From: Acidaminococcaceae bacterium
Lineage (GTDB): Bacteria; Bacillota; Negativicutes; Acidaminococcales; Acidaminococcaceae
Direction of reading: 5' to 3'
Length of the DNA: 32,000 nucleotides
Assembly: GCA_034180005.1 (NCBI GenBank)
Contig: JAXFPC010000024.1
Coordinates: forward strand, 6,246-38,245
Shown here: positions 1 through 32,000 of the stretch, piece after piece
How positions within the stretch are numbered: position 1 is the stretch's first letter
How the letters are laid out: every line of letters starts with the position of its first letter
Program-made: the position numbers and the translations under genes
The notes under the pieces: model-generated
What the model was told of the DNA's origin: nothing
The model's database searches: none
What the model saw: the letters and a program-made list of their open reading frames with translations, nothing else

Positions 1-394
1 ATCCGTTCAAAGCCAAAGCTGCTCCCAACCACTCCCAGTTGTCCATATGACAAGCCAAAAGGATAACACCTTTCCCCTCATTCAAAGTTTCCCACAAAAT
101 ATCCTCGTTGTCGAAAGAAACGAGTCCTCTGATATTATCCTTATTCAGTGCCGGCATGTAGAGAATTTCCATAAAGGTTATGCCCAAATTGATAAACAGT
201 CTTTTTATTGTCACCTCGGCTTGAACATCATCATAACCCAAACATTCTGAAATTGTCCGTTCGGCTCTCAGGCGCTGCTTTTTTGCAACAACGTGATATA
301 TGCGTCCTACGACTTTACCCGACAGCACGACAAGACTGTACGGTAAAAAAGAAACGACACTGCTGACAATCTTTAGTAAATAATATATCCACAT
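1..394 (-). CDS. Lipid A late acyltransferase, LpxL/HtrB family, 5' part only (gene runs off the left window edge)
   Basis: Absent from the ORF track because no stop lies in the window. Hand translation of the minus strand from ATG 394..392 gives MWIYYLLKIVSSVVSFLPYSLVVLSGKVVGRIYHVVAKKQRLRAERTISECLGYDDVQAEVTIKRLFINLGITFMEILYMPALNKDNIRGLVSFDNEDILWETLNEGKGVILLACHMDNWEWLGAALALNG, open to position 1. The N-terminus and the HxxxxE motif (HMDNWE) parallel the paralog at 12185..13081 (HFGNWE). The ATG overlaps the kdsC stop (TAATG). Confidence 0.7.
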   Translation of the reverse strand, partial: MWIYYLLKIVSSVVSFLPYSLVVLSGKVVGRIYHVVAKKQRLRAERTISECLGYDDVQAEVTIKRLFINLGITFMEILYMPALNKDNIRGLVSFDNEDILWETLNEGKGVILLACHMDNWEWLGAALALNG

Positions 395-930
395 TACTGT
401 TTATCTCCGCATCCGCACGCTGAATATTCAGCCACAAGTCGCTGCCATTGCGACTGCGCTTTCAGTATGCTTTCAATTACTTCTCGCACGGCGCCACGTC
501 CGCCTGTCGCGACAGTCACCGTGTCCGCCGCCGCTTTTATCTCCGCTGCGGCATCCGCAGGAGCGAAGGTCGTTCCTGCGCAGGCGAAAGCCGGCAAATC
601 ATTCAGATCGTCTCCCATATAGGCGATCTCACATCTCATCAACCCCAGCTTTTCGCTCAGAGTTTTCAGCGCGACATTTTTATCTTTTACATTCTGCAAC
701 AGAATAGTTATGCCCAACTCCTCCGCTCTGCGTTTGACTATCATGCTGCTGCGACCGGTTATCAGCGCCACCTTAAGACCGCAACGCAAAGCGCAACTGA
801 TACCCATCCCGTCTTTGGCATTAAAAACTTTATATGTTTCACCTTCCGCTCCTATGCACAAACTTCCGTCCGTCAAAACTCCGTCCACATCGAGAGCCAA
901 AAGTTTTATTGCGCGCAATCCGTCTTGCAT
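394..930 (-). CDS. kdsC: 3-deoxy-D-manno-octulosonate 8-phosphate phosphatase (HAD family)
   Basis: HAD motifs LALDVDGVLTDG and MGDDLNDLP, and a size typical of KdsC. The track start at 933 is GTG. The ATG at 930 has GGGAG 7 nt upstream and overlaps the kdsD stop (TGATG). Confidence 0.85.
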   Translation of the reverse strand: MQDGLRAIKLLALDVDGVLTDGSLCIGAEGETYKVFNAKDGMGISCALRCGLKVALITGRSSMIVKRRAEELGITILLQNVKDKNVALKTLSEKLGLMRCEIAYMGDDLNDLPAFACAGTTFAPADAAAEIKAAADTVTVATGGRGAVREVIESILKAQSQWQRLVAEYSACGCGDKQ

Positions 931-1904
931 CACACCACTCCCTGCCGCACAAGATCTGTCATATGTAAAATGCCGATAACTTTGCGTTCTTTGTCAATGA
1001 CGGGAAGCACCGTTATAGGTTTAGGCTTATTGCTTTCCATGATGTGTAGCGCCTGAGCTGCAAGCTTATCTTTAGTGATTACTTTCGGCGAAGCAGTCAT
1101 CAGCTCCGTTACCGGCTTACTCAAGAAATTAACGCCGTTACTGAGCCCGCGCCTGATATCTCCGTCTGTAAGAACGCCCTGCATGATCCCGCGTGCGTCG
1201 ACAACAGAAACCGCGCCCAAACCTTTATCGGTGATTATGAACAACGCTTCCTGAACGGTAGCGCTGCTTTCGACAACAGGATTTTCCGTACCGCTGTGCA
1301 TAACATCGGCCACCGTGAGCAGCAGTTTTCGACCCAAGGAACCGCCGGGATGAAAAACCGCGAACTGGCTGGCTGTAAAATTACGTTTCTGCAACAGAGT
1401 CAACGCCAACGCATCACCATAAGCTAAAGCAGCCGTGGTGCTGCTGGTAGGAGCCAAACCTAACGGACAGGCTTCGTTGGTCACGCCGACATTCAAAACC
1501 ACATCTGCATTTTTACCCAAAGTTGAATCCGGTTTGCCAACCATGGCGATAATCTTTGCCCCAATCCTGCGCAGAGACGGCAATATATTTAGTATCTCCC
1601 CGGTTTCGCCGCTGTTGGATAAAGCAATCACAACATCCCCTGATGTCACCATACCGAGATCTCCGTGGATGCCTTCAGCCGGATGCAAATAAAAAGAAGG
1701 TGTTCCGGTGCTTGCCAAAGTTGCCGCCAACTTACGCCCCACGATGCCGGACTTGCCCATGCCGGTAATAACGGTACGACCCGGACAGTCAAGAATCATA
1801 TTCACTGCCGCGAGAAAGTGTTCGTCCACTCTGGGAATAAGATCCAAAATAGCTTCGGCTTCCATACGCAAAACATCTTGAGCGCGCTTCAGCATTGCTT
1901 CCAT
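930..1904 (-). CDS. kdsD: Arabinose-5-phosphate isomerase (SIS domain plus CBS pair), KdsD/KpsF type
   Basis: 324 aa. SIS phosphosugar-binding motif TGMGKSG, ALSNSGET, and a C-terminal CBS pair (VVDARGIMQGVLTDGDIRR ... VLPVIDKERKVIGILHMTDL). ATG at 1904 with an AAGGTGG RBS. Confidence 0.9.
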   Translation of the reverse strand: MEAMLKRAQDVLRMEAEAILDLIPRVDEHFLAAVNMILDCPGRTVITGMGKSGIVGRKLAATLASTGTPSFYLHPAEGIHGDLGMVTSGDVVIALSNSGETGEILNILPSLRRIGAKIIAMVGKPDSTLGKNADVVLNVGVTNEACPLGLAPTSSTTAALAYGDALALTLLQKRNFTASQFAVFHPGGSLGRKLLLTVADVMHSGTENPVVESSATVQEALFIITDKGLGAVSVVDARGIMQGVLTDGDIRRGLSNGVNFLSKPVTELMTASPKVITKDKLAAQALHIMESNKPKPITVLPVIDKERKVIGILHMTDLVRQGVV

Positions 1905-1928
1905 TTAACAAGAGCCACCTTTCCTGAT

Positions 1929-2747
1929 TTAACCGCGGACGATTTTATCAATAGCAATAACGTCCGTCAATAATTTCTGTAAATTATCAAGACGCACCAT
2001 GTTCGGTCCGTCCGACAGAGCTTCGGCAGGGTTATCATGAACCTCCAGGAACAAAGCATCGATACCCACTGCTGCGGCCGCTCTCGCCATATGCGGGACA
2101 TATTGACTTTGCCCGCCGCTGGAAGTGCCCTGTCCTCCGGGAATCTGAACACTGTGAGTAGCGTCCATCACTACCGGATAACCAAATTCACGCATCACAG
2201 CCAGACCGCGCATATCGGTAACAAGAGTATTATATCCGAAGCTTGCTCCTCGCTCCGTCAAAAGCAGATTTTTATTACCTGCTTCTTCAATTTTTTTAAT
2301 GACATTCTTCATATCCCACGGAGCCAAAAATTGTCCTTTTTTTACGTTCACCGTTTTGCCCGTCGCGGCAGCGGCGTGAACTAAATCAGTTTGCCGGCAT
2401 AAAAAAGCCGGAATTTGCAAAACATCCGCGACCTCGGCAACTTTCTCGCACTGCCACGGTTCGTGAACATCCGTAACAACAGGAACAGCCAAATCTTTTT
2501 TCAGCTGCGCCAAAAGTTGCAGGCCTTCAACCAGTCCGGGTCCTCTGAAAGAATTATAAGAAGATCGATTCGCTTTGTCAAAAGAAGCCTTAAAAACATA
2601 CGGCATACCCAAAGCTTCACAAATGGCTTTTGCTCTTTTGCCGATCATCAGACTGCGTTCGTATCCCTCCAAGACACACGGTCCTGCCATGAGAAGCAGC
2701 GGCTGCCCCTGCCCGACTTTGTAATCACCAATACTTACCGTCTGCAT
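1929..2747 (-). CDS. kdsA: 3-deoxy-8-phosphooctulonate (Kdo8P) synthase
   Basis: 272 aa. Contains [12 protein letters not shown], nearly identical to the motif I recall from E. coli KdsA, and [13 protein letters not shown] near the C-terminus. ATG with a GAGGTG RBS. Confidence 0.93.
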
Positions 2748-2760
2748 ACTTCACCTCTGC

Positions 2761-3495
2761 TTACATTTCTCCACGAGCAAACAACTCGTTCACTGCGGCA
2801 AGATCTTCCGGAGTATCTACTCCGATACCCTGAAAATCACTTTCCAAAACTTTTATCTTATAGCCGTTTTCCAAAGCCCGCAACTGTTCCAAACTTTCCG
2901 CTCTTTCCAGAGGAGTCGGAGCAAGTGCCGCATACGTCAGCAGAAAATTACGACGATAGGCATAAATTCCGACATGTTTGAAAACATTATAATCATCTTG
3001 CCGGTTCCTCGGATAAGGAAGCAGACTGCGGGAAAAATACAGAGCAAATCCGTTCAAATCTGTAACAACTTTAACCGCTGCCGGATTATCATAATCTGCT
3101 TCCGACATACGCACTTTCAGCGTTGCCATCTGCTGCTCTTCCGAGTTCTCAAAAGAACTTGCCAAGCGGTCTATAACCTCCGGAGGTATCATTGGTTCAT
3201 CGCCCTGCACATTTACAATAATGTCGGCCTCCGGATACATAAGAGCGACCTCCGCCAGGCGATCCGTTCCGCTGGGATGATCCGGCGAAGTCATAACTGC
3301 TTTGCCTCCGAAAGCTTCCACAGCCTGCAAGACCTCTTCGCTGTCGGTGGCAACAATAACTTCATCGGGAAGCTGCGCCAAAGAAGCTCTCTCATAAACA
3401 TGTTGAATCATAGGTTTGCCTGCAATCATAGACAAAGGCTTTCCCGGAAGTCTGGTAGAAGCATAACGCGCCGGTATAACGCACAAAACTTTCAT
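2761..3495 (-). CDS. kdsB: 3-deoxy-manno-octulosonate cytidylyltransferase (CMP-Kdo synthetase)
   Basis: 244 aa. N-terminal VIPARYASTRLPGKPL matches the KdsB signature, and NVQGDEP is present. The ATG overlaps the stop of the upstream waaA-lpxK ORF (TAATG). Confidence 0.93.
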   Translation of the reverse strand: MKVLCVIPARYASTRLPGKPLSMIAGKPMIQHVYERASLAQLPDEVIVATDSEEVLQAVEAFGGKAVMTSPDHPSGTDRLAEVALMYPEADIIVNVQGDEPMIPPEVIDRLASSFENSEEQQMATLKVRMSEADYDNPAAVKVVTDLNGFALYFSRSLLPYPRNRQDDYNVFKHVGIYAYRRNFLLTYAALAPTPLERAESLEQLRALENGYKIKVLESDFQGIGVDTPEDLAAVNELFARGEM

Positions 3496-6020
3496 TATCT
3501 AACCAACTCCTTCTTAATTGCATTCTCCACATATTCCAAGAACTTATCCCTGCCCTCGGTAATACATATATCCATATTCAGTATATACAAAGGTATCTCT
3601 CTTTCAGAATAAATAAACTCCGTAGGTATCTTAACTGCATCTTTGGCTGTGGCTATCATGGCTACAGCTTTAAGACTGCTCGCTCTCTCGTTAATATACT
3701 GCATCTCCAGCATTCCGTAGTCATGATGATCGGGATAGCGGACAGCTTCCAAAATATTAAGTCCTATACTGATCAAAGTCTGCTCAAAAGACGACGGATT
3801 GCCGATGGCTGAAAACACCATAACATCTTTGCCTTTCAGGTCCTCCAGCTCCTTAACACTTACGTTGATGCCTTTATACCAATCGGCTATCTCTACAAAA
3901 TTTTTAGGATGATGTACACTTTCAACTACCGGAGCGTTGCCGTTATAGTGTTCAATAGTATTGCGCAACTGCAGTCTGCTGATTTTGCTGCTCTGATCCG
4001 TTTTAGTCAACAAAAACAAGTCTCCCCTATCAAGATTTTTCAACGGTTCCCGCAAAGTTCCGCGCGGCAATACACAACCGTTGCCGAACATGTTCAGCGT
4101 ATCCACCAACACTACGTCCAAATCACGTTCCAGTTGCCAATGCTGATAACCGTCGTCCATGATTATCACTTCCGCTCCAAGCTTTTCTACAGCGTAGCGC
4201 CCGGTCACGGCACGATTTTTACCTATAACAACAGGTACGCCCGGCAAAGTTTTCGCCATCAAGTATGCTTCATCACCTGCCTCATAGGCTGTCATAAAAA
4301 TCTTTTCCCCGTTGGATACAACTCCTATATCCTTACCCCAGTGAGAACGATAGCCGCGGTTGAGAATAACAACTCTATACCCCATGTTTTTGATGATAAC
4401 AGCCATTTTTTGCGCCGTAGGCGTTTTACCTGTGCCGCCTACGGTTATATTGCCGATAGATATAACGCAGCAAGGCAATTTTTCCCTGCTTTTAAGTCCG
4501 GATCGATACAAACCGAGTTTGCAGCATACTCCGAATTCGTACAGATAAGAAATTCCCCGCAATAAACACAGAAGAAGCCATCCAAAAAAAGGCGTTTCAG
4601 GTCCGTAGGCAATCTGATAAACGTATTGTATAATTGCATCTCCGTGACGCAGACGCGCGCCGCCTTCATCTCTCAAATTGCGCGTATTGACAGGATACTC
4701 CGAAAATTCCCTCGCCGGAACGGCGGTAAATTCCAACAACTCTTTCAAATAATTTATACTTTTAACATCAGCTCCGCGGTTTTCTTTGATGACCTGAATC
4801 GAAGCTTGCCCCATTTTGTTACGCAGAGCATCATCGGCAGCAATGTCAAGCATTACCTTAGTAAGTTCCGGCCCATTATGAACCATCTTACAGCCGCCGG
4901 CTTTGCTGAGCAATGCATACGAATCTTTAAAATTCTGCATACTCGGGCCAACGAGAATCGGTTTGGCGTGAGCCGCCGGCTCCAAAACATTATGGCCGCC
5001 GGTGCCGCTGAATGATCCGCCGACATAGACAATATCGCCCACGGCATAAATGCGTCCCAACTCACCTATGGTGTCAAGGACTATAACAGGATACCTGCGT
5101 CCATCGGTCGCTTCCAACATCTGCGAACGATAACCCGTTTTGTAACCGAAAGTAGCTGCAAGCTTGGCAATTTCCGCGGCTCTCGCCGTTTTACGCGGAG
5201 CAATCACTAAAGCTGCATCTTTATGTGCCCTTTTGATTTCCCTAAATGATTCGATCAACAGTTTTTCTTCTCCGGGATGAGTCGAGCCGGCAATAATTAC
5301 CGGATAGCAGCCTTCTATGCCCAACTCTCGCCGATATTTCTCCAGATCTTCTTCAGTAACTTCCGCATATGTTTGATCGAATTTTGTATTACCCGTAACA
5401 AAAACTTTGCTGCGCTCAGCACCCAAATGAGTTATGTAATCGGCATCTATGCTGGACTGCATGCAAAAACGCGTTACCGTGTTCAGCATGTCATCCCAAA
5501 TTCCGTAGAGATACCGATAAGTTTTGACAGATTTTTCTGAGATGCGTCCGTTAACCATCATTACAGGAATATGACGCTCTCTGATCGCGCTGAGAAAATT
5601 TGGCCACAGCTCCGTTTCCACCGGCATAAACACTCCCGGGTGGATGCGCTGCACTAAAGATCCCGCTACAAACGGAAGATCCAACGGAAAATAAATAATA
5701 GCGTCAGCTTCCGGAATTATTTGTTTTGCCATATTGTATCCGCCCACTGTAAATGCGGAAACAAGAATAGGCCTGTCCGGCAATTCTTTCCGTATCTGCC
5801 TTACCAATGGGCTGGTAGCGACAATCTCACCCACAGAAGCTCCGTGAATCCAAATGCAATTCTTACGCATAACCTTCGCTATCTCTTCATCATCTACACA
5901 GCCTAGACTCTGCTTAAAACGCAGCTTAAACCCCTGTTCCGTAAACAGACGGTAGGTATAGTATGGTATGACGAACAGCACCAAAGCTATCAACAACAGA
6001 ATATTATAAAGTAAATACAT
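3495..6020 (-). CDS. waaA/lpxK: Fusion protein: N-terminal Kdo transferase (WaaA/KdtA) plus C-terminal tetraacyldisaccharide 4'-kinase (LpxK)
   Basis: One uninterrupted 841-842 aa ORF. N-terminal half: membrane anchor, WIHGASVGE and GGSFSGTGGHNVLEPAAH (WaaA-like). C-terminal half: hydrophobic helix FFGWLLLCLLRGISYLY, then the LpxK P-loop IGNITVGGTGKTP (GGTGKTP encoded at 4419..4439) and MDDGYQH. The track start at 6023 is TTG. The ATG at 6020 has GAGAGG 7 nt upstream. Confidence 0.85.
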   Translation of the reverse strand: MYLLYNILLLIALVLFVIPYYTYRLFTEQGFKLRFKQSLGCVDDEEIAKVMRKNCIWIHGASVGEIVATSPLVRQIRKELPDRPILVSAFTVGGYNMAKQIIPEADAIIYFPLDLPFVAGSLVQRIHPGVFMPVETELWPNFLSAIRERHIPVMMVNGRISEKSVKTYRYLYGIWDDMLNTVTRFCMQSSIDADYITHLGAERSKVFVTGNTKFDQTYAEVTEEDLEKYRRELGIEGCYPVIIAGSTHPGEEKLLIESFREIKRAHKDAALVIAPRKTARAAEIAKLAATFGYKTGYRSQMLEATDGRRYPVIVLDTIGELGRIYAVGDIVYVGGSFSGTGGHNVLEPAAHAKPILVGPSMQNFKDSYALLSKAGGCKMVHNGPELTKVMLDIAADDALRNKMGQASIQVIKENRGADVKSINYLKELLEFTAVPAREFSEYPVNTRNLRDEGGARLRHGDAIIQYVYQIAYGPETPFFGWLLLCLLRGISYLYEFGVCCKLGLYRSGLKSREKLPCCVISIGNITVGGTGKTPTAQKMAVIIKNMGYRVVILNRGYRSHWGKDIGVVSNGEKIFMTAYEAGDEAYLMAKTLPGVPVVIGKNRAVTGRYAVEKLGAEVIIMDDGYQHWQLERDLDVVLVDTLNMFGNGCVLPRGTLREPLKNLDRGDLFLLTKTDQSSKISRLQLRNTIEHYNGNAPVVESVHHPKNFVEIADWYKGINVSVKELEDLKGKDVMVFSAIGNPSSFEQTLISIGLNILEAVRYPDHHDYGMLEMQYINERASSLKAVAMIATAKDAVKIPTEFIYSEREIPLYILNMDICITEGRDKFLEYVENAIKKELVR

Positions 6021-6032
6021 CAACTGACCTCT

Positions 6033-7775
6033 CTATTCCTCCCGGCAAGTTTCCTTTTCCCTGTATTGTATCTTGTAAAGATACGCGTACAATCCTTCCT
6101 TCGCCAGAAGCTCTTCATGAGTACCTTCTTCTGCAATACGACCTTTGTCGAGTACTATAATCTTATCCGCCTTGCTTATAGTTGAAAGGCGGTGAGCAAT
6201 AACAAAAGACGTTCTGCCTATCATCAAACGTTCAAGAGCTTCCTGCACGATGCGTTCACTTTCGGTATCCAACGCTGAAGTAGCTTCGTCCAGAATCAAA
6301 ATCTGCGGATTCTTCAATATAGCTCTCGCTATTGCAATTCTCTGACGCTGACCGCCGGAAATATTAACACCGCGATCGCCTAACATAGTATCATATCCGT
6401 GTGGCAATTCCGTAATAAATTGATGAGCGTTTGCCGCTTTGGCGGCAGCCTCAACTTCCTCGCGCCCGGCATCAAGTCTGCCGTACAGAATATTGTCATA
6501 CACAGTACCGTTAAAAAGCAATGTTTCCTGAGGAACGATACCTACCTGTTCACGCAAAGAAGCTTTCGTCACTTTACGTATATCGTAACCGTCAATGCTT
6601 ATACTGCCTCCGCTCACATCATAAAAACGCGGCAGCAGATTGGCCACAGTCGATTTGCCTGCGCCGGACGGACCGACAAAAGCTACCACCTGTCCCGGCT
6701 CCACAGAAAAACTTACACCACTGATAACATTTTCATCTTTATTGTATGCAAAAGAAACATCATCAAAACGAACATAGCCCTTCACCGGCGGAAGTACCCG
6801 CGCGTCAGGAGCATCCTTGAGCGTTTCCGGCAAGTCGATGACGTTAAACACGCGTTGCGCTGCCGCCAAAGCTTTTTGAATATTGCCGATAACTCTGCTC
6901 AATCGCTTTATGGGATTGGAAATATTAACGGCGTAAGTTAAGAAAGCGACCAAAGATCCTGCCGTTATCTCACCCTTTATAACACTATTGCCGCCATACC
7001 AGATAATCATAGTAACGCCTATTGCCGCAACCAACTCTATGGTCGGCGTAAGTGTCGCCATCAGCTGTGCGTTCTTCATATTGGCGCTGAACTGATTATA
7101 ATTTTCTTTGTCGAAGCGTTCTATTTCGTAACTTTCTCTCACAAAGGACTTGATAACTCTGGCTGAAGTTACGGTTTCCTGCAGCACGGAAGTAATATCC
7201 GCGGTAGCCTCCTGAATCCTGCTGCCGGATCTGCGGATGCGTTTACCGAACATATCTATAAACGCCAAAACGAAGGGGAAAGTGCAAAAGGTAAACAGAA
7301 ACAATTTCCAATCCAGATAAATCATAACGACAACGGAAGCCACCAATATAAAACTTTCAGTTATAAGTTCCACTATATTTTCTACCAACGCTGACTGCAA
7401 AGCGCTGACATCGTTGGTAACATAGCTCATGATGACACCTGTTTTATTTTTGTCGTAGAAAGACATTCCCAAGCGCTGTAATTTTTCGAAAACATCTCTG
7501 CGAATATCAATAATCACCCGCTGCCCCACATAGCTCATCAGATAGCTCTGTCCATAGTAAAAAATTCCTCTTACTACGAACACTACGATGATACTGGCAG
7601 CAATATAATTGAGCATCTCCGTATTTTTTTCAGCAAGTACCTGATCTACCATATCTTTAATAATCCACGGCAAATAAGCGGTACCGCCTGCAGCGACAAC
7701 CGTACAGATGCCTGCGCATAATGCTCTCATGGCATACGGTCTGACATATTGCAAAGCTCTTAAATATAAATTCAT
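6033..7775 (-). CDS. msbA: ABC transporter, fused permease/ATPase, MsbA-like lipid A flippase
   Basis: 580 aa. Six-TM N-terminal domain. Walker A GPSGAGKST, ABC signature ISGGQRQR, Walker B ILILDEATSALD. Located between lpxB and waaA. The ATG overlaps the lpxB stop (ATGA). Confidence 0.85.
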   Translation of the reverse strand: MNLYLRALQYVRPYAMRALCAGICTVVAAGGTAYLPWIIKDMVDQVLAEKNTEMLNYIAASIIVVFVVRGIFYYGQSYLMSYVGQRVIIDIRRDVFEKLQRLGMSFYDKNKTGVIMSYVTNDVSALQSALVENIVELITESFILVASVVVMIYLDWKLFLFTFCTFPFVLAFIDMFGKRIRRSGSRIQEATADITSVLQETVTSARVIKSFVRESYEIERFDKENYNQFSANMKNAQLMATLTPTIELVAAIGVTMIIWYGGNSVIKGEITAGSLVAFLTYAVNISNPIKRLSRVIGNIQKALAAAQRVFNVIDLPETLKDAPDARVLPPVKGYVRFDDVSFAYNKDENVISGVSFSVEPGQVVAFVGPSGAGKSTVANLLPRFYDVSGGSISIDGYDIRKVTKASLREQVGIVPQETLLFNGTVYDNILYGRLDAGREEVEAAAKAANAHQFITELPHGYDTMLGDRGVNISGGQRQRIAIARAILKNPQILILDEATSALDTESERIVQEALERLMIGRTSFVIAHRLSTISKADKIIVLDKGRIAEEGTHEELLAKEGLYAYLYKIQYREKETCREE

Positions 7776-8911
7776 CTTTTCTCCTTGGCTGCCCTAAGCA
7801 CCAACTCGGCTACCCTGTTGACAGCTCCCGGTTCTCCCAGCATTTCTTTTACCTTATGCAGATCCTCCTGCAGCCGACCGTGCCGCTGTGTTTCTAAAAG
7901 TTCCATAGCAGCGGCAGCTACATTTTCCGGCGTAAAATCCTCCTGCAGCAGTTCGGGCATTATTTTTCTGCCGGCAACTATATTGGGCAAACCTATATTG
8001 GGGATATTCAGTACTCTTCTGGCAATAAAAGCGCTTACAGGAGATACTCTGTAAACGATGACACTGCCCAAGCCGCAAAGCGCCGCTTCCAGGGTAACTG
8101 TTCCGCTGGTGGCGAGAGCCAAATCGGCCGCTCTGAAAAGATCATAATTTCTATTCCCCTCGACAATCCGCACGTCTACCTCTGCGTCCTGTATTTTTTT
8201 CTGCAACATCTCCGCAGGTATGGTGGCGGCACGCGGCAAAATAAATTCGACACCGGGCAACTTCTTTTGCAAAAGTTCGGCTGAACGAAGCAACACAGGC
8301 AGCATCTTTTCTATTTCCATCACTCTGCTGCCTGGCAGAAGCACTATCAGTTTACCATCAGCTTTTTTCCCCAACCAGAGTTCTGCTTCCTCTTTCGTCA
8401 AAGAAGGCTTAACTATGTCCAGTAAAGGGTGTCCTACAAAAACCGCTTTAGCCCCGGCTTCTTTGTAAACATCATACTCGAAAGGAAAAATACACGCCAC
8501 ATAGTCGACTATGTGCGCCACGCTTTTAGCTCTTCCCTTGTGCCACGCCCAAGCTGAAGGTGCAATGTATGAAATGACAGGAATACCGTTTTCATGTGCA
8601 AGCTTGGCAAGCTTCATGTTGAATCCCGGATAATCGACGACCAAAAGACAGTCAGGTTTTCTCTCTTTAATCACGGCGGCAAAATCTCTGCGCAGTTTAA
8701 AAAGAGCCGGAAGTCTTTTGAGAACTTCGACAAATCCCATAACGCCATGTTCTTTTATATCAAAGATAACTTCACCGCCGGCACCGCGCAACGCATCGCC
8801 GCCCATGCCGAAAACCTCGGCTGTCGGATCAGCTTTTTTTATGGCCGCAGTCACCGCAGCTGCGTGAAGATCTCCGGATGCTTCTCCGGCTGAAATTAAA
8901 ATTCTGGTCAT
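7772..8911 (-). CDS. lpxB: Lipid-A-disaccharide synthase
   Basis: Starts MTRILISAGEASGDLH, the typical LpxB N-terminus, with the usual GT-B length. The track start at 8971 is TTG with no RBS. The ATG at 8911 is in frame (60 nt downstream) and preceded by AGGGAAAG. Confidence 0.9.
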   Translation of the reverse strand: MTRILISAGEASGDLHAAAVTAAIKKADPTAEVFGMGGDALRGAGGEVIFDIKEHGVMGFVEVLKRLPALFKLRRDFAAVIKERKPDCLLVVDYPGFNMKLAKLAHENGIPVISYIAPSAWAWHKGRAKSVAHIVDYVACIFPFEYDVYKEAGAKAVFVGHPLLDIVKPSLTKEEAELWLGKKADGKLIVLLPGSRVMEIEKMLPVLLRSAELLQKKLPGVEFILPRAATIPAEMLQKKIQDAEVDVRIVEGNRNYDLFRAADLALATSGTVTLEAALCGLGSVIVYRVSPVSAFIARRVLNIPNIGLPNIVAGRKIMPELLQEDFTPENVAAAAMELLETQRHGRLQEDLHKVKEMLGEPGAVNRVAELVLRAAKEKR

Positions 8912-9011
8912 AATCTTTCCCTGCGCATATGCTCTTGCCAAAACAAGCACACTGATAAATATTGAAAACAAAAATTTGGAAACACAACCCCAATTTAAAA
9001 TACTCGGTTAT

Positions 9012-9040
9012 ATTATAGCACACAAAAAAGCAGCTGACAA
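9012..9040 (-). promoter_or_regulatory. Predicted sigma-A-type promoter for the lpxB unit (-35 TTGTCA, 17-bp spacer, extended -10 TGCTATAAT)
   Basis: Minus strand reads TTGTCA (9040..9035), a 17-nt spacer, then TATAAT (9017..9012) preceded by TGC. It would give a leader of roughly 95 nt before the lpxB ATG. Pattern match only. Confidence 0.55.
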
Positions 9041-9056
9041 AAAGCATCAGCCGCTT
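9022..9056 (-). terminator. Rho-independent terminator downstream of lpxI
   Basis: Minus strand reads AAGCGGCTGA-TGCTTTTTG-TCAGCTGCTT followed by TTTTGTG. This is a 10-bp stem with one G.U pair, a 9-nt loop and a U-run. It starts 13 nt after the lpxI stop and overlaps the promoter above. Confidence 0.6.
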
Positions 9057-9068
9057 ATCACAAATATT

Positions 9069-9875
9069 TTATCGTACCACGATAGTTATATTATTGGCAT
9101 CAGCCAAAGCAATGGTTTTCTCTCGTTCCACTATTAAAGTATTGCCCGATTCTATAATGATGCCTGTTGCTCCGGCGTGAATCATAGCCTCCAACGTTTT
9201 GGTTCCGAAACCCGGAATATCAAAGCGCTGATCTTGCGCAGGCTTGGCAGTCTTGGCAACGATTACGCCGCCCTTACCCAAATAACCGCCGCGCAAAATA
9301 CAGGCATCGGTTCCTTCAATCGCTTCCACTGCCATCACTGCTCTGTTTTTTACTACAACCGTCTGTCCTATGTCAAGACCTCCGATGGCCTTGGCCATGG
9401 TAAAGCCGAAATCCATATCCACCAGCTCTGTTTCTGTGGGAGCTCTTTTAGTGAGCACTCCCGGCGCAGGCAGCAATGGTTTGATTAAAATTGTCTGATC
9501 CATGACTTCCATGCCTTCGCTCTCCAGTTCGTACACGATGGCCTTCATCAAAGTGTCATCTCTGCGATCCGGAACGGAAGCCAAAATTTTCAGAGCGCGA
9601 AGATCCGGAACAATCGCTCCGACCTTGTATAAAACTTCCTTCGTCACCTTGCCTATCATCGTCACCTTGGCGACATGATGTTGCTTGAGGACCGAAATAA
9701 TTTTGCCGACTCTGCCCACATTAATTTCATAATAACTGTCGACACTGTCAGCCAACTCGGCATCTGTTCCCGGAACAAGAGCGATAGCGATCACTTCATA
9801 ACCGAGTTTTTTTGCCGAACGCGCCACCTCTACAGGTAAATGCCCCACTCCCGCAAGAATACCCAAAGTTTCCAT
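9069..9875 (-). CDS. lpxI: UDP-2,3-diacylglucosamine hydrolase, LpxI type (DUF1009)
   Basis: METLGILAGVGHLPVEVARSAKKLGYEVIAIAL..., then GGLDIGQTVVVKNRAVMAVEAIEGTD, typical of the LpxI family. It sits between lpxA and lpxB, the arrangement known for lpxI. The ATG at 9875 lies 1 nt after the lpxA stop. The track start at 9914 adds 13 residues that overlap lpxA. Confidence 0.8.
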   Translation of the reverse strand: METLGILAGVGHLPVEVARSAKKLGYEVIAIALVPGTDAELADSVDSYYEINVGRVGKIISVLKQHHVAKVTMIGKVTKEVLYKVGAIVPDLRALKILASVPDRRDDTLMKAIVYELESEGMEVMDQTILIKPLLPAPGVLTKRAPTETELVDMDFGFTMAKAIGGLDIGQTVVVKNRAVMAVEAIEGTDACILRGGYLGKGGVIVAKTAKPAQDQRFDIPGFGTKTLEAMIHAGATGIIIESGNTLIVEREKTIALADANNITIVVR

Positions 9876-9876
9876 A

Positions 9877-10683
9877 TCAGCCTCTGCGTGTGCGGATAAT
9901 GCCGCGCTCAACATTGCGCAAAAATCTCAGAAGATATTCTACCGGTTCACAGCTGAGCAACTCCTGCTCCATAGTCTCGATGGATTCCTTTAATGACAAT
10001 CCGCTGTGGTATAAAATACGAAAAGCTTTTTTCAACTCGCTGCGTTCTTCGGCAGGCATTCCAGCACGAGAAAGCCCTACGCTGTTAAGACCGGAAACAA
10101 AACACGGATCTCCCGCAGCAATCATGAAAGGCGGAATATCCTGCGCCACGCGAGCCATGCCGCCGATCATAACATTGCGACCTATTTTGGTAAATTGGTG
10201 CACGGCGGATAAGCCGCCGATGACGGCGCGGTCTTCTACGATAACGTGACCTGCAAGAGTAGCAACATTGGACATGACAACATTATTGCCCACCGTACAG
10301 TTATGAGCAACATGAGTATACGCCATCATGAGAATATTATTACCGATACGAGTCTCGTTGCCCTCGCCGCAAGCTCTGTTTACAGTGCAACATTCGCGGA
10401 ATACACCGCCGTCTCCTATAACCGTGAAAGTTTTTTCACCGACAAACTTCAGATCCTGAGGATTGCCGCCGATGGAACAGCCGGGATAAAAGACGCAGTT
10501 CTTGCCAATGGTAGTGTACTTGTGAATAACAGCATGCGCACCTATCGTGCAACCATCGCCAATGACTACACTATCGTCAATGATTGCGTAAGGACCTATT
10601 TTGACACCCTCGCCTATAACAGCGTCCGGATGAATAATTGCAGTAGGATGGATACCTTCTTCCGGCATAATAACCGAACTCAT
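9877..10683 (-). CDS. lpxA: Acyl-ACP:UDP-N-acetylglucosamine O-acyltransferase
   Basis: 268 aa. Left-handed beta-helix hexapeptide repeats throughout (IHPTAIIHPDAVIGEGVKIGPYAII...), MIGGMARVAQDIPPF, and a helical C-terminal domain. ATG with an AGGAG RBS. Confidence 0.93.
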   Translation of the reverse strand: MSSVIMPEEGIHPTAIIHPDAVIGEGVKIGPYAIIDDSVVIGDGCTIGAHAVIHKYTTIGKNCVFYPGCSIGGNPQDLKFVGEKTFTVIGDGGVFRECCTVNRACGEGNETRIGNNILMMAYTHVAHNCTVGNNVVMSNVATLAGHVIVEDRAVIGGLSAVHQFTKIGRNVMIGGMARVAQDIPPFMIAAGDPCFVSGLNSVGLSRAGMPAEERSELKKAFRILYHSGLSLKESIETMEQELLSCEPVEYLLRFLRNVERGIIRTRRG

Positions 10684-10774
10684 AACATTTCACTCCTCAT
10701 ATAATCATCTCATCATCAATCGTTTAAATAATGAGTTCACAGACATCATTCTTTACAGTCGGAAAACACTATAC

Positions 10775-10803
10775 ATTTTAACTGTTGTCAAAGGTGTTTG
10801 CAA
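10775..10803 (-). promoter_or_regulatory. Predicted sigma-A-type promoter for lpxA-lpxI (-35 TTGCAA, 17-bp spacer, -10 TAAAAT)
   Basis: Minus strand reads TTGCAA (10803..10798), ACACCTTTGACAACAGT (17 nt), TAAAAT (10780..10775). It lies directly downstream of the fabZ terminator and about 90 nt upstream of the lpxA ATG. Pattern match only. Confidence 0.55.
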
Positions 10804-10853
10804 GAAAATTAAAGCAGATTTTTGAGCAATTACTCAAAATATCTGCTTTTTTT
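10804..10853 (-). terminator. Hairpin terminator after fabZ (bidirectional-looking)
   Basis: Minus strand reads GCAGATATTTTGAG-TAATTG-CTCAAAAATCTGC: a 13-bp stem with one bulged A and a 6-nt loop, followed by TTTAATTTTCTTG. On the plus strand the same hairpin is followed by seven T's. Confidence 0.5.
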
Positions 10854-10893
10854 AACACAACACTATTTTATTTTATGCAATCTTGGCATTTAC

Positions 10894-11337
10894 TTATTCC
10901 TTGGAATCCATGATGGCAAAAGTGCAGTCGCATTGACAGGCGACCTTTCCGTCCACAGTACCGATACAACGAATGACACCCATACTGCCGCGCATAATTT
11001 TGATTACCTCTGCCGTCGTAACCAACTGATCGCCAGGAACAATCTGTTTACGGAAGCGAACATTATCAATCTTAGCAAATACGGCGATCTTTCCCCTGTT
11101 TTCTTCCGGATAAAGCATCGCTACACCGCCTACCTGAGCCATGGCCTCTATAAGAAGCACGCCAGGCATGATCGGTTCGTTAGGAAAATGACCCAGAAAC
11201 TGTACTTCGTTGGCAGTAATATTTTTTATGCCGACGGCACGTTTCATAGGTTCCACTTCTAAGATACGATCTACCAAAAGCATAGGATAGCGATGAGGCA
11301 GAATCTTTTTAATTTCGTTTATATCCAATACTGTCAT
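10894..11337 (-). CDS. fabZ: 3-hydroxyacyl-ACP dehydratase
   Basis: 147 aa. [15 protein letters not shown] and [20 protein letters not shown] are classic FabZ hot-dog motifs. A GAGGAG RBS lies inside the lpxC 3' end. Confidence 0.93.
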
Positions 11338-11339
11338 AC

Positions 11340-12182
11340 TTACTCCTCACTCCTGTACGATTCTATTTGCCCGGCAACTGCAGCGTTAAAAGCGTGCCCG
11401 GATTTGACCGCAATCACATGCGCCTTAATATGTCCCAAAAGATATAAATCTCCGATAACATCTAAAATTTTATGCCGAATCAGCTCATCGTCAAAGCGCG
11501 GAACTGAAAGCATTTCATCTTTATCAAACACCACTACGTTCTCTACACTTCCGCCTAAGCCGAGACCTAAACTTTTCAGCATTTCCAGTTCTTCTGTAAA
11601 GGCAACCGTTCTGGCAGCCATAATTTGTTCTTTGAAGCTGTCACGATCAAGTTCAATATCATAATACTGAGTCCCAAGCAGCGGATGTTTGTTTACCGAT
11701 ACGAAAGATATTCTGTATCCGTCATAAGGAACCACTGTTATGAAGCGATCTCCATCGTAAAAAGAAAATTCCTTCGTAACTTTGTAAATATTTCTCTCAG
11801 CTTGCTGTGCAACGATGCCCGCCTCTTCCAAAAGTTCGCAAAACACCTTGGCGCTCCCGTCCGTAACGGGAGGTTCCGGAGACGACATCTCAATCCTGAT
11901 ATTATCGACGCCTTCCATGGATAAGGCAGCCATCAGATGCTCAACAGTAAATACCTCAGCTCCGTTTTCAGAAAGAGTTGTCGCTTTAACAGTGGAACTG
12001 ACATTTTTTACAGTCGCTCTTATTTCAGGACGCCCCTGTAAATCGGTACGCACGAACACTATACCGCTGTTCGGAGCGGCAGGTTTCAGTTCCATCAGCA
12101 CTTCCTTTCCGGAATGCAACCCGATGCCGGAATAAGTTATGCTGCGCTTTATTGTCTGCTGTAAGTTATTTTCGCAATTCAT
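11340..12182 (-). CDS. lpxC: UDP-3-O-acyl-N-acetylglucosamine deacetylase
   Basis: 280 aa. [30 protein letters not shown] and SGHAFNAAV match LpxC motifs. Confidence 0.93.
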
Positions 12183-12184
12183 TA

Positions 12185-13081
12185 TTAACCTTCCTGATTA
12201 TTTTTAAATCGTCTTCTTCCGTCTTTCCAACGATCGTGCACCCAAAACCACATGGAAGGATCACTGCTGATCTCCTCTTCGAGTATCGCTGCTAATTTTT
12301 CCGTAACAGCTACACAATCAGCATTCTTATCTTCACTACATCCCGCATACAAAGCCGGATACACTTTTACGACGCTTTTCCCGTCTTCCCTGTTATGAAT
12401 GAAAGCCGGCACCACCGGAGTTCCGTATAAACGCGAAAAAGCTGCTGAGCCGAGCGGAATTACAGAATCTTTTCCAAAAAGTTTAAGGCATACACCGTCA
12501 TCATTTGTGTCCTGATCATACAGTATGCCAAGAAATTTTTTCTCGCGCAAAGCCCTGCTGATAGCCATCAGACCGTGCCTACCTCTGTTGTAAGCTATTT
12601 TTTGCCCGACGGACTGCCTGTATTCATTGACAAACCTATCCATGCTGCCGTTGTTTTGCTTTCTGGCAATAGACAGCATATCATACCCAAGCAAAGAAAT
12701 CGCCGCTCCCAAAAGCTCCCAGTTTCCAAAATGTGCGGTAGCTATAATAACCCCACGATCTTTAGCGGCAGCTTCACGCAGATTTTCCAATCCTTCAAAT
12801 TCTACAAATTCATCCAGATTAGTCGGCTTCAGAAGCGGAAAACGCAAAAACTCTACTGCCATACGCCCGAATCTGTACAAGCTGGCATCGGCAATACAAG
12901 CGGCATCGGTTCCACTCACGCCCAAACATTCCCTGATATTTGCAGCCGCCATCTTTTTACGCCAGGCCGGCGCAAATATCAAAGCCAAATTCCCCAGTAA
13001 ACTTCCCAGAGACTTACTTACCCAAGCAGGAGCCACACACACAAATCTGCTTACAATTTTAATCAGATAGTATCCTAACAA
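12185..13081 (-). CDS. Lipid A late acyltransferase, LpxL/HtrB (lysophospholipid acyltransferase) family
   Basis: 298 aa. N-terminal membrane anchor, HFGNWE (HX4E) motif, ILYDQD. The start at 13081 is TTG and no in-frame ATG is nearby. The N-terminus aligns with the paralog at 1..394. Confidence 0.8.
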   Translation of the reverse strand: MLGYYLIKIVSRFVCVAPAWVSKSLGSLLGNLALIFAPAWRKKMAAANIRECLGVSGTDAACIADASLYRFGRMAVEFLRFPLLKPTNLDEFVEFEGLENLREAAAKDRGVIIATAHFGNWELLGAAISLLGYDMLSIARKQNNGSMDRFVNEYRQSVGQKIAYNRGRHGLMAISRALREKKFLGILYDQDTNDDGVCLKLFGKDSVIPLGSAAFSRLYGTPVVPAFIHNREDGKSVVKVYPALYAGCSEDKNADCVAVTEKLAAILEEEISSDPSMWFWVHDRWKDGRRRFKNNQEG

Positions 13082-13130
13082 AATACATGTTCCCCAAAAT
13101 TCTCCGGCTTATCGTTGCCGGCAATTTCTT

Positions 13131-14162
13131 CTATAAACCTGAACTTTGCAGACGCTCAAGTTCTTTCCGCAGCTCTTTAAGCTGCTTCTGCATGTCGCTG
13201 ACCTTGCGCAGACTTGCTTCGTGTCGCAGCCATGCTTTCATCGGCATGGCCGGAAATCCTCCCATGACCGCTCCGTCAGCCACATTGTTCGTTATGCCGG
13301 CTCTTGCTCCGAAAGTACAGTTATTGCCTATGCTGATGTGCCCTACCGTCCCGGATTGTCCGCCAAAAGTGCAGTTATCGCCAACGGTAACGCTTCCCGA
13401 AATACCAACATGAGCTACCACAAGACAATTTTTTCCCAGCACATCATTATGTCCCAGGTGAACCAGATTATCTATTTTTGTTCCCTTGCCGACAACGGTA
13501 CTGTTGACAGTACCCCGGTCTATACATGTGTTCGAGCCTATTTCAACATCATCCTCAAGAATAACATTGCCTGTCTGAGGAACTTTGGTATGCACTCCGG
13601 CTTGCGTAACAAACCCGAAGCCGTCTCCGCCGATAACGGCGCCCGCCTGCAGAATGACTCTGTTTCCCAAAACACAGTCTTCGCGAACAGTAACATGAGG
13701 ATAAAGAAGGCAATTTTGTCCCAACTTTACACGTTTGCCAACATACGCATGCGGATAGATAATTGAACCGCTGCCAATCTCAGCACCATCTTCAACTACG
13801 GCAAAAGGCATCACGGCGACATTTTCACTCAACTTGGCTCCAGGGGCGACATATGCCAACGGACTGACTGTCATTTCAACGCTTTCCTGAGCATGAAATA
13901 ATTCCAGCAACGAAGCAAACGCCGCACGCGGATTTTCAACCCTGATGACGGGACGGTCATGAAGCACGGGATCATCTTTTCCCAAAACAATTACGCCGGC
14001 GCTGCTTAAATGACACTGCTCCACATAAGGAGGCACTGCAAAAGAAATATCTTCAGCTCCTGCTTCAAGCAATCCTCTTACTCCCGTTATCTTCAGTTCT
14101 CCATTATCATTTTCCAAAGACCCATGCAAAAATTCAGCCAACTCCAGCGGGCTCTTCTCCAT
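13131..14162 (-). CDS. lpxD: UDP-3-O-acylglucosamine N-acyltransferase
   Basis: About 343 aa. N-terminal uridine-binding domain, long hexapeptide beta-helix (GHNDVLGKNCLVVAHVGISGSVTVGDNCTFGGQSG...), and a C-terminal helix. The ATG at 14162 has GGAGG 7 nt upstream. The track start at 14165 is GTG. Confidence 0.92.
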   Translation of the reverse strand: MEKSPLELAEFLHGSLENDNGELKITGVRGLLEAGAEDISFAVPPYVEQCHLSSAGVIVLGKDDPVLHDRPVIRVENPRAAFASLLELFHAQESVEMTVSPLAYVAPGAKLSENVAVMPFAVVEDGAEIGSGSIIYPHAYVGKRVKLGQNCLLYPHVTVREDCVLGNRVILQAGAVIGGDGFGFVTQAGVHTKVPQTGNVILEDDVEIGSNTCIDRGTVNSTVVGKGTKIDNLVHLGHNDVLGKNCLVVAHVGISGSVTVGDNCTFGGQSGTVGHISIGNNCTFGARAGITNNVADGAVMGGFPAMPMKAWLRHEASLRKVSDMQKQLKELRKELERLQSSGL

Positions 14163-14220
14163 CACTCTGCCTCCATTATTCCCCCGCCTCCGGGCGAAGG
14201 ATACTGACTTAATCGCAGCA

Positions 14221-14628
14221 TTATTTCATTTTTTCGATAACCTGAGCGGTTACATCCTGCCCGCCTTGAGGCACCGCTTCCTTGACGAGGATGGCGCCGA
14301 GATTTTTCTCTTTGGCAACCTGAGCCAGTGCGGTTTCAAAACTTGCTTTTAATTTATTCTGTGCCTCACTTTGAAGCAGACGAACTTTCGCAGAATAATC
14401 CTGGGCAATTTTAGCCTGCTCTTCCGCACTTTTTCCGGCAACTTCCTTTTCCATTTGCGCCTTCAGTTCTTCAACTTTCTTAGTTCCTTCTTCTTTTGTG
14501 GTCTTAACTATTGGCGCTTCACTTTCAACTTTTTTCATATCCACAGTACCGAATTCGGCAGTACGTCCTCCACAACCGAAGGAAAGCAAAGCTACTGCCA
14601 CCATAAGAGCAACTATAATTTTTTTCAT
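14221..14628 (-). CDS. skp: OmpH/Skp-family periplasmic chaperone (short paralog, possibly lipid-anchored)
   Basis: Signal peptide MKKIIVALMVAVALLSFGC. The body is E/K/A/Q-rich and helical. The C-terminal block VAKEKNLGAILVKEAVPQGGQDVTAQVIEKM is typical of OmpH. The ATG at 14628 has a GAGGG RBS. The track start at 14643 is GTG. Confidence 0.75.
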   Translation of the reverse strand: MKKIIVALMVAVALLSFGCGGRTAEFGTVDMKKVESEAPIVKTTKEEGTKKVEELKAQMEKEVAGKSAEEQAKIAQDYSAKVRLLQSEAQNKLKASFETALAQVAKEKNLGAILVKEAVPQGGQDVTAQVIEKMK

Positions 14629-14647
14629 TACCTGAACCCTCACTTAT

Positions 14648-15565
14648 TTATTTGTTCTTGATTTCTTTAACAACTTCATCAGTCAAATCATCAGCCTTGA
14701 CATTTACCTTGTACTCGTTGAAAACCACAGTATAACCTCTCTCTTGAGCTAATTTCATAACTGCGCTCTCAATATCGGCTTCTATCTTCTTCCTCAGCTC
14801 TTCATTTTTTTCCCGCTGTTTGCCGATTTCCTGGTCCATAATCTCAAGAGCTTTTTGCAAAGCCTGCGGGGCCGCGCCCAGTTTTTCCGAATATTCGTCA
14901 TCGCCTGCTGACAAATCGGCGCGAACTTTCTTTCCTAACTCTTCAGCCTTATCACCGAGTCGCTCGTTCATCACAAGCACATACGGTTGCATTTTTTCTT
15001 TCAGGTAAGCCTGCTTTTCTGCCGCAAGCAACTCCAGTTTTTTCCCAAAATCGTCCTGAGTGCTTTGTAAAATCTGCTCTACAGCTTGCCGCTCTTCCTG
15101 TTTCATTTTCACAGCTTCCAACTGCAGACGAAGATTGAATATTTTTAGACGATACTCCTGTTCCAACGCCTGTCGACGCTCATGAATCAGCGCGTCGGCC
15201 TCCCGCTCCAGAGCGGCAAACTGTCTTTCCAAACGTTTACCTTCTTCGGCATGAGCTTCAGCCATTTTAGCATTAAATTCCGCTTCTGCATAACTCTGTC
15301 TGCTTCGTTGCTGAAGTGCACGCAATTTTAACACGCTGTCCAGTTGAGATTTAGCACGCAGCGCCTGTGCGTCACGTTTGCGCAACAAATCCTCCACAAT
15401 CTTCTCATTACGGCGTAAGCTCTCCTCTTGAGGATGACCGGCCACAGCATCTTTCCAATTTACAACTGCCAGTTTATCTTTTCCCGATTTGCCGGAACCG
15501 CAGGCGGAAATCAGCAGTACAGCCGTAATCAAGATACTTATTCTCGCTACTAATGGCCTGCTCAA
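14648..15565 (-). CDS. skp: OmpH/Skp-family protein, double-length coiled-coil variant, predicted lipoprotein
   Basis: 305 aa. Signal peptide with lipobox LLISAC. OmpH-like ends (KLAVVNWKDAVAGHPQ ... LAQERGYTVVFNEYKVNVKADDLTDEVVKEIKN) flank about 230 aa of E/K/Q/A/L-rich helix. TTG start at 15565 preceded by AGGAGGAG. Confidence 0.7.
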   Translation of the reverse strand: MSRPLVARISILITAVLLISACGSGKSGKDKLAVVNWKDAVAGHPQEESLRRNEKIVEDLLRKRDAQALRAKSQLDSVLKLRALQQRSRQSYAEAEFNAKMAEAHAEEGKRLERQFAALEREADALIHERRQALEQEYRLKIFNLRLQLEAVKMKQEERQAVEQILQSTQDDFGKKLELLAAEKQAYLKEKMQPYVLVMNERLGDKAEELGKKVRADLSAGDDEYSEKLGAAPQALQKALEIMDQEIGKQREKNEELRKKIEADIESAVMKLAQERGYTVVFNEYKVNVKADDLTDEVVKEIKNK

Positions 15566-15610
15566 AAAATCTCCTCCTGCCGAATCTTATTACTGCATCC
15601 TCAAAAAAAA

Positions 15611-16096
15611 TTATTTTGCACTTTGTACAGCCTTGGCGACCTCATCGGTAATATCAACACCGCCGTAAATAACATTGCTCTTCTCTACCACTACCGAAAG
15701 ACCTTTTTTATCAGCCACTTTCTTAATGGTGTCTTCTATTTTTTTAAGAACAGGCTCCATCAATTCTTTTTCTTTGTTAGCCAAACGCTCCTCGATCTGG
15801 GTAAAATAGCGTTTCTTTTCCTCTTCGTTCATGCTCTTGGATTTCTCTTCAAAATCTTTTTGAGCGTTTTCAACTTCCGCTTTCATTGTATTGTTGACAT
15901 TTTGCAGATCAGGACTTTGACTGACAATCATACGGTAATTCACAACGCCTATAGCAGATTCACCGGCCGCAGCAGAAGCCACTTTGCTGAAACCGCTCTG
16001 ACTAAGAGATAATGCGAAGCAGCCCAAAACAAAAACTGCAGCTACAAACAAGGAAACCATTTTAACGTTTTTGGGATTACGCAAATATTCCATCAT
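15611..16096 (-). CDS. skp: OmpH/Skp-family periplasmic chaperone
   Basis: 161 aa. Signal peptide VSLFVAAVFVLGCFALSLS. Contains AIGVVNYRMIVSQSPDLQ and VADKKGLSVVVEKSNVIYGGVDITDEVAKAV, typical of OmpH. Confidence 0.8.
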   Translation of the reverse strand: MMEYLRNPKNVKMVSLFVAAVFVLGCFALSLSQSGFSKVASAAAGESAIGVVNYRMIVSQSPDLQNVNNTMKAEVENAQKDFEEKSKSMNEEEKKRYFTQIEERLANKEKELMEPVLKKIEDTIKKVADKKGLSVVVEKSNVIYGGVDITDEVAKAVQSAK

Positions 16097-16142
16097 AACT
16101 ATACATACCTACTTTCTTTCACTTGATACTATGGCATTTTAT

Positions 16143-16171
16143 ATTATATCAGTCTGCGCAGATTCTTTCAA
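16143..16171 (-). promoter_or_regulatory. Predicted sigma-A-type promoter for the skp-lpxD-lpxC-fabZ unit (-35 TTGAAA, 17-bp spacer, -10 TATAAT)
   Basis: Minus strand reads TTGAAA (16171..16166), GAATCTGCGCAGACTGA (17 nt, containing the palindrome TCTGCGCAGA), TATAAT (16148..16143). The -35 begins 6 nt after the upstream stop codon. Pattern match only. Confidence 0.55.
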
Positions 16172-16177
16172 GAAACA

Positions 16178-17452
16178 CTACAAATTTCCTATGACACGCA
16201 GATAAAACTCCTTGCCGCCGTAGACGTACTCCGTGCTTAAGAATTCATGGATCCTGTACCTTACAGCAAATTCATTTCTGTTCTGTTCGGAATAGTGCTC
16301 CGCTCGCAGCTTCCACTTCGGACCCAGTTCATACTCCAACCGGTAAACATTTTCTCGCGCCGGCATGCGGTATCTGTAACTCCACTTGCTGCGCCCCCAA
16401 TGATGGTTCATACCTACGCTTCCCTGCCAACGAACGTCATCAAAAACAAGTTCTCCCTCGGCAAAAAGTTCATTGCGTCCGGAAATAAATTTCCCGATAT
16501 GAGCCGTACCTGAAAGATTATTTTCTTTTCTGCCAATATCACCGTAACCTTCGAACCAAATCCTGTAATCGGACGAATGCAAAACGATATTGACCGTCAA
16601 ATCCGCTCCCGGTTCCAGAGTTACAGTGGGCTTTAAAGCGTAAATCTGCAATTCTCTTTCGCGAAGAAGTTTTTCCGTCAGCTGCTTCTCCAAAACATTT
16701 CTGTTTGCCTTAACATATTCCACCGGCATACCTCTGAGTTTTTCACACTCGGAAATATATTTATATTTCAATTTCATCAACAGAATATTTGGAATATCGT
16801 CGCTCCTAAGTTCGTATTTTATATTTCTGACAAGTTGTCCTACAGGAAATATGATCACCTGAACTGTCGTCGCTCCTCCGTCATATTGCAGCACATCGAC
16901 AGCAGCCTTAAACTCCGGCAAACTTTCTTCGACGCGCTCGCGCACTAACCGTCGCAAAACTCCCCCGGCCCAATCTCCGGCATCAACCGATGCGCCGTTG
17001 ATAGCCTTCGTCAGTTCACAGCGCAGCGACGGTAACCGACTCTCCAATTCTGCGGCTGTCGCATCGTCAATCCCGGAAAATTTCAGATCGATAACAGGCG
17101 AAACTATCACACTGCTCCATGGCTTGGCGTACATGCGCACTCGCAAAACTCTTCCGGCATCAAACTCAACATTTTTCAACTCATATCCGGTAAAAACTCT
17201 GTCTCCGATTTCGGCAAGAAGCCTGCTGTATTCGCCGCGCGAACTTTCTACAGCTACGCTCTCTTTGTCCAGAAAGAGTTGTTCACACACCACCTGCATA
17301 CTGGTGGCCATTTTTTTCAGAAGAAGATCGCTGGTACTGCCGCCCGTATCAATAACATCTACGTAAACTTCTTCAATATTTGCAGAAAAGGCCTGCTGCA
17401 CCGGCAGCAGGCTCACAAAAACTGCAGCTAAAACACTACGGTATAGCTTCAT
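16178..17452 (-). CDS. Secreted protein of unknown function (alpha/beta N-terminal region, beta-strand-rich C-terminus), bamA-adjacent
   Basis: Long ORF in an operon-like position. Signal peptide MKLYRSVLAAVFVSLLPVQQAFSA. I recognise no family motif. The last ~130 aa show alternating aromatic/polar strand patterns (YRIWFEGYG, KWSYRYRM, VYRLEYELG, FAVRYRI). The ATG at 17452 lies 19 nt after the bamA stop. The track start at 17467 is TTG. Confidence 0.8.
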   Translation of the reverse strand: MKLYRSVLAAVFVSLLPVQQAFSANIEEVYVDVIDTGGSTSDLLLKKMATSMQVVCEQLFLDKESVAVESSRGEYSRLLAEIGDRVFTGYELKNVEFDAGRVLRVRMYAKPWSSVIVSPVIDLKFSGIDDATAAELESRLPSLRCELTKAINGASVDAGDWAGGVLRRLVRERVEESLPEFKAAVDVLQYDGGATTVQVIIFPVGQLVRNIKYELRSDDIPNILLMKLKYKYISECEKLRGMPVEYVKANRNVLEKQLTEKLLRERELQIYALKPTVTLEPGADLTVNIVLHSSDYRIWFEGYGDIGRKENNLSGTAHIGKFISGRNELFAEGELVFDDVRWQGSVGMNHHWGRSKWSYRYRMPARENVYRLEYELGPKWKLRAEHYSEQNRNEFAVRYRIHEFLSTEYVYGGKEFYLRVIGNL

Positions 17453-17470
17453 GGATATCACCAACAAACT

Positions 17471-19309
17471 TTAGAATTGAGCACCGAAGCTGAAGTGGAA
17501 ACGTCCTCCGTTGGAGCCGTAACCGTAATCCAGCTTGATCGGACCCAGAGGAGACGTTATCCGCAGACCCAGACCGATGCTGCTTTTAATCTTGCTCATA
17601 TCAAAAGCATCCTCGTGACGTTTATCCCAAGCATAACCGTTGTCGGTAAAGACAACTCCCTGGACTTTCTTTATGATTGGGAAGCGATATTCCAGCGTCG
17701 CCTTAAGCATACTGTTGCCGCGATATTGATCGTCCTCATAGCCGCGCAATGTTTCAGCGCCACCCATGGTAAAGCGCTGACTGAGAGGCATATTACCGCC
17801 GGCATACCCGGCGCCCAAGTTAAGCGCCCAGACGCTCTCACCACCGCCGCGATAATAATAACGGTAATCGGCGGTAAACTTAGTGAAATCAAAATCTCCT
17901 CCCATGAACCCGGCGTGCTCCAAACTGTAGCTGATACGTTTTCCTTCATGGGGATCATAAATATTGTCACGGGAGTCAAAAATTCTTCCCAACGTCAAAC
18001 TGCGAGTGGTACCGAAATTTTCGCGCCGACGTTCTGCAGCAGTAGAAGGCATCCATGCCTCACGCATACTGTCAAAAGAATTTTCATAGTATTGTGTAGA
18101 ACCTTCATAACCGTCGGCTATGCCCTTGTATTTATCTTTACGATTTTTCAAAGTGATATAATTGCTGACGAACTGATTATCCGTCACGCGGCTTAAGGTC
18201 AGTTCCTGACCTGTACGCCGTCTGTCATAACGAGCGATTTCGTTCGCGCTTTGATTATAATCGGCGCATTCGTTGGTCATATCGTAAATATTGATAGTCG
18301 CGCTCGTTTCCTTGCTGTCAATCCAGGGACGAGTGTAGGAAAAATCATAGTTTTTATTGTCCTCACTGCCGAATTCCCAACGCAGATTAACCTTGTCGCC
18401 AGTGCCGCGGAAGTTTTTATCGCCGATAGATACCATACCTACAAAACCGTCAGTACTGCTGTAGCCGGCACCAATACCCAAAGTTCCCGTATTCATTTCC
18501 ACAACGGAAATCTCTACTTCCACAGAATTCGGTTCCCGTCCGGGATTCAGTTTAATGTTTACGTCCTCAAAAAATCCGAGATTATAAACTCTTTGCATAC
18601 TGCGACGAGCTTCTTTAGCATTGAAAGGTTTGCCTTTTTTCAGCTTCATTTCCCGCAGGATGACGTAATCTTTTGTTTTGCTGTTACCTTTGACTTTAAA
18701 ATCTTCTACAACGCCTTCGTTAACCTCAAGGTTGATAATCCCCGAAGGATCCATTTGCAGATTGCTGACGCGAGCCAAAATATAACCGTTGCTGCGATAC
18801 TCTTCCTCAAGCTTCTGTACACAGGCGTTAATATCTTTTAAATTAGCTATTTTGCCTTCTTCAAGATTAAAAAATCCCTGCAGTTTTTTGGTAGAAATAA
18901 CGGTGTTACCCGTTGGAGCCACTCCTTTGTAAACAGGATTTTCCTGTACTCTGTATACTACCTGAACTCCTTCCGGAACAATTCTGAAATCAGGACGAAT
19001 GTCATAAAAATAGCCTAATTCGTAAATTGACGCCAAATCTTCGGAAATAACGGATTCGGTCAACTCATTTCCCGGCTTTGATTTTATAGCTCCCTTTATG
19101 ACATCCTCCGCTATAAGCTTTTGTCCTTCGACTATATGCTTTGTGATCCTCTTGCCGATGTACGGAGCCAGCGCATTCTCTTTTTTCGTTTCCACGGCTC
19201 CTGCCCCGTTTGCAACAGCGGGCTTAATCTCCTCAGCAAAAACAGGAGCGGTCAAAAGTAATGACATCGCACCTATGGCTAACGGTTGCAACAGTAATTT
19301 CTTTTTCAA
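17471..19309 (-). CDS. bamA: Omp85-family outer membrane protein assembly factor BamA (three POTRA-like repeats)
   Basis: 612 aa. Signal peptide ending PVFAEE. Three repeats of about 75 aa with the POTRA pattern. The barrel carries a loop-6 RGY motif (GGAETLRGYEDDQYRG) and the C-terminal signature GGRFHFSFGAQF. TTG start preceded by GGGGGA. Confidence 0.92.
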   Translation of the reverse strand: MKKKLLLQPLAIGAMSLLLTAPVFAEEIKPAVANGAGAVETKKENALAPYIGKRITKHIVEGQKLIAEDVIKGAIKSKPGNELTESVISEDLASIYELGYFYDIRPDFRIVPEGVQVVYRVQENPVYKGVAPTGNTVISTKKLQGFFNLEEGKIANLKDINACVQKLEEEYRSNGYILARVSNLQMDPSGIINLEVNEGVVEDFKVKGNSKTKDYVILREMKLKKGKPFNAKEARRSMQRVYNLGFFEDVNIKLNPGREPNSVEVEISVVEMNTGTLGIGAGYSSTDGFVGMVSIGDKNFRGTGDKVNLRWEFGSEDNKNYDFSYTRPWIDSKETSATINIYDMTNECADYNQSANEIARYDRRRTGQELTLSRVTDNQFVSNYITLKNRKDKYKGIADGYEGSTQYYENSFDSMREAWMPSTAAERRRENFGTTRSLTLGRIFDSRDNIYDPHEGKRISYSLEHAGFMGGDFDFTKFTADYRYYYRGGGESVWALNLGAGYAGGNMPLSQRFTMGGAETLRGYEDDQYRGNSMLKATLEYRFPIIKKVQGVVFTDNGYAWDKRHEDAFDMSKIKSSIGLGLRITSPLGPIKLDYGYGSNGGRFHFSFGAQF

Positions 19310-19328
19310 AATCGGTTCCCCCTATAAA

Positions 19329-19820
19329 TTATTTCGAATTGCGCAGTTCAACCCTAGCCGCCTGCACAAGGCGACGAACCTCGTCGCGTGATACGTCAAG
19401 ATTATCAACGGGTATATTCTGCTTGACTTCGGAAGCAACAGTTTTATGCTCCTCCTTAAAAGAACTATTCTCAAGCGCAGGTTTCTGTTCTGCAGCTGTA
19501 GCCTGAATCTGCGTTCTTACCGGCTCCGATATGGCAACCCGGTCGCTTTGAGGCGCGATGTTTTTTCTGGCGTAAAACCATCCGCTTAAACCAGAAATAA
19601 CAAGCAAAACTGAACAGAGCACTGCCAAAAGCTGCCTGTTCCAACACCACACCGAAGAATCCCTGCGGCGCAAATTTTTCAACTCGGCCTCTGCAAGCAT
19701 AAGATCCAGCTCTCCACGCAACTCTCTTTTATCGAGAAAACTTTTCTCAGCGTTTTCCAAACTGTTTTTCGCAGCGGTAATACGCCGGAGCAAAGTTCTG
19801 CCGTTCTCAGCCACCTGCAC
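19329..19820 (-). CDS. Single-pass membrane protein of unknown function (candidate anti-sigma or regulatory partner, speculative)
   Basis: 163 aa. Helical charged N-terminal region (LENAEKSFLDKRELRGELDLMLAEAELKNLRRR), one TM helix (LLAVLCSVLLVISGLSGWFYA), and an ~80-aa polar tail. GTG starts at 19820 and 19814 follow AAGGAGG. The stop is 19 nt from the bamA start. Confidence 0.7.
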   Translation of the reverse strand: MQVAENGRTLLRRITAAKNSLENAEKSFLDKRELRGELDLMLAEAELKNLRRRDSSVWCWNRQLLAVLCSVLLVISGLSGWFYARKNIAPQSDRVAISEPVRTQIQATAAEQKPALENSSFKEEHKTVASEVKQNIPVDNLDVSRDEVRRLVQAARVELRNSK

Positions 19821-19991
19821 GACCTCCTTTAAGTTTTACTCGGATGATACCTCTTTCAAAAACATTCTGACTTTTTATATAGAGTCATACTTTTTTATGA
19901 ATTATCTACATTGATTTAATTAAAATATGCCGGCATTTCCTCAAAATTACTCATTATTTCTCAAATTATCAATAATATCATGCTGAAATCA

Positions 19992-20627
19992 TCATGAATT
20001 ATTCAAGTCATGCATGAACCTCGACAACATTCCGCGTATACGTCGCACACCCTTCTTCTGCAACCTGTAAACATGCCCCAAGCTTACGTTAATGGTATCT
20101 GCTACAGCTTGAGCCGTTCTGTCTTCGATATAAATTTCCTGCAACACCTGCTGCTCCTTAGCCGGCAATCTTTGCAACGCCTGTTCTACTTTCTCTTTTA
20201 CTGCAAGCTGTTCAAATATCTCCGCCGGAGAACAAGCGTCGGACGGCAACACATCAGCAAGAGTGACTCCCTGATACAGTTCGCTTTCCAAAGAAAGGTC
20301 AACATTTTTACTGCAGGAACGAAGATAATCTATCATACTTCCTTTAATGCGGTAGGAAGCGAATAAACTGAAAGCCACTTTGCGAGTATGATCGTAGCTG
20401 TCAGCTGCTTCCAAAAGTCCAACCATGCCTTCTTGAATAAGTTCCATAGTTTCAGTCTCAGGGAGTTTGAAAGCAACAGCTATTTTAAATACCAACGGTT
20501 GGTACGAAAGCATCAGCTTTTGGTGCGCCTGTAAATCACCCCGAGCCGACAACTCCCATAAAGCCATTTCTTCTTCTGTTCTTAACAACGGTTGCTTGCG
20601 CAATTCCGCCAAATATTCCTGCAGCAT
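19992..20627 (-). CDS. RNA polymerase sigma factor, sigma-70 family (non-ECF-looking, group-3-like)
   Basis: 211 aa. Region 1.2/2.1-like LRTEEEMALWELSARGDLQAHQKLMLSYQPLVFKIA, region 2.2 ELIQEGMVGLLEAADSYD, region 4 HTH TAQAVADTINVSLGHVYRLQKKGVRRIR. ATG with a GGGAG RBS, 23 nt after the tamB stop. Confidence 0.85.
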   Translation of the reverse strand: MLQEYLAELRKQPLLRTEEEMALWELSARGDLQAHQKLMLSYQPLVFKIAVAFKLPETETMELIQEGMVGLLEAADSYDHTRKVAFSLFASYRIKGSMIDYLRSCSKNVDLSLESELYQGVTLADVLPSDACSPAEIFEQLAVKEKVEQALQRLPAKEQQVLQEIYIEDRTAQAVADTINVSLGHVYRLQKKGVRRIRGMLSRFMHDLNNS

Positions 20628-20650
20628 ATTTATCTCCCTTGCCTTATCGT

Positions 20651-23600
20651 TTAAAAGGTTAGCTTATATTCCACCCCGTACCAATGTTCTTTTTCTTTCA
20701 GCTTGCTGCTGTTGTTAGAATACGTTATGTTAAAATTATCGCTTATATCGTACTGCCCGAAGATACTTCTGTCAATACCGTCAAAGCTTGTCGTGTAACC
20801 AATCATAAAACGATCAGTTAAATATTTGCTCACCAGAATATTATACTGTCTCCGCTCATCCTTTGTAAGATCGCGTACTCTGTAGCTGCTGCCGGAATAT
20901 CCGATGCCCGAGCGAACCCGTCCGTTATAAATCTTAAATTGGTCTAAGCCCAGCCATTTCTCGACAAAATCCTCCACTTCTCCAAGAATTGTCATCTGGA
21001 GTCCTGCTGTCAGCAAATTAGCCATGTCGTCTCCGGTAATATAATCATTGCCAGCAATATCTCTCTGCAAAGTCAACATTCTCACTATAGTGTTTTTATC
21101 GAGAGGAGGATCGCTGCTTAGCTGCAGATCCATATTGTCGAGTTGTCCGGCAATGCGCATGGCAATATTATACCTGTTGAACCGCGCTCTGCTTTCCAAA
21201 TTTATATTGGGAATAAAGCTGCCTGCATCAATCCAAACAAGCCTTGCTTCATCAACTTTAAAGTTGGTGCGCAGATAAGTTACTGTTCCTTTCGTCGACT
21301 TTACGGATCCTTCTATCACGGGGAAAAGCGTGCTGCCCTTCAGCTTCAGACCTCCGCTCACCCAAAGATCATACAAAAAACTGTTGTAAAAATGAATCTT
21401 CGGTCCCAGCTCTATCTGAAGATCCATACCGTAATTGGAACTTCCTTCGCCGAATTCAGGTATCGTAGGCATATTTACCAAAACATCGTCAAATTTTATG
21501 CCACCCTTTATCATAGGTCTGAAAGCACTCGGCGGCGGATTATTTCCTTTTCTGTTTCTGAAATCAAAATATTTTTGCGGCAAAAGTTCAACATCCCCGG
21601 TTATCTTTCCGCTGAAGAGCGATGTATGAATCTCCGCGTTATCCGCTTTCACCTGCAGACTGTACGCCGTATCGGCAGATGTATTCAATGCATAAGTTCC
21701 TGCCGCATAAAGTGTTCCTTTGCCAAGTTTTGCCGACAACTCGGATAAATTGATACTGTTACCGTTAAATTCGGAGCGCAGATTCAGCTGTTCAAAAACT
21801 GTGGAAACATCCTTCAATTTAAGACTGCCGTCTTTAATCTGGATCGATCCGTACAGCAACGGCGATTCAAGTGTTCCGTCAATTTGTACTTTGCCTTGAA
21901 TATCCCCTATGCCCCACTCGACAAAATCTGTTAATGCTGGCAACAAGCCCAAACGAGCATCATCAAAATCAACATCTATCTTCATATGCGCATCTGCATG
22001 TCTGCGCTCTTCCTTGGGCCGGAAAAGATCCAGCGGAATCTCGCCCGACGCTCCCACATTATAAACATCCTTGGATAAAAGCAATTGGTGTAGCTTGAGG
22101 GAATCATCTTTCAGCGACAACACGGCTGTTGCTTTGTCAAGACTTACTCCGTCGATGCTACCGTCGTAAATTTCCACCGATGCTGAACCTGTAGGTGCGT
22201 CAAAACTTCCCTTTAATTCCGCACGTAAATCCGTCGTGCCTTTAATATCCCGCGGCACTTTCATCATAGCGGTAACTATTCCCGGGTCAGCTTTGCGAGC
22301 CGTTAATCCGATATTATATTCCCTTTTTTCAAAATCAACGTCGCCGTTTACAAGAACTATGCCCCTATCTTCAACGCTCTGTTTTTCCTGAAGCTTGACA
22401 TCGTCGAAATAAAGTTTTCCTTCACGCAGTCGTCCCTTAAAATTCAACTGATGGTACAACAGCCGGCTGAGTTTAACGTCATTGGCTGTAACGTCTATGT
22501 CCACACCTGCATTTTCGTCAGAATGCATAGTTATTTTTCCGTTAACAATTCCTTCTATATCATGCTCTACGCGACACATCCTCAAAATACCGCCGACGTC
22601 TCCCCACATGGTCAGTATATCTCCGGAAAGAAAACCGTCCGGAAGACTGATATTTAAATCCGCACTGTACATACCGTAATCAACCGTATTATTTTTATGA
22701 GGTTGCTTGAAAGATACGTTGACTAAATTTTTTCCCTTGCCATTTAAATTGACTCTTCCCTCTACATCGGTAATTGTCTCTCCGTTTATGCTTATATTCT
22801 CTGCCGAAACATTGCCGACAAAAAGAGGTTCTGACAAAGTGCCGCGCAGTTTTCCGGAAGCATTCACCAAACCGGCAAGTACAACGTTGTCACCAGTAAA
22901 AGGTATATTCCCCAAATCTACATTTTGAGACTGCACATCAAAATTTAAACTCTTATCCTGCAGCATGCTGCCGTTCAATACAACCTTGGCGGCATAAGCG
23001 TCCACGCGGAAATCTTTCAGCGTAAGCACTCCACTGTCATAAACGTAACTGCCTGTAATACTGTCAAAAAGATTATCGTCTATGCTGCCGTCCGAAGCAT
23101 AGAGATTCCCCTGCGCATACGGCGCGTCCATACTGCCGCGAATATGCAACTCATTATCCACATTGCCTGTCAAAGGTACGCCACTGTGAAGATGCTCAGC
23201 CAGCGGCTCCAAACGTACGGCATCGGTCTTAAGCGTCAAATCAAGCTGAGGAGTTTCTTCGTTCAAATTTACTGTTCCGCTTAAAATATGCTTGCCCTGC
23301 GACATATTGAAAACAATATTTTCAATGGCAGCAATGCCGTCTTTCAGCACTAAGCTGCCCACAGCACTTTTTACAGGCTGTTTCATGATATCCGCATCAC
23401 GAAGTTCCAAAGATACTTCCATCTCCGGACGATTGATGCTGCCGCGAAGCGCAAATCTTGAGGAAACGTTTCCACCGCTGCATTCAACGCCTACAGCTTC
23501 AAGCAAAGGCTGCAACCGGAAAGCATTCATTTTGCCGACGATATCCATGTTGCCGTTTTTTTCTATATACCCAACCGCATTTATGCTTCCGTCTCCGGAA

Positions 23601-24934
23601 AAAGCGCTGAAATGTTCCGCGTAAAGACGTTCATTTTTATACTTACCGTCAAAAGCCAACTTATGAATTTTTACACCGCGAAAATCAAGCGCCAAACTTT
23701 CTGCAGCCACGTTGACATCAAATCCGTCGTCTGCACGACGTACCAAAAATGCCGCATTTCCGTCCATAGTTACAGCATTTTGCGGCGATGCTTGCGGAGC
23801 ATACCGAATATTTTTCAGTTCAAGATCTCCCGCTGCAGTTTCTGTTGCTGTATTATATGTCCCGCCAAATATAAATGTCCCTTCACCGTAAGTTCCCGTT
23901 CCGTTACTTATATTAAGAATCCTCTCACGGTAAGAAAAAGGCAGCTTAACACCTGTAAAAGCGTGACCGTCATACATGAACCGCTCTGCTGAAACACTGC
24001 CTTCACCGCTTACATTCTCCGGATTTTTCAAATCGGCAGTGCCGCTCAGGAGCAGCCCTTGTCCATCCACTTCGATTGACAGCTTATCTGTTTGTACTAC
24101 ACTGTCGCTGCTTGTAATTTTTCCGCTCAGTTTTATTTTATGTTCGATATCTCGCAGCGCCAACACGCCTGTCACATCGTTCAAAAAACCTGTTCCCGAA
24201 TAGCGCACCTTTTCGCCGTCATTATCATAAATGAGGCGCACTGATTCCACAATACCCGTCATGTCGGCGACACCGCAGTATTCCTGCAGCATCCGAGCAT
24301 AAGAGTCCAGTATGAGCCTTTCACTTGACGCGGTAATATTTCCTGCGCCTTTAGTAGTCACCAATCCTTTCAAAAGAACTTTATTCTCTCCCTCTTGCAG
24401 CTGCAGTTCAGCTGCAAATTTAGGATTGCCTGTTCCGCTGATATCACCGTCTACCGAAAAAAATTTGCTTTCTTCCGTCGTGCTGACATGCAGCCCGCCG
24501 TTTTTTATTTCCAACAACCCGTAAAAAGGTGTGCTGTCAGAATCAGTACTTTTCAAAAATTCCGCTGTGTTCCATTTTTTGTTCTCATCTCGTTTCAGAT
24601 ACACTTGAGGCGCTTGCAATGTTACCCTACTCAGAGAACGTAAAGGATCGCTCAGACCAAGCCATGGTCTGAAACGCAGCTGCACCAGAGGCAGTTCCGC
24701 AATTTTGTCTCCTATCGCATCTTTTATCACAACGTCGCTTAGTTCCGCTTCAAGTCCTCCGTTCCAAACTATTTTGCCGACACTGACTTTTCCATTGATG
24801 TAATCTGTCGCTCTCTCTTCAATTACAGGCAGTAATTCTTTGAAATATTCCGGAGCGACGTCCTTAACCAAGAAGGCGTACCCCGCCGATAAAACTACGC
24901 CAATCAAACAAAAAATTTTTAAAAACAGCTTCAT
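20651..24934 (-). CDS. tamB: Translocation and assembly module protein TamB (AsmA-like, DUF490 C-terminus)
   Basis: About 1427 aa. N-terminal anchor MKLFLKIFCLIGVVLSAGYAFLV, a very long beta-rich body with G/N/D/S-rich repeats, and the C-terminal end HWYGVEYKLTF. The ATG at 24934 has GGAG 6 nt upstream. The track start at 24970 is TTG without an RBS. Confidence 0.85.
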   Translation of the reverse strand: MKLFLKIFCLIGVVLSAGYAFLVKDVAPEYFKELLPVIEERATDYINGKVSVGKIVWNGGLEAELSDVVIKDAIGDKIAELPLVQLRFRPWLGLSDPLRSLSRVTLQAPQVYLKRDENKKWNTAEFLKSTDSDSTPFYGLLEIKNGGLHVSTTEESKFFSVDGDISGTGNPKFAAELQLQEGENKVLLKGLVTTKGAGNITASSERLILDSYARMLQEYCGVADMTGIVESVRLIYDNDGEKVRYSGTGFLNDVTGVLALRDIEHKIKLSGKITSSDSVVQTDKLSIEVDGQGLLLSGTADLKNPENVSGEGSVSAERFMYDGHAFTGVKLPFSYRERILNISNGTGTYGEGTFIFGGTYNTATETAAGDLELKNIRYAPQASPQNAVTMDGNAAFLVRRADDGFDVNVAAESLALDFRGVKIHKLAFDGKYKNERLYAEHFSAFSGDGSINAVGYIEKNGNMDIVGKMNAFRLQPLLEAVGVECSGGNVSSRFALRGSINRPEMEVSLELRDADIMKQPVKSAVGSLVLKDGIAAIENIVFNMSQGKHILSGTVNLNEETPQLDLTLKTDAVRLEPLAEHLHSGVPLTGNVDNELHIRGSMDAPYAQGNLYASDGSIDDNLFDSITGSYVYDSGVLTLKDFRVDAYAAKVVLNGSMLQDKSLNFDVQSQNVDLGNIPFTGDNVVLAGLVNASGKLRGTLSEPLFVGNVSAENISINGETITDVEGRVNLNGKGKNLVNVSFKQPHKNNTVDYGMYSADLNISLPDGFLSGDILTMWGDVGGILRMCRVEHDIEGIVNGKITMHSDENAGVDIDVTANDVKLSRLLYHQLNFKGRLREGKLYFDDVKLQEKQSVEDRGIVLVNGDVDFEKREYNIGLTARKADPGIVTAMMKVPRDIKGTTDLRAELKGSFDAPTGSASVEIYDGSIDGVSLDKATAVLSLKDDSLKLHQLLLSKDVYNVGASGEIPLDLFRPKEERRHADAHMKIDVDFDDARLGLLPALTDFVEWGIGDIQGKVQIDGTLESPLLYGSIQIKDGSLKLKDVSTVFEQLNLRSEFNGNSINLSELSAKLGKGTLYAAGTYALNTSADTAYSLQVKADNAEIHTSLFSGKITGDVELLPQKYFDFRNRKGNNPPPSAFRPMIKGGIKFDDVLVNMPTIPEFGEGSSNYGMDLQIELGPKIHFYNSFLYDLWVSGGLKLKGSTLFPVIEGSVKSTKGTVTYLRTNFKVDEARLVWIDAGSFIPNINLESRARFNRYNIAMRIAGQLDNMDLQLSSDPPLDKNTIVRMLTLQRDIAGNDYITGDDMANLLTAGLQMTILGEVEDFVEKWLGLDQFKIYNGRVRSGIGYSGSSYRVRDLTKDERRQYNILVSKYLTDRFMIGYTTSFDGIDRSIFGQYDISDNFNITYSNNSSKLKEKEHWYGVEYKLTF

Positions 24935-25012
24935 GTTCTGCTCCGATATCCGTTCCATGTAAATCAACAAAAATAATTACCACTATTCTACTTCGACACA
25001 AGGTATAATCTT

Positions 25013-25039
25013 CCTTTAAAAAGTCATCATTTTTAAAGG
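25013..25039. repeat. Perfect AT-rich inverted repeat (10-bp arms, 7-bp centre) between the tolC terminator and tamB
   Basis: Plus strand reads cctttaaaaa-gtcatca-tttttaaagg. The arms are exact reverse complements. Confidence 0.8.
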
Positions 25040-25049
25040 ACCAATTGTC

Positions 25050-25083
25050 AAAAAAGAACCGTACGGAATCTTCCGTACGGTTC
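25050..25083 (-). terminator. Rho-independent terminator downstream of tolC
   Basis: Minus strand reads GAACCGTACGGAA-GA-TTCCGTACGGTTC, with perfect 13-nt complementary arms (effectively an ~11-bp stem and a 6-nt loop), followed by TTTTTT. It begins 12 nt after the tolC stop. Confidence 0.75.
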
Positions 25084-25095
25084 CTGCACAATATT

Positions 25096-26439
25096 TTATT
25101 TTGAAACAGACGTCTCAACTTTTATCGGCACTGCCATCGGCTCACCTATGGATGTCAACAAATTTGTTTTCGCAGTATTATAATCATACATAGCTGTAAA
25201 ATAATTATTCTTAGCGTCTGTTAGAGCAACCTGCGCATCCAACACATCAGTGTTCGTAGCAACGCCGGCACGATAACTCAACTGTGCTATGCGGAAATCC
25301 TCTTCGGCTTTAGCAACTGCCATCTCCGTAGTTTTGATTCTTTTTTCCGCTTCTCGCAAGCTCAGATAATTACTGCGCACATCCAAATTAACAGTGTCAA
25401 CCGTGTTGCGATACGCTTCTTCGGCAGAGTGAAGATTTGCTTCCGCTCCGTGTATTTTCGACAAAGTAACGCCGGAATCAAAAATATTCAGAGAAACATT
25501 AACGCCGACGCCCCACTTACCGTTGTCATCTCCGGGCCAATCAGTACCGTCCCAATTTTGCGTAGCACCTAAAGCTACCGTAGGCATATGACCGCTCCGC
25601 GCAATCTGCAAAGCGCCCTTGTAAACGTTCACTTTCTGACGCGCCTGCTCCAGCTCAGGCCTATGCTCGGCTGCATAGTCGAGGCAATATTTCAGATCTT
25701 TATCGTAAGGAGTATAGTTAAGCACATACTGAAGCTTCAGTGTCGTATCCAAAGGCAGACCGACAACTCTGTTCAAATTCGCTTCCGCCAGATGATAAGC
25801 ATTTTCCGCTTTCAGCAAACTTTGTTGCGCTCCTGCCAACTCAACTTCACTACGCAACACGTCCACCTTGGCTACGACACCCACTTCATACTGAGCGTTA
25901 ACGTTCTTAAGATGATCTTCCAGGCGCTGTACTGATTCTTTACCCAACTGCTGCATATTATCCGCCTGCAAAACGCTGAAATAACTGTTGGTCACATTTG
26001 AGCGCATTTCATTGTACGCTTTTTGTATTCCCACCTCAGCGATTCTATAGGATGCCTCAGCTTGTTTGGCATTGCCTTCCAACTTGCCTCCCGTAAAAAT
26101 CGGCAAACTTACAGAAAGACCGTTGGCATATTTATTGCCTATCCCTTTGCTGTAAATTCCCGGAATAACTTCCTGATAATCATTATAACCGCCACGATTG
26201 GTACTGTGAGTTCCCGTAATGCTGATGCCGAAGCTTTCGCGAGCCGCGTTATAATTGGAACGCGCATAGTCTCGTTCATAAGATGCTATCTTTAAATCCG
26301 GATGAGTAGCAAACGCTCTCTCCATAGCCTGCTGCAAATCAAGTTCCACTACCTCACCGGCAAATGCTGACCTCGACAGCATGAGTACCGCTGCGGCGGC
26401 AAGAACCAATCCTCTGTTTCCATATTTATAAATGCTCAT
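25096..26439 (-). CDS. tolC: TolC-family outer membrane channel (OEP family)
   Basis: About 447 aa. Signal peptide MSIYKYGNRGLVLAAAAVLMLSRSAFA. The mature start LDLQQAMERAFATHPDLKIA and the duplicated helical/beta repeat architecture are typical of TolC/OprM. The ATG at 26439 has GGAGG 7 nt upstream. The track start at 26457 is GTG and would contain that RBS. Confidence 0.88.
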   Translation of the reverse strand: MSIYKYGNRGLVLAAAAVLMLSRSAFAGEVVELDLQQAMERAFATHPDLKIASYERDYARSNYNAARESFGISITGTHSTNRGGYNDYQEVIPGIYSKGIGNKYANGLSVSLPIFTGGKLEGNAKQAEASYRIAEVGIQKAYNEMRSNVTNSYFSVLQADNMQQLGKESVQRLEDHLKNVNAQYEVGVVAKVDVLRSEVELAGAQQSLLKAENAYHLAEANLNRVVGLPLDTTLKLQYVLNYTPYDKDLKYCLDYAAEHRPELEQARQKVNVYKGALQIARSGHMPTVALGATQNWDGTDWPGDDNGKWGVGVNVSLNIFDSGVTLSKIHGAEANLHSAEEAYRNTVDTVNLDVRSNYLSLREAEKRIKTTEMAVAKAEEDFRIAQLSYRAGVATNTDVLDAQVALTDAKNNYFTAMYDYNTAKTNLLTSIGEPMAVPIKVETSVSK

Positions 26440-26484
26440 CTGTAAACCTCCATTCACAGCTGACTGATTAGTCAGTATAGCAAA

Positions 26485-26513
26485 ATTATATTTATTTTAA
26501 ACTGCAAAGTCAA
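26485..26513 (-). promoter_or_regulatory. Predicted sigma-A-type promoter for tolC (-35 TTGACT, 17-bp spacer, -10 TATAAT)
   Basis: Minus strand reads TTGACT (26513..26508), TTGCAGTTTAAAATAAA (17 nt), TATAAT (26490..26485). It lies about 45 nt upstream of the tolC ATG. Pattern match only. Confidence 0.6.
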
Positions 26514-26546
26514 ATATAATTTTTAAGTTCACGCATATGTCATTTT

Positions 26547-27815
26547 TCAAAAGTAAGAACGCACGCCGAAGTAGGTACCTTTACTATTACCGCGCACATC
26601 CATACTTTCTCCGTAGAGCGAAATACCGTCGCTCAATTTAACTTCGCCGCCCAATCTTACTTTCAGGTTGTCAAAATTATATGCCTGCGAATAAATCTTC
26701 AGAGAATTGCCGAAATCATAGCTTGCTCCCACACCCAGCTCTCCCTGCATCGCACCGGCCTCCAACCCCGCGCGACCGAATTTTCTCCCGGCGATAAAAT
26801 CGACCTTATTGCTGCCCCCTATATCATAACCACCCATATAAATATAGTTTTTCTCTCCGGGCTTCAACTTTACTCCCATACTTCCGCGCCAGTCTCCAGC
26901 TTTAAAACTGCGCCCCGCGTCTAAAGCAAACTCAGCCTCACTGAAAGTCCCTAAAATTTTATTTGCTTTGGCGCTTGTTTCTCTGACGTTCACCAAGGTT
27001 TCTTTAAGAGACTGGCTCGTTACCGGATCCTGCGCCACCTGCTCTAAAACCTTAACTATATTTTCCATGCGTTCGCTAGTTTGAGCCATATGCTGCGCAA
27101 TAGCGGCAACATTTCTGCCTGTGGTACCATCATTGTCCACACCTGTCATAACGCTGTCAATATGGGCTACAGTACTGTTCATATGCCTGCTTAATTCATT
27201 CATTTGCCGAATCATGCTCACCATGTCCTGCTGGCTGGCTACAGCAACCTCTGCCATTATTCCCGTGAACTTATTCATATTCACGGAAATTTCTCCAAAA
27301 TCTTTAAAGCCTGTTTTTAAAGAATTTTGAACCTCCGGATCACCGAAAATATTTTCAAAAGCTACAGCAATTTTTTCCAGCCTTCGTAAAAGTTCTCCGG
27401 AATCGGCAAAAAAGCTATCCATTCCACCTCCGGAAACACCGTTTATATGGCTACCTTCTTCAATGTATCCACTGTCGTAACTGCGGGGCGGTACAATGTT
27501 GACGAATTTTTCTCCTAAAATACCGTCCGCGCTGATAGTAAACGCTGCACCTTTAGGAATTTTTATATTCTTTTCAATATCGGCTACAACTTCCACTTTA
27601 TCCGTCGCTACCTTGATGTCTTTGACTGTACCCACCTGCACCCCGGCATAACGAACCATGTGTCCTTTCATAAGACCATCCACTTGAGGATAGTTTATGT
27701 GCAGCTTATATCCTGCCGGGCCGAAGGACAGCGCTCCCATAAAAGTTATTATTCCGGCCAATACGGCAGCTCCGCTTAATGCGAACGCACCTACTTTCAC
27801 CTCATGGTTTGCCAT
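26547..27815 (-). CDS. mlaD: MCE-domain protein MlaD with long helical region and beta-barrel-like C-terminal extension
   Basis: 422 aa. N-terminal TM VKVGAFALSGAAVLAGIITFMGAL. MCE domain (YKLHINYPQVDGLMKGHMVRYAGVQVGTVKDIKV...ISADGILGEKFVNI). About 160 aa of helix. The last ~120 aa have alternating strand patterns and end in GTYFGVRSYF. ATG with an AAGGAG RBS, overlapping the mlaF 3' end by 14 nt. Confidence 0.85.
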   Translation of the reverse strand: MANHEVKVGAFALSGAAVLAGIITFMGALSFGPAGYKLHINYPQVDGLMKGHMVRYAGVQVGTVKDIKVATDKVEVVADIEKNIKIPKGAAFTISADGILGEKFVNIVPPRSYDSGYIEEGSHINGVSGGGMDSFFADSGELLRRLEKIAVAFENIFGDPEVQNSLKTGFKDFGEISVNMNKFTGIMAEVAVASQQDMVSMIRQMNELSRHMNSTVAHIDSVMTGVDNDGTTGRNVAAIAQHMAQTSERMENIVKVLEQVAQDPVTSQSLKETLVNVRETSAKANKILGTFSEAEFALDAGRSFKAGDWRGSMGVKLKPGEKNYIYMGGYDIGGSNKVDFIAGRKFGRAGLEAGAMQGELGVGASYDFGNSLKIYSQAYNFDNLKVRLGGEVKLSDGISLYGESMDVRGNSKGTYFGVRSYF

Positions 27816-28569
27816 TTTCTATCTCCTTTTTATACTCCAGTCCCTGCAAAAAAGCTTGTACAATCGGATTCTTACTGTTTTTGAACGCTTCCGCGTCGGC
27901 AAGTTCAACTATTTTTCCCTGATACAGCATGGCTATCCTATCCGCTGCTGCAAAAGCCGATTGCATATCGTGCGTTATCAAAACGGAAGTTATCCCCAGC
28001 TGCTTCTGCATTTTTCGTATAAGTTTGGTTATGTTCATCGTCATCACGGGATCCAAACCTGCCGTAGGTTCATCATAAAAAACTATTTGCGGCTGCATTG
28101 CCAAAGCTCTTGCAAGTCCGATACGTTTCTTCATACCGCCTGACAATTCAGAAGGCAACATTTTGTAAGTATCCGGCATACCGACCATCTCTAGAAGTCG
28201 GCACACTCTGATTGCTATTTCCTCTTCAGACAATTGAAAATATCTTCTCAGTCCGAAAGCAACATTTTCGCCAACATTCAAAAAATCAAACAATGCCGAG
28301 TATTGAAAAACTACGCCCATTTTTTTGCGCAACTCATCCATTTCATCATCGCTGCAGCCATTTATTTCTCTGCCGCAGATGCAAACACTGCCGGCATCCG
28401 GTCGCAGTAAACCGGTCAAGACTTTCATGATCGTACTCTTACCGGTTCCTGAAGGACCGATGACAGCTAGTGTCTCCCCTGATTTAATATCCAAATCGAT
28501 TTTGTCCAAAACTACTTTTTCGCCGAAAGCTACTTCCAGCTGCCGTATTTGTATCAACACTTCTTCCAT
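27802..28569 (-). CDS. mlaF: ABC transporter ATP-binding protein MlaF
   Basis: Walker A GPSGTGKST, signature LSGGMKKRIGLARAL, Walker B IVFYDEPTAGLDP. I prefer the ATG at 28569 (MEEVLIQIRQLEV, AAGGAG upstream, typical MlaF length). The track start at 28602 is TTG and overlaps mlaE. Confidence 0.9.
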   Translation of the reverse strand: MEEVLIQIRQLEVAFGEKVVLDKIDLDIKSGETLAVIGPSGTGKSTIMKVLTGLLRPDAGSVCICGREINGCSDDEMDELRKKMGVVFQYSALFDFLNVGENVAFGLRRYFQLSEEEIAIRVCRLLEMVGMPDTYKMLPSELSGGMKKRIGLARALAMQPQIVFYDEPTAGLDPVMTMNITKLIRKMQKQLGITSVLITHDMQSAFAAADRIAMLYQGKIVELADAEAFKNSKNPIVQAFLQGLEYKKEIENGKP

Positions 28570-28585
28570 AATACGCGTCAGCTCC

Positions 28586-29356
28586 TTACACATACAAGAC
28601 AATCGACAGAAAATAGTTAACTATGAAAATTAAAATAATTGAAAGTACTACGGATGATGTGGTGGCCAGCCCCACACCTTCAGCTCCGTTGGGAGCATTA
28701 AGTCCCTTATAACTTCCGACTATGGCGATTATGGCTCCGAAGAAAGAGCTTTTAATCATCCCTCCGAAAATATCGTAAAATTCCATCAGTGTGCGTATGG
28801 AATTTTCATACGTAAAACTGCTGATGCCGGCATAAAAATGAGCAACGATCCATCCACCTATATTACCCAGCAGATTAGCAAAAATCACCAATATCGGCAT
28901 CATCATCACCATGGCAATAAATCTCGGTACCACAAGAAAAGCGACAGGATTGGCTGCCATAACTTTCAGAGCGTCAATCTGCTCAGTCACCTTCATCGTG
29001 CCCAACTCAGCTGCGATGGCTGCACCTATTCTTCCGGCCACAACTACACCTGTAAGTACCGGTACCAGTTCACGCGCCATAGCAATAGCTACAATACCTC
29101 CGACGGAAGCTGCAGCTCCTAATTTCACAAACTCCTTGGCTGTCTGCACTGCAAAAACCATACCGGTGCAAACAATTGTGATCAATACTATCGGCAGAGA
29201 ATTCGCTCCCAGCAAAGCCATCTGGCGAACGATCTCTCGCCAATCGGCGCGATTCAATTTCTGCAGTGTGGAAATGAATAAAAGCGTAATTTCTCCGCAG
29301 GCTTCGCAAAATCTCAATATTCTGTTTCCCAAGACACCGCAAATATCAGTCAACAT
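28586..29356 (-). CDS. mlaE: ABC transporter permease MlaE
   Basis: About 256 aa, polytopic. LGANSLPIVLITIVCTGMVFAVQTA and EQIDALKVMAANP are typical of the MlaE/YrbE family. The ATG at 29356 has an AAGGA RBS. The track start at 29371 is GTG. Confidence 0.9.
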   Translation of the reverse strand: MLTDICGVLGNRILRFCEACGEITLLFISTLQKLNRADWREIVRQMALLGANSLPIVLITIVCTGMVFAVQTAKEFVKLGAAASVGGIVAIAMARELVPVLTGVVVAGRIGAAIAAELGTMKVTEQIDALKVMAANPVAFLVVPRFIAMVMMMPILVIFANLLGNIGGWIVAHFYAGISSFTYENSIRTLMEFYDIFGGMIKSSFFGAIIAIVGSYKGLNAPNGAEGVGLATTSSVVLSIILIFIVNYFLSIVLYV

Positions 29357-29392
29357 ATAACATCCTTTCACGGGTTAAACCGTTGCAAAGAT

Positions 29393-31048
29393 TTATTTAA
29401 CAGTCAAGACTACTTCCACTTCGCCATCAACAATAAAATCAAAAGGATACTTCTTTTTATAGGGAGAACCGTGCAGCAATCCTTCCAACCCGGTATCAGG
29501 CTGCTCTTCATCAGGTCGCTTACCGCTGGATAAGTCAATAATTATCTCATTATTTTTATCGGCGTTATTAATATTTTTTACATAATCAAAAAGTGTCCTC
29601 TGCTTTTCTTTCTTCTTAGCTGCCGGAGCACCCTCTTCTTTTTGTTTGCGCAGAAGATCTATTACCCAAGCGAAGCTGCTGCCGCCTCTGACATTCAGTG
29701 CCAATTTCGGTTCGCTGTATTTCTCGGGCACGATAAAATTTATCTTTCTCTGAAAAGATTCTCCCCTATAAGGCTTCAGTTCAACGGTGAACTCGACTTT
29801 TTCCCCCGGTTTCACCACTGACTTATCCGTCTTTACACTGATTATCTCGGCGACCTGCACAGCTTCCGACAATTCCGCCTCAACATTAACACCGTACACA
29901 TCGATATCGGTAAATTTATTTTTCATCAACACGGAAGTAGCATCCGACAGCTCAACATTGATATTTTTCAATAAATTACTTACGGCATAATACATATTTT
30001 CTCTTTTAATTTCCAGCATTTTTTTATCTTGATCTCTGCCGGTAATAGTGAAAACCACTTTAGCCGTACCTCCGCCGTTTCTGTCCATAGTTTTGCTGGC
30101 AGTATTAACAACAGCCGCGTCGACTACAGCCGGAAAAAGTTCCGCGTCTTCAATAACATTGACTCTTGTACTGTTGGTAACGCCTCTGTCTTTATCGGCG
30201 ACGGAAACAAAAACCGGAACTGTCGGAGGCAATTTCCCGATGACTCCGCCTATACCACTGAAACGATCCTGATCAAAATGCCCCAAAGCGTCACCGATGG
30301 TACCGACTTTATAGCTACTCTGCAAATTAGGAACACACCCAAGAATCCAGGATTTAGTCATAAAAAATCCGCTGTTTCCGCGTTGCATGAAAGGATGACC
30401 GAACGCAAGCACTCTCCCGTTGTCATCAGTCCAGGTGACGGTACCCAAAGCGCCCAGAGTAAGATCACCTTTCATAATAGCAACACCCACAGCACTGCCT
30501 GGTTCAAGTTTAGTCTTCGAAGTAACATCTGTGCTTCCCGATCCTACAGGTTGAAAACCGAAACCGTTCAAACGCTCCTGCAAATATTCCAATCCGTACT
30601 CGGTAAATCCTCCCGCCATCAAAGGTGTACCTTGAGGAATCCAATGAGCGTCTCTTCGCGCAGGTTCATCCAACATCCGCAGCATGCTCCCTATGGGAGT
30701 AAGAAAACAATAATGCGGATCGTTAAAAGTTCTTCCGTAAGCAACAGCGCCCACCAGCCTGCCGTCGACATAAACAGGGCTGCCGCTCATACCTTGAGCT
30801 ACTCCGCCCGTTTTATCTATCAACGAACCGTACAAACGCACAAAAATATTGTATCCCGCCGCTTCACTGCCGGTAACTCCGAGGATTTCCACATCAAAAT
30901 CTTCAATGGTATCACCTGATATAACCGTCTTTCCGATACCGTGCATCCCGGGTTTTATATCTTTGATCGGCATCAAAGATATATTGGCGGCAACTGCCGT
31001 CAAATTAACGCAGAACATGATAAGTGTCAAAATTATCTTAAAAGCCAT
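29393..31048 (-). CDS. Secreted peptidase S55 (SpoIVB-like) domain protein
   Basis: 551 aa. N-terminal signal/anchor MAFKIILTLIMFCVNLTAVAA. Serine block GGVAQGMSGSPVYVDGRLVGAVAYG (GMSGSP encoded at 30776..30793). His block LGALGTVTWTDDNGRVLAFGHPF (AFGHPF encoded at 30389..30406). The C-terminal half is beta-rich, followed by a K/E-rich segment. ATG with a GGGAG RBS. Confidence 0.75.
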   Translation of the reverse strand: MAFKIILTLIMFCVNLTAVAANISLMPIKDIKPGMHGIGKTVISGDTIEDFDVEILGVTGSEAAGYNIFVRLYGSLIDKTGGVAQGMSGSPVYVDGRLVGAVAYGRTFNDPHYCFLTPIGSMLRMLDEPARRDAHWIPQGTPLMAGGFTEYGLEYLQERLNGFGFQPVGSGSTDVTSKTKLEPGSAVGVAIMKGDLTLGALGTVTWTDDNGRVLAFGHPFMQRGNSGFFMTKSWILGCVPNLQSSYKVGTIGDALGHFDQDRFSGIGGVIGKLPPTVPVFVSVADKDRGVTNSTRVNVIEDAELFPAVVDAAVVNTASKTMDRNGGGTAKVVFTITGRDQDKKMLEIKRENMYYAVSNLLKNINVELSDATSVLMKNKFTDIDVYGVNVEAELSEAVQVAEIISVKTDKSVVKPGEKVEFTVELKPYRGESFQRKINFIVPEKYSEPKLALNVRGGSSFAWVIDLLRKQKEEGAPAAKKKEKQRTLFDYVKNINNADKNNEIIIDLSSGKRPDEEQPDTGLEGLLHGSPYKKKYPFDFIVDGEVEVVLTVK

Positions 31049-31129
31049 TTTTTCTCCCGGAGCTAAAACTCTCTTCTATAACTGTCAAAAATCTCAGCAA
31101 AGCATAAAACATACACCATTTCATTATAA

Positions 31130-31158
31130 ATTATACAACTACAACATTGCTTTTACAA
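31130..31158 (-). promoter_or_regulatory. Predicted sigma-A-type promoter for the S55-mlaEFD unit (-35 TTGTAA, 17-bp spacer, -10 TATAAT)
   Basis: Minus strand reads TTGTAA (31158..31153), AAGCAATGTTGTAGTTG (17 nt), TATAAT (31135..31130). A second TATAAT follows 1 nt downstream. Pattern match only. Confidence 0.5.
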
Positions 31159-31164
31159 GGCTCA

Positions 31165-32000
31165 CTAAATCGGGAACAATCCCATGCCCATGCTGATGCG
31201 TCTTTCTCTTCCATCCGACGGTCTGTTAACAATTCTGCCTCGGATAATCATTTCGCTCGAACCGCCACCGTCAAAATTGACGGCATCCTTGACACCGAGT
31301 CGTAACATGTACATGGCAATTTCTTCGAGCGTCATGCCGGAAGAAAGTTTACTGCGTCCATCCACGACAAAAAGTATAAGCGTTCCATCTTTCTTCAATC
31401 CCACAGCAGTCCGCGGCGCTCTGCCGATTGCTATATCCGCAGCGATATTCTCTTCCAACGTTCGCACATTAATCTTTCCGTTTTCCAACAAAAGCGGACC
31501 TCCGCCGATAACTGTTTCCGCCTTATCCGCTTCCGGCGTTCCCAGCGTTTCAAATATAACAGCTGTATCACCGAGTTTCAATTTCGCCAAAGCTTGCGCA
31601 TAAATTCCGTGTCCCGATAAAACGACCGTACCCTGTTCAATTTTCATATTGCCGGCAGATGAAACGGCGACCACCTTATTGCCCTTTATTTTAACTTCAT
31701 AGCCATACGCATTTGTCTTAGTTGATTCCGCAAAATGTTCGTTGTACAAAATAAAATCGTCGGTAAGTCTGGATCTGTTCATTCCTTTAATCTGTAGGTA
31801 CTTGGCTCCCGGCAGGCGCACTTTGCCAGTATACTGCAAATCTCTTGCCAGCATACGTTTATTTTTTAAGGCTATGTAACCGCTGCGTCTCTGTTCATCC
31901 ATACTCAAAAATTTTCCATGATCTTTTGTGCTGCCGATAACCCAACCGTCCGTATCAAAATAAGATGCGTTTACAGCCACGGGCAATTCTCGACGTGCAG
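31165..32000 (-). CDS. Phosphodiester glycosidase family protein (DUF2233/NAGPA-like), 3' part (gene runs off the right window edge)
   Basis: AVNFDGGGSS near the C-terminus and GRAPRTAVGLKKDGTLILFVVDGR are typical of this family. The track start at 31986 is TTG, and the frame stays open upstream to the window end, so the true start is probably outside the window. Confidence 0.7.
   Translation of the reverse strand, partial: ARRELPVAVNASYFDTDGWVIGSTKDHGKFLSMDEQRRSGYIALKNKRMLARDLQYTGKVRLPGAKYLQIKGMNRSRLTDDFILYNEHFAESTKTNAYGYEVKIKGNKVVAVSSAGNMKIEQGTVVLSGHGIYAQALAKLKLGDTAVIFETLGTPEADKAETVIGGGPLLLENGKINVRTLEENIAADIAIGRAPRTAVGLKKDGTLILFVVDGRSKLSSGMTLEEIAMYMLRLGVKDAVNFDGGGSSEMIIRGRIVNRPSDGRERRISMGMGLFPI

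What the first reader, a model, noticed from the sequence alone, without database searches (positions are those of the whole stretch)
16178..17452. Unrecognised secreted 424-aa protein co-located with bamA: possible lineage-specific BAM/TAM partner
The ORF starts 19 nt after the bamA stop, so it is likely co-transcribed. It has a clear signal peptide (MKLYRSVLAAVFVSLLPVQQAFSA). I recognise no family signature.

The first ~290 residues read as mixed alpha/beta modules, for example VIDLKFSGIDDATAAELESRLPSLRCELTKAI and TVQVIIFPVGQLVRNIKYELR. They are loosely reminiscent of POTRA-type beta-alpha-alpha-beta-beta units.

The last ~130 residues show the alternating aromatic/polar pattern of amphipathic beta strands: YRIWFEGYG, WQGSVGMNHHW, KWSYRYRM, VYRLEYELG, WKLRAEHY, FAVRYRI, EYVYGG, FYLRVIG. 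That is too short for a 16-strand Omp85 barrel.

No BamB-E or TamA homologues are visible in the window. The position between bamA and three skp genes therefore suggests an accessory role in OMP assembly. One caveat: the protein ends in ...RVIGNL, not in the usual terminal aromatic residue.
Basis: partly seen in the sequence, partly recalled or inferred. Interest (0 to 1): 0.7.

Follow-up and report, generated by a model that had tools for sequence, protein, structure and literature searches.

The report
SonA: small POTRA-barrel protein beside BamA
The gene is real and encodes an outer-membrane protein with three POTRA-like domains and a small 10-strand barrel that always sits just after bamA; a 2026 paper already described and named this protein SonA, and what it does in the cell is still unknown.

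Summary
Window 16178-17452 (minus strand) encodes a 424-aa secreted protein that starts 18 nt after the bamA stop and lies upstream of three skp genes. It matches no Pfam, NCBIfam or PDB sequence.

An AlphaFold2 model (pLDDT 94.8) shows three beta-alpha-alpha-beta-beta modules followed by 10 amphipathic strands. Foldseek's best matches are TamA, BamA, CdiB and Toc75. The barrel folded alone best matches a designed 10-strand transmembrane barrel.

The protein is not unrecognised. It is a full-length homologue (30% identity, E 3e-66) of Acetonema longum F7NM22. That protein was named SonA in Nat Commun 2026 (PMC13018214) and described as a 10-strand barrel with three POTRA domains in a conserved sonB-bamA-sonA-skp1 cluster.

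The order tamB, sigma factor, sonB, bamA, sonA, skp x3, lpxD is kept in all 82 related loci wherever the contig reaches.

The "BAM/TAM partner" reading is plausible but unproven. A BamA co-immunoprecipitation in A. longum did not recover SonA.

- The three modules are an internal triplication.
- They have no profile similarity to BamA.
- The barrel shows weak profile similarity to the C-terminal strands of TamB.
- skp1 has its own conserved promoter.

Verdict: already known, moderate-to-low interest.

The parts
16178..17452 (-). sonA orthologue, 424 aa plus stop codon
   Evidence: ORF. Identical to an NCBI hypothetical protein from an Acidaminococcaceae MAG. 30% identical over 382 aa to A. longum SonA F7NM22, E 3e-66.
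17381..17452 (-). Sec-type signal peptide (residues 1 to about 24, MKLYRSVLAAVFVSLLPVQQAFSA); no lipobox
   Evidence: Read from the sequence. Lowest pLDDT blocks of the model (74 and 69). The A. longum SonA expression construct omits residues 1-22 as the signal sequence.
17114..17377 (-). POTRA-like module 1 (residues 26-113; beta-alpha-alpha-beta-beta)
   Evidence: DSSP of the AF2 model. hhalign to module 2 gives 97.2% probability.
16838..17104 (-). POTRA-like module 2 (residues 117-205)
16571..16834 (-). POTRA-like module 3 (residues 207-294)
16181..16570 (-). 10-strand amphipathic beta-barrel domain (residues 295-424) with very short loops
   Evidence: 10 strands in both models. Hydrophobic/polar alternation in all 10 strands across 64 sequences. 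Best PDB match of the isolated domain is the designed 10-strand TM barrel 8uzl, E 4e-5, TM 0.52.
17471..19309 (-). bamA (612 aa; POTRA domains plus Omp85 barrel)
   Evidence: PF01103, PF07244 and TIGR03303. 48% identical to A. longum BamA.
19329..19820 (-). sonB-like ORF (163 aa): about 60 cytoplasmic residues, one TM helix, periplasmic tail
   Evidence: Same position as the A. longum 186-aa gene between the sigma gene and bamA. BLASTP E 3e-10.
19992..20627 (-). sigma-70-family sigma factor that always precedes sonB-bamA-sonA
   Evidence: Synteny.
20651..24970 (-). tamB (1439 aa)
   Evidence: PF04357.
15611..16096 (-). skp1 (OmpH family)
   Evidence: PF03938, E 7.7e-18.
14648..15565 (-). skp2 (long OmpH-family paralogue)
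   Evidence: PF03938, E 3.4e-8.
14221..14643 (-). skp3 (OmpH-family lipoprotein-like paralogue)
   Evidence: PF03938, E 2.4e-6, below the gathering score. Conserved position.
16143..16171 (-). Conserved extended -10 promoter (TTGAAA-17-TGaTATAAT) between the sonA stop and skp1
   Evidence: Present in 78 of 78 related loci.
19877..19909 (-). Conserved promoter-like motif upstream of sonB (GTrAAA ... GAyTATA)
   Evidence: Alignment of 17 sigma-sonB spacers. Coordinates.

Best explanation
The ORF is the Acidaminococcaceae orthologue of SonA, the protein first described in Acetonema longum (F7NM22).

Shown here or in the paper:
- It is exported by Sec.
- Its last 130 residues form a minimal 10-strand transmembrane beta-barrel with a charged, closed-looking lumen.
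- Three tandem POTRA-like modules, which arose by internal triplication, would project into the periplasm.
- It is the last gene of a sonB-bamA-sonA unit. That unit follows a dedicated sigma-factor gene and precedes a separately promoted skp cluster.

Inferred mechanism (about 0.4 on its own):
- The barrel is only an anchor. It is too small, and its loops too short, to act as an insertase or a pore.
- The POTRA arm acts as an auxiliary periplasmic docking platform. It would bind unfolded outer-membrane proteins, Skp-client complexes or the TamB end by beta-augmentation next to BamA.
- It would thus stand in for the BamB-E and TamA proteins that diderm Firmicutes lack, through transient rather than stable contacts.
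For: Homology to SonA:
- phmmer E 1.8e-54 to P0135. P0135 is UniRef100_F7NM22, A. longum.
- BLASTP 30% identity over 382 aa, E 3e-66.

Gene order:
- A. longum has the same order: TolC, TamB, sigma, 186-aa gene, BamA, SonA, Skp x3, LpxD.
- All 82 loci keep this order wherever the contig extends.
- bamA followed by sonA also holds in the most divergent members, at 20-25% identity.

Structure:
- The AF2 model has pLDDT 94.8, three beta-alpha-alpha-beta-beta modules and 10 strands.
- Foldseek top hits are TamA, BamA, CdiB and Toc75, E 2e-11 to 1e-7.
- The barrel-only model has pLDDT 93.6. Its best match is the designed 10-strand TM barrel 8uzl, and the matches below it are almost all TM barrels.
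- All 10 strands are amphipathic, with conserved charged residues (E, R, H) on one face.

From the paper: SonA has a predicted 10-strand barrel with three POTRA domains. It is co-expressed with BamA and SonB and is protected from trypsin by liposomes.
Against: No function has been shown for SonA in any organism.

- BamA co-IP with cross-linking in A. longum did not recover SonA.
- SonA is reported absent from V. parvula and A. fermentans, so it is dispensable in some lineages.
- No sequence-profile similarity to BamA POTRAs or the BamA barrel was found (hhalign probability at most 5%). The POTRA assignment therefore rests on predicted fold and topology only.
- Barrel closure was inferred from strand count and fold matches, not checked in coordinates.
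Confidence: 0.85

Rival explanations
1. SonA is a stable, stoichiometric subunit of the Firmicute BAM complex and binds the BamA POTRA domains.
For: The genes are adjacent, 18 nt apart, in every locus examined. SonA is co-expressed with BamA in A. longum. BamB-E are absent from diderm Firmicutes.
Against: Co-IP with cross-linking and Western blots using anti-BamA serum found no SonA and no higher-mass BamA species. SonA is reported missing in two species that keep BamA.
Confidence: 0.15
2. SonA is the functional equivalent of TamA. Its three POTRA domains dock the periplasmic end of TamB. Its small barrel pairs with the amphipathic C-terminal strands of TamB to form a hybrid barrel that lets TamB reach the outer membrane.
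For: - The top Foldseek hit is TamA, which also has three POTRA domains.
- Diderm Firmicutes have TamB but no TamA, and tamB lies in the same cluster.
- The SonA barrel profile matches the last 60 residues of the Negativicute TamB (hhalign probability 68-80%, E 1.4e-5 to 4.9e-5). Reversed and shuffled controls score 19.5 or less, against 39-43 observed.
- In E. coli, the six C-terminal strands of TamB form a hybrid barrel with TamA strand beta1.
Against: - In the Selenomonadaceae locus L085, sonA stays with bamA while tamB is not adjacent.
- TamB is conserved in species reported to lack SonA.
- In Borrelia, TamB is modelled and measured to dock on BamA itself.
- The hhalign signal may reflect only a shared beta-signal-like strand and hairpin periodicity.
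Confidence: 0.2
3. SonA is a self-inserting pioneer that seeds conversion of the outer spore membrane into an outer membrane during germination. This is the model proposed in the 2026 paper.
For: Liposomes protect SonA from trypsin at 30 C, and SonA is up-regulated during germination.
Against: The paper itself reports no correlation between SonA presence and the ability to sporulate. The family is abundant in Phascolarctobacterium and Succiniclasticum gut and rumen genomes.
Confidence: 0.1
4. SonA is an ordinary small outer-membrane protein whose job is unrelated to OMP or lipid assembly, for example a structural, adhesion or peptidoglycan-contacting role. On this view it is carried along in the envelope gene cluster.
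For: No direct functional data exist. Small 8-10-strand barrels are often just anchors.
Against: The bamA-sonA pair persists even where the rest of the cluster is dispersed and at 20% sequence identity. In every solved match, POTRA-type modules belong to Omp85-type machines.
Confidence: 0.08

Closest known systems
SonA (Acetonema longum F7NM22; Nat Commun 2026, PMC13018214)
   Same: Full-length homologue (30% identity, E 3e-66). Nearly the same length (424 vs 426 aa). Both have a Sec signal peptide, three beta-alpha-alpha-beta-beta modules and a 10-strand barrel. Both lie between bamA and skp1, with sonB and a sigma-factor gene upstream.
   Different: Only the host lineage differs: an uncultured relative of Phascolarctobacterium in the Acidaminococcaceae rather than the Sporomusaceae. 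The sequence has diverged to 30% identity. No experimental data exist for this orthologue.
TamA and BamA (Omp85 superfamily)
   Same: N-terminal periplasmic POTRA-fold repeats (three, as in TamA and in the neighbouring BamA) followed by a C-terminal outer-membrane barrel. These are the best Foldseek matches (E 2e-11 to 1e-8).
   Different: The barrel has 10 strands, not 16. The loops are 2-6 residues long, so there is no L6 loop or VRGY/F motif. There is no PF01103 or PF07244 hit, and no profile similarity to the BamA of the same genomes (hhalign probability at most 5%).
TamB C-terminal six-strand domain (DUF490 end)
   Same: Weak profile similarity between SonA strands beta4-beta8 and the last 60 residues of TamB. 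Both carry a beta-signal-like strand (E-x-[GAS]-hydrophobic-x-Y-x-hydrophobic in SonA strand beta8).
   Different: SonA is a separate, Sec-exported protein predicted to form a closed barrel on its own. TamB's strands are an appendage of a lipid-transport groove and need a partner barrel.
BamB-E accessory lipoproteins of Proteobacteria
   Same: A possible analogous accessory role in OMP assembly. Encoded next to bamA and skp.
   Different: SonA is not a lipoprotein, shows no homology to BamB-E, and is an integral barrel protein. No BamA association has been detected so far.

Membership tests
SonA (F7NM22 family of diderm Firmicutes) | Full-length sequence homology to A. longum F7NM22 | tested here: met
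   phmmer E 1.8e-54. P0135 is F7NM22. BLASTP E 3e-66, residues 47-424 against 47-426.
SonA (F7NM22 family of diderm Firmicutes) | Three N-terminal beta-alpha-alpha-beta-beta (POTRA-type) domains | tested here: met
   AF2 DSSP elements. The modules are homologous to one another. Foldseek matches TamA and BamA.
SonA (F7NM22 family of diderm Firmicutes) | C-terminal 10-strand beta-barrel | tested here: met
   10 strands in the full-length and domain-only models. Amphipathic alternation. Best match is a designed 10-strand TM barrel. Closure was not inspected in coordinates.
SonA (F7NM22 family of diderm Firmicutes) | Gene located directly downstream of bamA and upstream of skp1, with sonB upstream of bamA | tested here: met
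   Window layout. A. longum locus. 82 loci. SonB-like ORF, E 3e-10.
SonA (F7NM22 family of diderm Firmicutes) | Insertion into lipid bilayers and outer-membrane location | not testable with these tools
   Only in vitro liposome protection for the A. longum protein has been reported.
Omp85 superfamily (BamA, TamA, TpsB, Toc75) | At least one N-terminal POTRA domain | tested here: inconclusive
   Fold and topology match. No PF07244 hit at E up to 1. hhalign to BamA POTRAs gives probability below 1%.
Omp85 superfamily (BamA, TamA, TpsB, Toc75) | 16-strand barrel matching PF01103, with the conserved L6 loop | tested here: not met
   10 strands with loops of 2-6 residues. No PF01103 hit. hhalign of barrel against BamA barrel gives probability 0.9-5%.
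BamB-E / BAM accessory lipoproteins | Lipobox cysteine, homology to BamB/C/D/E, and co-purification with BamA | tested here: not met
   The signal peptide ends AFSA and has no cysteine. No family hit. Co-IP in A. longum was negative (literature).
TamB C-terminal domain (PF04357 end) | Significant profile match to the TamB C-terminus | tested here: inconclusive
   hhalign probability 68-80%, E 1.4e-5 to 4.9e-5 over 60 columns, with clean controls. Only 7 of 64 family members give weak PF04357 hits, best E 0.006.

The most novel reading that the evidence does not exclude
SonA is the missing outer-membrane receptor for TamB in diderm Firmicutes. On this reading it is a "split TamA": its 10-strand barrel is completed or opened by the amphipathic C-terminal strands of TamB, and its three POTRA domains hold the TamB groove. 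The adjacent sigma factor and the bitopic SonB would form a dedicated sigma/anti-sigma-like switch controlling bamA-sonA expression.
Probability: 0.12. Interest if true: 0.75.

Novelty: already known. Interest (0 to 1): 0.3.

Why it matters
Diderm Firmicutes lack BamB-E, TamA and the Lol pathway, so how their BamA and TamB work is an open question. SonA is the only conserved, unexplained POTRA-bearing outer-membrane protein encoded in the bamA operon, which makes it the obvious candidate for a lineage-specific helper.

For this window, the practical result is an annotation. A "hypothetical protein" can be named SonA, and its upstream neighbour can be named SonB.

The extra observations give concrete handles for experiments on a protein whose function is unknown:
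- the modules arose by internal triplication;
- the barrel shows TamB-like C-terminal strand similarity;
- skp1 has a separate conserved promoter;
- a sigma factor and a bitopic SonB always precede bamA.

Tried and rejected
- Pfam, NCBIfam and PDB sequence searches with the single protein and with a 64-sequence profile found nothing significant. The only items were a designed TM barrel at E 0.002 and scattered sub-threshold TamB and OMP_b-brl hits.
- Profile-profile comparison with the BamA of the same genomes found no similarity. I therefore rejected "degenerate BamA paralogue detectable by sequence".
- The search for related loci with the diverse alignment failed because it had no conserved stretch. 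A tighter alignment worked but returned only Acidaminococcaceae.
- The second homologous-protein search, run with the profile, returned essentially the same close relatives and added nothing on taxonomy.
- The paper's supplementary tables are not held, so I could not read its per-species SonA list.
- I considered that the C-terminal region might be an open TamB-like beta-taco rather than a barrel. I rejected this as less likely because the isolated domain matches closed TM barrels and the A. longum protein is protected by liposomes.
- I considered a porin or an enzyme. No support: there was no family hit, the barrel is too small, and its lumen is charged.

Full report
**1. The observation**

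The ORF lies on the minus strand at 16178-17452 (ATG start, 424 aa). The mechanical ORF list extends it to a TTG at 17467, but all close and distant homologues align from the ATG.

The bamA stop codon occupies 17471-17473. The intergenic gap is 18 nt and holds a GGTGA Shine-Dalgarno-like motif 5 nt before the ATG.

The upstream gene is a bona fide BamA: PF01103, three PF07244 stretches, and TIGR03303 at 303.5 bits against a cutoff of 297. The next three genes downstream match OmpH/Skp, the third just below the Pfam threshold.

The rest of the window is the classical envelope cluster of diderm Firmicutes. In order it contains NAGPA, an S55 peptidase, mlaEFD, tolC, tamB, a sigma factor, a 163-aa ORF, bamA, the target, skp x3, lpxD, an acyltransferase, lpxC, fabZ, lpxA, lpxI, lpxB, msbA, a waaA-lpxK fusion, kdsB, kdsA and kdsD.

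The target protein is identical to an NCBI "hypothetical protein" from an Acidaminococcaceae MAG. It has no Pfam, NCBIfam or PDB sequence match.

**2. What it is**

*The family.* An exhaustive phmmer search found 235 clusters (at 50% identity) of relatives. Most are 420-440 aa and align end to end.

*The full-length model.* A 64-sequence alignment gave an AlphaFold2 model with mean pLDDT 94.8. The model has:
- a signal-peptide helix;
- three beta-alpha-alpha-beta-beta modules (residues 28-111, 120-203 and 210-293);
- ten strands of 8-12 residues (residues 296-423) joined by loops of 2-6 residues.

Foldseek against the PDB returns only Omp85-superfamily proteins at the top: TamA, BamA, CdiB and Toc75, with E 2e-11 to 1e-7. 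The global TM-scores are low, as expected for flexible multi-domain chains.

*The barrel alone.* The C-terminal domain folded on its own has pLDDT 93.6. Its best match is the designed 10-strand transmembrane barrel 8uzl (E 4e-5, TM 0.52). PcoB, KdgM/NanC, OmpA and Ail follow, and nearly all the remaining matches are membrane barrels too.

In all ten strands, across 64 sequences, one face is hydrophobic. The other face is polar and carries conserved E, R and H residues (E301, E328, E332, R383, E385, E394, E408, R419). This suggests a filled, salt-bridged lumen rather than a pore.

**3. It is already described**

A literature search found Nat Commun 2026, PMC13018214. The paper names two proteins of the A. 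longum bamA operon.
- SonB is F7NM24.

The order sonB-bamA-sonA-skp1 is reported syntenic across 36 Negativicutes. SonA and SonB are reported missing only from V. parvula and A. fermentans.

Representative P0135 from my search is UniRef100_F7NM22. It matches the window protein at E 1.8e-54, and by BLASTP at E 3e-66 with 30% identity over residues 47-424.

The A. longum contig has exactly the window's gene order. The 163-aa ORF at 19329-19820 is a weak but colinear homologue of the A. longum gene in the SonB position (E 3e-10).

**4. Synteny**

In 80 Acidaminococcaceae loci and the two A. longum contigs, the order is tamB, sigma, sonB, bamA, sonA, skp1-3, lpxD. It is kept wherever the contig extends.

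In the same genomes SonA diverges faster (42-63% identity to the window) than BamA (54-76%).

The bamA-then-sonA pair also holds in the most divergent members examined:
- L083 and L084, at about 20% identity;
- a Selenomonadaceae contig where sigma, sonB, bamA and sonA stay together although tamB and skp are not adjacent;
- MAGs labelled Armatimonadota, "bacterium" and "Firmicutes bacterium". These labels are unverified.

**5. Details that go beyond the paper**

(a) The three modules are homologous to one another (hhalign probability 94-97%, E 1e-7 to 3e-11). They show no profile similarity to the BamA POTRAs of the same genomes, and the barrel shows none to the BamA barrel. SonA is therefore an Omp85 look-alike at the level of fold and architecture, not a detectable sequence paralogue.

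(b) The SonA barrel profile matches the last 60 residues of the Negativicute TamB, covering strands beta4-beta8 (probability 68-80%, E 1.4e-5 to 4.9e-5).
- Reversed and column-shuffled controls score 19.5 or less, against 39-43 observed.
- Strand beta8 carries a conserved beta-signal-like pattern, E-x-[GAS]-hydrophobic-x-Y-x-hydrophobic. It aligns with the terminal strand of TamB.
- In E. coli TamAB, that terminal strand pairs with TamA beta1 to form a hybrid barrel.
- This is a lead, not proof of homology or interaction.

(c) The sonA-skp1 spacer carries a near-consensus extended -10 promoter at 16171-16143, TTGAAA-17-TGaTATAAT. It is present in 78 of 78 loci, including A. longum. So skp1 has its own promoter, and sonA ends the bamA unit.

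(d) A sigma-70-family gene and the bitopic SonB always precede bamA.
- SonB has about 60 N-terminal residues before its single TM helix and no lipobox. This is an anti-sigma-like topology rather than that of a classical lipoprotein.
- The paper does not mention the sigma gene.
- A conserved promoter-like motif lies upstream of sonB.

**6. Mechanism**

The following is shown, here or in the paper. SonA is a Sec-exported protein with a 10-strand barrel and three POTRA-fold modules. It is co-transcribed or co-expressed with BamA and is protected by liposomes in vitro.

The following is inferred. The barrel is an anchor, and the POTRA arm is a periplasmic docking platform for unfolded OMPs, Skp-client complexes or TamB, working beside BamA through transient contacts.

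The evidence against a stable complex is twofold. BamA co-IP with cross-linking did not recover SonA, and two Negativicutes are reported to lack SonA while keeping BamA and TamB.

The TamA-like reading remains open but is weakened by the Selenomonadaceae arrangement.

**7. Verdict**

- The claim that the protein is unrecognised has been overtaken by the 2026 description of SonA.
- The partner role is still a hypothesis.
- Novelty: already known. This is another orthologue of a named but functionally uncharacterised family.

Noticed in passing
window 16143-16171 (minus strand): A near-consensus extended -10 promoter (TTGAAA-17-TGaTATAAT) lies in the 81-nt sonA-skp1 spacer. The same element occurs in 78 of 78 related loci, including A. 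longum. skp1 therefore appears to have its own conserved promoter, rather than only sharing the bamA promoter as the 2026 paper's promoter prediction states.
   Followed up: yes
window 19329-19820 and 19992-20627 (minus strand): A sigma-70-family gene and the SonB-like ORF always precede bamA. This holds even in a Selenomonadaceae contig where tamB and skp are elsewhere. SonB has about 60 cytoplasmic residues, one TM helix, and no N-terminal signal peptide or lipobox. That topology looks like an anti-sigma factor, not the "OM lipoprotein" of the paper, which never mentions the sigma gene.
   Followed up: partly
window 19877-19909 (minus strand): A promoter-like motif (GT[G/A]AAA, about 17-18 nt, GA[T/C]TATA) is conserved in the sigma-sonB spacer from Phascolarctobacterium to Acetonema. 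Which sigma factor reads it is unknown.
   Followed up: partly
window 16250-16429 (SonA residues 342-401) versus 20654-20830 (TamB C-terminus): The SonA barrel profile resembles the last 60 residues of TamB (hhalign E 1.4e-5; controls clean). SonA strand beta8 carries a beta-signal-like motif that aligns with the terminal strand of TamB.
   Followed up: partly
window 29393-31048 (minus strand): This is an S55 (SpoIVB-like) peptidase gene in the same cluster. Its A. longum counterpart, F7NM31, was one of only two proteins that co-eluted with BamA in the published co-IP. The same gene sits upstream of tamB in locus L086.
   Followed up: no
P0279, P0280 and P0281 (Selenomonadaceae MAG proteins); locus L085 6001-7281: Some SonA family members are named "acylphosphatase" in NCBI MAG annotations. 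This is probably a misannotation: the copy encoded next to bamA in L085 has no Pfam hit on record, and the family as a whole shows no recurrent enzyme-family match.
   Followed up: partly
loci L086, L087, L088: Family members with the same bamA-sonA-skp order occur in MAGs labelled Armatimonadota, "bacterium" and "Firmicutes bacterium". SonA may therefore extend beyond the 36 Negativicutes surveyed in the paper. The taxonomy labels were not verified.
   Followed up: partly
window 3495-6023 (minus strand): A single 842-aa ORF fuses a Kdo transferase (Glycos_transf_N) domain to LpxK.
   Followed up: no
window 14648-15565 (minus strand): The second skp paralogue is unusually long (305 aa). It has a lipoprotein-like N-terminus (LISAC) and a long coiled-coil insertion, and it is the fastest-diverging of the three skp genes across the related loci.
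   Followed up: no

Follow-up and report, generated by a model that had tools for sequence, protein, structure and literature searches.

No regulator of the outer membrane (OM) cluster of diderm Firmicutes was found in the literature that we searched, nor was an account of how non-proteobacterial diderms sense or adjust OM assembly. The stretch of DNA analyzed here, 32,000 nt from a Phascolarctobacterium-like Negativicute of the Acidaminococcaceae (the window), carries a sigma-70-family gene and a small membrane-protein gene between tamB and bamA. Do these two genes form a dedicated regulator of the locus in which they lie? The minus strand carries, in order, tamB, sigma, spacer, a single-pass membrane protein of 161 or 163 aa and bamA, with the following features. 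The names SonB-like and SonA-like are explained below.

26485-26513, minus strand: predicted near-consensus sigma-A-type promoter 5' of tolC, TTGACT-17-TATAAT, with 11/12 matches in a consensus scan
20651-24970, minus strand: tamB, 1439 aa, PF04357 TamB at E=5.5e-33
19992-20627, minus strand: sigma-70-family gene, 211 aa, Sigma70_r2 and Sigma70_r4
19821-19991, minus strand: sigma/membrane-protein intergenic spacer, 171 nt, AT-rich
19329-19820, minus strand: SonB-like membrane-protein ORF, 163 aa from the first GTG; probable start at 19814, giving 161 aa
17471-19309, minus strand: bamA, 612 aa, Omp85 at E=4.7e-51 plus POTRA
16178-17467, minus strand: SonA-like gene, 429 aa, positional equivalent of Acetonema longum F7NM22

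The sigma gene starts 23 nt past the tamB stop and bamA starts 19 nt past the membrane-protein stop, so each of these two pairs is probably co-transcribed. On re-measurement, the gene distances in the first-pass annotation (23 nt, 171 nt and 19 nt) all proved exact. The consensus scan found near-consensus sigma-A promoters at tolC and skp1 in the window and none at sonB-bamA. By its sequence, the tolC promoter probably starts a transcription unit of tolC, tamB and sigma. The SonA-like protein gave no Pfam or PDB match.

The sigma gene product belongs to the sigma-70 family, as seen from its Pfam matches to region 2 (PF04542, E=3.2e-14) and region 4 (PF04545, E=5.7e-12), a TIGR02937 score of 96.5 bits against a cut-off of 42.9, and the presence of both helical domains in an AF2 model (pLDDT 79.6). 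Its domains are arranged as follows.

Residues 1-28: region 1.2
Residues 32-105: sigma2
Residues 106-132: disordered linker, unfolded or disordered in the model with pLDDT <50
Residues 134-210: sigma4

Since 1395 homologues of the sigma (E<=1e-3) and 402 homologues of the membrane protein were found, neither gene is, on sequence grounds, a chance ORF. The first-pass annotation had described the sigma as resembling group 3 and not ECF, and this description was only partly upheld. The sigma3 domain (PF04539) is absent from the window sigma and from the precomputed domains of the 240 homologues listed, so there is no sigma3 between sigma2 and sigma4 as a group 3 factor should have. Group-3 HMMs align to the protein in two separate stretches, and the FliA/WhiG and SigH-type matches are split in this way because region 3 is missing. 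Only the generic TIGR02937 passes its cut-off in all 40 sigma-family members tested, and the specific models show the same sub-cut-off picture throughout these 40. For the window sigma, the scores against cut-offs in bits were 88.6/189.6 for FliA_WhiG, 75.6/234 for SigBFG, 72/323 for RpoH, 66/252 for SigK, 61/339 for SigE and 60.6/212 for PRK08295, which we take to be the SigH model.

The comparison with ECF factors is similarly divided. The two-domain sigma2 plus sigma4 layout is that of an ECF factor, but region 1.2 is present, the best specific ECF model (SigW) reaches only 57.2 bits against a cut-off of 209, and no ECF entry is among the top Foldseek matches listed, which are group 1-3 sigmas or their holoenzyme complexes. 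The region 1.2/2.1-like N-terminus claimed earlier is borne out: PF00140 is precomputed for many homologues, the N-terminus aligns to region 1.2-2.1 of RpoS and RpoD, and the model has helices at residues 2-10 and 17-28. The closest HMM and fold matches are to the general group 1-3 types sigma32, sigmaS, SigB, SigH and FliA/WhiG. Judged by its sequence, the protein is ECF-like in domain make-up yet nearest to groups 1-3, and it is a member of a distinct family of about 210 aa without an established name.

FliA/WhiG provided both the best specific HMM and the best PDB sequence match (1rp3, E=5e-16), and B. subtilis SigH is similar in length to the window sigma and among its fold matches. However, the window sigma scores far under both of these cut-offs and lacks region 3, and flagellar genes are absent from its surroundings. 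Scores under the curated cut-offs were the ground for rejecting the SigH, sporulation-sigma, FliA and specific-ECF identities. Placed against these references, with all specific models under cut-off, the sigma groups with no flagellar or sporulation sigma, which agrees with the earlier reading.

Another possible explanation is that the gene encodes a general alternative sigma, acting in growth phase or at a SigH-like transition state, whose regulon lies mostly elsewhere and whose location is an inherited accident of gene order. The general group 1-3 types that top the HMM and fold matches would fit this, as would the label 'sporulation-specific sigma factor' that IMG gives to some family members. 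We consider it improbable, given how far the specific models (PRK08295 and FliA_WhiG) fall under their cut-offs and given the conservation of the locus. Our genome scan gave a best set of 80 loci, all Acidaminococcaceae, and wider taxa were sampled one at a time. The order TamB-sigma-small protein-BamA was found in 80/80 of these best Acidaminococcaceae species loci, in which the SonA-like gene is also kept 3' of bamA, and it recurs in Megasphaera, Anaerospora, a Ca. Sysuimicrobiota contig and further individually sampled contigs. Sigma, small bitopic protein and BamA are also adjacent in a Veillonellaceae-like lineage, two further contigs and one NCBI MAG, and a Synergistaceae contig keeps sigma-small protein-BamA with TamB not adjacent. 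The synteny on which the first-pass annotation depended is thus kept in the best 80 Acidaminococcaceae loci and in most of the other lineages sampled. TamB and sigma are separated by 10-38 nt in the six other lineages with both genes called, and the gap between the membrane-protein gene and bamA is 14-52 nt in other lineages.

The family itself is bounded by genomic context: every sigma-family member sampled down to 91 bits sits in a BamA context, and the next weaker full-length matches (<91 bits) lie outside it. In V. parvula, the locus consists of TamB (Vpar_0526), BamA (0527) and Skp (0528-30) and has none of sigma, SonB and SonA; the absence of SonA and SonB in this species has been reported independently (PMC13018214). 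The genus Acidaminococcus is not represented among the best 80 loci, which does not establish absence. The sigma family is present in the non-sporulating genera Phascolarctobacterium and Megasphaera and outside Bacillota, and its adjacency to BamA spans at least three phyla. These distributions, the family boundary and the joint loss of sigma, SonB and SonA in V. parvula all argue against a general sigma stranded by accident.

The membrane protein had been described as 163 aa long. The ORF is exact, but translation more probably begins at the second GTG, at 19814 (161 aa), because the ribosome-binding site AAAGGAGG lies 8 nt 5' of this codon but just 2 nt from the first one. A public model, P0121, which is 99% identical to the protein, also has 161 aa, and homologues start with AGGAGG-N7-ATG. 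The N-terminal 61 aa contain 13 K/R and 10 D/E and are followed by a single hydrophobic 19-mer (aa 62-80, mean Kyte-Doolittle 2.26) and a tail of about 80 aa, so composition and hydropathy agree with the charged N-terminal part, single TM helix and tail described before. The parts of the protein are given in the 161-aa numbering.

19638-19814, minus strand: aa 1-59, conserved N-terminal helix
19575-19631, minus strand: aa 62-80, TM helix
aa ~85-138, minus strand: hypervariable linker
19341-19388, minus strand: aa 143-158, conserved C-terminal helix

The AF2 model consists of a helix at 3-85, disorder at 90-139 and a helix at 143-158. Mean identity to homologues is 0.53 in the N-terminal part, 0.47 in the TM helix, 0.08 in the linker and 0.41 at the C-terminus, and in alignments the C-terminal ~24 aa are about as conserved as the N-terminus. 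The putative cytoplasmic segment of about 55 aa at the N-terminus is near-invariant, with the pattern RIRxxKSSLxNAEQSFxDNxxxRGELDLMLAEAELKNLR. Pfam at E<=10, NCBIfam and a PDB profile search gave only noise and thus no known family. These searches also detected no anti-sigma domain, and a regex search confirmed that the zinc-binding motif HxxxCxxC is absent.

By position and flanking order, the locus matches A. longum accessions F7NM22-28 and F7NM31, and the window protein is the positional equivalent of SonB (F7NM24), an assignment made by position and not by direct sequence comparison. It rests on position and on Anaerospora as a stand-in with the same layout, which we take to be a related sporulating Negativicute; SonB-like homologues are present in Anaerospora and Megasphaera. 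SonB was named in A. longum as a predicted or putative OM lipoprotein (PMC13018214; Nat Commun, Feb 2026). In that species, as in the window, SonB lies directly 5' of bamA and SonA directly 3' (426 aa, compared to 429 aa here), within the same order of S55 peptidase, MlaD, TolC, two unmentioned accessions, SonB, BamA and SonA (PMC13018214). A TM helix is predicted for A. longum SonB too. The membrane protein is therefore no longer wholly without characterization, as the earlier statement on such a pair had it, but the sigma gene, predicted to be F7NM25 in A. longum, goes unmentioned in that paper (the word 'sigma' has 0 occurrences).

The published designation raises the possibility that SonB is an OM lipoprotein accessory to BamA and unrelated to the sigma, and an L-A-G-C-like tetrapeptide does open the hydrophobic segment in many Phascolarctobacterium homologues. 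A lipoprotein should have the lipobox [LVI][ASTVI][GAS]C after a short n-region and an h-region of 7-22 aa. The SonB-like proteins are without a signal-peptide h-region, because about 57 mostly charged residues lead and only about 4 hydrophobic residues precede the Cys. The Cys is missing in Megasphaera, Anaerospora and several Acidaminococcaceae, and the A-V-L-C of the window protein does not make a lipobox. Also, no Lol pathway is reported in A. longum, and diderm Firmicutes are described as having neither the BamB-E lipoproteins nor the Lol pathway (PMC13018214). While A. longum SonB has been treated as an OM lipoprotein, the window protein does not fit one, and we regard this explanation as highly improbable. 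What the protein does fit is a single-pass layout, with an N-terminal 61 aa free of a signal peptide and a gene that adjoins the sigma in all loci. We infer that it resides in the inner membrane with its N-terminus in the cytoplasm; the K/R flanking the TM helix number 4 vs 3, which makes the positive-inside rule only weakly decisive.

The spacer between the two genes has a GC of ~0.35 compared to ~0.45-0.48 nearby, and no terminator was predicted in it. An RNA element in the spacer was rejected (fold z-score -0.65, no Rfam match), and no Rfam family was found anywhere in the window. The sigma-sonB spacer measures 116-368 nt in all 85 Negativicute-type loci and only 32-51 nt in the Synergistaceae, Sysuimicrobiota and L089 loci. 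In the window it contains the following feature.

19880-19909, minus strand: degenerate copy of a bipartite promoter-like element, with GTAGAT at 19904-19909, a 17-nt spacer and GACTCTA at 19880-19886

The family consensus of this element 5' of sonB is GTGAAA-N16-GA(T/C)T(A/T)TA (GAYTWTA), and the nearest relative of the window carries GTAAAG-N17-GACTGTA. The heptamer occurs in 74 of the 84 unique spacers (shuffled mean 11.5), and the -35-like box stands at a spacing of 16 in 40 spacers, compared to <=4 at any other spacing; the spacing is fixed while the intervening sequence varies. FliA/WhiG uses the promoter TAAA-N15-GCCGATAT, from which this candidate differs. The element is also unlike the sigma-A consensus, and the window sigma is its putative user. 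A canonical TTGCCA-N17-TATAAT overlaps with it in the Succiniclasticum group, and the element could instead serve sigma-A or be a transcription-factor site.

Within +/-8 kb the element is essentially unique to the position 5' of sonB, and in 86 loci it is confined to the sigma-sonB spacer. A position weight matrix (GTGAAAA-N15-GAYTWTA) gave one match in the window, 5' of lpxA, with 1.15 expected by chance. No further copies in the OM cluster were found by the matrix scan of the window or in the 86 loci. The first-pass annotation had suggested looking for a non-sigma-A motif shared among OM genes; a conserved element does lie 5' of sonB-bamA, but no copies were found at the other OM genes of the cluster. 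A wider OM regulon is thus unsupported, and the lack of extra copies in flanking OM genes would be expected of a general sigma with targets elsewhere.

We propose, with a probability of roughly 0.45, that the sigma and the SonB-like protein form a dedicated regulatory module of the OM assembly locus in which the SonB-like protein is the anti-sigma. The sigma would be made together with TamB, as part of the tolC-tamB-sigma unit, and would send RNA polymerase to the spacer promoter, which would drive sonB-bamA-sonA and perhaps skp. From the inner membrane, the cytoplasmic helix of the SonB-like protein would keep the sigma inactive, making it a new, short and zinc-free type of anti-sigma. The disordered periplasmic linker and the C-terminal helix would reach towards BamA/SonA or the OM and report on assembly, and a disturbed contact would release the sigma and increase transcription of the BamA operon. 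Because sonB is in the same operon as bamA, such a response would be self-limiting.

This proposal draws on the linkage of sigma, small bitopic protein and BamA across deep phylogeny, on the BamA context shared by family members and on the joint absence of sigma, SonB and SonA from the V. parvula locus. A near-invariant cytoplasmic segment of ~55 aa beside a hypervariable linker is the sequence pattern expected of a signalling anchor, and the 32-51 nt sigma-sonB spacing in some lineages resembles that of sigma/anti-sigma operons. The conserved element 5' of sonB also fits, as does the co-expression of SonB, BamA and SonA in A. longum from a shared predicted promoter (PMC13018214). The anti-sigma role, put forward earlier as a hypothesis, is plausible, but several observations weigh against it. 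The SonB-like sequence has no detectable anti-sigma domain, and in the AF2 model its N-terminal part runs as a single long helix straight into the TM helix and does not form a folded sigma-binding domain. In Negativicutes, sigma and sonB are 116-368 nt apart and probably belong to separate transcription units, which is unusual for such pairs. The sigma-A-like site that the element overlaps in the Succiniclasticum group, the degenerate -35-like half in the window and the lack of any sign of a wider regulon count against the module as well.

Mirror-tree analysis was conducted with 65 loci, and partial correlations with the sigma were calculated with BamA and TamB as controls. The correlations among the distance matrices are all 0.83-0.97. 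The partial r was 0.21 for the SonB N-terminal part, 0.48 for the SonB C-terminal part, 0.20 for SonA and -0.14 for Skp1. The signal for the N-terminal part is weak and lower than that of the periplasmic C-terminus, so it cannot be read as support for the anti-sigma role.

The same result would suit an explanation in which the sigma regulates the OM locus but SonB is not its anti-sigma and has a structural or accessory part in BAM/TAM. Anchored in the inner membrane, SonB would then cross the periplasm with its linker and dock on BamA or SonA through its C-terminal helix, and control of the sigma would fall to something else, such as tamB co-transcription, proteolysis or a soluble partner. The tight coupling of sonB to bamA, the conserved C-terminal ~24 aa, the missing anti-sigma domain and the A. 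longum co-expression are all consistent with such a component. We nevertheless consider it unlikely, since it leaves unexplained both the near-invariant 55-aa cytoplasmic segment and the sigma that adjoins sonB without an adjacent tamB in Synergistaceae, and since co-immunoprecipitation with anti-BamA in A. longum failed to bring down SonB (PMC13018214).

For the regulatory module, sigmaE/RseA serves as a working analogy, being a sigma-70-family factor with a single-pass inner-membrane partner whose N-terminus is cytoplasmic and C-terminus periplasmic. The E. coli sigmaE regulon includes bamA and skp. In sequence, the window pair is unrelated to RpoE and RseA: the sigma, unlike RpoE, has region 1.2 and no specific ECF model match, and the cytoplasmic part of the SonB-like protein, unlike that of RseA, is ~55 aa without a recognizable anti-sigma domain. 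The pair also lies inside the tamB-bamA locus, in contrast to the rpoE-rseABC operon. The claim that sigmaE/RseA is unlinked to bamA in Proteobacteria needs to be qualified. The window shares the gene run bamA-skp-lpxD-fabZ-lpxA-lpxB with E. coli, where rseP, the gene for a protease of the sigmaE pathway, is directly 5' of this run, so linkage between bamA and an envelope-stress sigma is not wholly absent there.

A second comparison is CnrY, a short 'class II' anti-sigma and the partner of the ECF factor CnrH, with a zinc-free helical cytoplasmic segment of ~45 aa, one TM helix and a small periplasmic part. The N-terminal ~55 aa and TM helix of the SonB-like protein are comparable to CnrY in size and layout, but no sequence similarity was detected and the periplasmic part consists of a long disordered linker that ends in a conserved helix. 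The proposal can be taken further, to an ancient trans-envelope device of Terrabacteria-type diderms. SonB would represent a new anti-sigma class whose helix sequesters a new sigma class (region 1.2, sigma2 and sigma4), its linker and C-terminal helix would touch BamA/SonA, and the state of BAM would be fed back onto bamA transcription. Such a device would not depend on sigmaE/RseA/DegS/RseP, might predate that pathway and would have been lost in Veillonella. We hold this extended version to be doubtful.

The module is a concrete candidate for a regulator of OM assembly outside the Proteobacteria, in which the sigma gene has a fixed place between those of the lipid-transfer protein TamB and the beta-barrel insertase BamA. 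The conserved pair suggests a built-in regulator of OM construction that is missing in the usual model, V. parvula; the lack of sigma, SonB and SonA in this genetically tractable species is a possible reason that the gene was overlooked. These data also suggest that the recently named SonB merits re-examination as an inner-membrane signalling protein and not an OM lipoprotein. If the proposal is true, envelope-stress signalling in Terrabacteria would become testable, and the finding would bear on models of the diderm-to-monoderm transition.

All genes of the region were found on the minus strand, and the cluster belongs to the outer-membrane type described in diderm Firmicutes by Antunes et al. 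2016 (PMC5007114). Its features are listed in transcription order.

29393-31048, minus strand: S55 (SpoIVB-type) peptidase, 551 aa, first gene of the outer-membrane cluster
between the S55 peptidase gene and mlaD, minus strand: mlaE and mlaF
26547-27815, minus strand: mlaD, long, 422 aa, with an MCE domain (aa 4-125) and a long C-terminal extension
25096-26457, minus strand: tolC
20651-24970, minus strand: tamB
19992-20627, minus strand: sigma-70-family gene, 211 aa
between the sigma and membrane-protein genes, minus strand: AT-rich spacer, 171 nt
19329-19820, minus strand: small membrane-protein gene (SonB-like)
17471-19309, minus strand: bamA
16178-17467, minus strand: SonA-like protein, 429 aa, no Pfam match
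14221-16096, minus strand: three skp/ompH paralogues, 161, 305 and 140 aa
3' of the skp/ompH paralogues, minus strand: lpxD and the remaining lipid A pathway genes

The first-pass annotation had placed the sigma and membrane-protein genes between tamB and bamA, and its coordinates and gaps of 23, 171 and 19 nt were exact on recheck. Its 163-aa start for the membrane protein was not kept, since the second GTG (19814, 161 aa) appears more likely: a AAAGGAGG ribosome-binding site precedes this codon by 8 nt, and a public model with 99% identity has 161 aa. The long MlaD matches the description of the trans-envelope MlaD of V. parvula (PMC10665443). The middle Skp/OmpH paralogue (305 aa) is double the usual length, with its OmpH match confined to the C-terminal third. 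An 842-aa ORF (3495-6023, minus strand) carries a Kdo transferase domain (PF04413, aa 36-217) and LpxK (PF02606, aa 486-832) and looks like a WaaA-LpxK fusion protein.

Two of these genes have counterparts in Acetonema longum. There, SonB is encoded directly upstream of bamA and has a predicted TM helix, and SonA, encoded directly downstream, has a 10-stranded barrel and three POTRA domains (PMC13018214). The A. longum accession order (F7NM22 SonA, F7NM23 BamA, F7NM24 SonB, two unmentioned, F7NM27 TolC, F7NM28 MlaD, F7NM31 S55 peptidase; PMC13018214) is that of the window and leaves room between SonB and TolC for exactly TamB and the sigma. Based on this order, the membrane protein and the 429-aa protein are the positional equivalents of SonB and SonA. 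The pair had been called uncharacterized; this still applies to the sigma, which has no mention in the literature searched, but not to the membrane protein, whose equivalent was named in 2026 (PMC13018214). The SonA-like protein has no PDB sequence match either, and it is absent from contigs L086 and L088 (the latter Ca. Sysuimicrobiota-like), although both contigs encode the sigma and SonB.

The feature was confirmed and shows strong conservation. The best 80 loci from a genome scan were all from Acidaminococcaceae, and wider taxa were sampled locus by locus. As far as the contigs extend, the order TamB-sigma-SonB-BamA-SonA-Skp was kept in 80/80 of these species loci, so the synteny that the first-pass annotation proposed to survey held. 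TamB-sigma-SonB-BamA was also found in Megasphaera, Anaerospora, a further abundant lineage, the window's nearest relative, two further contigs, an NCBI MAG, and a contig whose neighbors cluster with Ca. Sysuimicrobiota/GAL15 proteins. In a contig from Synergistaceae, the order is sigma-small protein-BamA-SonA-like-lpxD and tamB is not adjacent. Weaker full-length sigma matches (E 1e-15 to 1e-19) sit in other gene contexts and, therefore, adjacency to bamA marks the boundary of the family. Downstream of one distant match (P0311, contig L091, 4996-7896) come a serine recombinase gene and a separate 123-aa region-4 ORF; an inserted element appears to have split a sigK-type gene at this place, which is outside the family studied here. 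In V. parvula, TamB, BamA and the Skp proteins carry the consecutive tags Vpar_0526, Vpar_0527 and Vpar_0528-30, which leaves that locus without the sigma, SonB or SonA. The absence of SonA and SonB was reported independently (PMC13018214). That the field's model organism lacks the module may be why the sigma has gone unmentioned in the literature searched.

An identical public copy of the sigma exists, and it has ~70% identity to proteins named Phascolarctobacterium sp. Together with the Acidaminococcaceae origin of the best 80 loci, this assigns the window to a Phascolarctobacterium-like Negativicute. Only regions 2 and 4 were detected with Pfam, and the generic sigma-70 model alone scored above its NCBIfam cut-off, as it did for 40/40 diverse family members. 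The specific models (FliA/WhiG, RpoS, SigB/F/G, RpoH, SigK, SigE, SigW and PRK08295, which we take to be the SigH model) scored 55-89 bits against cut-offs of 190-460, and each of these identities was rejected; the sigma does not group with a known flagellar or sporulation factor. Among 1.84 billion cluster representatives searched, ~60 (185-221 aa) aligned end to end in a single stretch, while ordinary sigmas align in two because the middle part is missing from the window sigma. This search shows a family that is distinct, as judged by alignment, from ordinary sigmas. Its peculiar motifs are YQPLVFK, LIQEGTVGLIEAVExFD, RLPxKE and YRLQKxAxRRLRGMLS. In the AF2 model (pLDDT 79.6), a pair of N-terminal helices (region 1.2) leads into sigma2, residues 106-132 are disordered, sigma4 follows and a sigma3 domain is absent. 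The nearest folds are group 1-3 sigmas (sigma32, sigmaS, SigB, SigD, SigH, WhiG, sigma28). The model scores and predicted structure uphold the earlier view that this is not a standard ECF factor and has region 1.2, but they do not make it a standard group-3 factor either. As modeled, it is a two-domain factor with region 1.2, outside every named family.

The SonB-like protein had no relatives in Pfam, NCBIfam or PDB. Cross-genus alignments and the AF2 model gave a nearly invariant N-terminal helix of ~55 aa (RIRxxKSSLxNAEQSFxDNxxxRGELDLMLAEAELKNLR), a single TM helix (aa 62-80), a disordered linker (55-70 aa) that is low in complexity and hypervariable, and a conserved C-terminal helix (ISKxDMxxLVQSARVELSNSK). 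Mean identities to the window protein were 0.53, 0.47, 0.08 and 0.41, respectively. The N-terminal motif is common to the small proteins of all sampled loci and the C-terminal motif to most. The A. longum paper labels SonB a putative outer-membrane lipoprotein (PMC13018214), but the hydrophobic segment begins after ~57 mostly charged residues, the Cys has no more than four hydrophobic residues ahead of it and is not conserved among homologues, and the window protein has AVLC with no lipobox. We consider a lipoprotein very improbable; an inner-membrane protein with a cytoplasmic N-terminus is likelier, and this recently named partner has probably been misdescribed. Its cytoplasmic part recalls CnrY, a short zinc-free anti-sigma, in size and layout only. 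Bacillus SpoIVB is the signaling protease of the sigmaK checkpoint and, by analogy, the S55 peptidase may be a protease that acts on SonB; against this link, V. parvula keeps an S55 peptidase (Vpar_0521) yet lacks the sigma and SonB. In contig L086, the S55 peptidase gene (1780-3564) lies directly upstream of tamB-sigma. The A. longum homologue of the S55 peptidase, F7NM31, co-eluted with BamA (PMC13018214).

In Negativicute-type loci, 116-368 nt separate the sigma gene from sonB (median 161.5 nt across all loci), compared to just 32-51 nt in the Synergistaceae, Sysuimicrobiota and NCBI MAG (L089) loci. No terminator, Rfam family or stable RNA fold was predicted in the spacer. The heptamer GA(T/C)T(A/T/C)TA was present in 74/84 unique spacers (shuffled: mean 11.5, maximum 22). 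In most, it lies 35-60 nt ahead of the start codon (23-158 nt overall). GTGAAA (≥5/6 matches) preceded it at a spacing of exactly 16 in 40 spacers, compared to ≤4 at any other spacing. Both boxes, unlike the 15 nt that separate them, are conserved (1.1-1.7 bits/position at most positions). Anaerospora, Megasphaera (as GATTTTA) and contig L085 have the heptamer as well. This element fits the sigma-A consensus poorly; the best TATAAT-like hexamers would require 19-21 nt spacers. Overlap with a canonical TTGCCA-N17-TATAAT is seen in the Succiniclasticum group. Sigma-A promoters with 11/12 matches precede tolC and skp1 in the window, and sonB-bamA has none. The window copy of the element (GTAGAT-N17-GACTCTA, 19880-19909, minus strand) is degenerate, as is that of the nearest relative. 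A second block, TGnTATAAT(C), lies ~45 nt upstream of GAYTWTA in L015, L021, L031, L045 and other Phascolarctobacterium spacers; it resembles an extended -10 sigma-A promoter and suggests two tandem promoters upstream of sonB-bamA. The only other window match to a GTGAAAA-N15-GAYTWTA matrix (GTTAAAA-N15-GACTGTA, 10749-10786, minus strand, 14.4 bits) sits in the 210-nt fabZ-lpxA gap, 1 match vs 1.15 expected by chance. The first-pass annotation had proposed a search for a shared non-sigma-A promoter motif; the promoter-like element is conserved upstream of sonB-bamA but occurs essentially nowhere else within ±8 kb. We infer that the neighboring sigma may read it. A general sigma factor with an unrelated regulon seems improbable.

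The simplest reading would be a sigma/anti-sigma-like circuit specific to the BamA operon, to which we give a tentative probability of about 0.45. The sigma would be co-transcribed with tamB, and SonB, encoded first in the bamA operon, would be its membrane partner and putative anti-sigma. This circuit is best supported by the deeply conserved adjacency, by the loss of the parts together in V. parvula, by the near invariance of the cytoplasmic SonB segment and by the conserved non-canonical promoter-like element. Its weak points are that SonB has no anti-sigma domain recognizable with Pfam, NCBIfam or PDB and that sigma and sonB are probably in separate transcription units in Negativicutes. 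Another explanation, which we consider rather unlikely, is that the sigma regulates the locus and SonB is a BAM/TAM accessory protein.

E. coli K-12 (NC_000913.3, 196546-204496) shares the run bamA-skp-lpxD-fabZ-lpxA-lpxB with the window. In E. coli, the gene directly upstream of bamA is rseP, which encodes the site-2 protease of the sigmaE pathway; in the window, it is the SonB-like gene. The sigmaE/RseA pair was correctly described as unlinked to bamA; by this analogy, envelope-stress signaling nevertheless adjoins bamA in both E. coli and this Negativicute lineage. The circuit proposed here would act like sigmaE/RseA, from unrelated parts and built into the assembly locus itself. It would be a membrane-tethered circuit in which a sigma factor serves the cell envelope, with both parts outside any named family.

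Follow-up and report, generated by a model that had tools for sequence, protein, structure and literature searches.

A serine protease family of outer-membrane gene clusters with a probably circularly permuted S55 catalytic domain

Background

Has a serine protease of family S55 exchanged the two barrels of its chymotrypsin-like fold, or has it kept only one of them? The question is raised by a gene in the window analysed here, a stretch of 32,000 nucleotides from an Acidaminococcaceae bacterium. A reading made from the sequence alone had proposed that the Ser-bearing half of the encoded protease domain precedes the His-bearing half, that the fold is circularly permuted relative to the sporulation protease SpoIVB and that the PDZ domain is missing. 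To our knowledge, the catalytic order His-Asp-Ser is invariant in chymotrypsin-fold (clan PA) proteases and partly defines them in MEROPS.

Results

Gene and domain layout

The S55-like protease gene, referred to below as S55L, occupies 29393..31048 on the (-) strand, on which all features described here lie; it begins with ATG and encodes 551 aa. It was identified by its ORF call and a partial Pfam S55 match, and its bounds are exactly those of the sequence-only reading. Residues 1-21 (30986..31048; MAFKIILTLIMFCVNLTAVA|A) read as a Sec-type signal peptide without a lipobox and with a putative cleavage site; they include a helix in the model (residues 2-20), and the hydrophobic N-terminus is kept in homologue alignment A1. 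The Ser-bearing beta-barrel and the helix that follows it (residues 23-127; 30668..30982) were delimited by Pfam S55, the SpoIVB crystal chain 9lnf_A, hhalign and the model, which places the strands at residues 36-118 and the helix at 119-127. This part includes the stretch GIGKTV...GMSGSPVYVDGRLVGAVAYG (residues 37-105) and the GMSGSP motif (residues 86-91; 30776..30793) with the predicted nucleophile S88 (codon 30785-30787). As had been claimed, the motif occurs only once in the protein, with no further copy downstream.

An alpha/beta linker (residues 128-180; 30509..30667), which would bridge the former C- and N-termini of the S55 domain, was modelled as strand 143-146, helix 150-163 and strand 167-170, with pLDDT falling to 57-63 near residues 131-140; no counterpart of it was found in the SpoIVB alignments. 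The His-bearing beta-barrel (residues 181-300; 30149..30508) was assigned from hhalign, re-permutation tests and invariant residues. It contains the stretches LGALGTVTWTDDNGRVLAFGHPF (residues 198-220) and TIGDALGHFDQDRFSGIGG (residues 250-268), and its key residues are D195, G202-T203, H218 (codon 30395-30397) and D261-R262 (D261 codon 30266-30268). In the model, a helix and beta-sandwich (Ig-like) domains follow (residues 301-455; 29684..30148; pLDDT >94). They are present family-wide, give weak Pfam Ig-like matches at residues 387-455 and carry near-invariant D322, R323, R349, N351, G415 and R428 in an alignment of 84 diverse homologues (identity down to 26%). The remainder (residues 456-551 and the stop codon; 29393..29683) was modelled as a helical Lys/Glu-rich segment and a small C-terminal beta unit.

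Sequence similarity of the two halves to S55

Against Pfam Peptidase_S55 (PF05580), S55L scores 54.4 bits (gathering cut-off 25), and the match, formed by residues 23-122 of the Ser half (E 2.2e-14), covers profile positions 110-209 of 210 only. The same half matches residues 224-306 of 9lnf_A (E 7.9e-8), and a comparison of the family profile with a SpoIVB profile in hhalign gave E 2.8e-18; the GMSGSP motif aligns with the one that bears Ser378 in SpoIVB. All three comparisons agree with the earlier suggestion that the block after the signal or anchor sequence resembles the Ser-bearing C-terminal block of SpoIVB. The match is far above chance, and, as judged from the alignments and the model, the Ser half is the equivalent of the SpoIVB C-terminal barrel together with its C-terminal helix.

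For the His half alone, sequence similarity to S55 is weak. Searches with residues 127-395 against Pfam and with residues 127-343 against PDB returned nothing relevant. BLASTP against the SpoIVB domain recovered the Ser half and noise only; the SpoIVB search query was a full S55 domain stitched by hand from a frameshifted long-read locus, and an earlier homologue search with a 94-aa fragment as the query had yielded short fragments only. In hhalign, the SpoIVB GIGT..GALGH motif pairs with residues 197-218 (P 0.011) and the SpoIVB block after it with residues 247-272 (P 0.074), both collinearly with SpoIVB; when the columns of the His half were shuffled as a control, 2 of 40 shuffles scored equally high, which makes the result marginal. 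HMMER sets the family motif 'aiGTvTyvdg..drilAFGH' on the SpoIVB His-motif stretch, and the catalytic-His block of S55L, ALGTVTW...AFGH, aligns to the His236 block of SpoIVB and lies C-terminal to the Ser. An R-(G)-D element 7-8 residues ahead of G-T is common to the S55L family and SpoIVB.

The order of the halves was examined with re-permuted constructs, in which residues 170-300 are followed by residues 23-128, i.e., the halves are restored to the SpoIVB order. Re-permuted S55L scored 61.9 bits against Pfam S55 in an alignment spanning profile positions 15-209, while the shuffled, reversed and Ser-only controls scored 51-53 bits in alignments beginning at positions 102-116. Re-permutation raised the score in 6/6 family members by 7-19.5 bits; among the five other diverse members, the gain was 7.0 to 19.5 bits, and the alignment started at positions 12-15 in three. 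With an HMM built only from SpoIVB (80 canonical, diverse sequences from a metagenome scan), the alignment reached the His half in 58/84 re-permuted constructs vs 1/504 controls (0/84 reversed and 1/420 shuffled), and the mean gain was 3.9 bits, positive in 72/84. The gain was just 1.1 bits with a narrow, Bacillaceae-only SpoIVB profile. Local hhalign scores did not separate the re-permuted profiles from the controls (134.3 vs 134.5), the Ser half dominating the score, and the '-glob' mode of hhalign, which is semi-global, is uninformative for such profiles.

At the level of sequence comparison, the re-permutation tests confirm that the His half corresponds to the S55 N-terminal half, and both halves of S55L are homologous to S55 in swapped order. 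The sequence-only reading had placed the His-region block of the G.GT.T....ALGH type later in the chain, at residues 198-220, and hhalign, HMMER and re-permutation agree with it. A check of the domain order against Pfam S55, which the earlier reading had called for, puts the Ser half (23-127) before the His half (181-300), so that the order is truly reversed; the linear S55 order, His half and then Ser half, is not that of the native chain, and the near-full-length match (15-209) appears only after artificial re-ordering.

Structure models

Another question is whether the predicted structure is that of a two-barrel protease. AlphaFold modelled the full-length protein with pLDDT 92.1 and pTM 0.88 and the domain with pLDDT 93.9 and pTM 0.91. 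In a Foldseek search of PDB with the domain model, the first match was SpoIVB (9lnf; probability 1.00, a value shared by several other matches), and the best 50 matches were all chymotrypsin-fold (trypsin, HtrA or Deg-type) proteases, with modest E-values (1.6e-3 at best). The full-length model gave weak matches only, and SpoIVB was absent from its best 50. The alignments of the domain model either covered ~110-125 columns at an rmsd of 3.4-7.6 A or ~180-360 columns at 15.8-23.1 A, so only about half of the fold superposes well (~110-125 columns). Short well-fitting alignments beside long poorly fitting ones are the pattern expected if the barrels are swapped. The modelled strands of residues 186-270, with the His after the third strand, fit what we take to be a chymotrypsin-type first barrel. 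Taken as a model, the domain has the two-barrel chymotrypsin-like fold of clan PA.

Candidate catalytic residues

In the set of 84 homologues, G86, S88, G89, S90, P91, H218, D261 and R262 are invariant (84/84), and D195 is present in 81/84; the same residue set recurs in each of the 61 loci that have only one such ORF. The sequence-only reading had nominated D46, D50 or D52 as the acid of the triad, a choice that these data overturn, since these three are poorly conserved and the conserved acids are D261 and D195. We infer that the fold brings S88 and H218 together with D261 (or D195). Along the chain, the order is S88, (D195), H218, D261, not the His, Asp, Ser of clan PA.

The comparison also bears on which residue is the third catalytic partner in SpoIVB, a question that arose with its 2025 crystal structure, in which Asp363, the published third member of the triad, is reported to be ~24 A from His236 (PMC12502668). 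The position of Asp363 is Gly in the S55L family. Candidates for the third catalytic partner are D195, which corresponds to Asp213 of SpoIVB and is an acid in both families, and D261, which hhalign tentatively pairs with SpoIVB Asn290; the latter pairing is absent when HMMER aligns this stretch.

Gene neighbourhood

Downstream of S55L, Pfam matches identify mlaE (28586-29371), mlaF (27802-28602) and mlaD (26547-27815), followed by tolC (25096-26457) and tamB (20651-24970). The spacer to mlaE (29357..29392) is 21 nt or 36 nt long, depending on whether mlaE starts at GTG 29371 or ATG 29356, as had been reported; no terminator-like site was found in it, which makes co-transcription of S55L and mlaE likely. 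The upstream neighbour (31165..31986; PF09992, E 9e-38) is a phosphodiester glycosidase of the NAGPA/DUF2233 type, the start of which is uncertain because the ORF reaches the window edge; it is the conserved upstream neighbour in 26 loci. A consensus scan found a promoter-like TTGTAA-17-TATAAT (31130..31158; 10/12 matches). The promoter ascribed to S55L in the sequence-only reading thus exists as a promoter-like site (31158..31130), with the standing of a consensus match only and not of functional evidence.

Every Negativicutes locus shows the order NAGPA-S55L-mlaEFD-tolC-tamB (a few of them with one mla gene overlooked by ORF calling or tblastn), and its mlaEFD-tolC-tamB part agrees with the published arrangement (PMC10665443). 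S55L-mlaEFD also occurs in Riflebacteria, Synergistaceae and a GBS-1 MAG, so the mla linkage is not confined to this genome and extends to several phyla. Among 75 S55L ORFs with a called downstream ORF, within 80 loci, the gene directly downstream on the same strand was mlaE in 26 and tamB in 12, the S55L-tamB gaps in these 12 loci being mostly 12-29 nt. Most loci from other phyla have S55L without an mla or tamB neighbour, and no adjacency to either gene was found among the Planctomycetota, Aminicenantes and Bipolaricaulota loci examined. In other phyla, S55L is paired with a beta-propeller protein, to which it appears to be fused once. ORFs of 720-750 aa downstream of S55L in other phyla were considered as catalytically dead paralogues and rejected, as BLAST gave no similarity between them and the protease. 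Beta-propeller-repeat matches were obtained for the one scanned (locus L050), and these ORFs had joined the S55L cluster by single linkage, probably via the apparent fusion ORF in locus L081.

Family size and orthologues

The S55L family comprises >6,000 homologue clusters at 50% identity, with members in Veillonella, Planctomycetota, Acidobacteriota, Synergistaceae and other groups. By sequence, S55L falls outside the SpoIVB orthologues, in a family of its own that is much larger.

Two orthologues by position, both 'peptidase S55 domain-containing' proteins of diderm-Firmicute outer-membrane clusters, have appeared in the literature. Vpar_0521 of Veillonella parvula, detected in outer-membrane preparations, drew attention in 2016-2017 as a conserved protein of the outer-membrane proteome with a SpoIVB domain and no known function (PMC5491611), and F7NM31 of Acetonema longum co-eluted with BamA in co-immunoprecipitation, with 3 peptides (PMC13018214). 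Only an 'N-terminal SpoIVB domain' was recognised in these papers; the His barrel and the permutation were not identified (PMC5491611, PMC13018214), and we found no description of the S55L permutation in the literature. The sequence-only reading was right to place an S55-type gene in an outer-membrane cluster, as the neighbourhood shows; this context, which it called unexpected, had been noted before for Vpar_0521 (PMC5491611). Vpar_0519 (DUF2233/NAGPA), two genes upstream of Vpar_0521, is the positional match of the glycosidase upstream of S55L, and the accession numbers of F7NM31 and MlaD (F7NM28) differ by three. In our locus set, the V. parvula gene (L020) has the same partial S55 match (residues 27-129 to profile positions 108-209). 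Its product exceeds S55L by ~110 residues and has the longer Lys/Glu-rich tail, the probable reason for the DUF1090/COG3064 label that PMC5491611 gives to the V. parvula protein.

Discussion

We consider it likely that S55L is a Sec-exported envelope serine endopeptidase, the catalytic domain of which is a circular permutant of the chymotrypsin-like, two-barrel S55 fold. The central proposal of the earlier reading, with the Ser half before the His half, a circular permutation and no PDZ, is supported by Pfam, hhalign, re-permutation and Foldseek. After the signal peptide, the chain would first fold the counterpart of the SpoIVB C-terminal barrel, which would carry S88 of GMSGSP as the nucleophile and end in the usual helix; some 55 linker residues would then lead to the counterpart of the SpoIVB N-terminal barrel, bearing the presumed general base H218 in G-T-x-T...F-G-H. 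The His barrel would also provide the invariant D261-R262 where its fifth strand ends, at about the place of Asp102 in chymotrypsin. With the barrels swapped, the catalytic order becomes Ser...His...Asp in place of His...Asp...Ser. The beta-sandwich domains and the charged tail probably serve partner or substrate binding. Most likely co-transcribed with mlaEFD-tolC-tamB, S55L would presumably be an active protease; its probable site of action is the periplasm or the outer membrane, and its probable targets are components of lipid transport or of outer-membrane biogenesis.

Could only the Ser barrel come from S55? Residues 181-300 would then be an unrelated beta-domain that contributes a His of separate origin or no His, and G-T-x-T...G-H would be convergent or due to chance. 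Such a half-domain fusion would fit the lack of a Pfam or PDB match for the His half alone, its profile-profile scores only marginally above column-shuffled controls and the superposition of about half of the domain in Foldseek. We find it unlikely because the alignment extends into the S55 N-terminal half in an order-dependent manner (6/6 members with Pfam; 58/84 vs 1/504 with the SpoIVB-only HMM), the two matched blocks of the His half are collinear with SpoIVB, R-(G)-D precedes G-T in both families and the strand arrangement over residues 186-270, where the His follows the third strand, fits a chymotrypsin-type first barrel. Slightly less probable still is a pseudo-protease or scaffold, in which the permuted fold would cleave nothing and play a structural part alongside the Mla, TamB or BamA machinery. 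The large non-catalytic beta-sandwich domains, the co-purification of an orthologue with BamA and the beta-propeller pairing with its apparent single fusion in other phyla speak in its favour. Pseudo-enzymes, however, usually lose catalytic residues, whereas S88 in an intact GMSGSP, H218 and D261-R262 are invariant in 84/84 homologues and all 61 single-ORF loci, the pattern expected of an active enzyme.

One might suspect a true SpoIVB orthologue that has an unusual gene model and signals at the sigma-K checkpoint of sporulation, since SpoIVB/S55 is the sole named database match; the family-membership tests refute this orthology, and we give it practically no credence. S55L scores 52.7 bits against the NCBIfam equivalog TIGR02860, the cut-off of which is 305.25. 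All full-length SpoIVB matches carry PDZ Pfam domains, but Pfam reported none in S55L at E up to 1, in line with the missing PDZ ahead of the protease domain noted earlier, and there is no space for a barrel ahead of residue 23. The gene lies in an outer-membrane cluster rather than in the recN-spo0A setting of Bacillus-type spoIVB, and orthologues occur in non-sporulating Veillonella and many non-Firmicute phyla. Moreover, Asn290, Asp363, Thr393 and His394 (B. subtilis numbering), invariant in 80 SpoIVB sequences, are not kept, the S55L residues at these positions being D261 (tentatively), G74, A103 and Y104.

A swapped-barrel S55L family, if true, would be a large natural demonstration that the chymotrypsin fold tolerates permutation at the inter-barrel junction, and it would explain the 'half' S55 domain that domain databases see in thousands of proteins. 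A broader scenario, which we regard as possible and rather doubtful, is that S55L represents the first recognised natural clan-PA circular permutant (Ser-His-Asp) and an ancient, widespread family of diderm envelope proteases, a dedicated accessory of Mla, TamB and BamA, from which the SpoIVB of endospore formers, re-permuted and PDZ-bearing, would derive, unless both go back to such an ancestor. The S55L family is among the few conserved, function-unassigned proteins of the diderm-Firmicute outer-membrane cluster, whose Mla, Tam and Bam systems are without MlaA, MlaC, TamA and the Bam lipoproteins. With a defined predicted active site (S88, H218 and D261), its role is directly testable in the genetically tractable V. 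parvula.

Comparison with known systems

Among known proteases, SpoIVB of B. subtilis (MEROPS S55, PF05580, 9lnf) is closest to S55L, having a homologous two-barrel serine-protease domain with an identical GMSGSP, the G-T-x-T...G-H histidine motif, a terminal helix after the Ser barrel and export across the membrane. In S55L, however, the Ser barrel comes first and the His barrel second, with a ~55-residue linker between them, there is no PDZ domain, and ~250 additional C-terminal residues form the beta-sandwich and the charged tail. Thr393 of SpoIVB is replaced by Ala, Ser or Gly in the S55L family, His394 by Tyr and Asp363 by Gly; the Bacillus-type spoIVB gene lies between recN and spo0A, whereas S55L lies in an outer-membrane cluster and its family is taxonomically far broader. 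HtrA, DegP, DegS and other clan PA proteases have the general fold and the envelope location in common with S55L, and DegP acts in the quality control of outer-membrane proteins; HtrA, DegP and DegS show no significant sequence similarity to S55L and, unlike it, are usually PDZ-bearing.

The S55-like gene and its surroundings

The S55-like gene (S55L) occupies positions 29393..31048 (-) and encodes, from an ATG start, a protein of 551 aa; this ORF and the motifs quoted for it in the sequence-only reading, with their residue numbers, were all verified in the sequence. The N-terminus, MAFKIILTLIMFCVNLTAVA|A, is hydrophobic and of the signal type, and it lacks a lipobox. GMSGSP occurs once (residues 86-91), LGALGTVTWTDDNGRVLAFGHPF corresponds to residues 198-220 and TIGDALGHFDQDRFSGIGG to residues 250-268. 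The stop codon is separated from mlaE by 21 nt (GTG start) or 36 nt (ATG start, with AAAGGA before it), the same distances as read previously, and no terminator-like site was seen in this spacer. A TTGTAA-17-TATAAT sequence, a consensus match only, is located 80-110 nt upstream of the S55L start.

All neighbouring genes lie on the same strand: a NAGPA/DUF2233 glycosidase gene is found upstream, and the genes of MlaE, MlaF, MlaD (422 aa), TolC and TamB, followed by a sigma factor, a small ORF and BamA, are found downstream in that order. Together, these genes make up a Negativicute outer-membrane cluster. The nearest species-level relatives of the window protein, identified in a one-genome-per-species scan, belong to Phascolarctobacterium (≤65% identity).

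Several features of the surroundings were also recorded. In MlaD (26547-27815 (-)), the MCE domain covers just residues 35-110 and a long C-terminal extension ends in ...GVRSYF, an architecture that fits the trans-envelope MlaD with an outer-membrane beta-barrel published for Negativicutes (PMC10665443, PMC13018214). Between tamB and bamA (19329-20627 (-)), a sigma-70-family (ECF-like) gene (19992-20627) accompanies a 163-aa ORF without a Pfam match (19329-19820); the two could be a sigma/anti-sigma pair, a natural partner of which, if this is true, would be a site-1-type protease. All large ORFs of recognisable function across 1-32000 are on the minus strand and the GC skew is below zero throughout (-0.12 to -0.30); thus, the window represents one co-oriented block, probably on one replichore.

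The two halves of the S55 domain in swapped order

Pfam Peptidase_S55 matched residues 23-122 of the window protein with an E-value of 2.2e-14, although only at positions 110-209 of the 210 in the profile. The serine-bearing half (Ser half, residues 23-127) also aligned with residues 224-306 of the SpoIVB crystal chain 9lnf_A, and a profile-to-profile comparison of 84 diverse family members with 34 SpoIVB proteins yielded an E-value of 2.8e-18 in this same stretch. By these alignments, the C-terminal, serine-bearing barrel of S55 is located directly after the signal peptide, and the sequence upstream of it is too short for a further barrel. No PDZ domain was matched in the window protein, in agreement with the earlier observation that no PDZ precedes the domain and no second GMSGSP exists. 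Orthology with SpoIVB was considered and rejected: the SpoIVB equivalog model TIGR02860 was matched at positions 302-397 of 402 with 52.7 bits (cut-off, 305), and the PDZ domain is absent.

The His half (residues ~181-300) gave a weak signal on its own. Residues 127-395 gave zero matches against Pfam, and residues 127-343 gave nothing relevant against the PDB. HMMER set the family motif 'aiGTvTyvdg..drilAFGH' on the SpoIVB His236 block, with a negative domain score. Comparison of family residues 128-310 with full-length SpoIVB in hhalign revealed exactly two matches, which were collinear: the His block was paired with residues 197-218 (P 0.011) and the conserved block after it with residues 247-272 (P 0.074). 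Each local match is marginal, and 2 of 40 column shuffles scored as high.

The decisive evidence came from re-permuted constructs, in which residues 170-300 were placed ahead of residues 23-128. Against Pfam, the re-permuted window protein reached 61.9 bits and aligned over S55 profile positions 15-209, while shuffled, reversed and Ser-only controls reached 51-53 bits and aligned just from positions 102-116 on. In five further members, which share 29-38% identity with the window protein, the gains over the reversed constructs were 19.5, 8.9, 7.0, 10.8 and 9.8 bits, and in three of them the alignment started at positions 12-15, as in the window protein. With an HMM built solely from 80 canonical SpoIVB sequences from metagenomes, the His half was reached in 58 of the 84 real constructs, compared with 0/84 reversed and 1/420 shuffled ones; the mean gain was 3.9 bits (positive in 72/84), and the re-permuted window protein gave one alignment over HMM positions 29-225. 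These profile comparisons lead to the conclusion that residues ~181-300 and the N-terminal S55 barrel are homologous and that the two halves therefore stand in swapped order. The half-profile match and the re-permutation gains agree with the previous claim that the Ser-bearing half precedes the His-bearing half, with the profile covered from position 15 to 209 only after re-ordering. The central interpretation of that reading, a circularly permuted S55-type serine protease, is supported.

The AlphaFold2 models were of high confidence, with a pLDDT of 92.1 and a pTM of 0.88 for the whole protein and 93.9 and 0.91 for residues 22-300. In the model, six strands that form one unit (residues 36-118) lead via a helix (119-127) and an alpha/beta linker into a second strand-rich unit (186-299), in which H218 follows the third strand; a long helix and beta-sandwich domains then extend up to ~residue 455, followed by a charged helical tail and a small C-terminal beta unit. 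In Foldseek searches with the domain model, SpoIVB 9lnf was the top hit (E 1.6e-3, probability 1.00, 119 columns, 28% identity), and the top 50 were all chymotrypsin-fold proteases, including HtrA, DegP, DegS, plant Deg, Rv3671c, MucD, trypsin and chymase. The alignments fell into two classes, one of ~110-125 columns at an rmsd of 3.4-7.6 A and the other of ~180-360 columns at 15.8-23.1 A, which is what a sequential aligner should produce if a two-barrel protein has the opposite barrel order.

Gene context in other genomes

Is the association with mla genes specific to this genome? One genome per species was scanned, and the best 80 loci were kept. The Bacillota among them were Negativicutes and other diderm lineages (Limnochordia, unnamed MAGs); the remainder came from Armatimonadota, Atribacterota, Riflebacteria, Synergistaceae, Bipolaricaulota, Thermotogae, Planctomycetota (anammox genera), Acidobacteriota (Aminicenantes, Bryobacterales, Vicinamibacterales), Zixibacteria and Latescibacterota. 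All Negativicutes loci in this set showed the order (MurA-MreB or flgA-H-I-J)-NAGPA-(small lipoyl-like ORF)-S55L-mlaE-mlaF-mlaD-tolC-tamB, with one mla gene overlooked by ORF calling or tblastn in a few. S55L-mlaEFD was found again in Riflebacteria (L046), Synergistaceae (L051) and a GBS-1 MAG (L068), so the mla linkage extends beyond one genome. S55L stands immediately ahead of tamB, mostly at a distance of 12-29 nt, in 12 of the best 80 loci; these belong to diderm Bacillota MAGs, to Armatimonadota and to a few MAGs for which the label gives just bacterium or a candidate taxon. In 14 loci of other phyla (Aminicenantes, Planctomycetota, other Acidobacteriota, Zixibacteria and Latescibacterota; L050, L052, L058, L062-L065, L067, L069-L071, L075, L078, L080), an ORF of 690-750 aa follows instead, in most at gaps of -52 to +32 nt. 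Coupling of S55L to envelope lipid-transport genes is thus recurrent, though not universal.

Taking the 690-750 aa ORF for a dead paralogue of S55L was a misreading: in L050, the one scanned, it has Pfam Reg_prop beta-propeller-repeat matches. In an Armatimonadia locus (L081, region 6001-7518), the ORF with the S55L match has 1373 aa and is probably a fusion of S55L and the downstream ORF, which would explain why the two were merged by single linkage.

Two loci (L033:3860-7659 and L044:2949-6859) carry two tandem S55-like paralogues directly followed by tamB, and GMSGSP, His and Asp-Arg are kept in both copies; such copies are raw material for permutation via duplication and subsequent partial deletion. 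Most Negativicutes (L007-L022, L056, L073) possess, between NAGPA and S55L, a gene for a ~100-aa signal-peptide protein with a biotin-lipoyl/HlyD-like barrel-sandwich, which by position is Vpar_0520 of V. parvula; positions 31049-31164 of the window lack it, as do several Phascolarctobacterium loci. The taxonomic labels of the MAG contigs L026, L061, L062, L064 and L070 may be unreliable: some are labelled Lachnospiraceae or Eubacteriales and have foreign-type gene orders, typical of Megasphaera in L026 and Aminicenantes-like (c15-c16-S55L-downstream-ORF) in the others.

Relation to published data

S55L had been linked to the outer-membrane cluster before. Poppleton et al. 2017 (PMC5491611) found Vpar_0521 in outer-membrane preparations of V. 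parvula; their annotation gives an 'N-terminus SpoIVB' domain together with DUF1090, conservation among diderm Firmicutes and a role 'to be determined'. Since Vpar_0519 is a DUF2233/NAGPA neighbour, Vpar_0521 is the positional orthologue of the window S55L, and the V. parvula gene (L020) gave the same half-S55 match. Poppleton et al. (PMC5491611) credit Antunes et al. 2016 with an earlier notice of its conservation among diderm Firmicutes; the 2016 text, as searched, has only 'hypothetical proteins' in the cluster and leaves the S55L protein unnamed. The passages on the cluster in Grasekamp et al. 2023 (PMC10665443) describe mlaEFD-tolC-tamB as conserved in all Negativicutes and contain no mention of the S55L gene. 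In A. longum, the 'peptidase S55 domain' protein F7NM31 was recovered with 3 peptides in a BamA co-immunoprecipitation, and its accession is three numbers from that of MlaD, F7NM28 (PMC13018214). A putative role in envelope biogenesis, at the outer membrane or in the periplasm, is suggested by export, by the conserved location of the gene before mlaEFD-tolC-tamB or tamB and by these hints from proteomics. The full texts searched contained no description of a swapped S55/SpoIVB order, which other papers or structure-classification databases may have; what seems to be new is the permutation, together with the identification of the His barrel and of the candidate acids.

Candidate active site

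The family comprises 6,318 clusters at 50% identity with E-values up to 1e-3 (1,658 up to 1e-30). Among the 84 diverse members, G86, S88, G89, S90, P91, G202, T203, H218, D261 and R262 are invariant and D195 is kept in 81, while D46, D50 and D52, proposed earlier as candidates for the triad Asp, are all variable. D261 lies 43 residues past H218, where the fifth strand of the second barrel ends in the model; this placement relative to H218 is similar to that of Asp102 relative to His57 in chymotrypsin. S88-H218-D261 is the most likely predicted triad, in which D195 could take the place of D261 as the acid, and the window protein very probably has an active Ser-His-Asp site with the chain order S88, H218, D261.

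The SpoIVB counterpart of D261 in hhalign is Asn290, a residue kept in all of 80 SpoIVB sequences and at which, reportedly, Hoa and colleagues described a delayed-signalling mutant in 2002. The equivalence of D261 and Asn290 is tentative because HMMER aligns the stretch differently. D195 belongs to an R-G-D motif and precedes the Thr of G-T by 8 residues; in SpoIVB, a near-invariant R-D (Asp213, in 78/80) precedes the Thr of G-T by 7 residues. The counterpart of SpoIVB Asp363 is the near-invariant Gly G74; Asp363, the published third triad member, is ~24 A from His236 in the 2025 crystal structure (PMC12502668).

In one long-read assembly (L001, 1600-3000), spoIVB, located between recN and spo0A, is broken by frameshifts into at least 4 frames, which accounts for the many short 'SpoIVB' fragments in the protein database.

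In 80 diverse SpoIVB sequences (L082-L161), His236, Asn290, Asp363, Ser378, Thr393 and His394 are all invariant. Of the SpoIVB acid or amide positions Asp213, Asn290 and Asp363, only that of Asp213 stays acidic in the permuted family, as D195, and this position, shared by both families, may bear on the third catalytic residue of SpoIVB.
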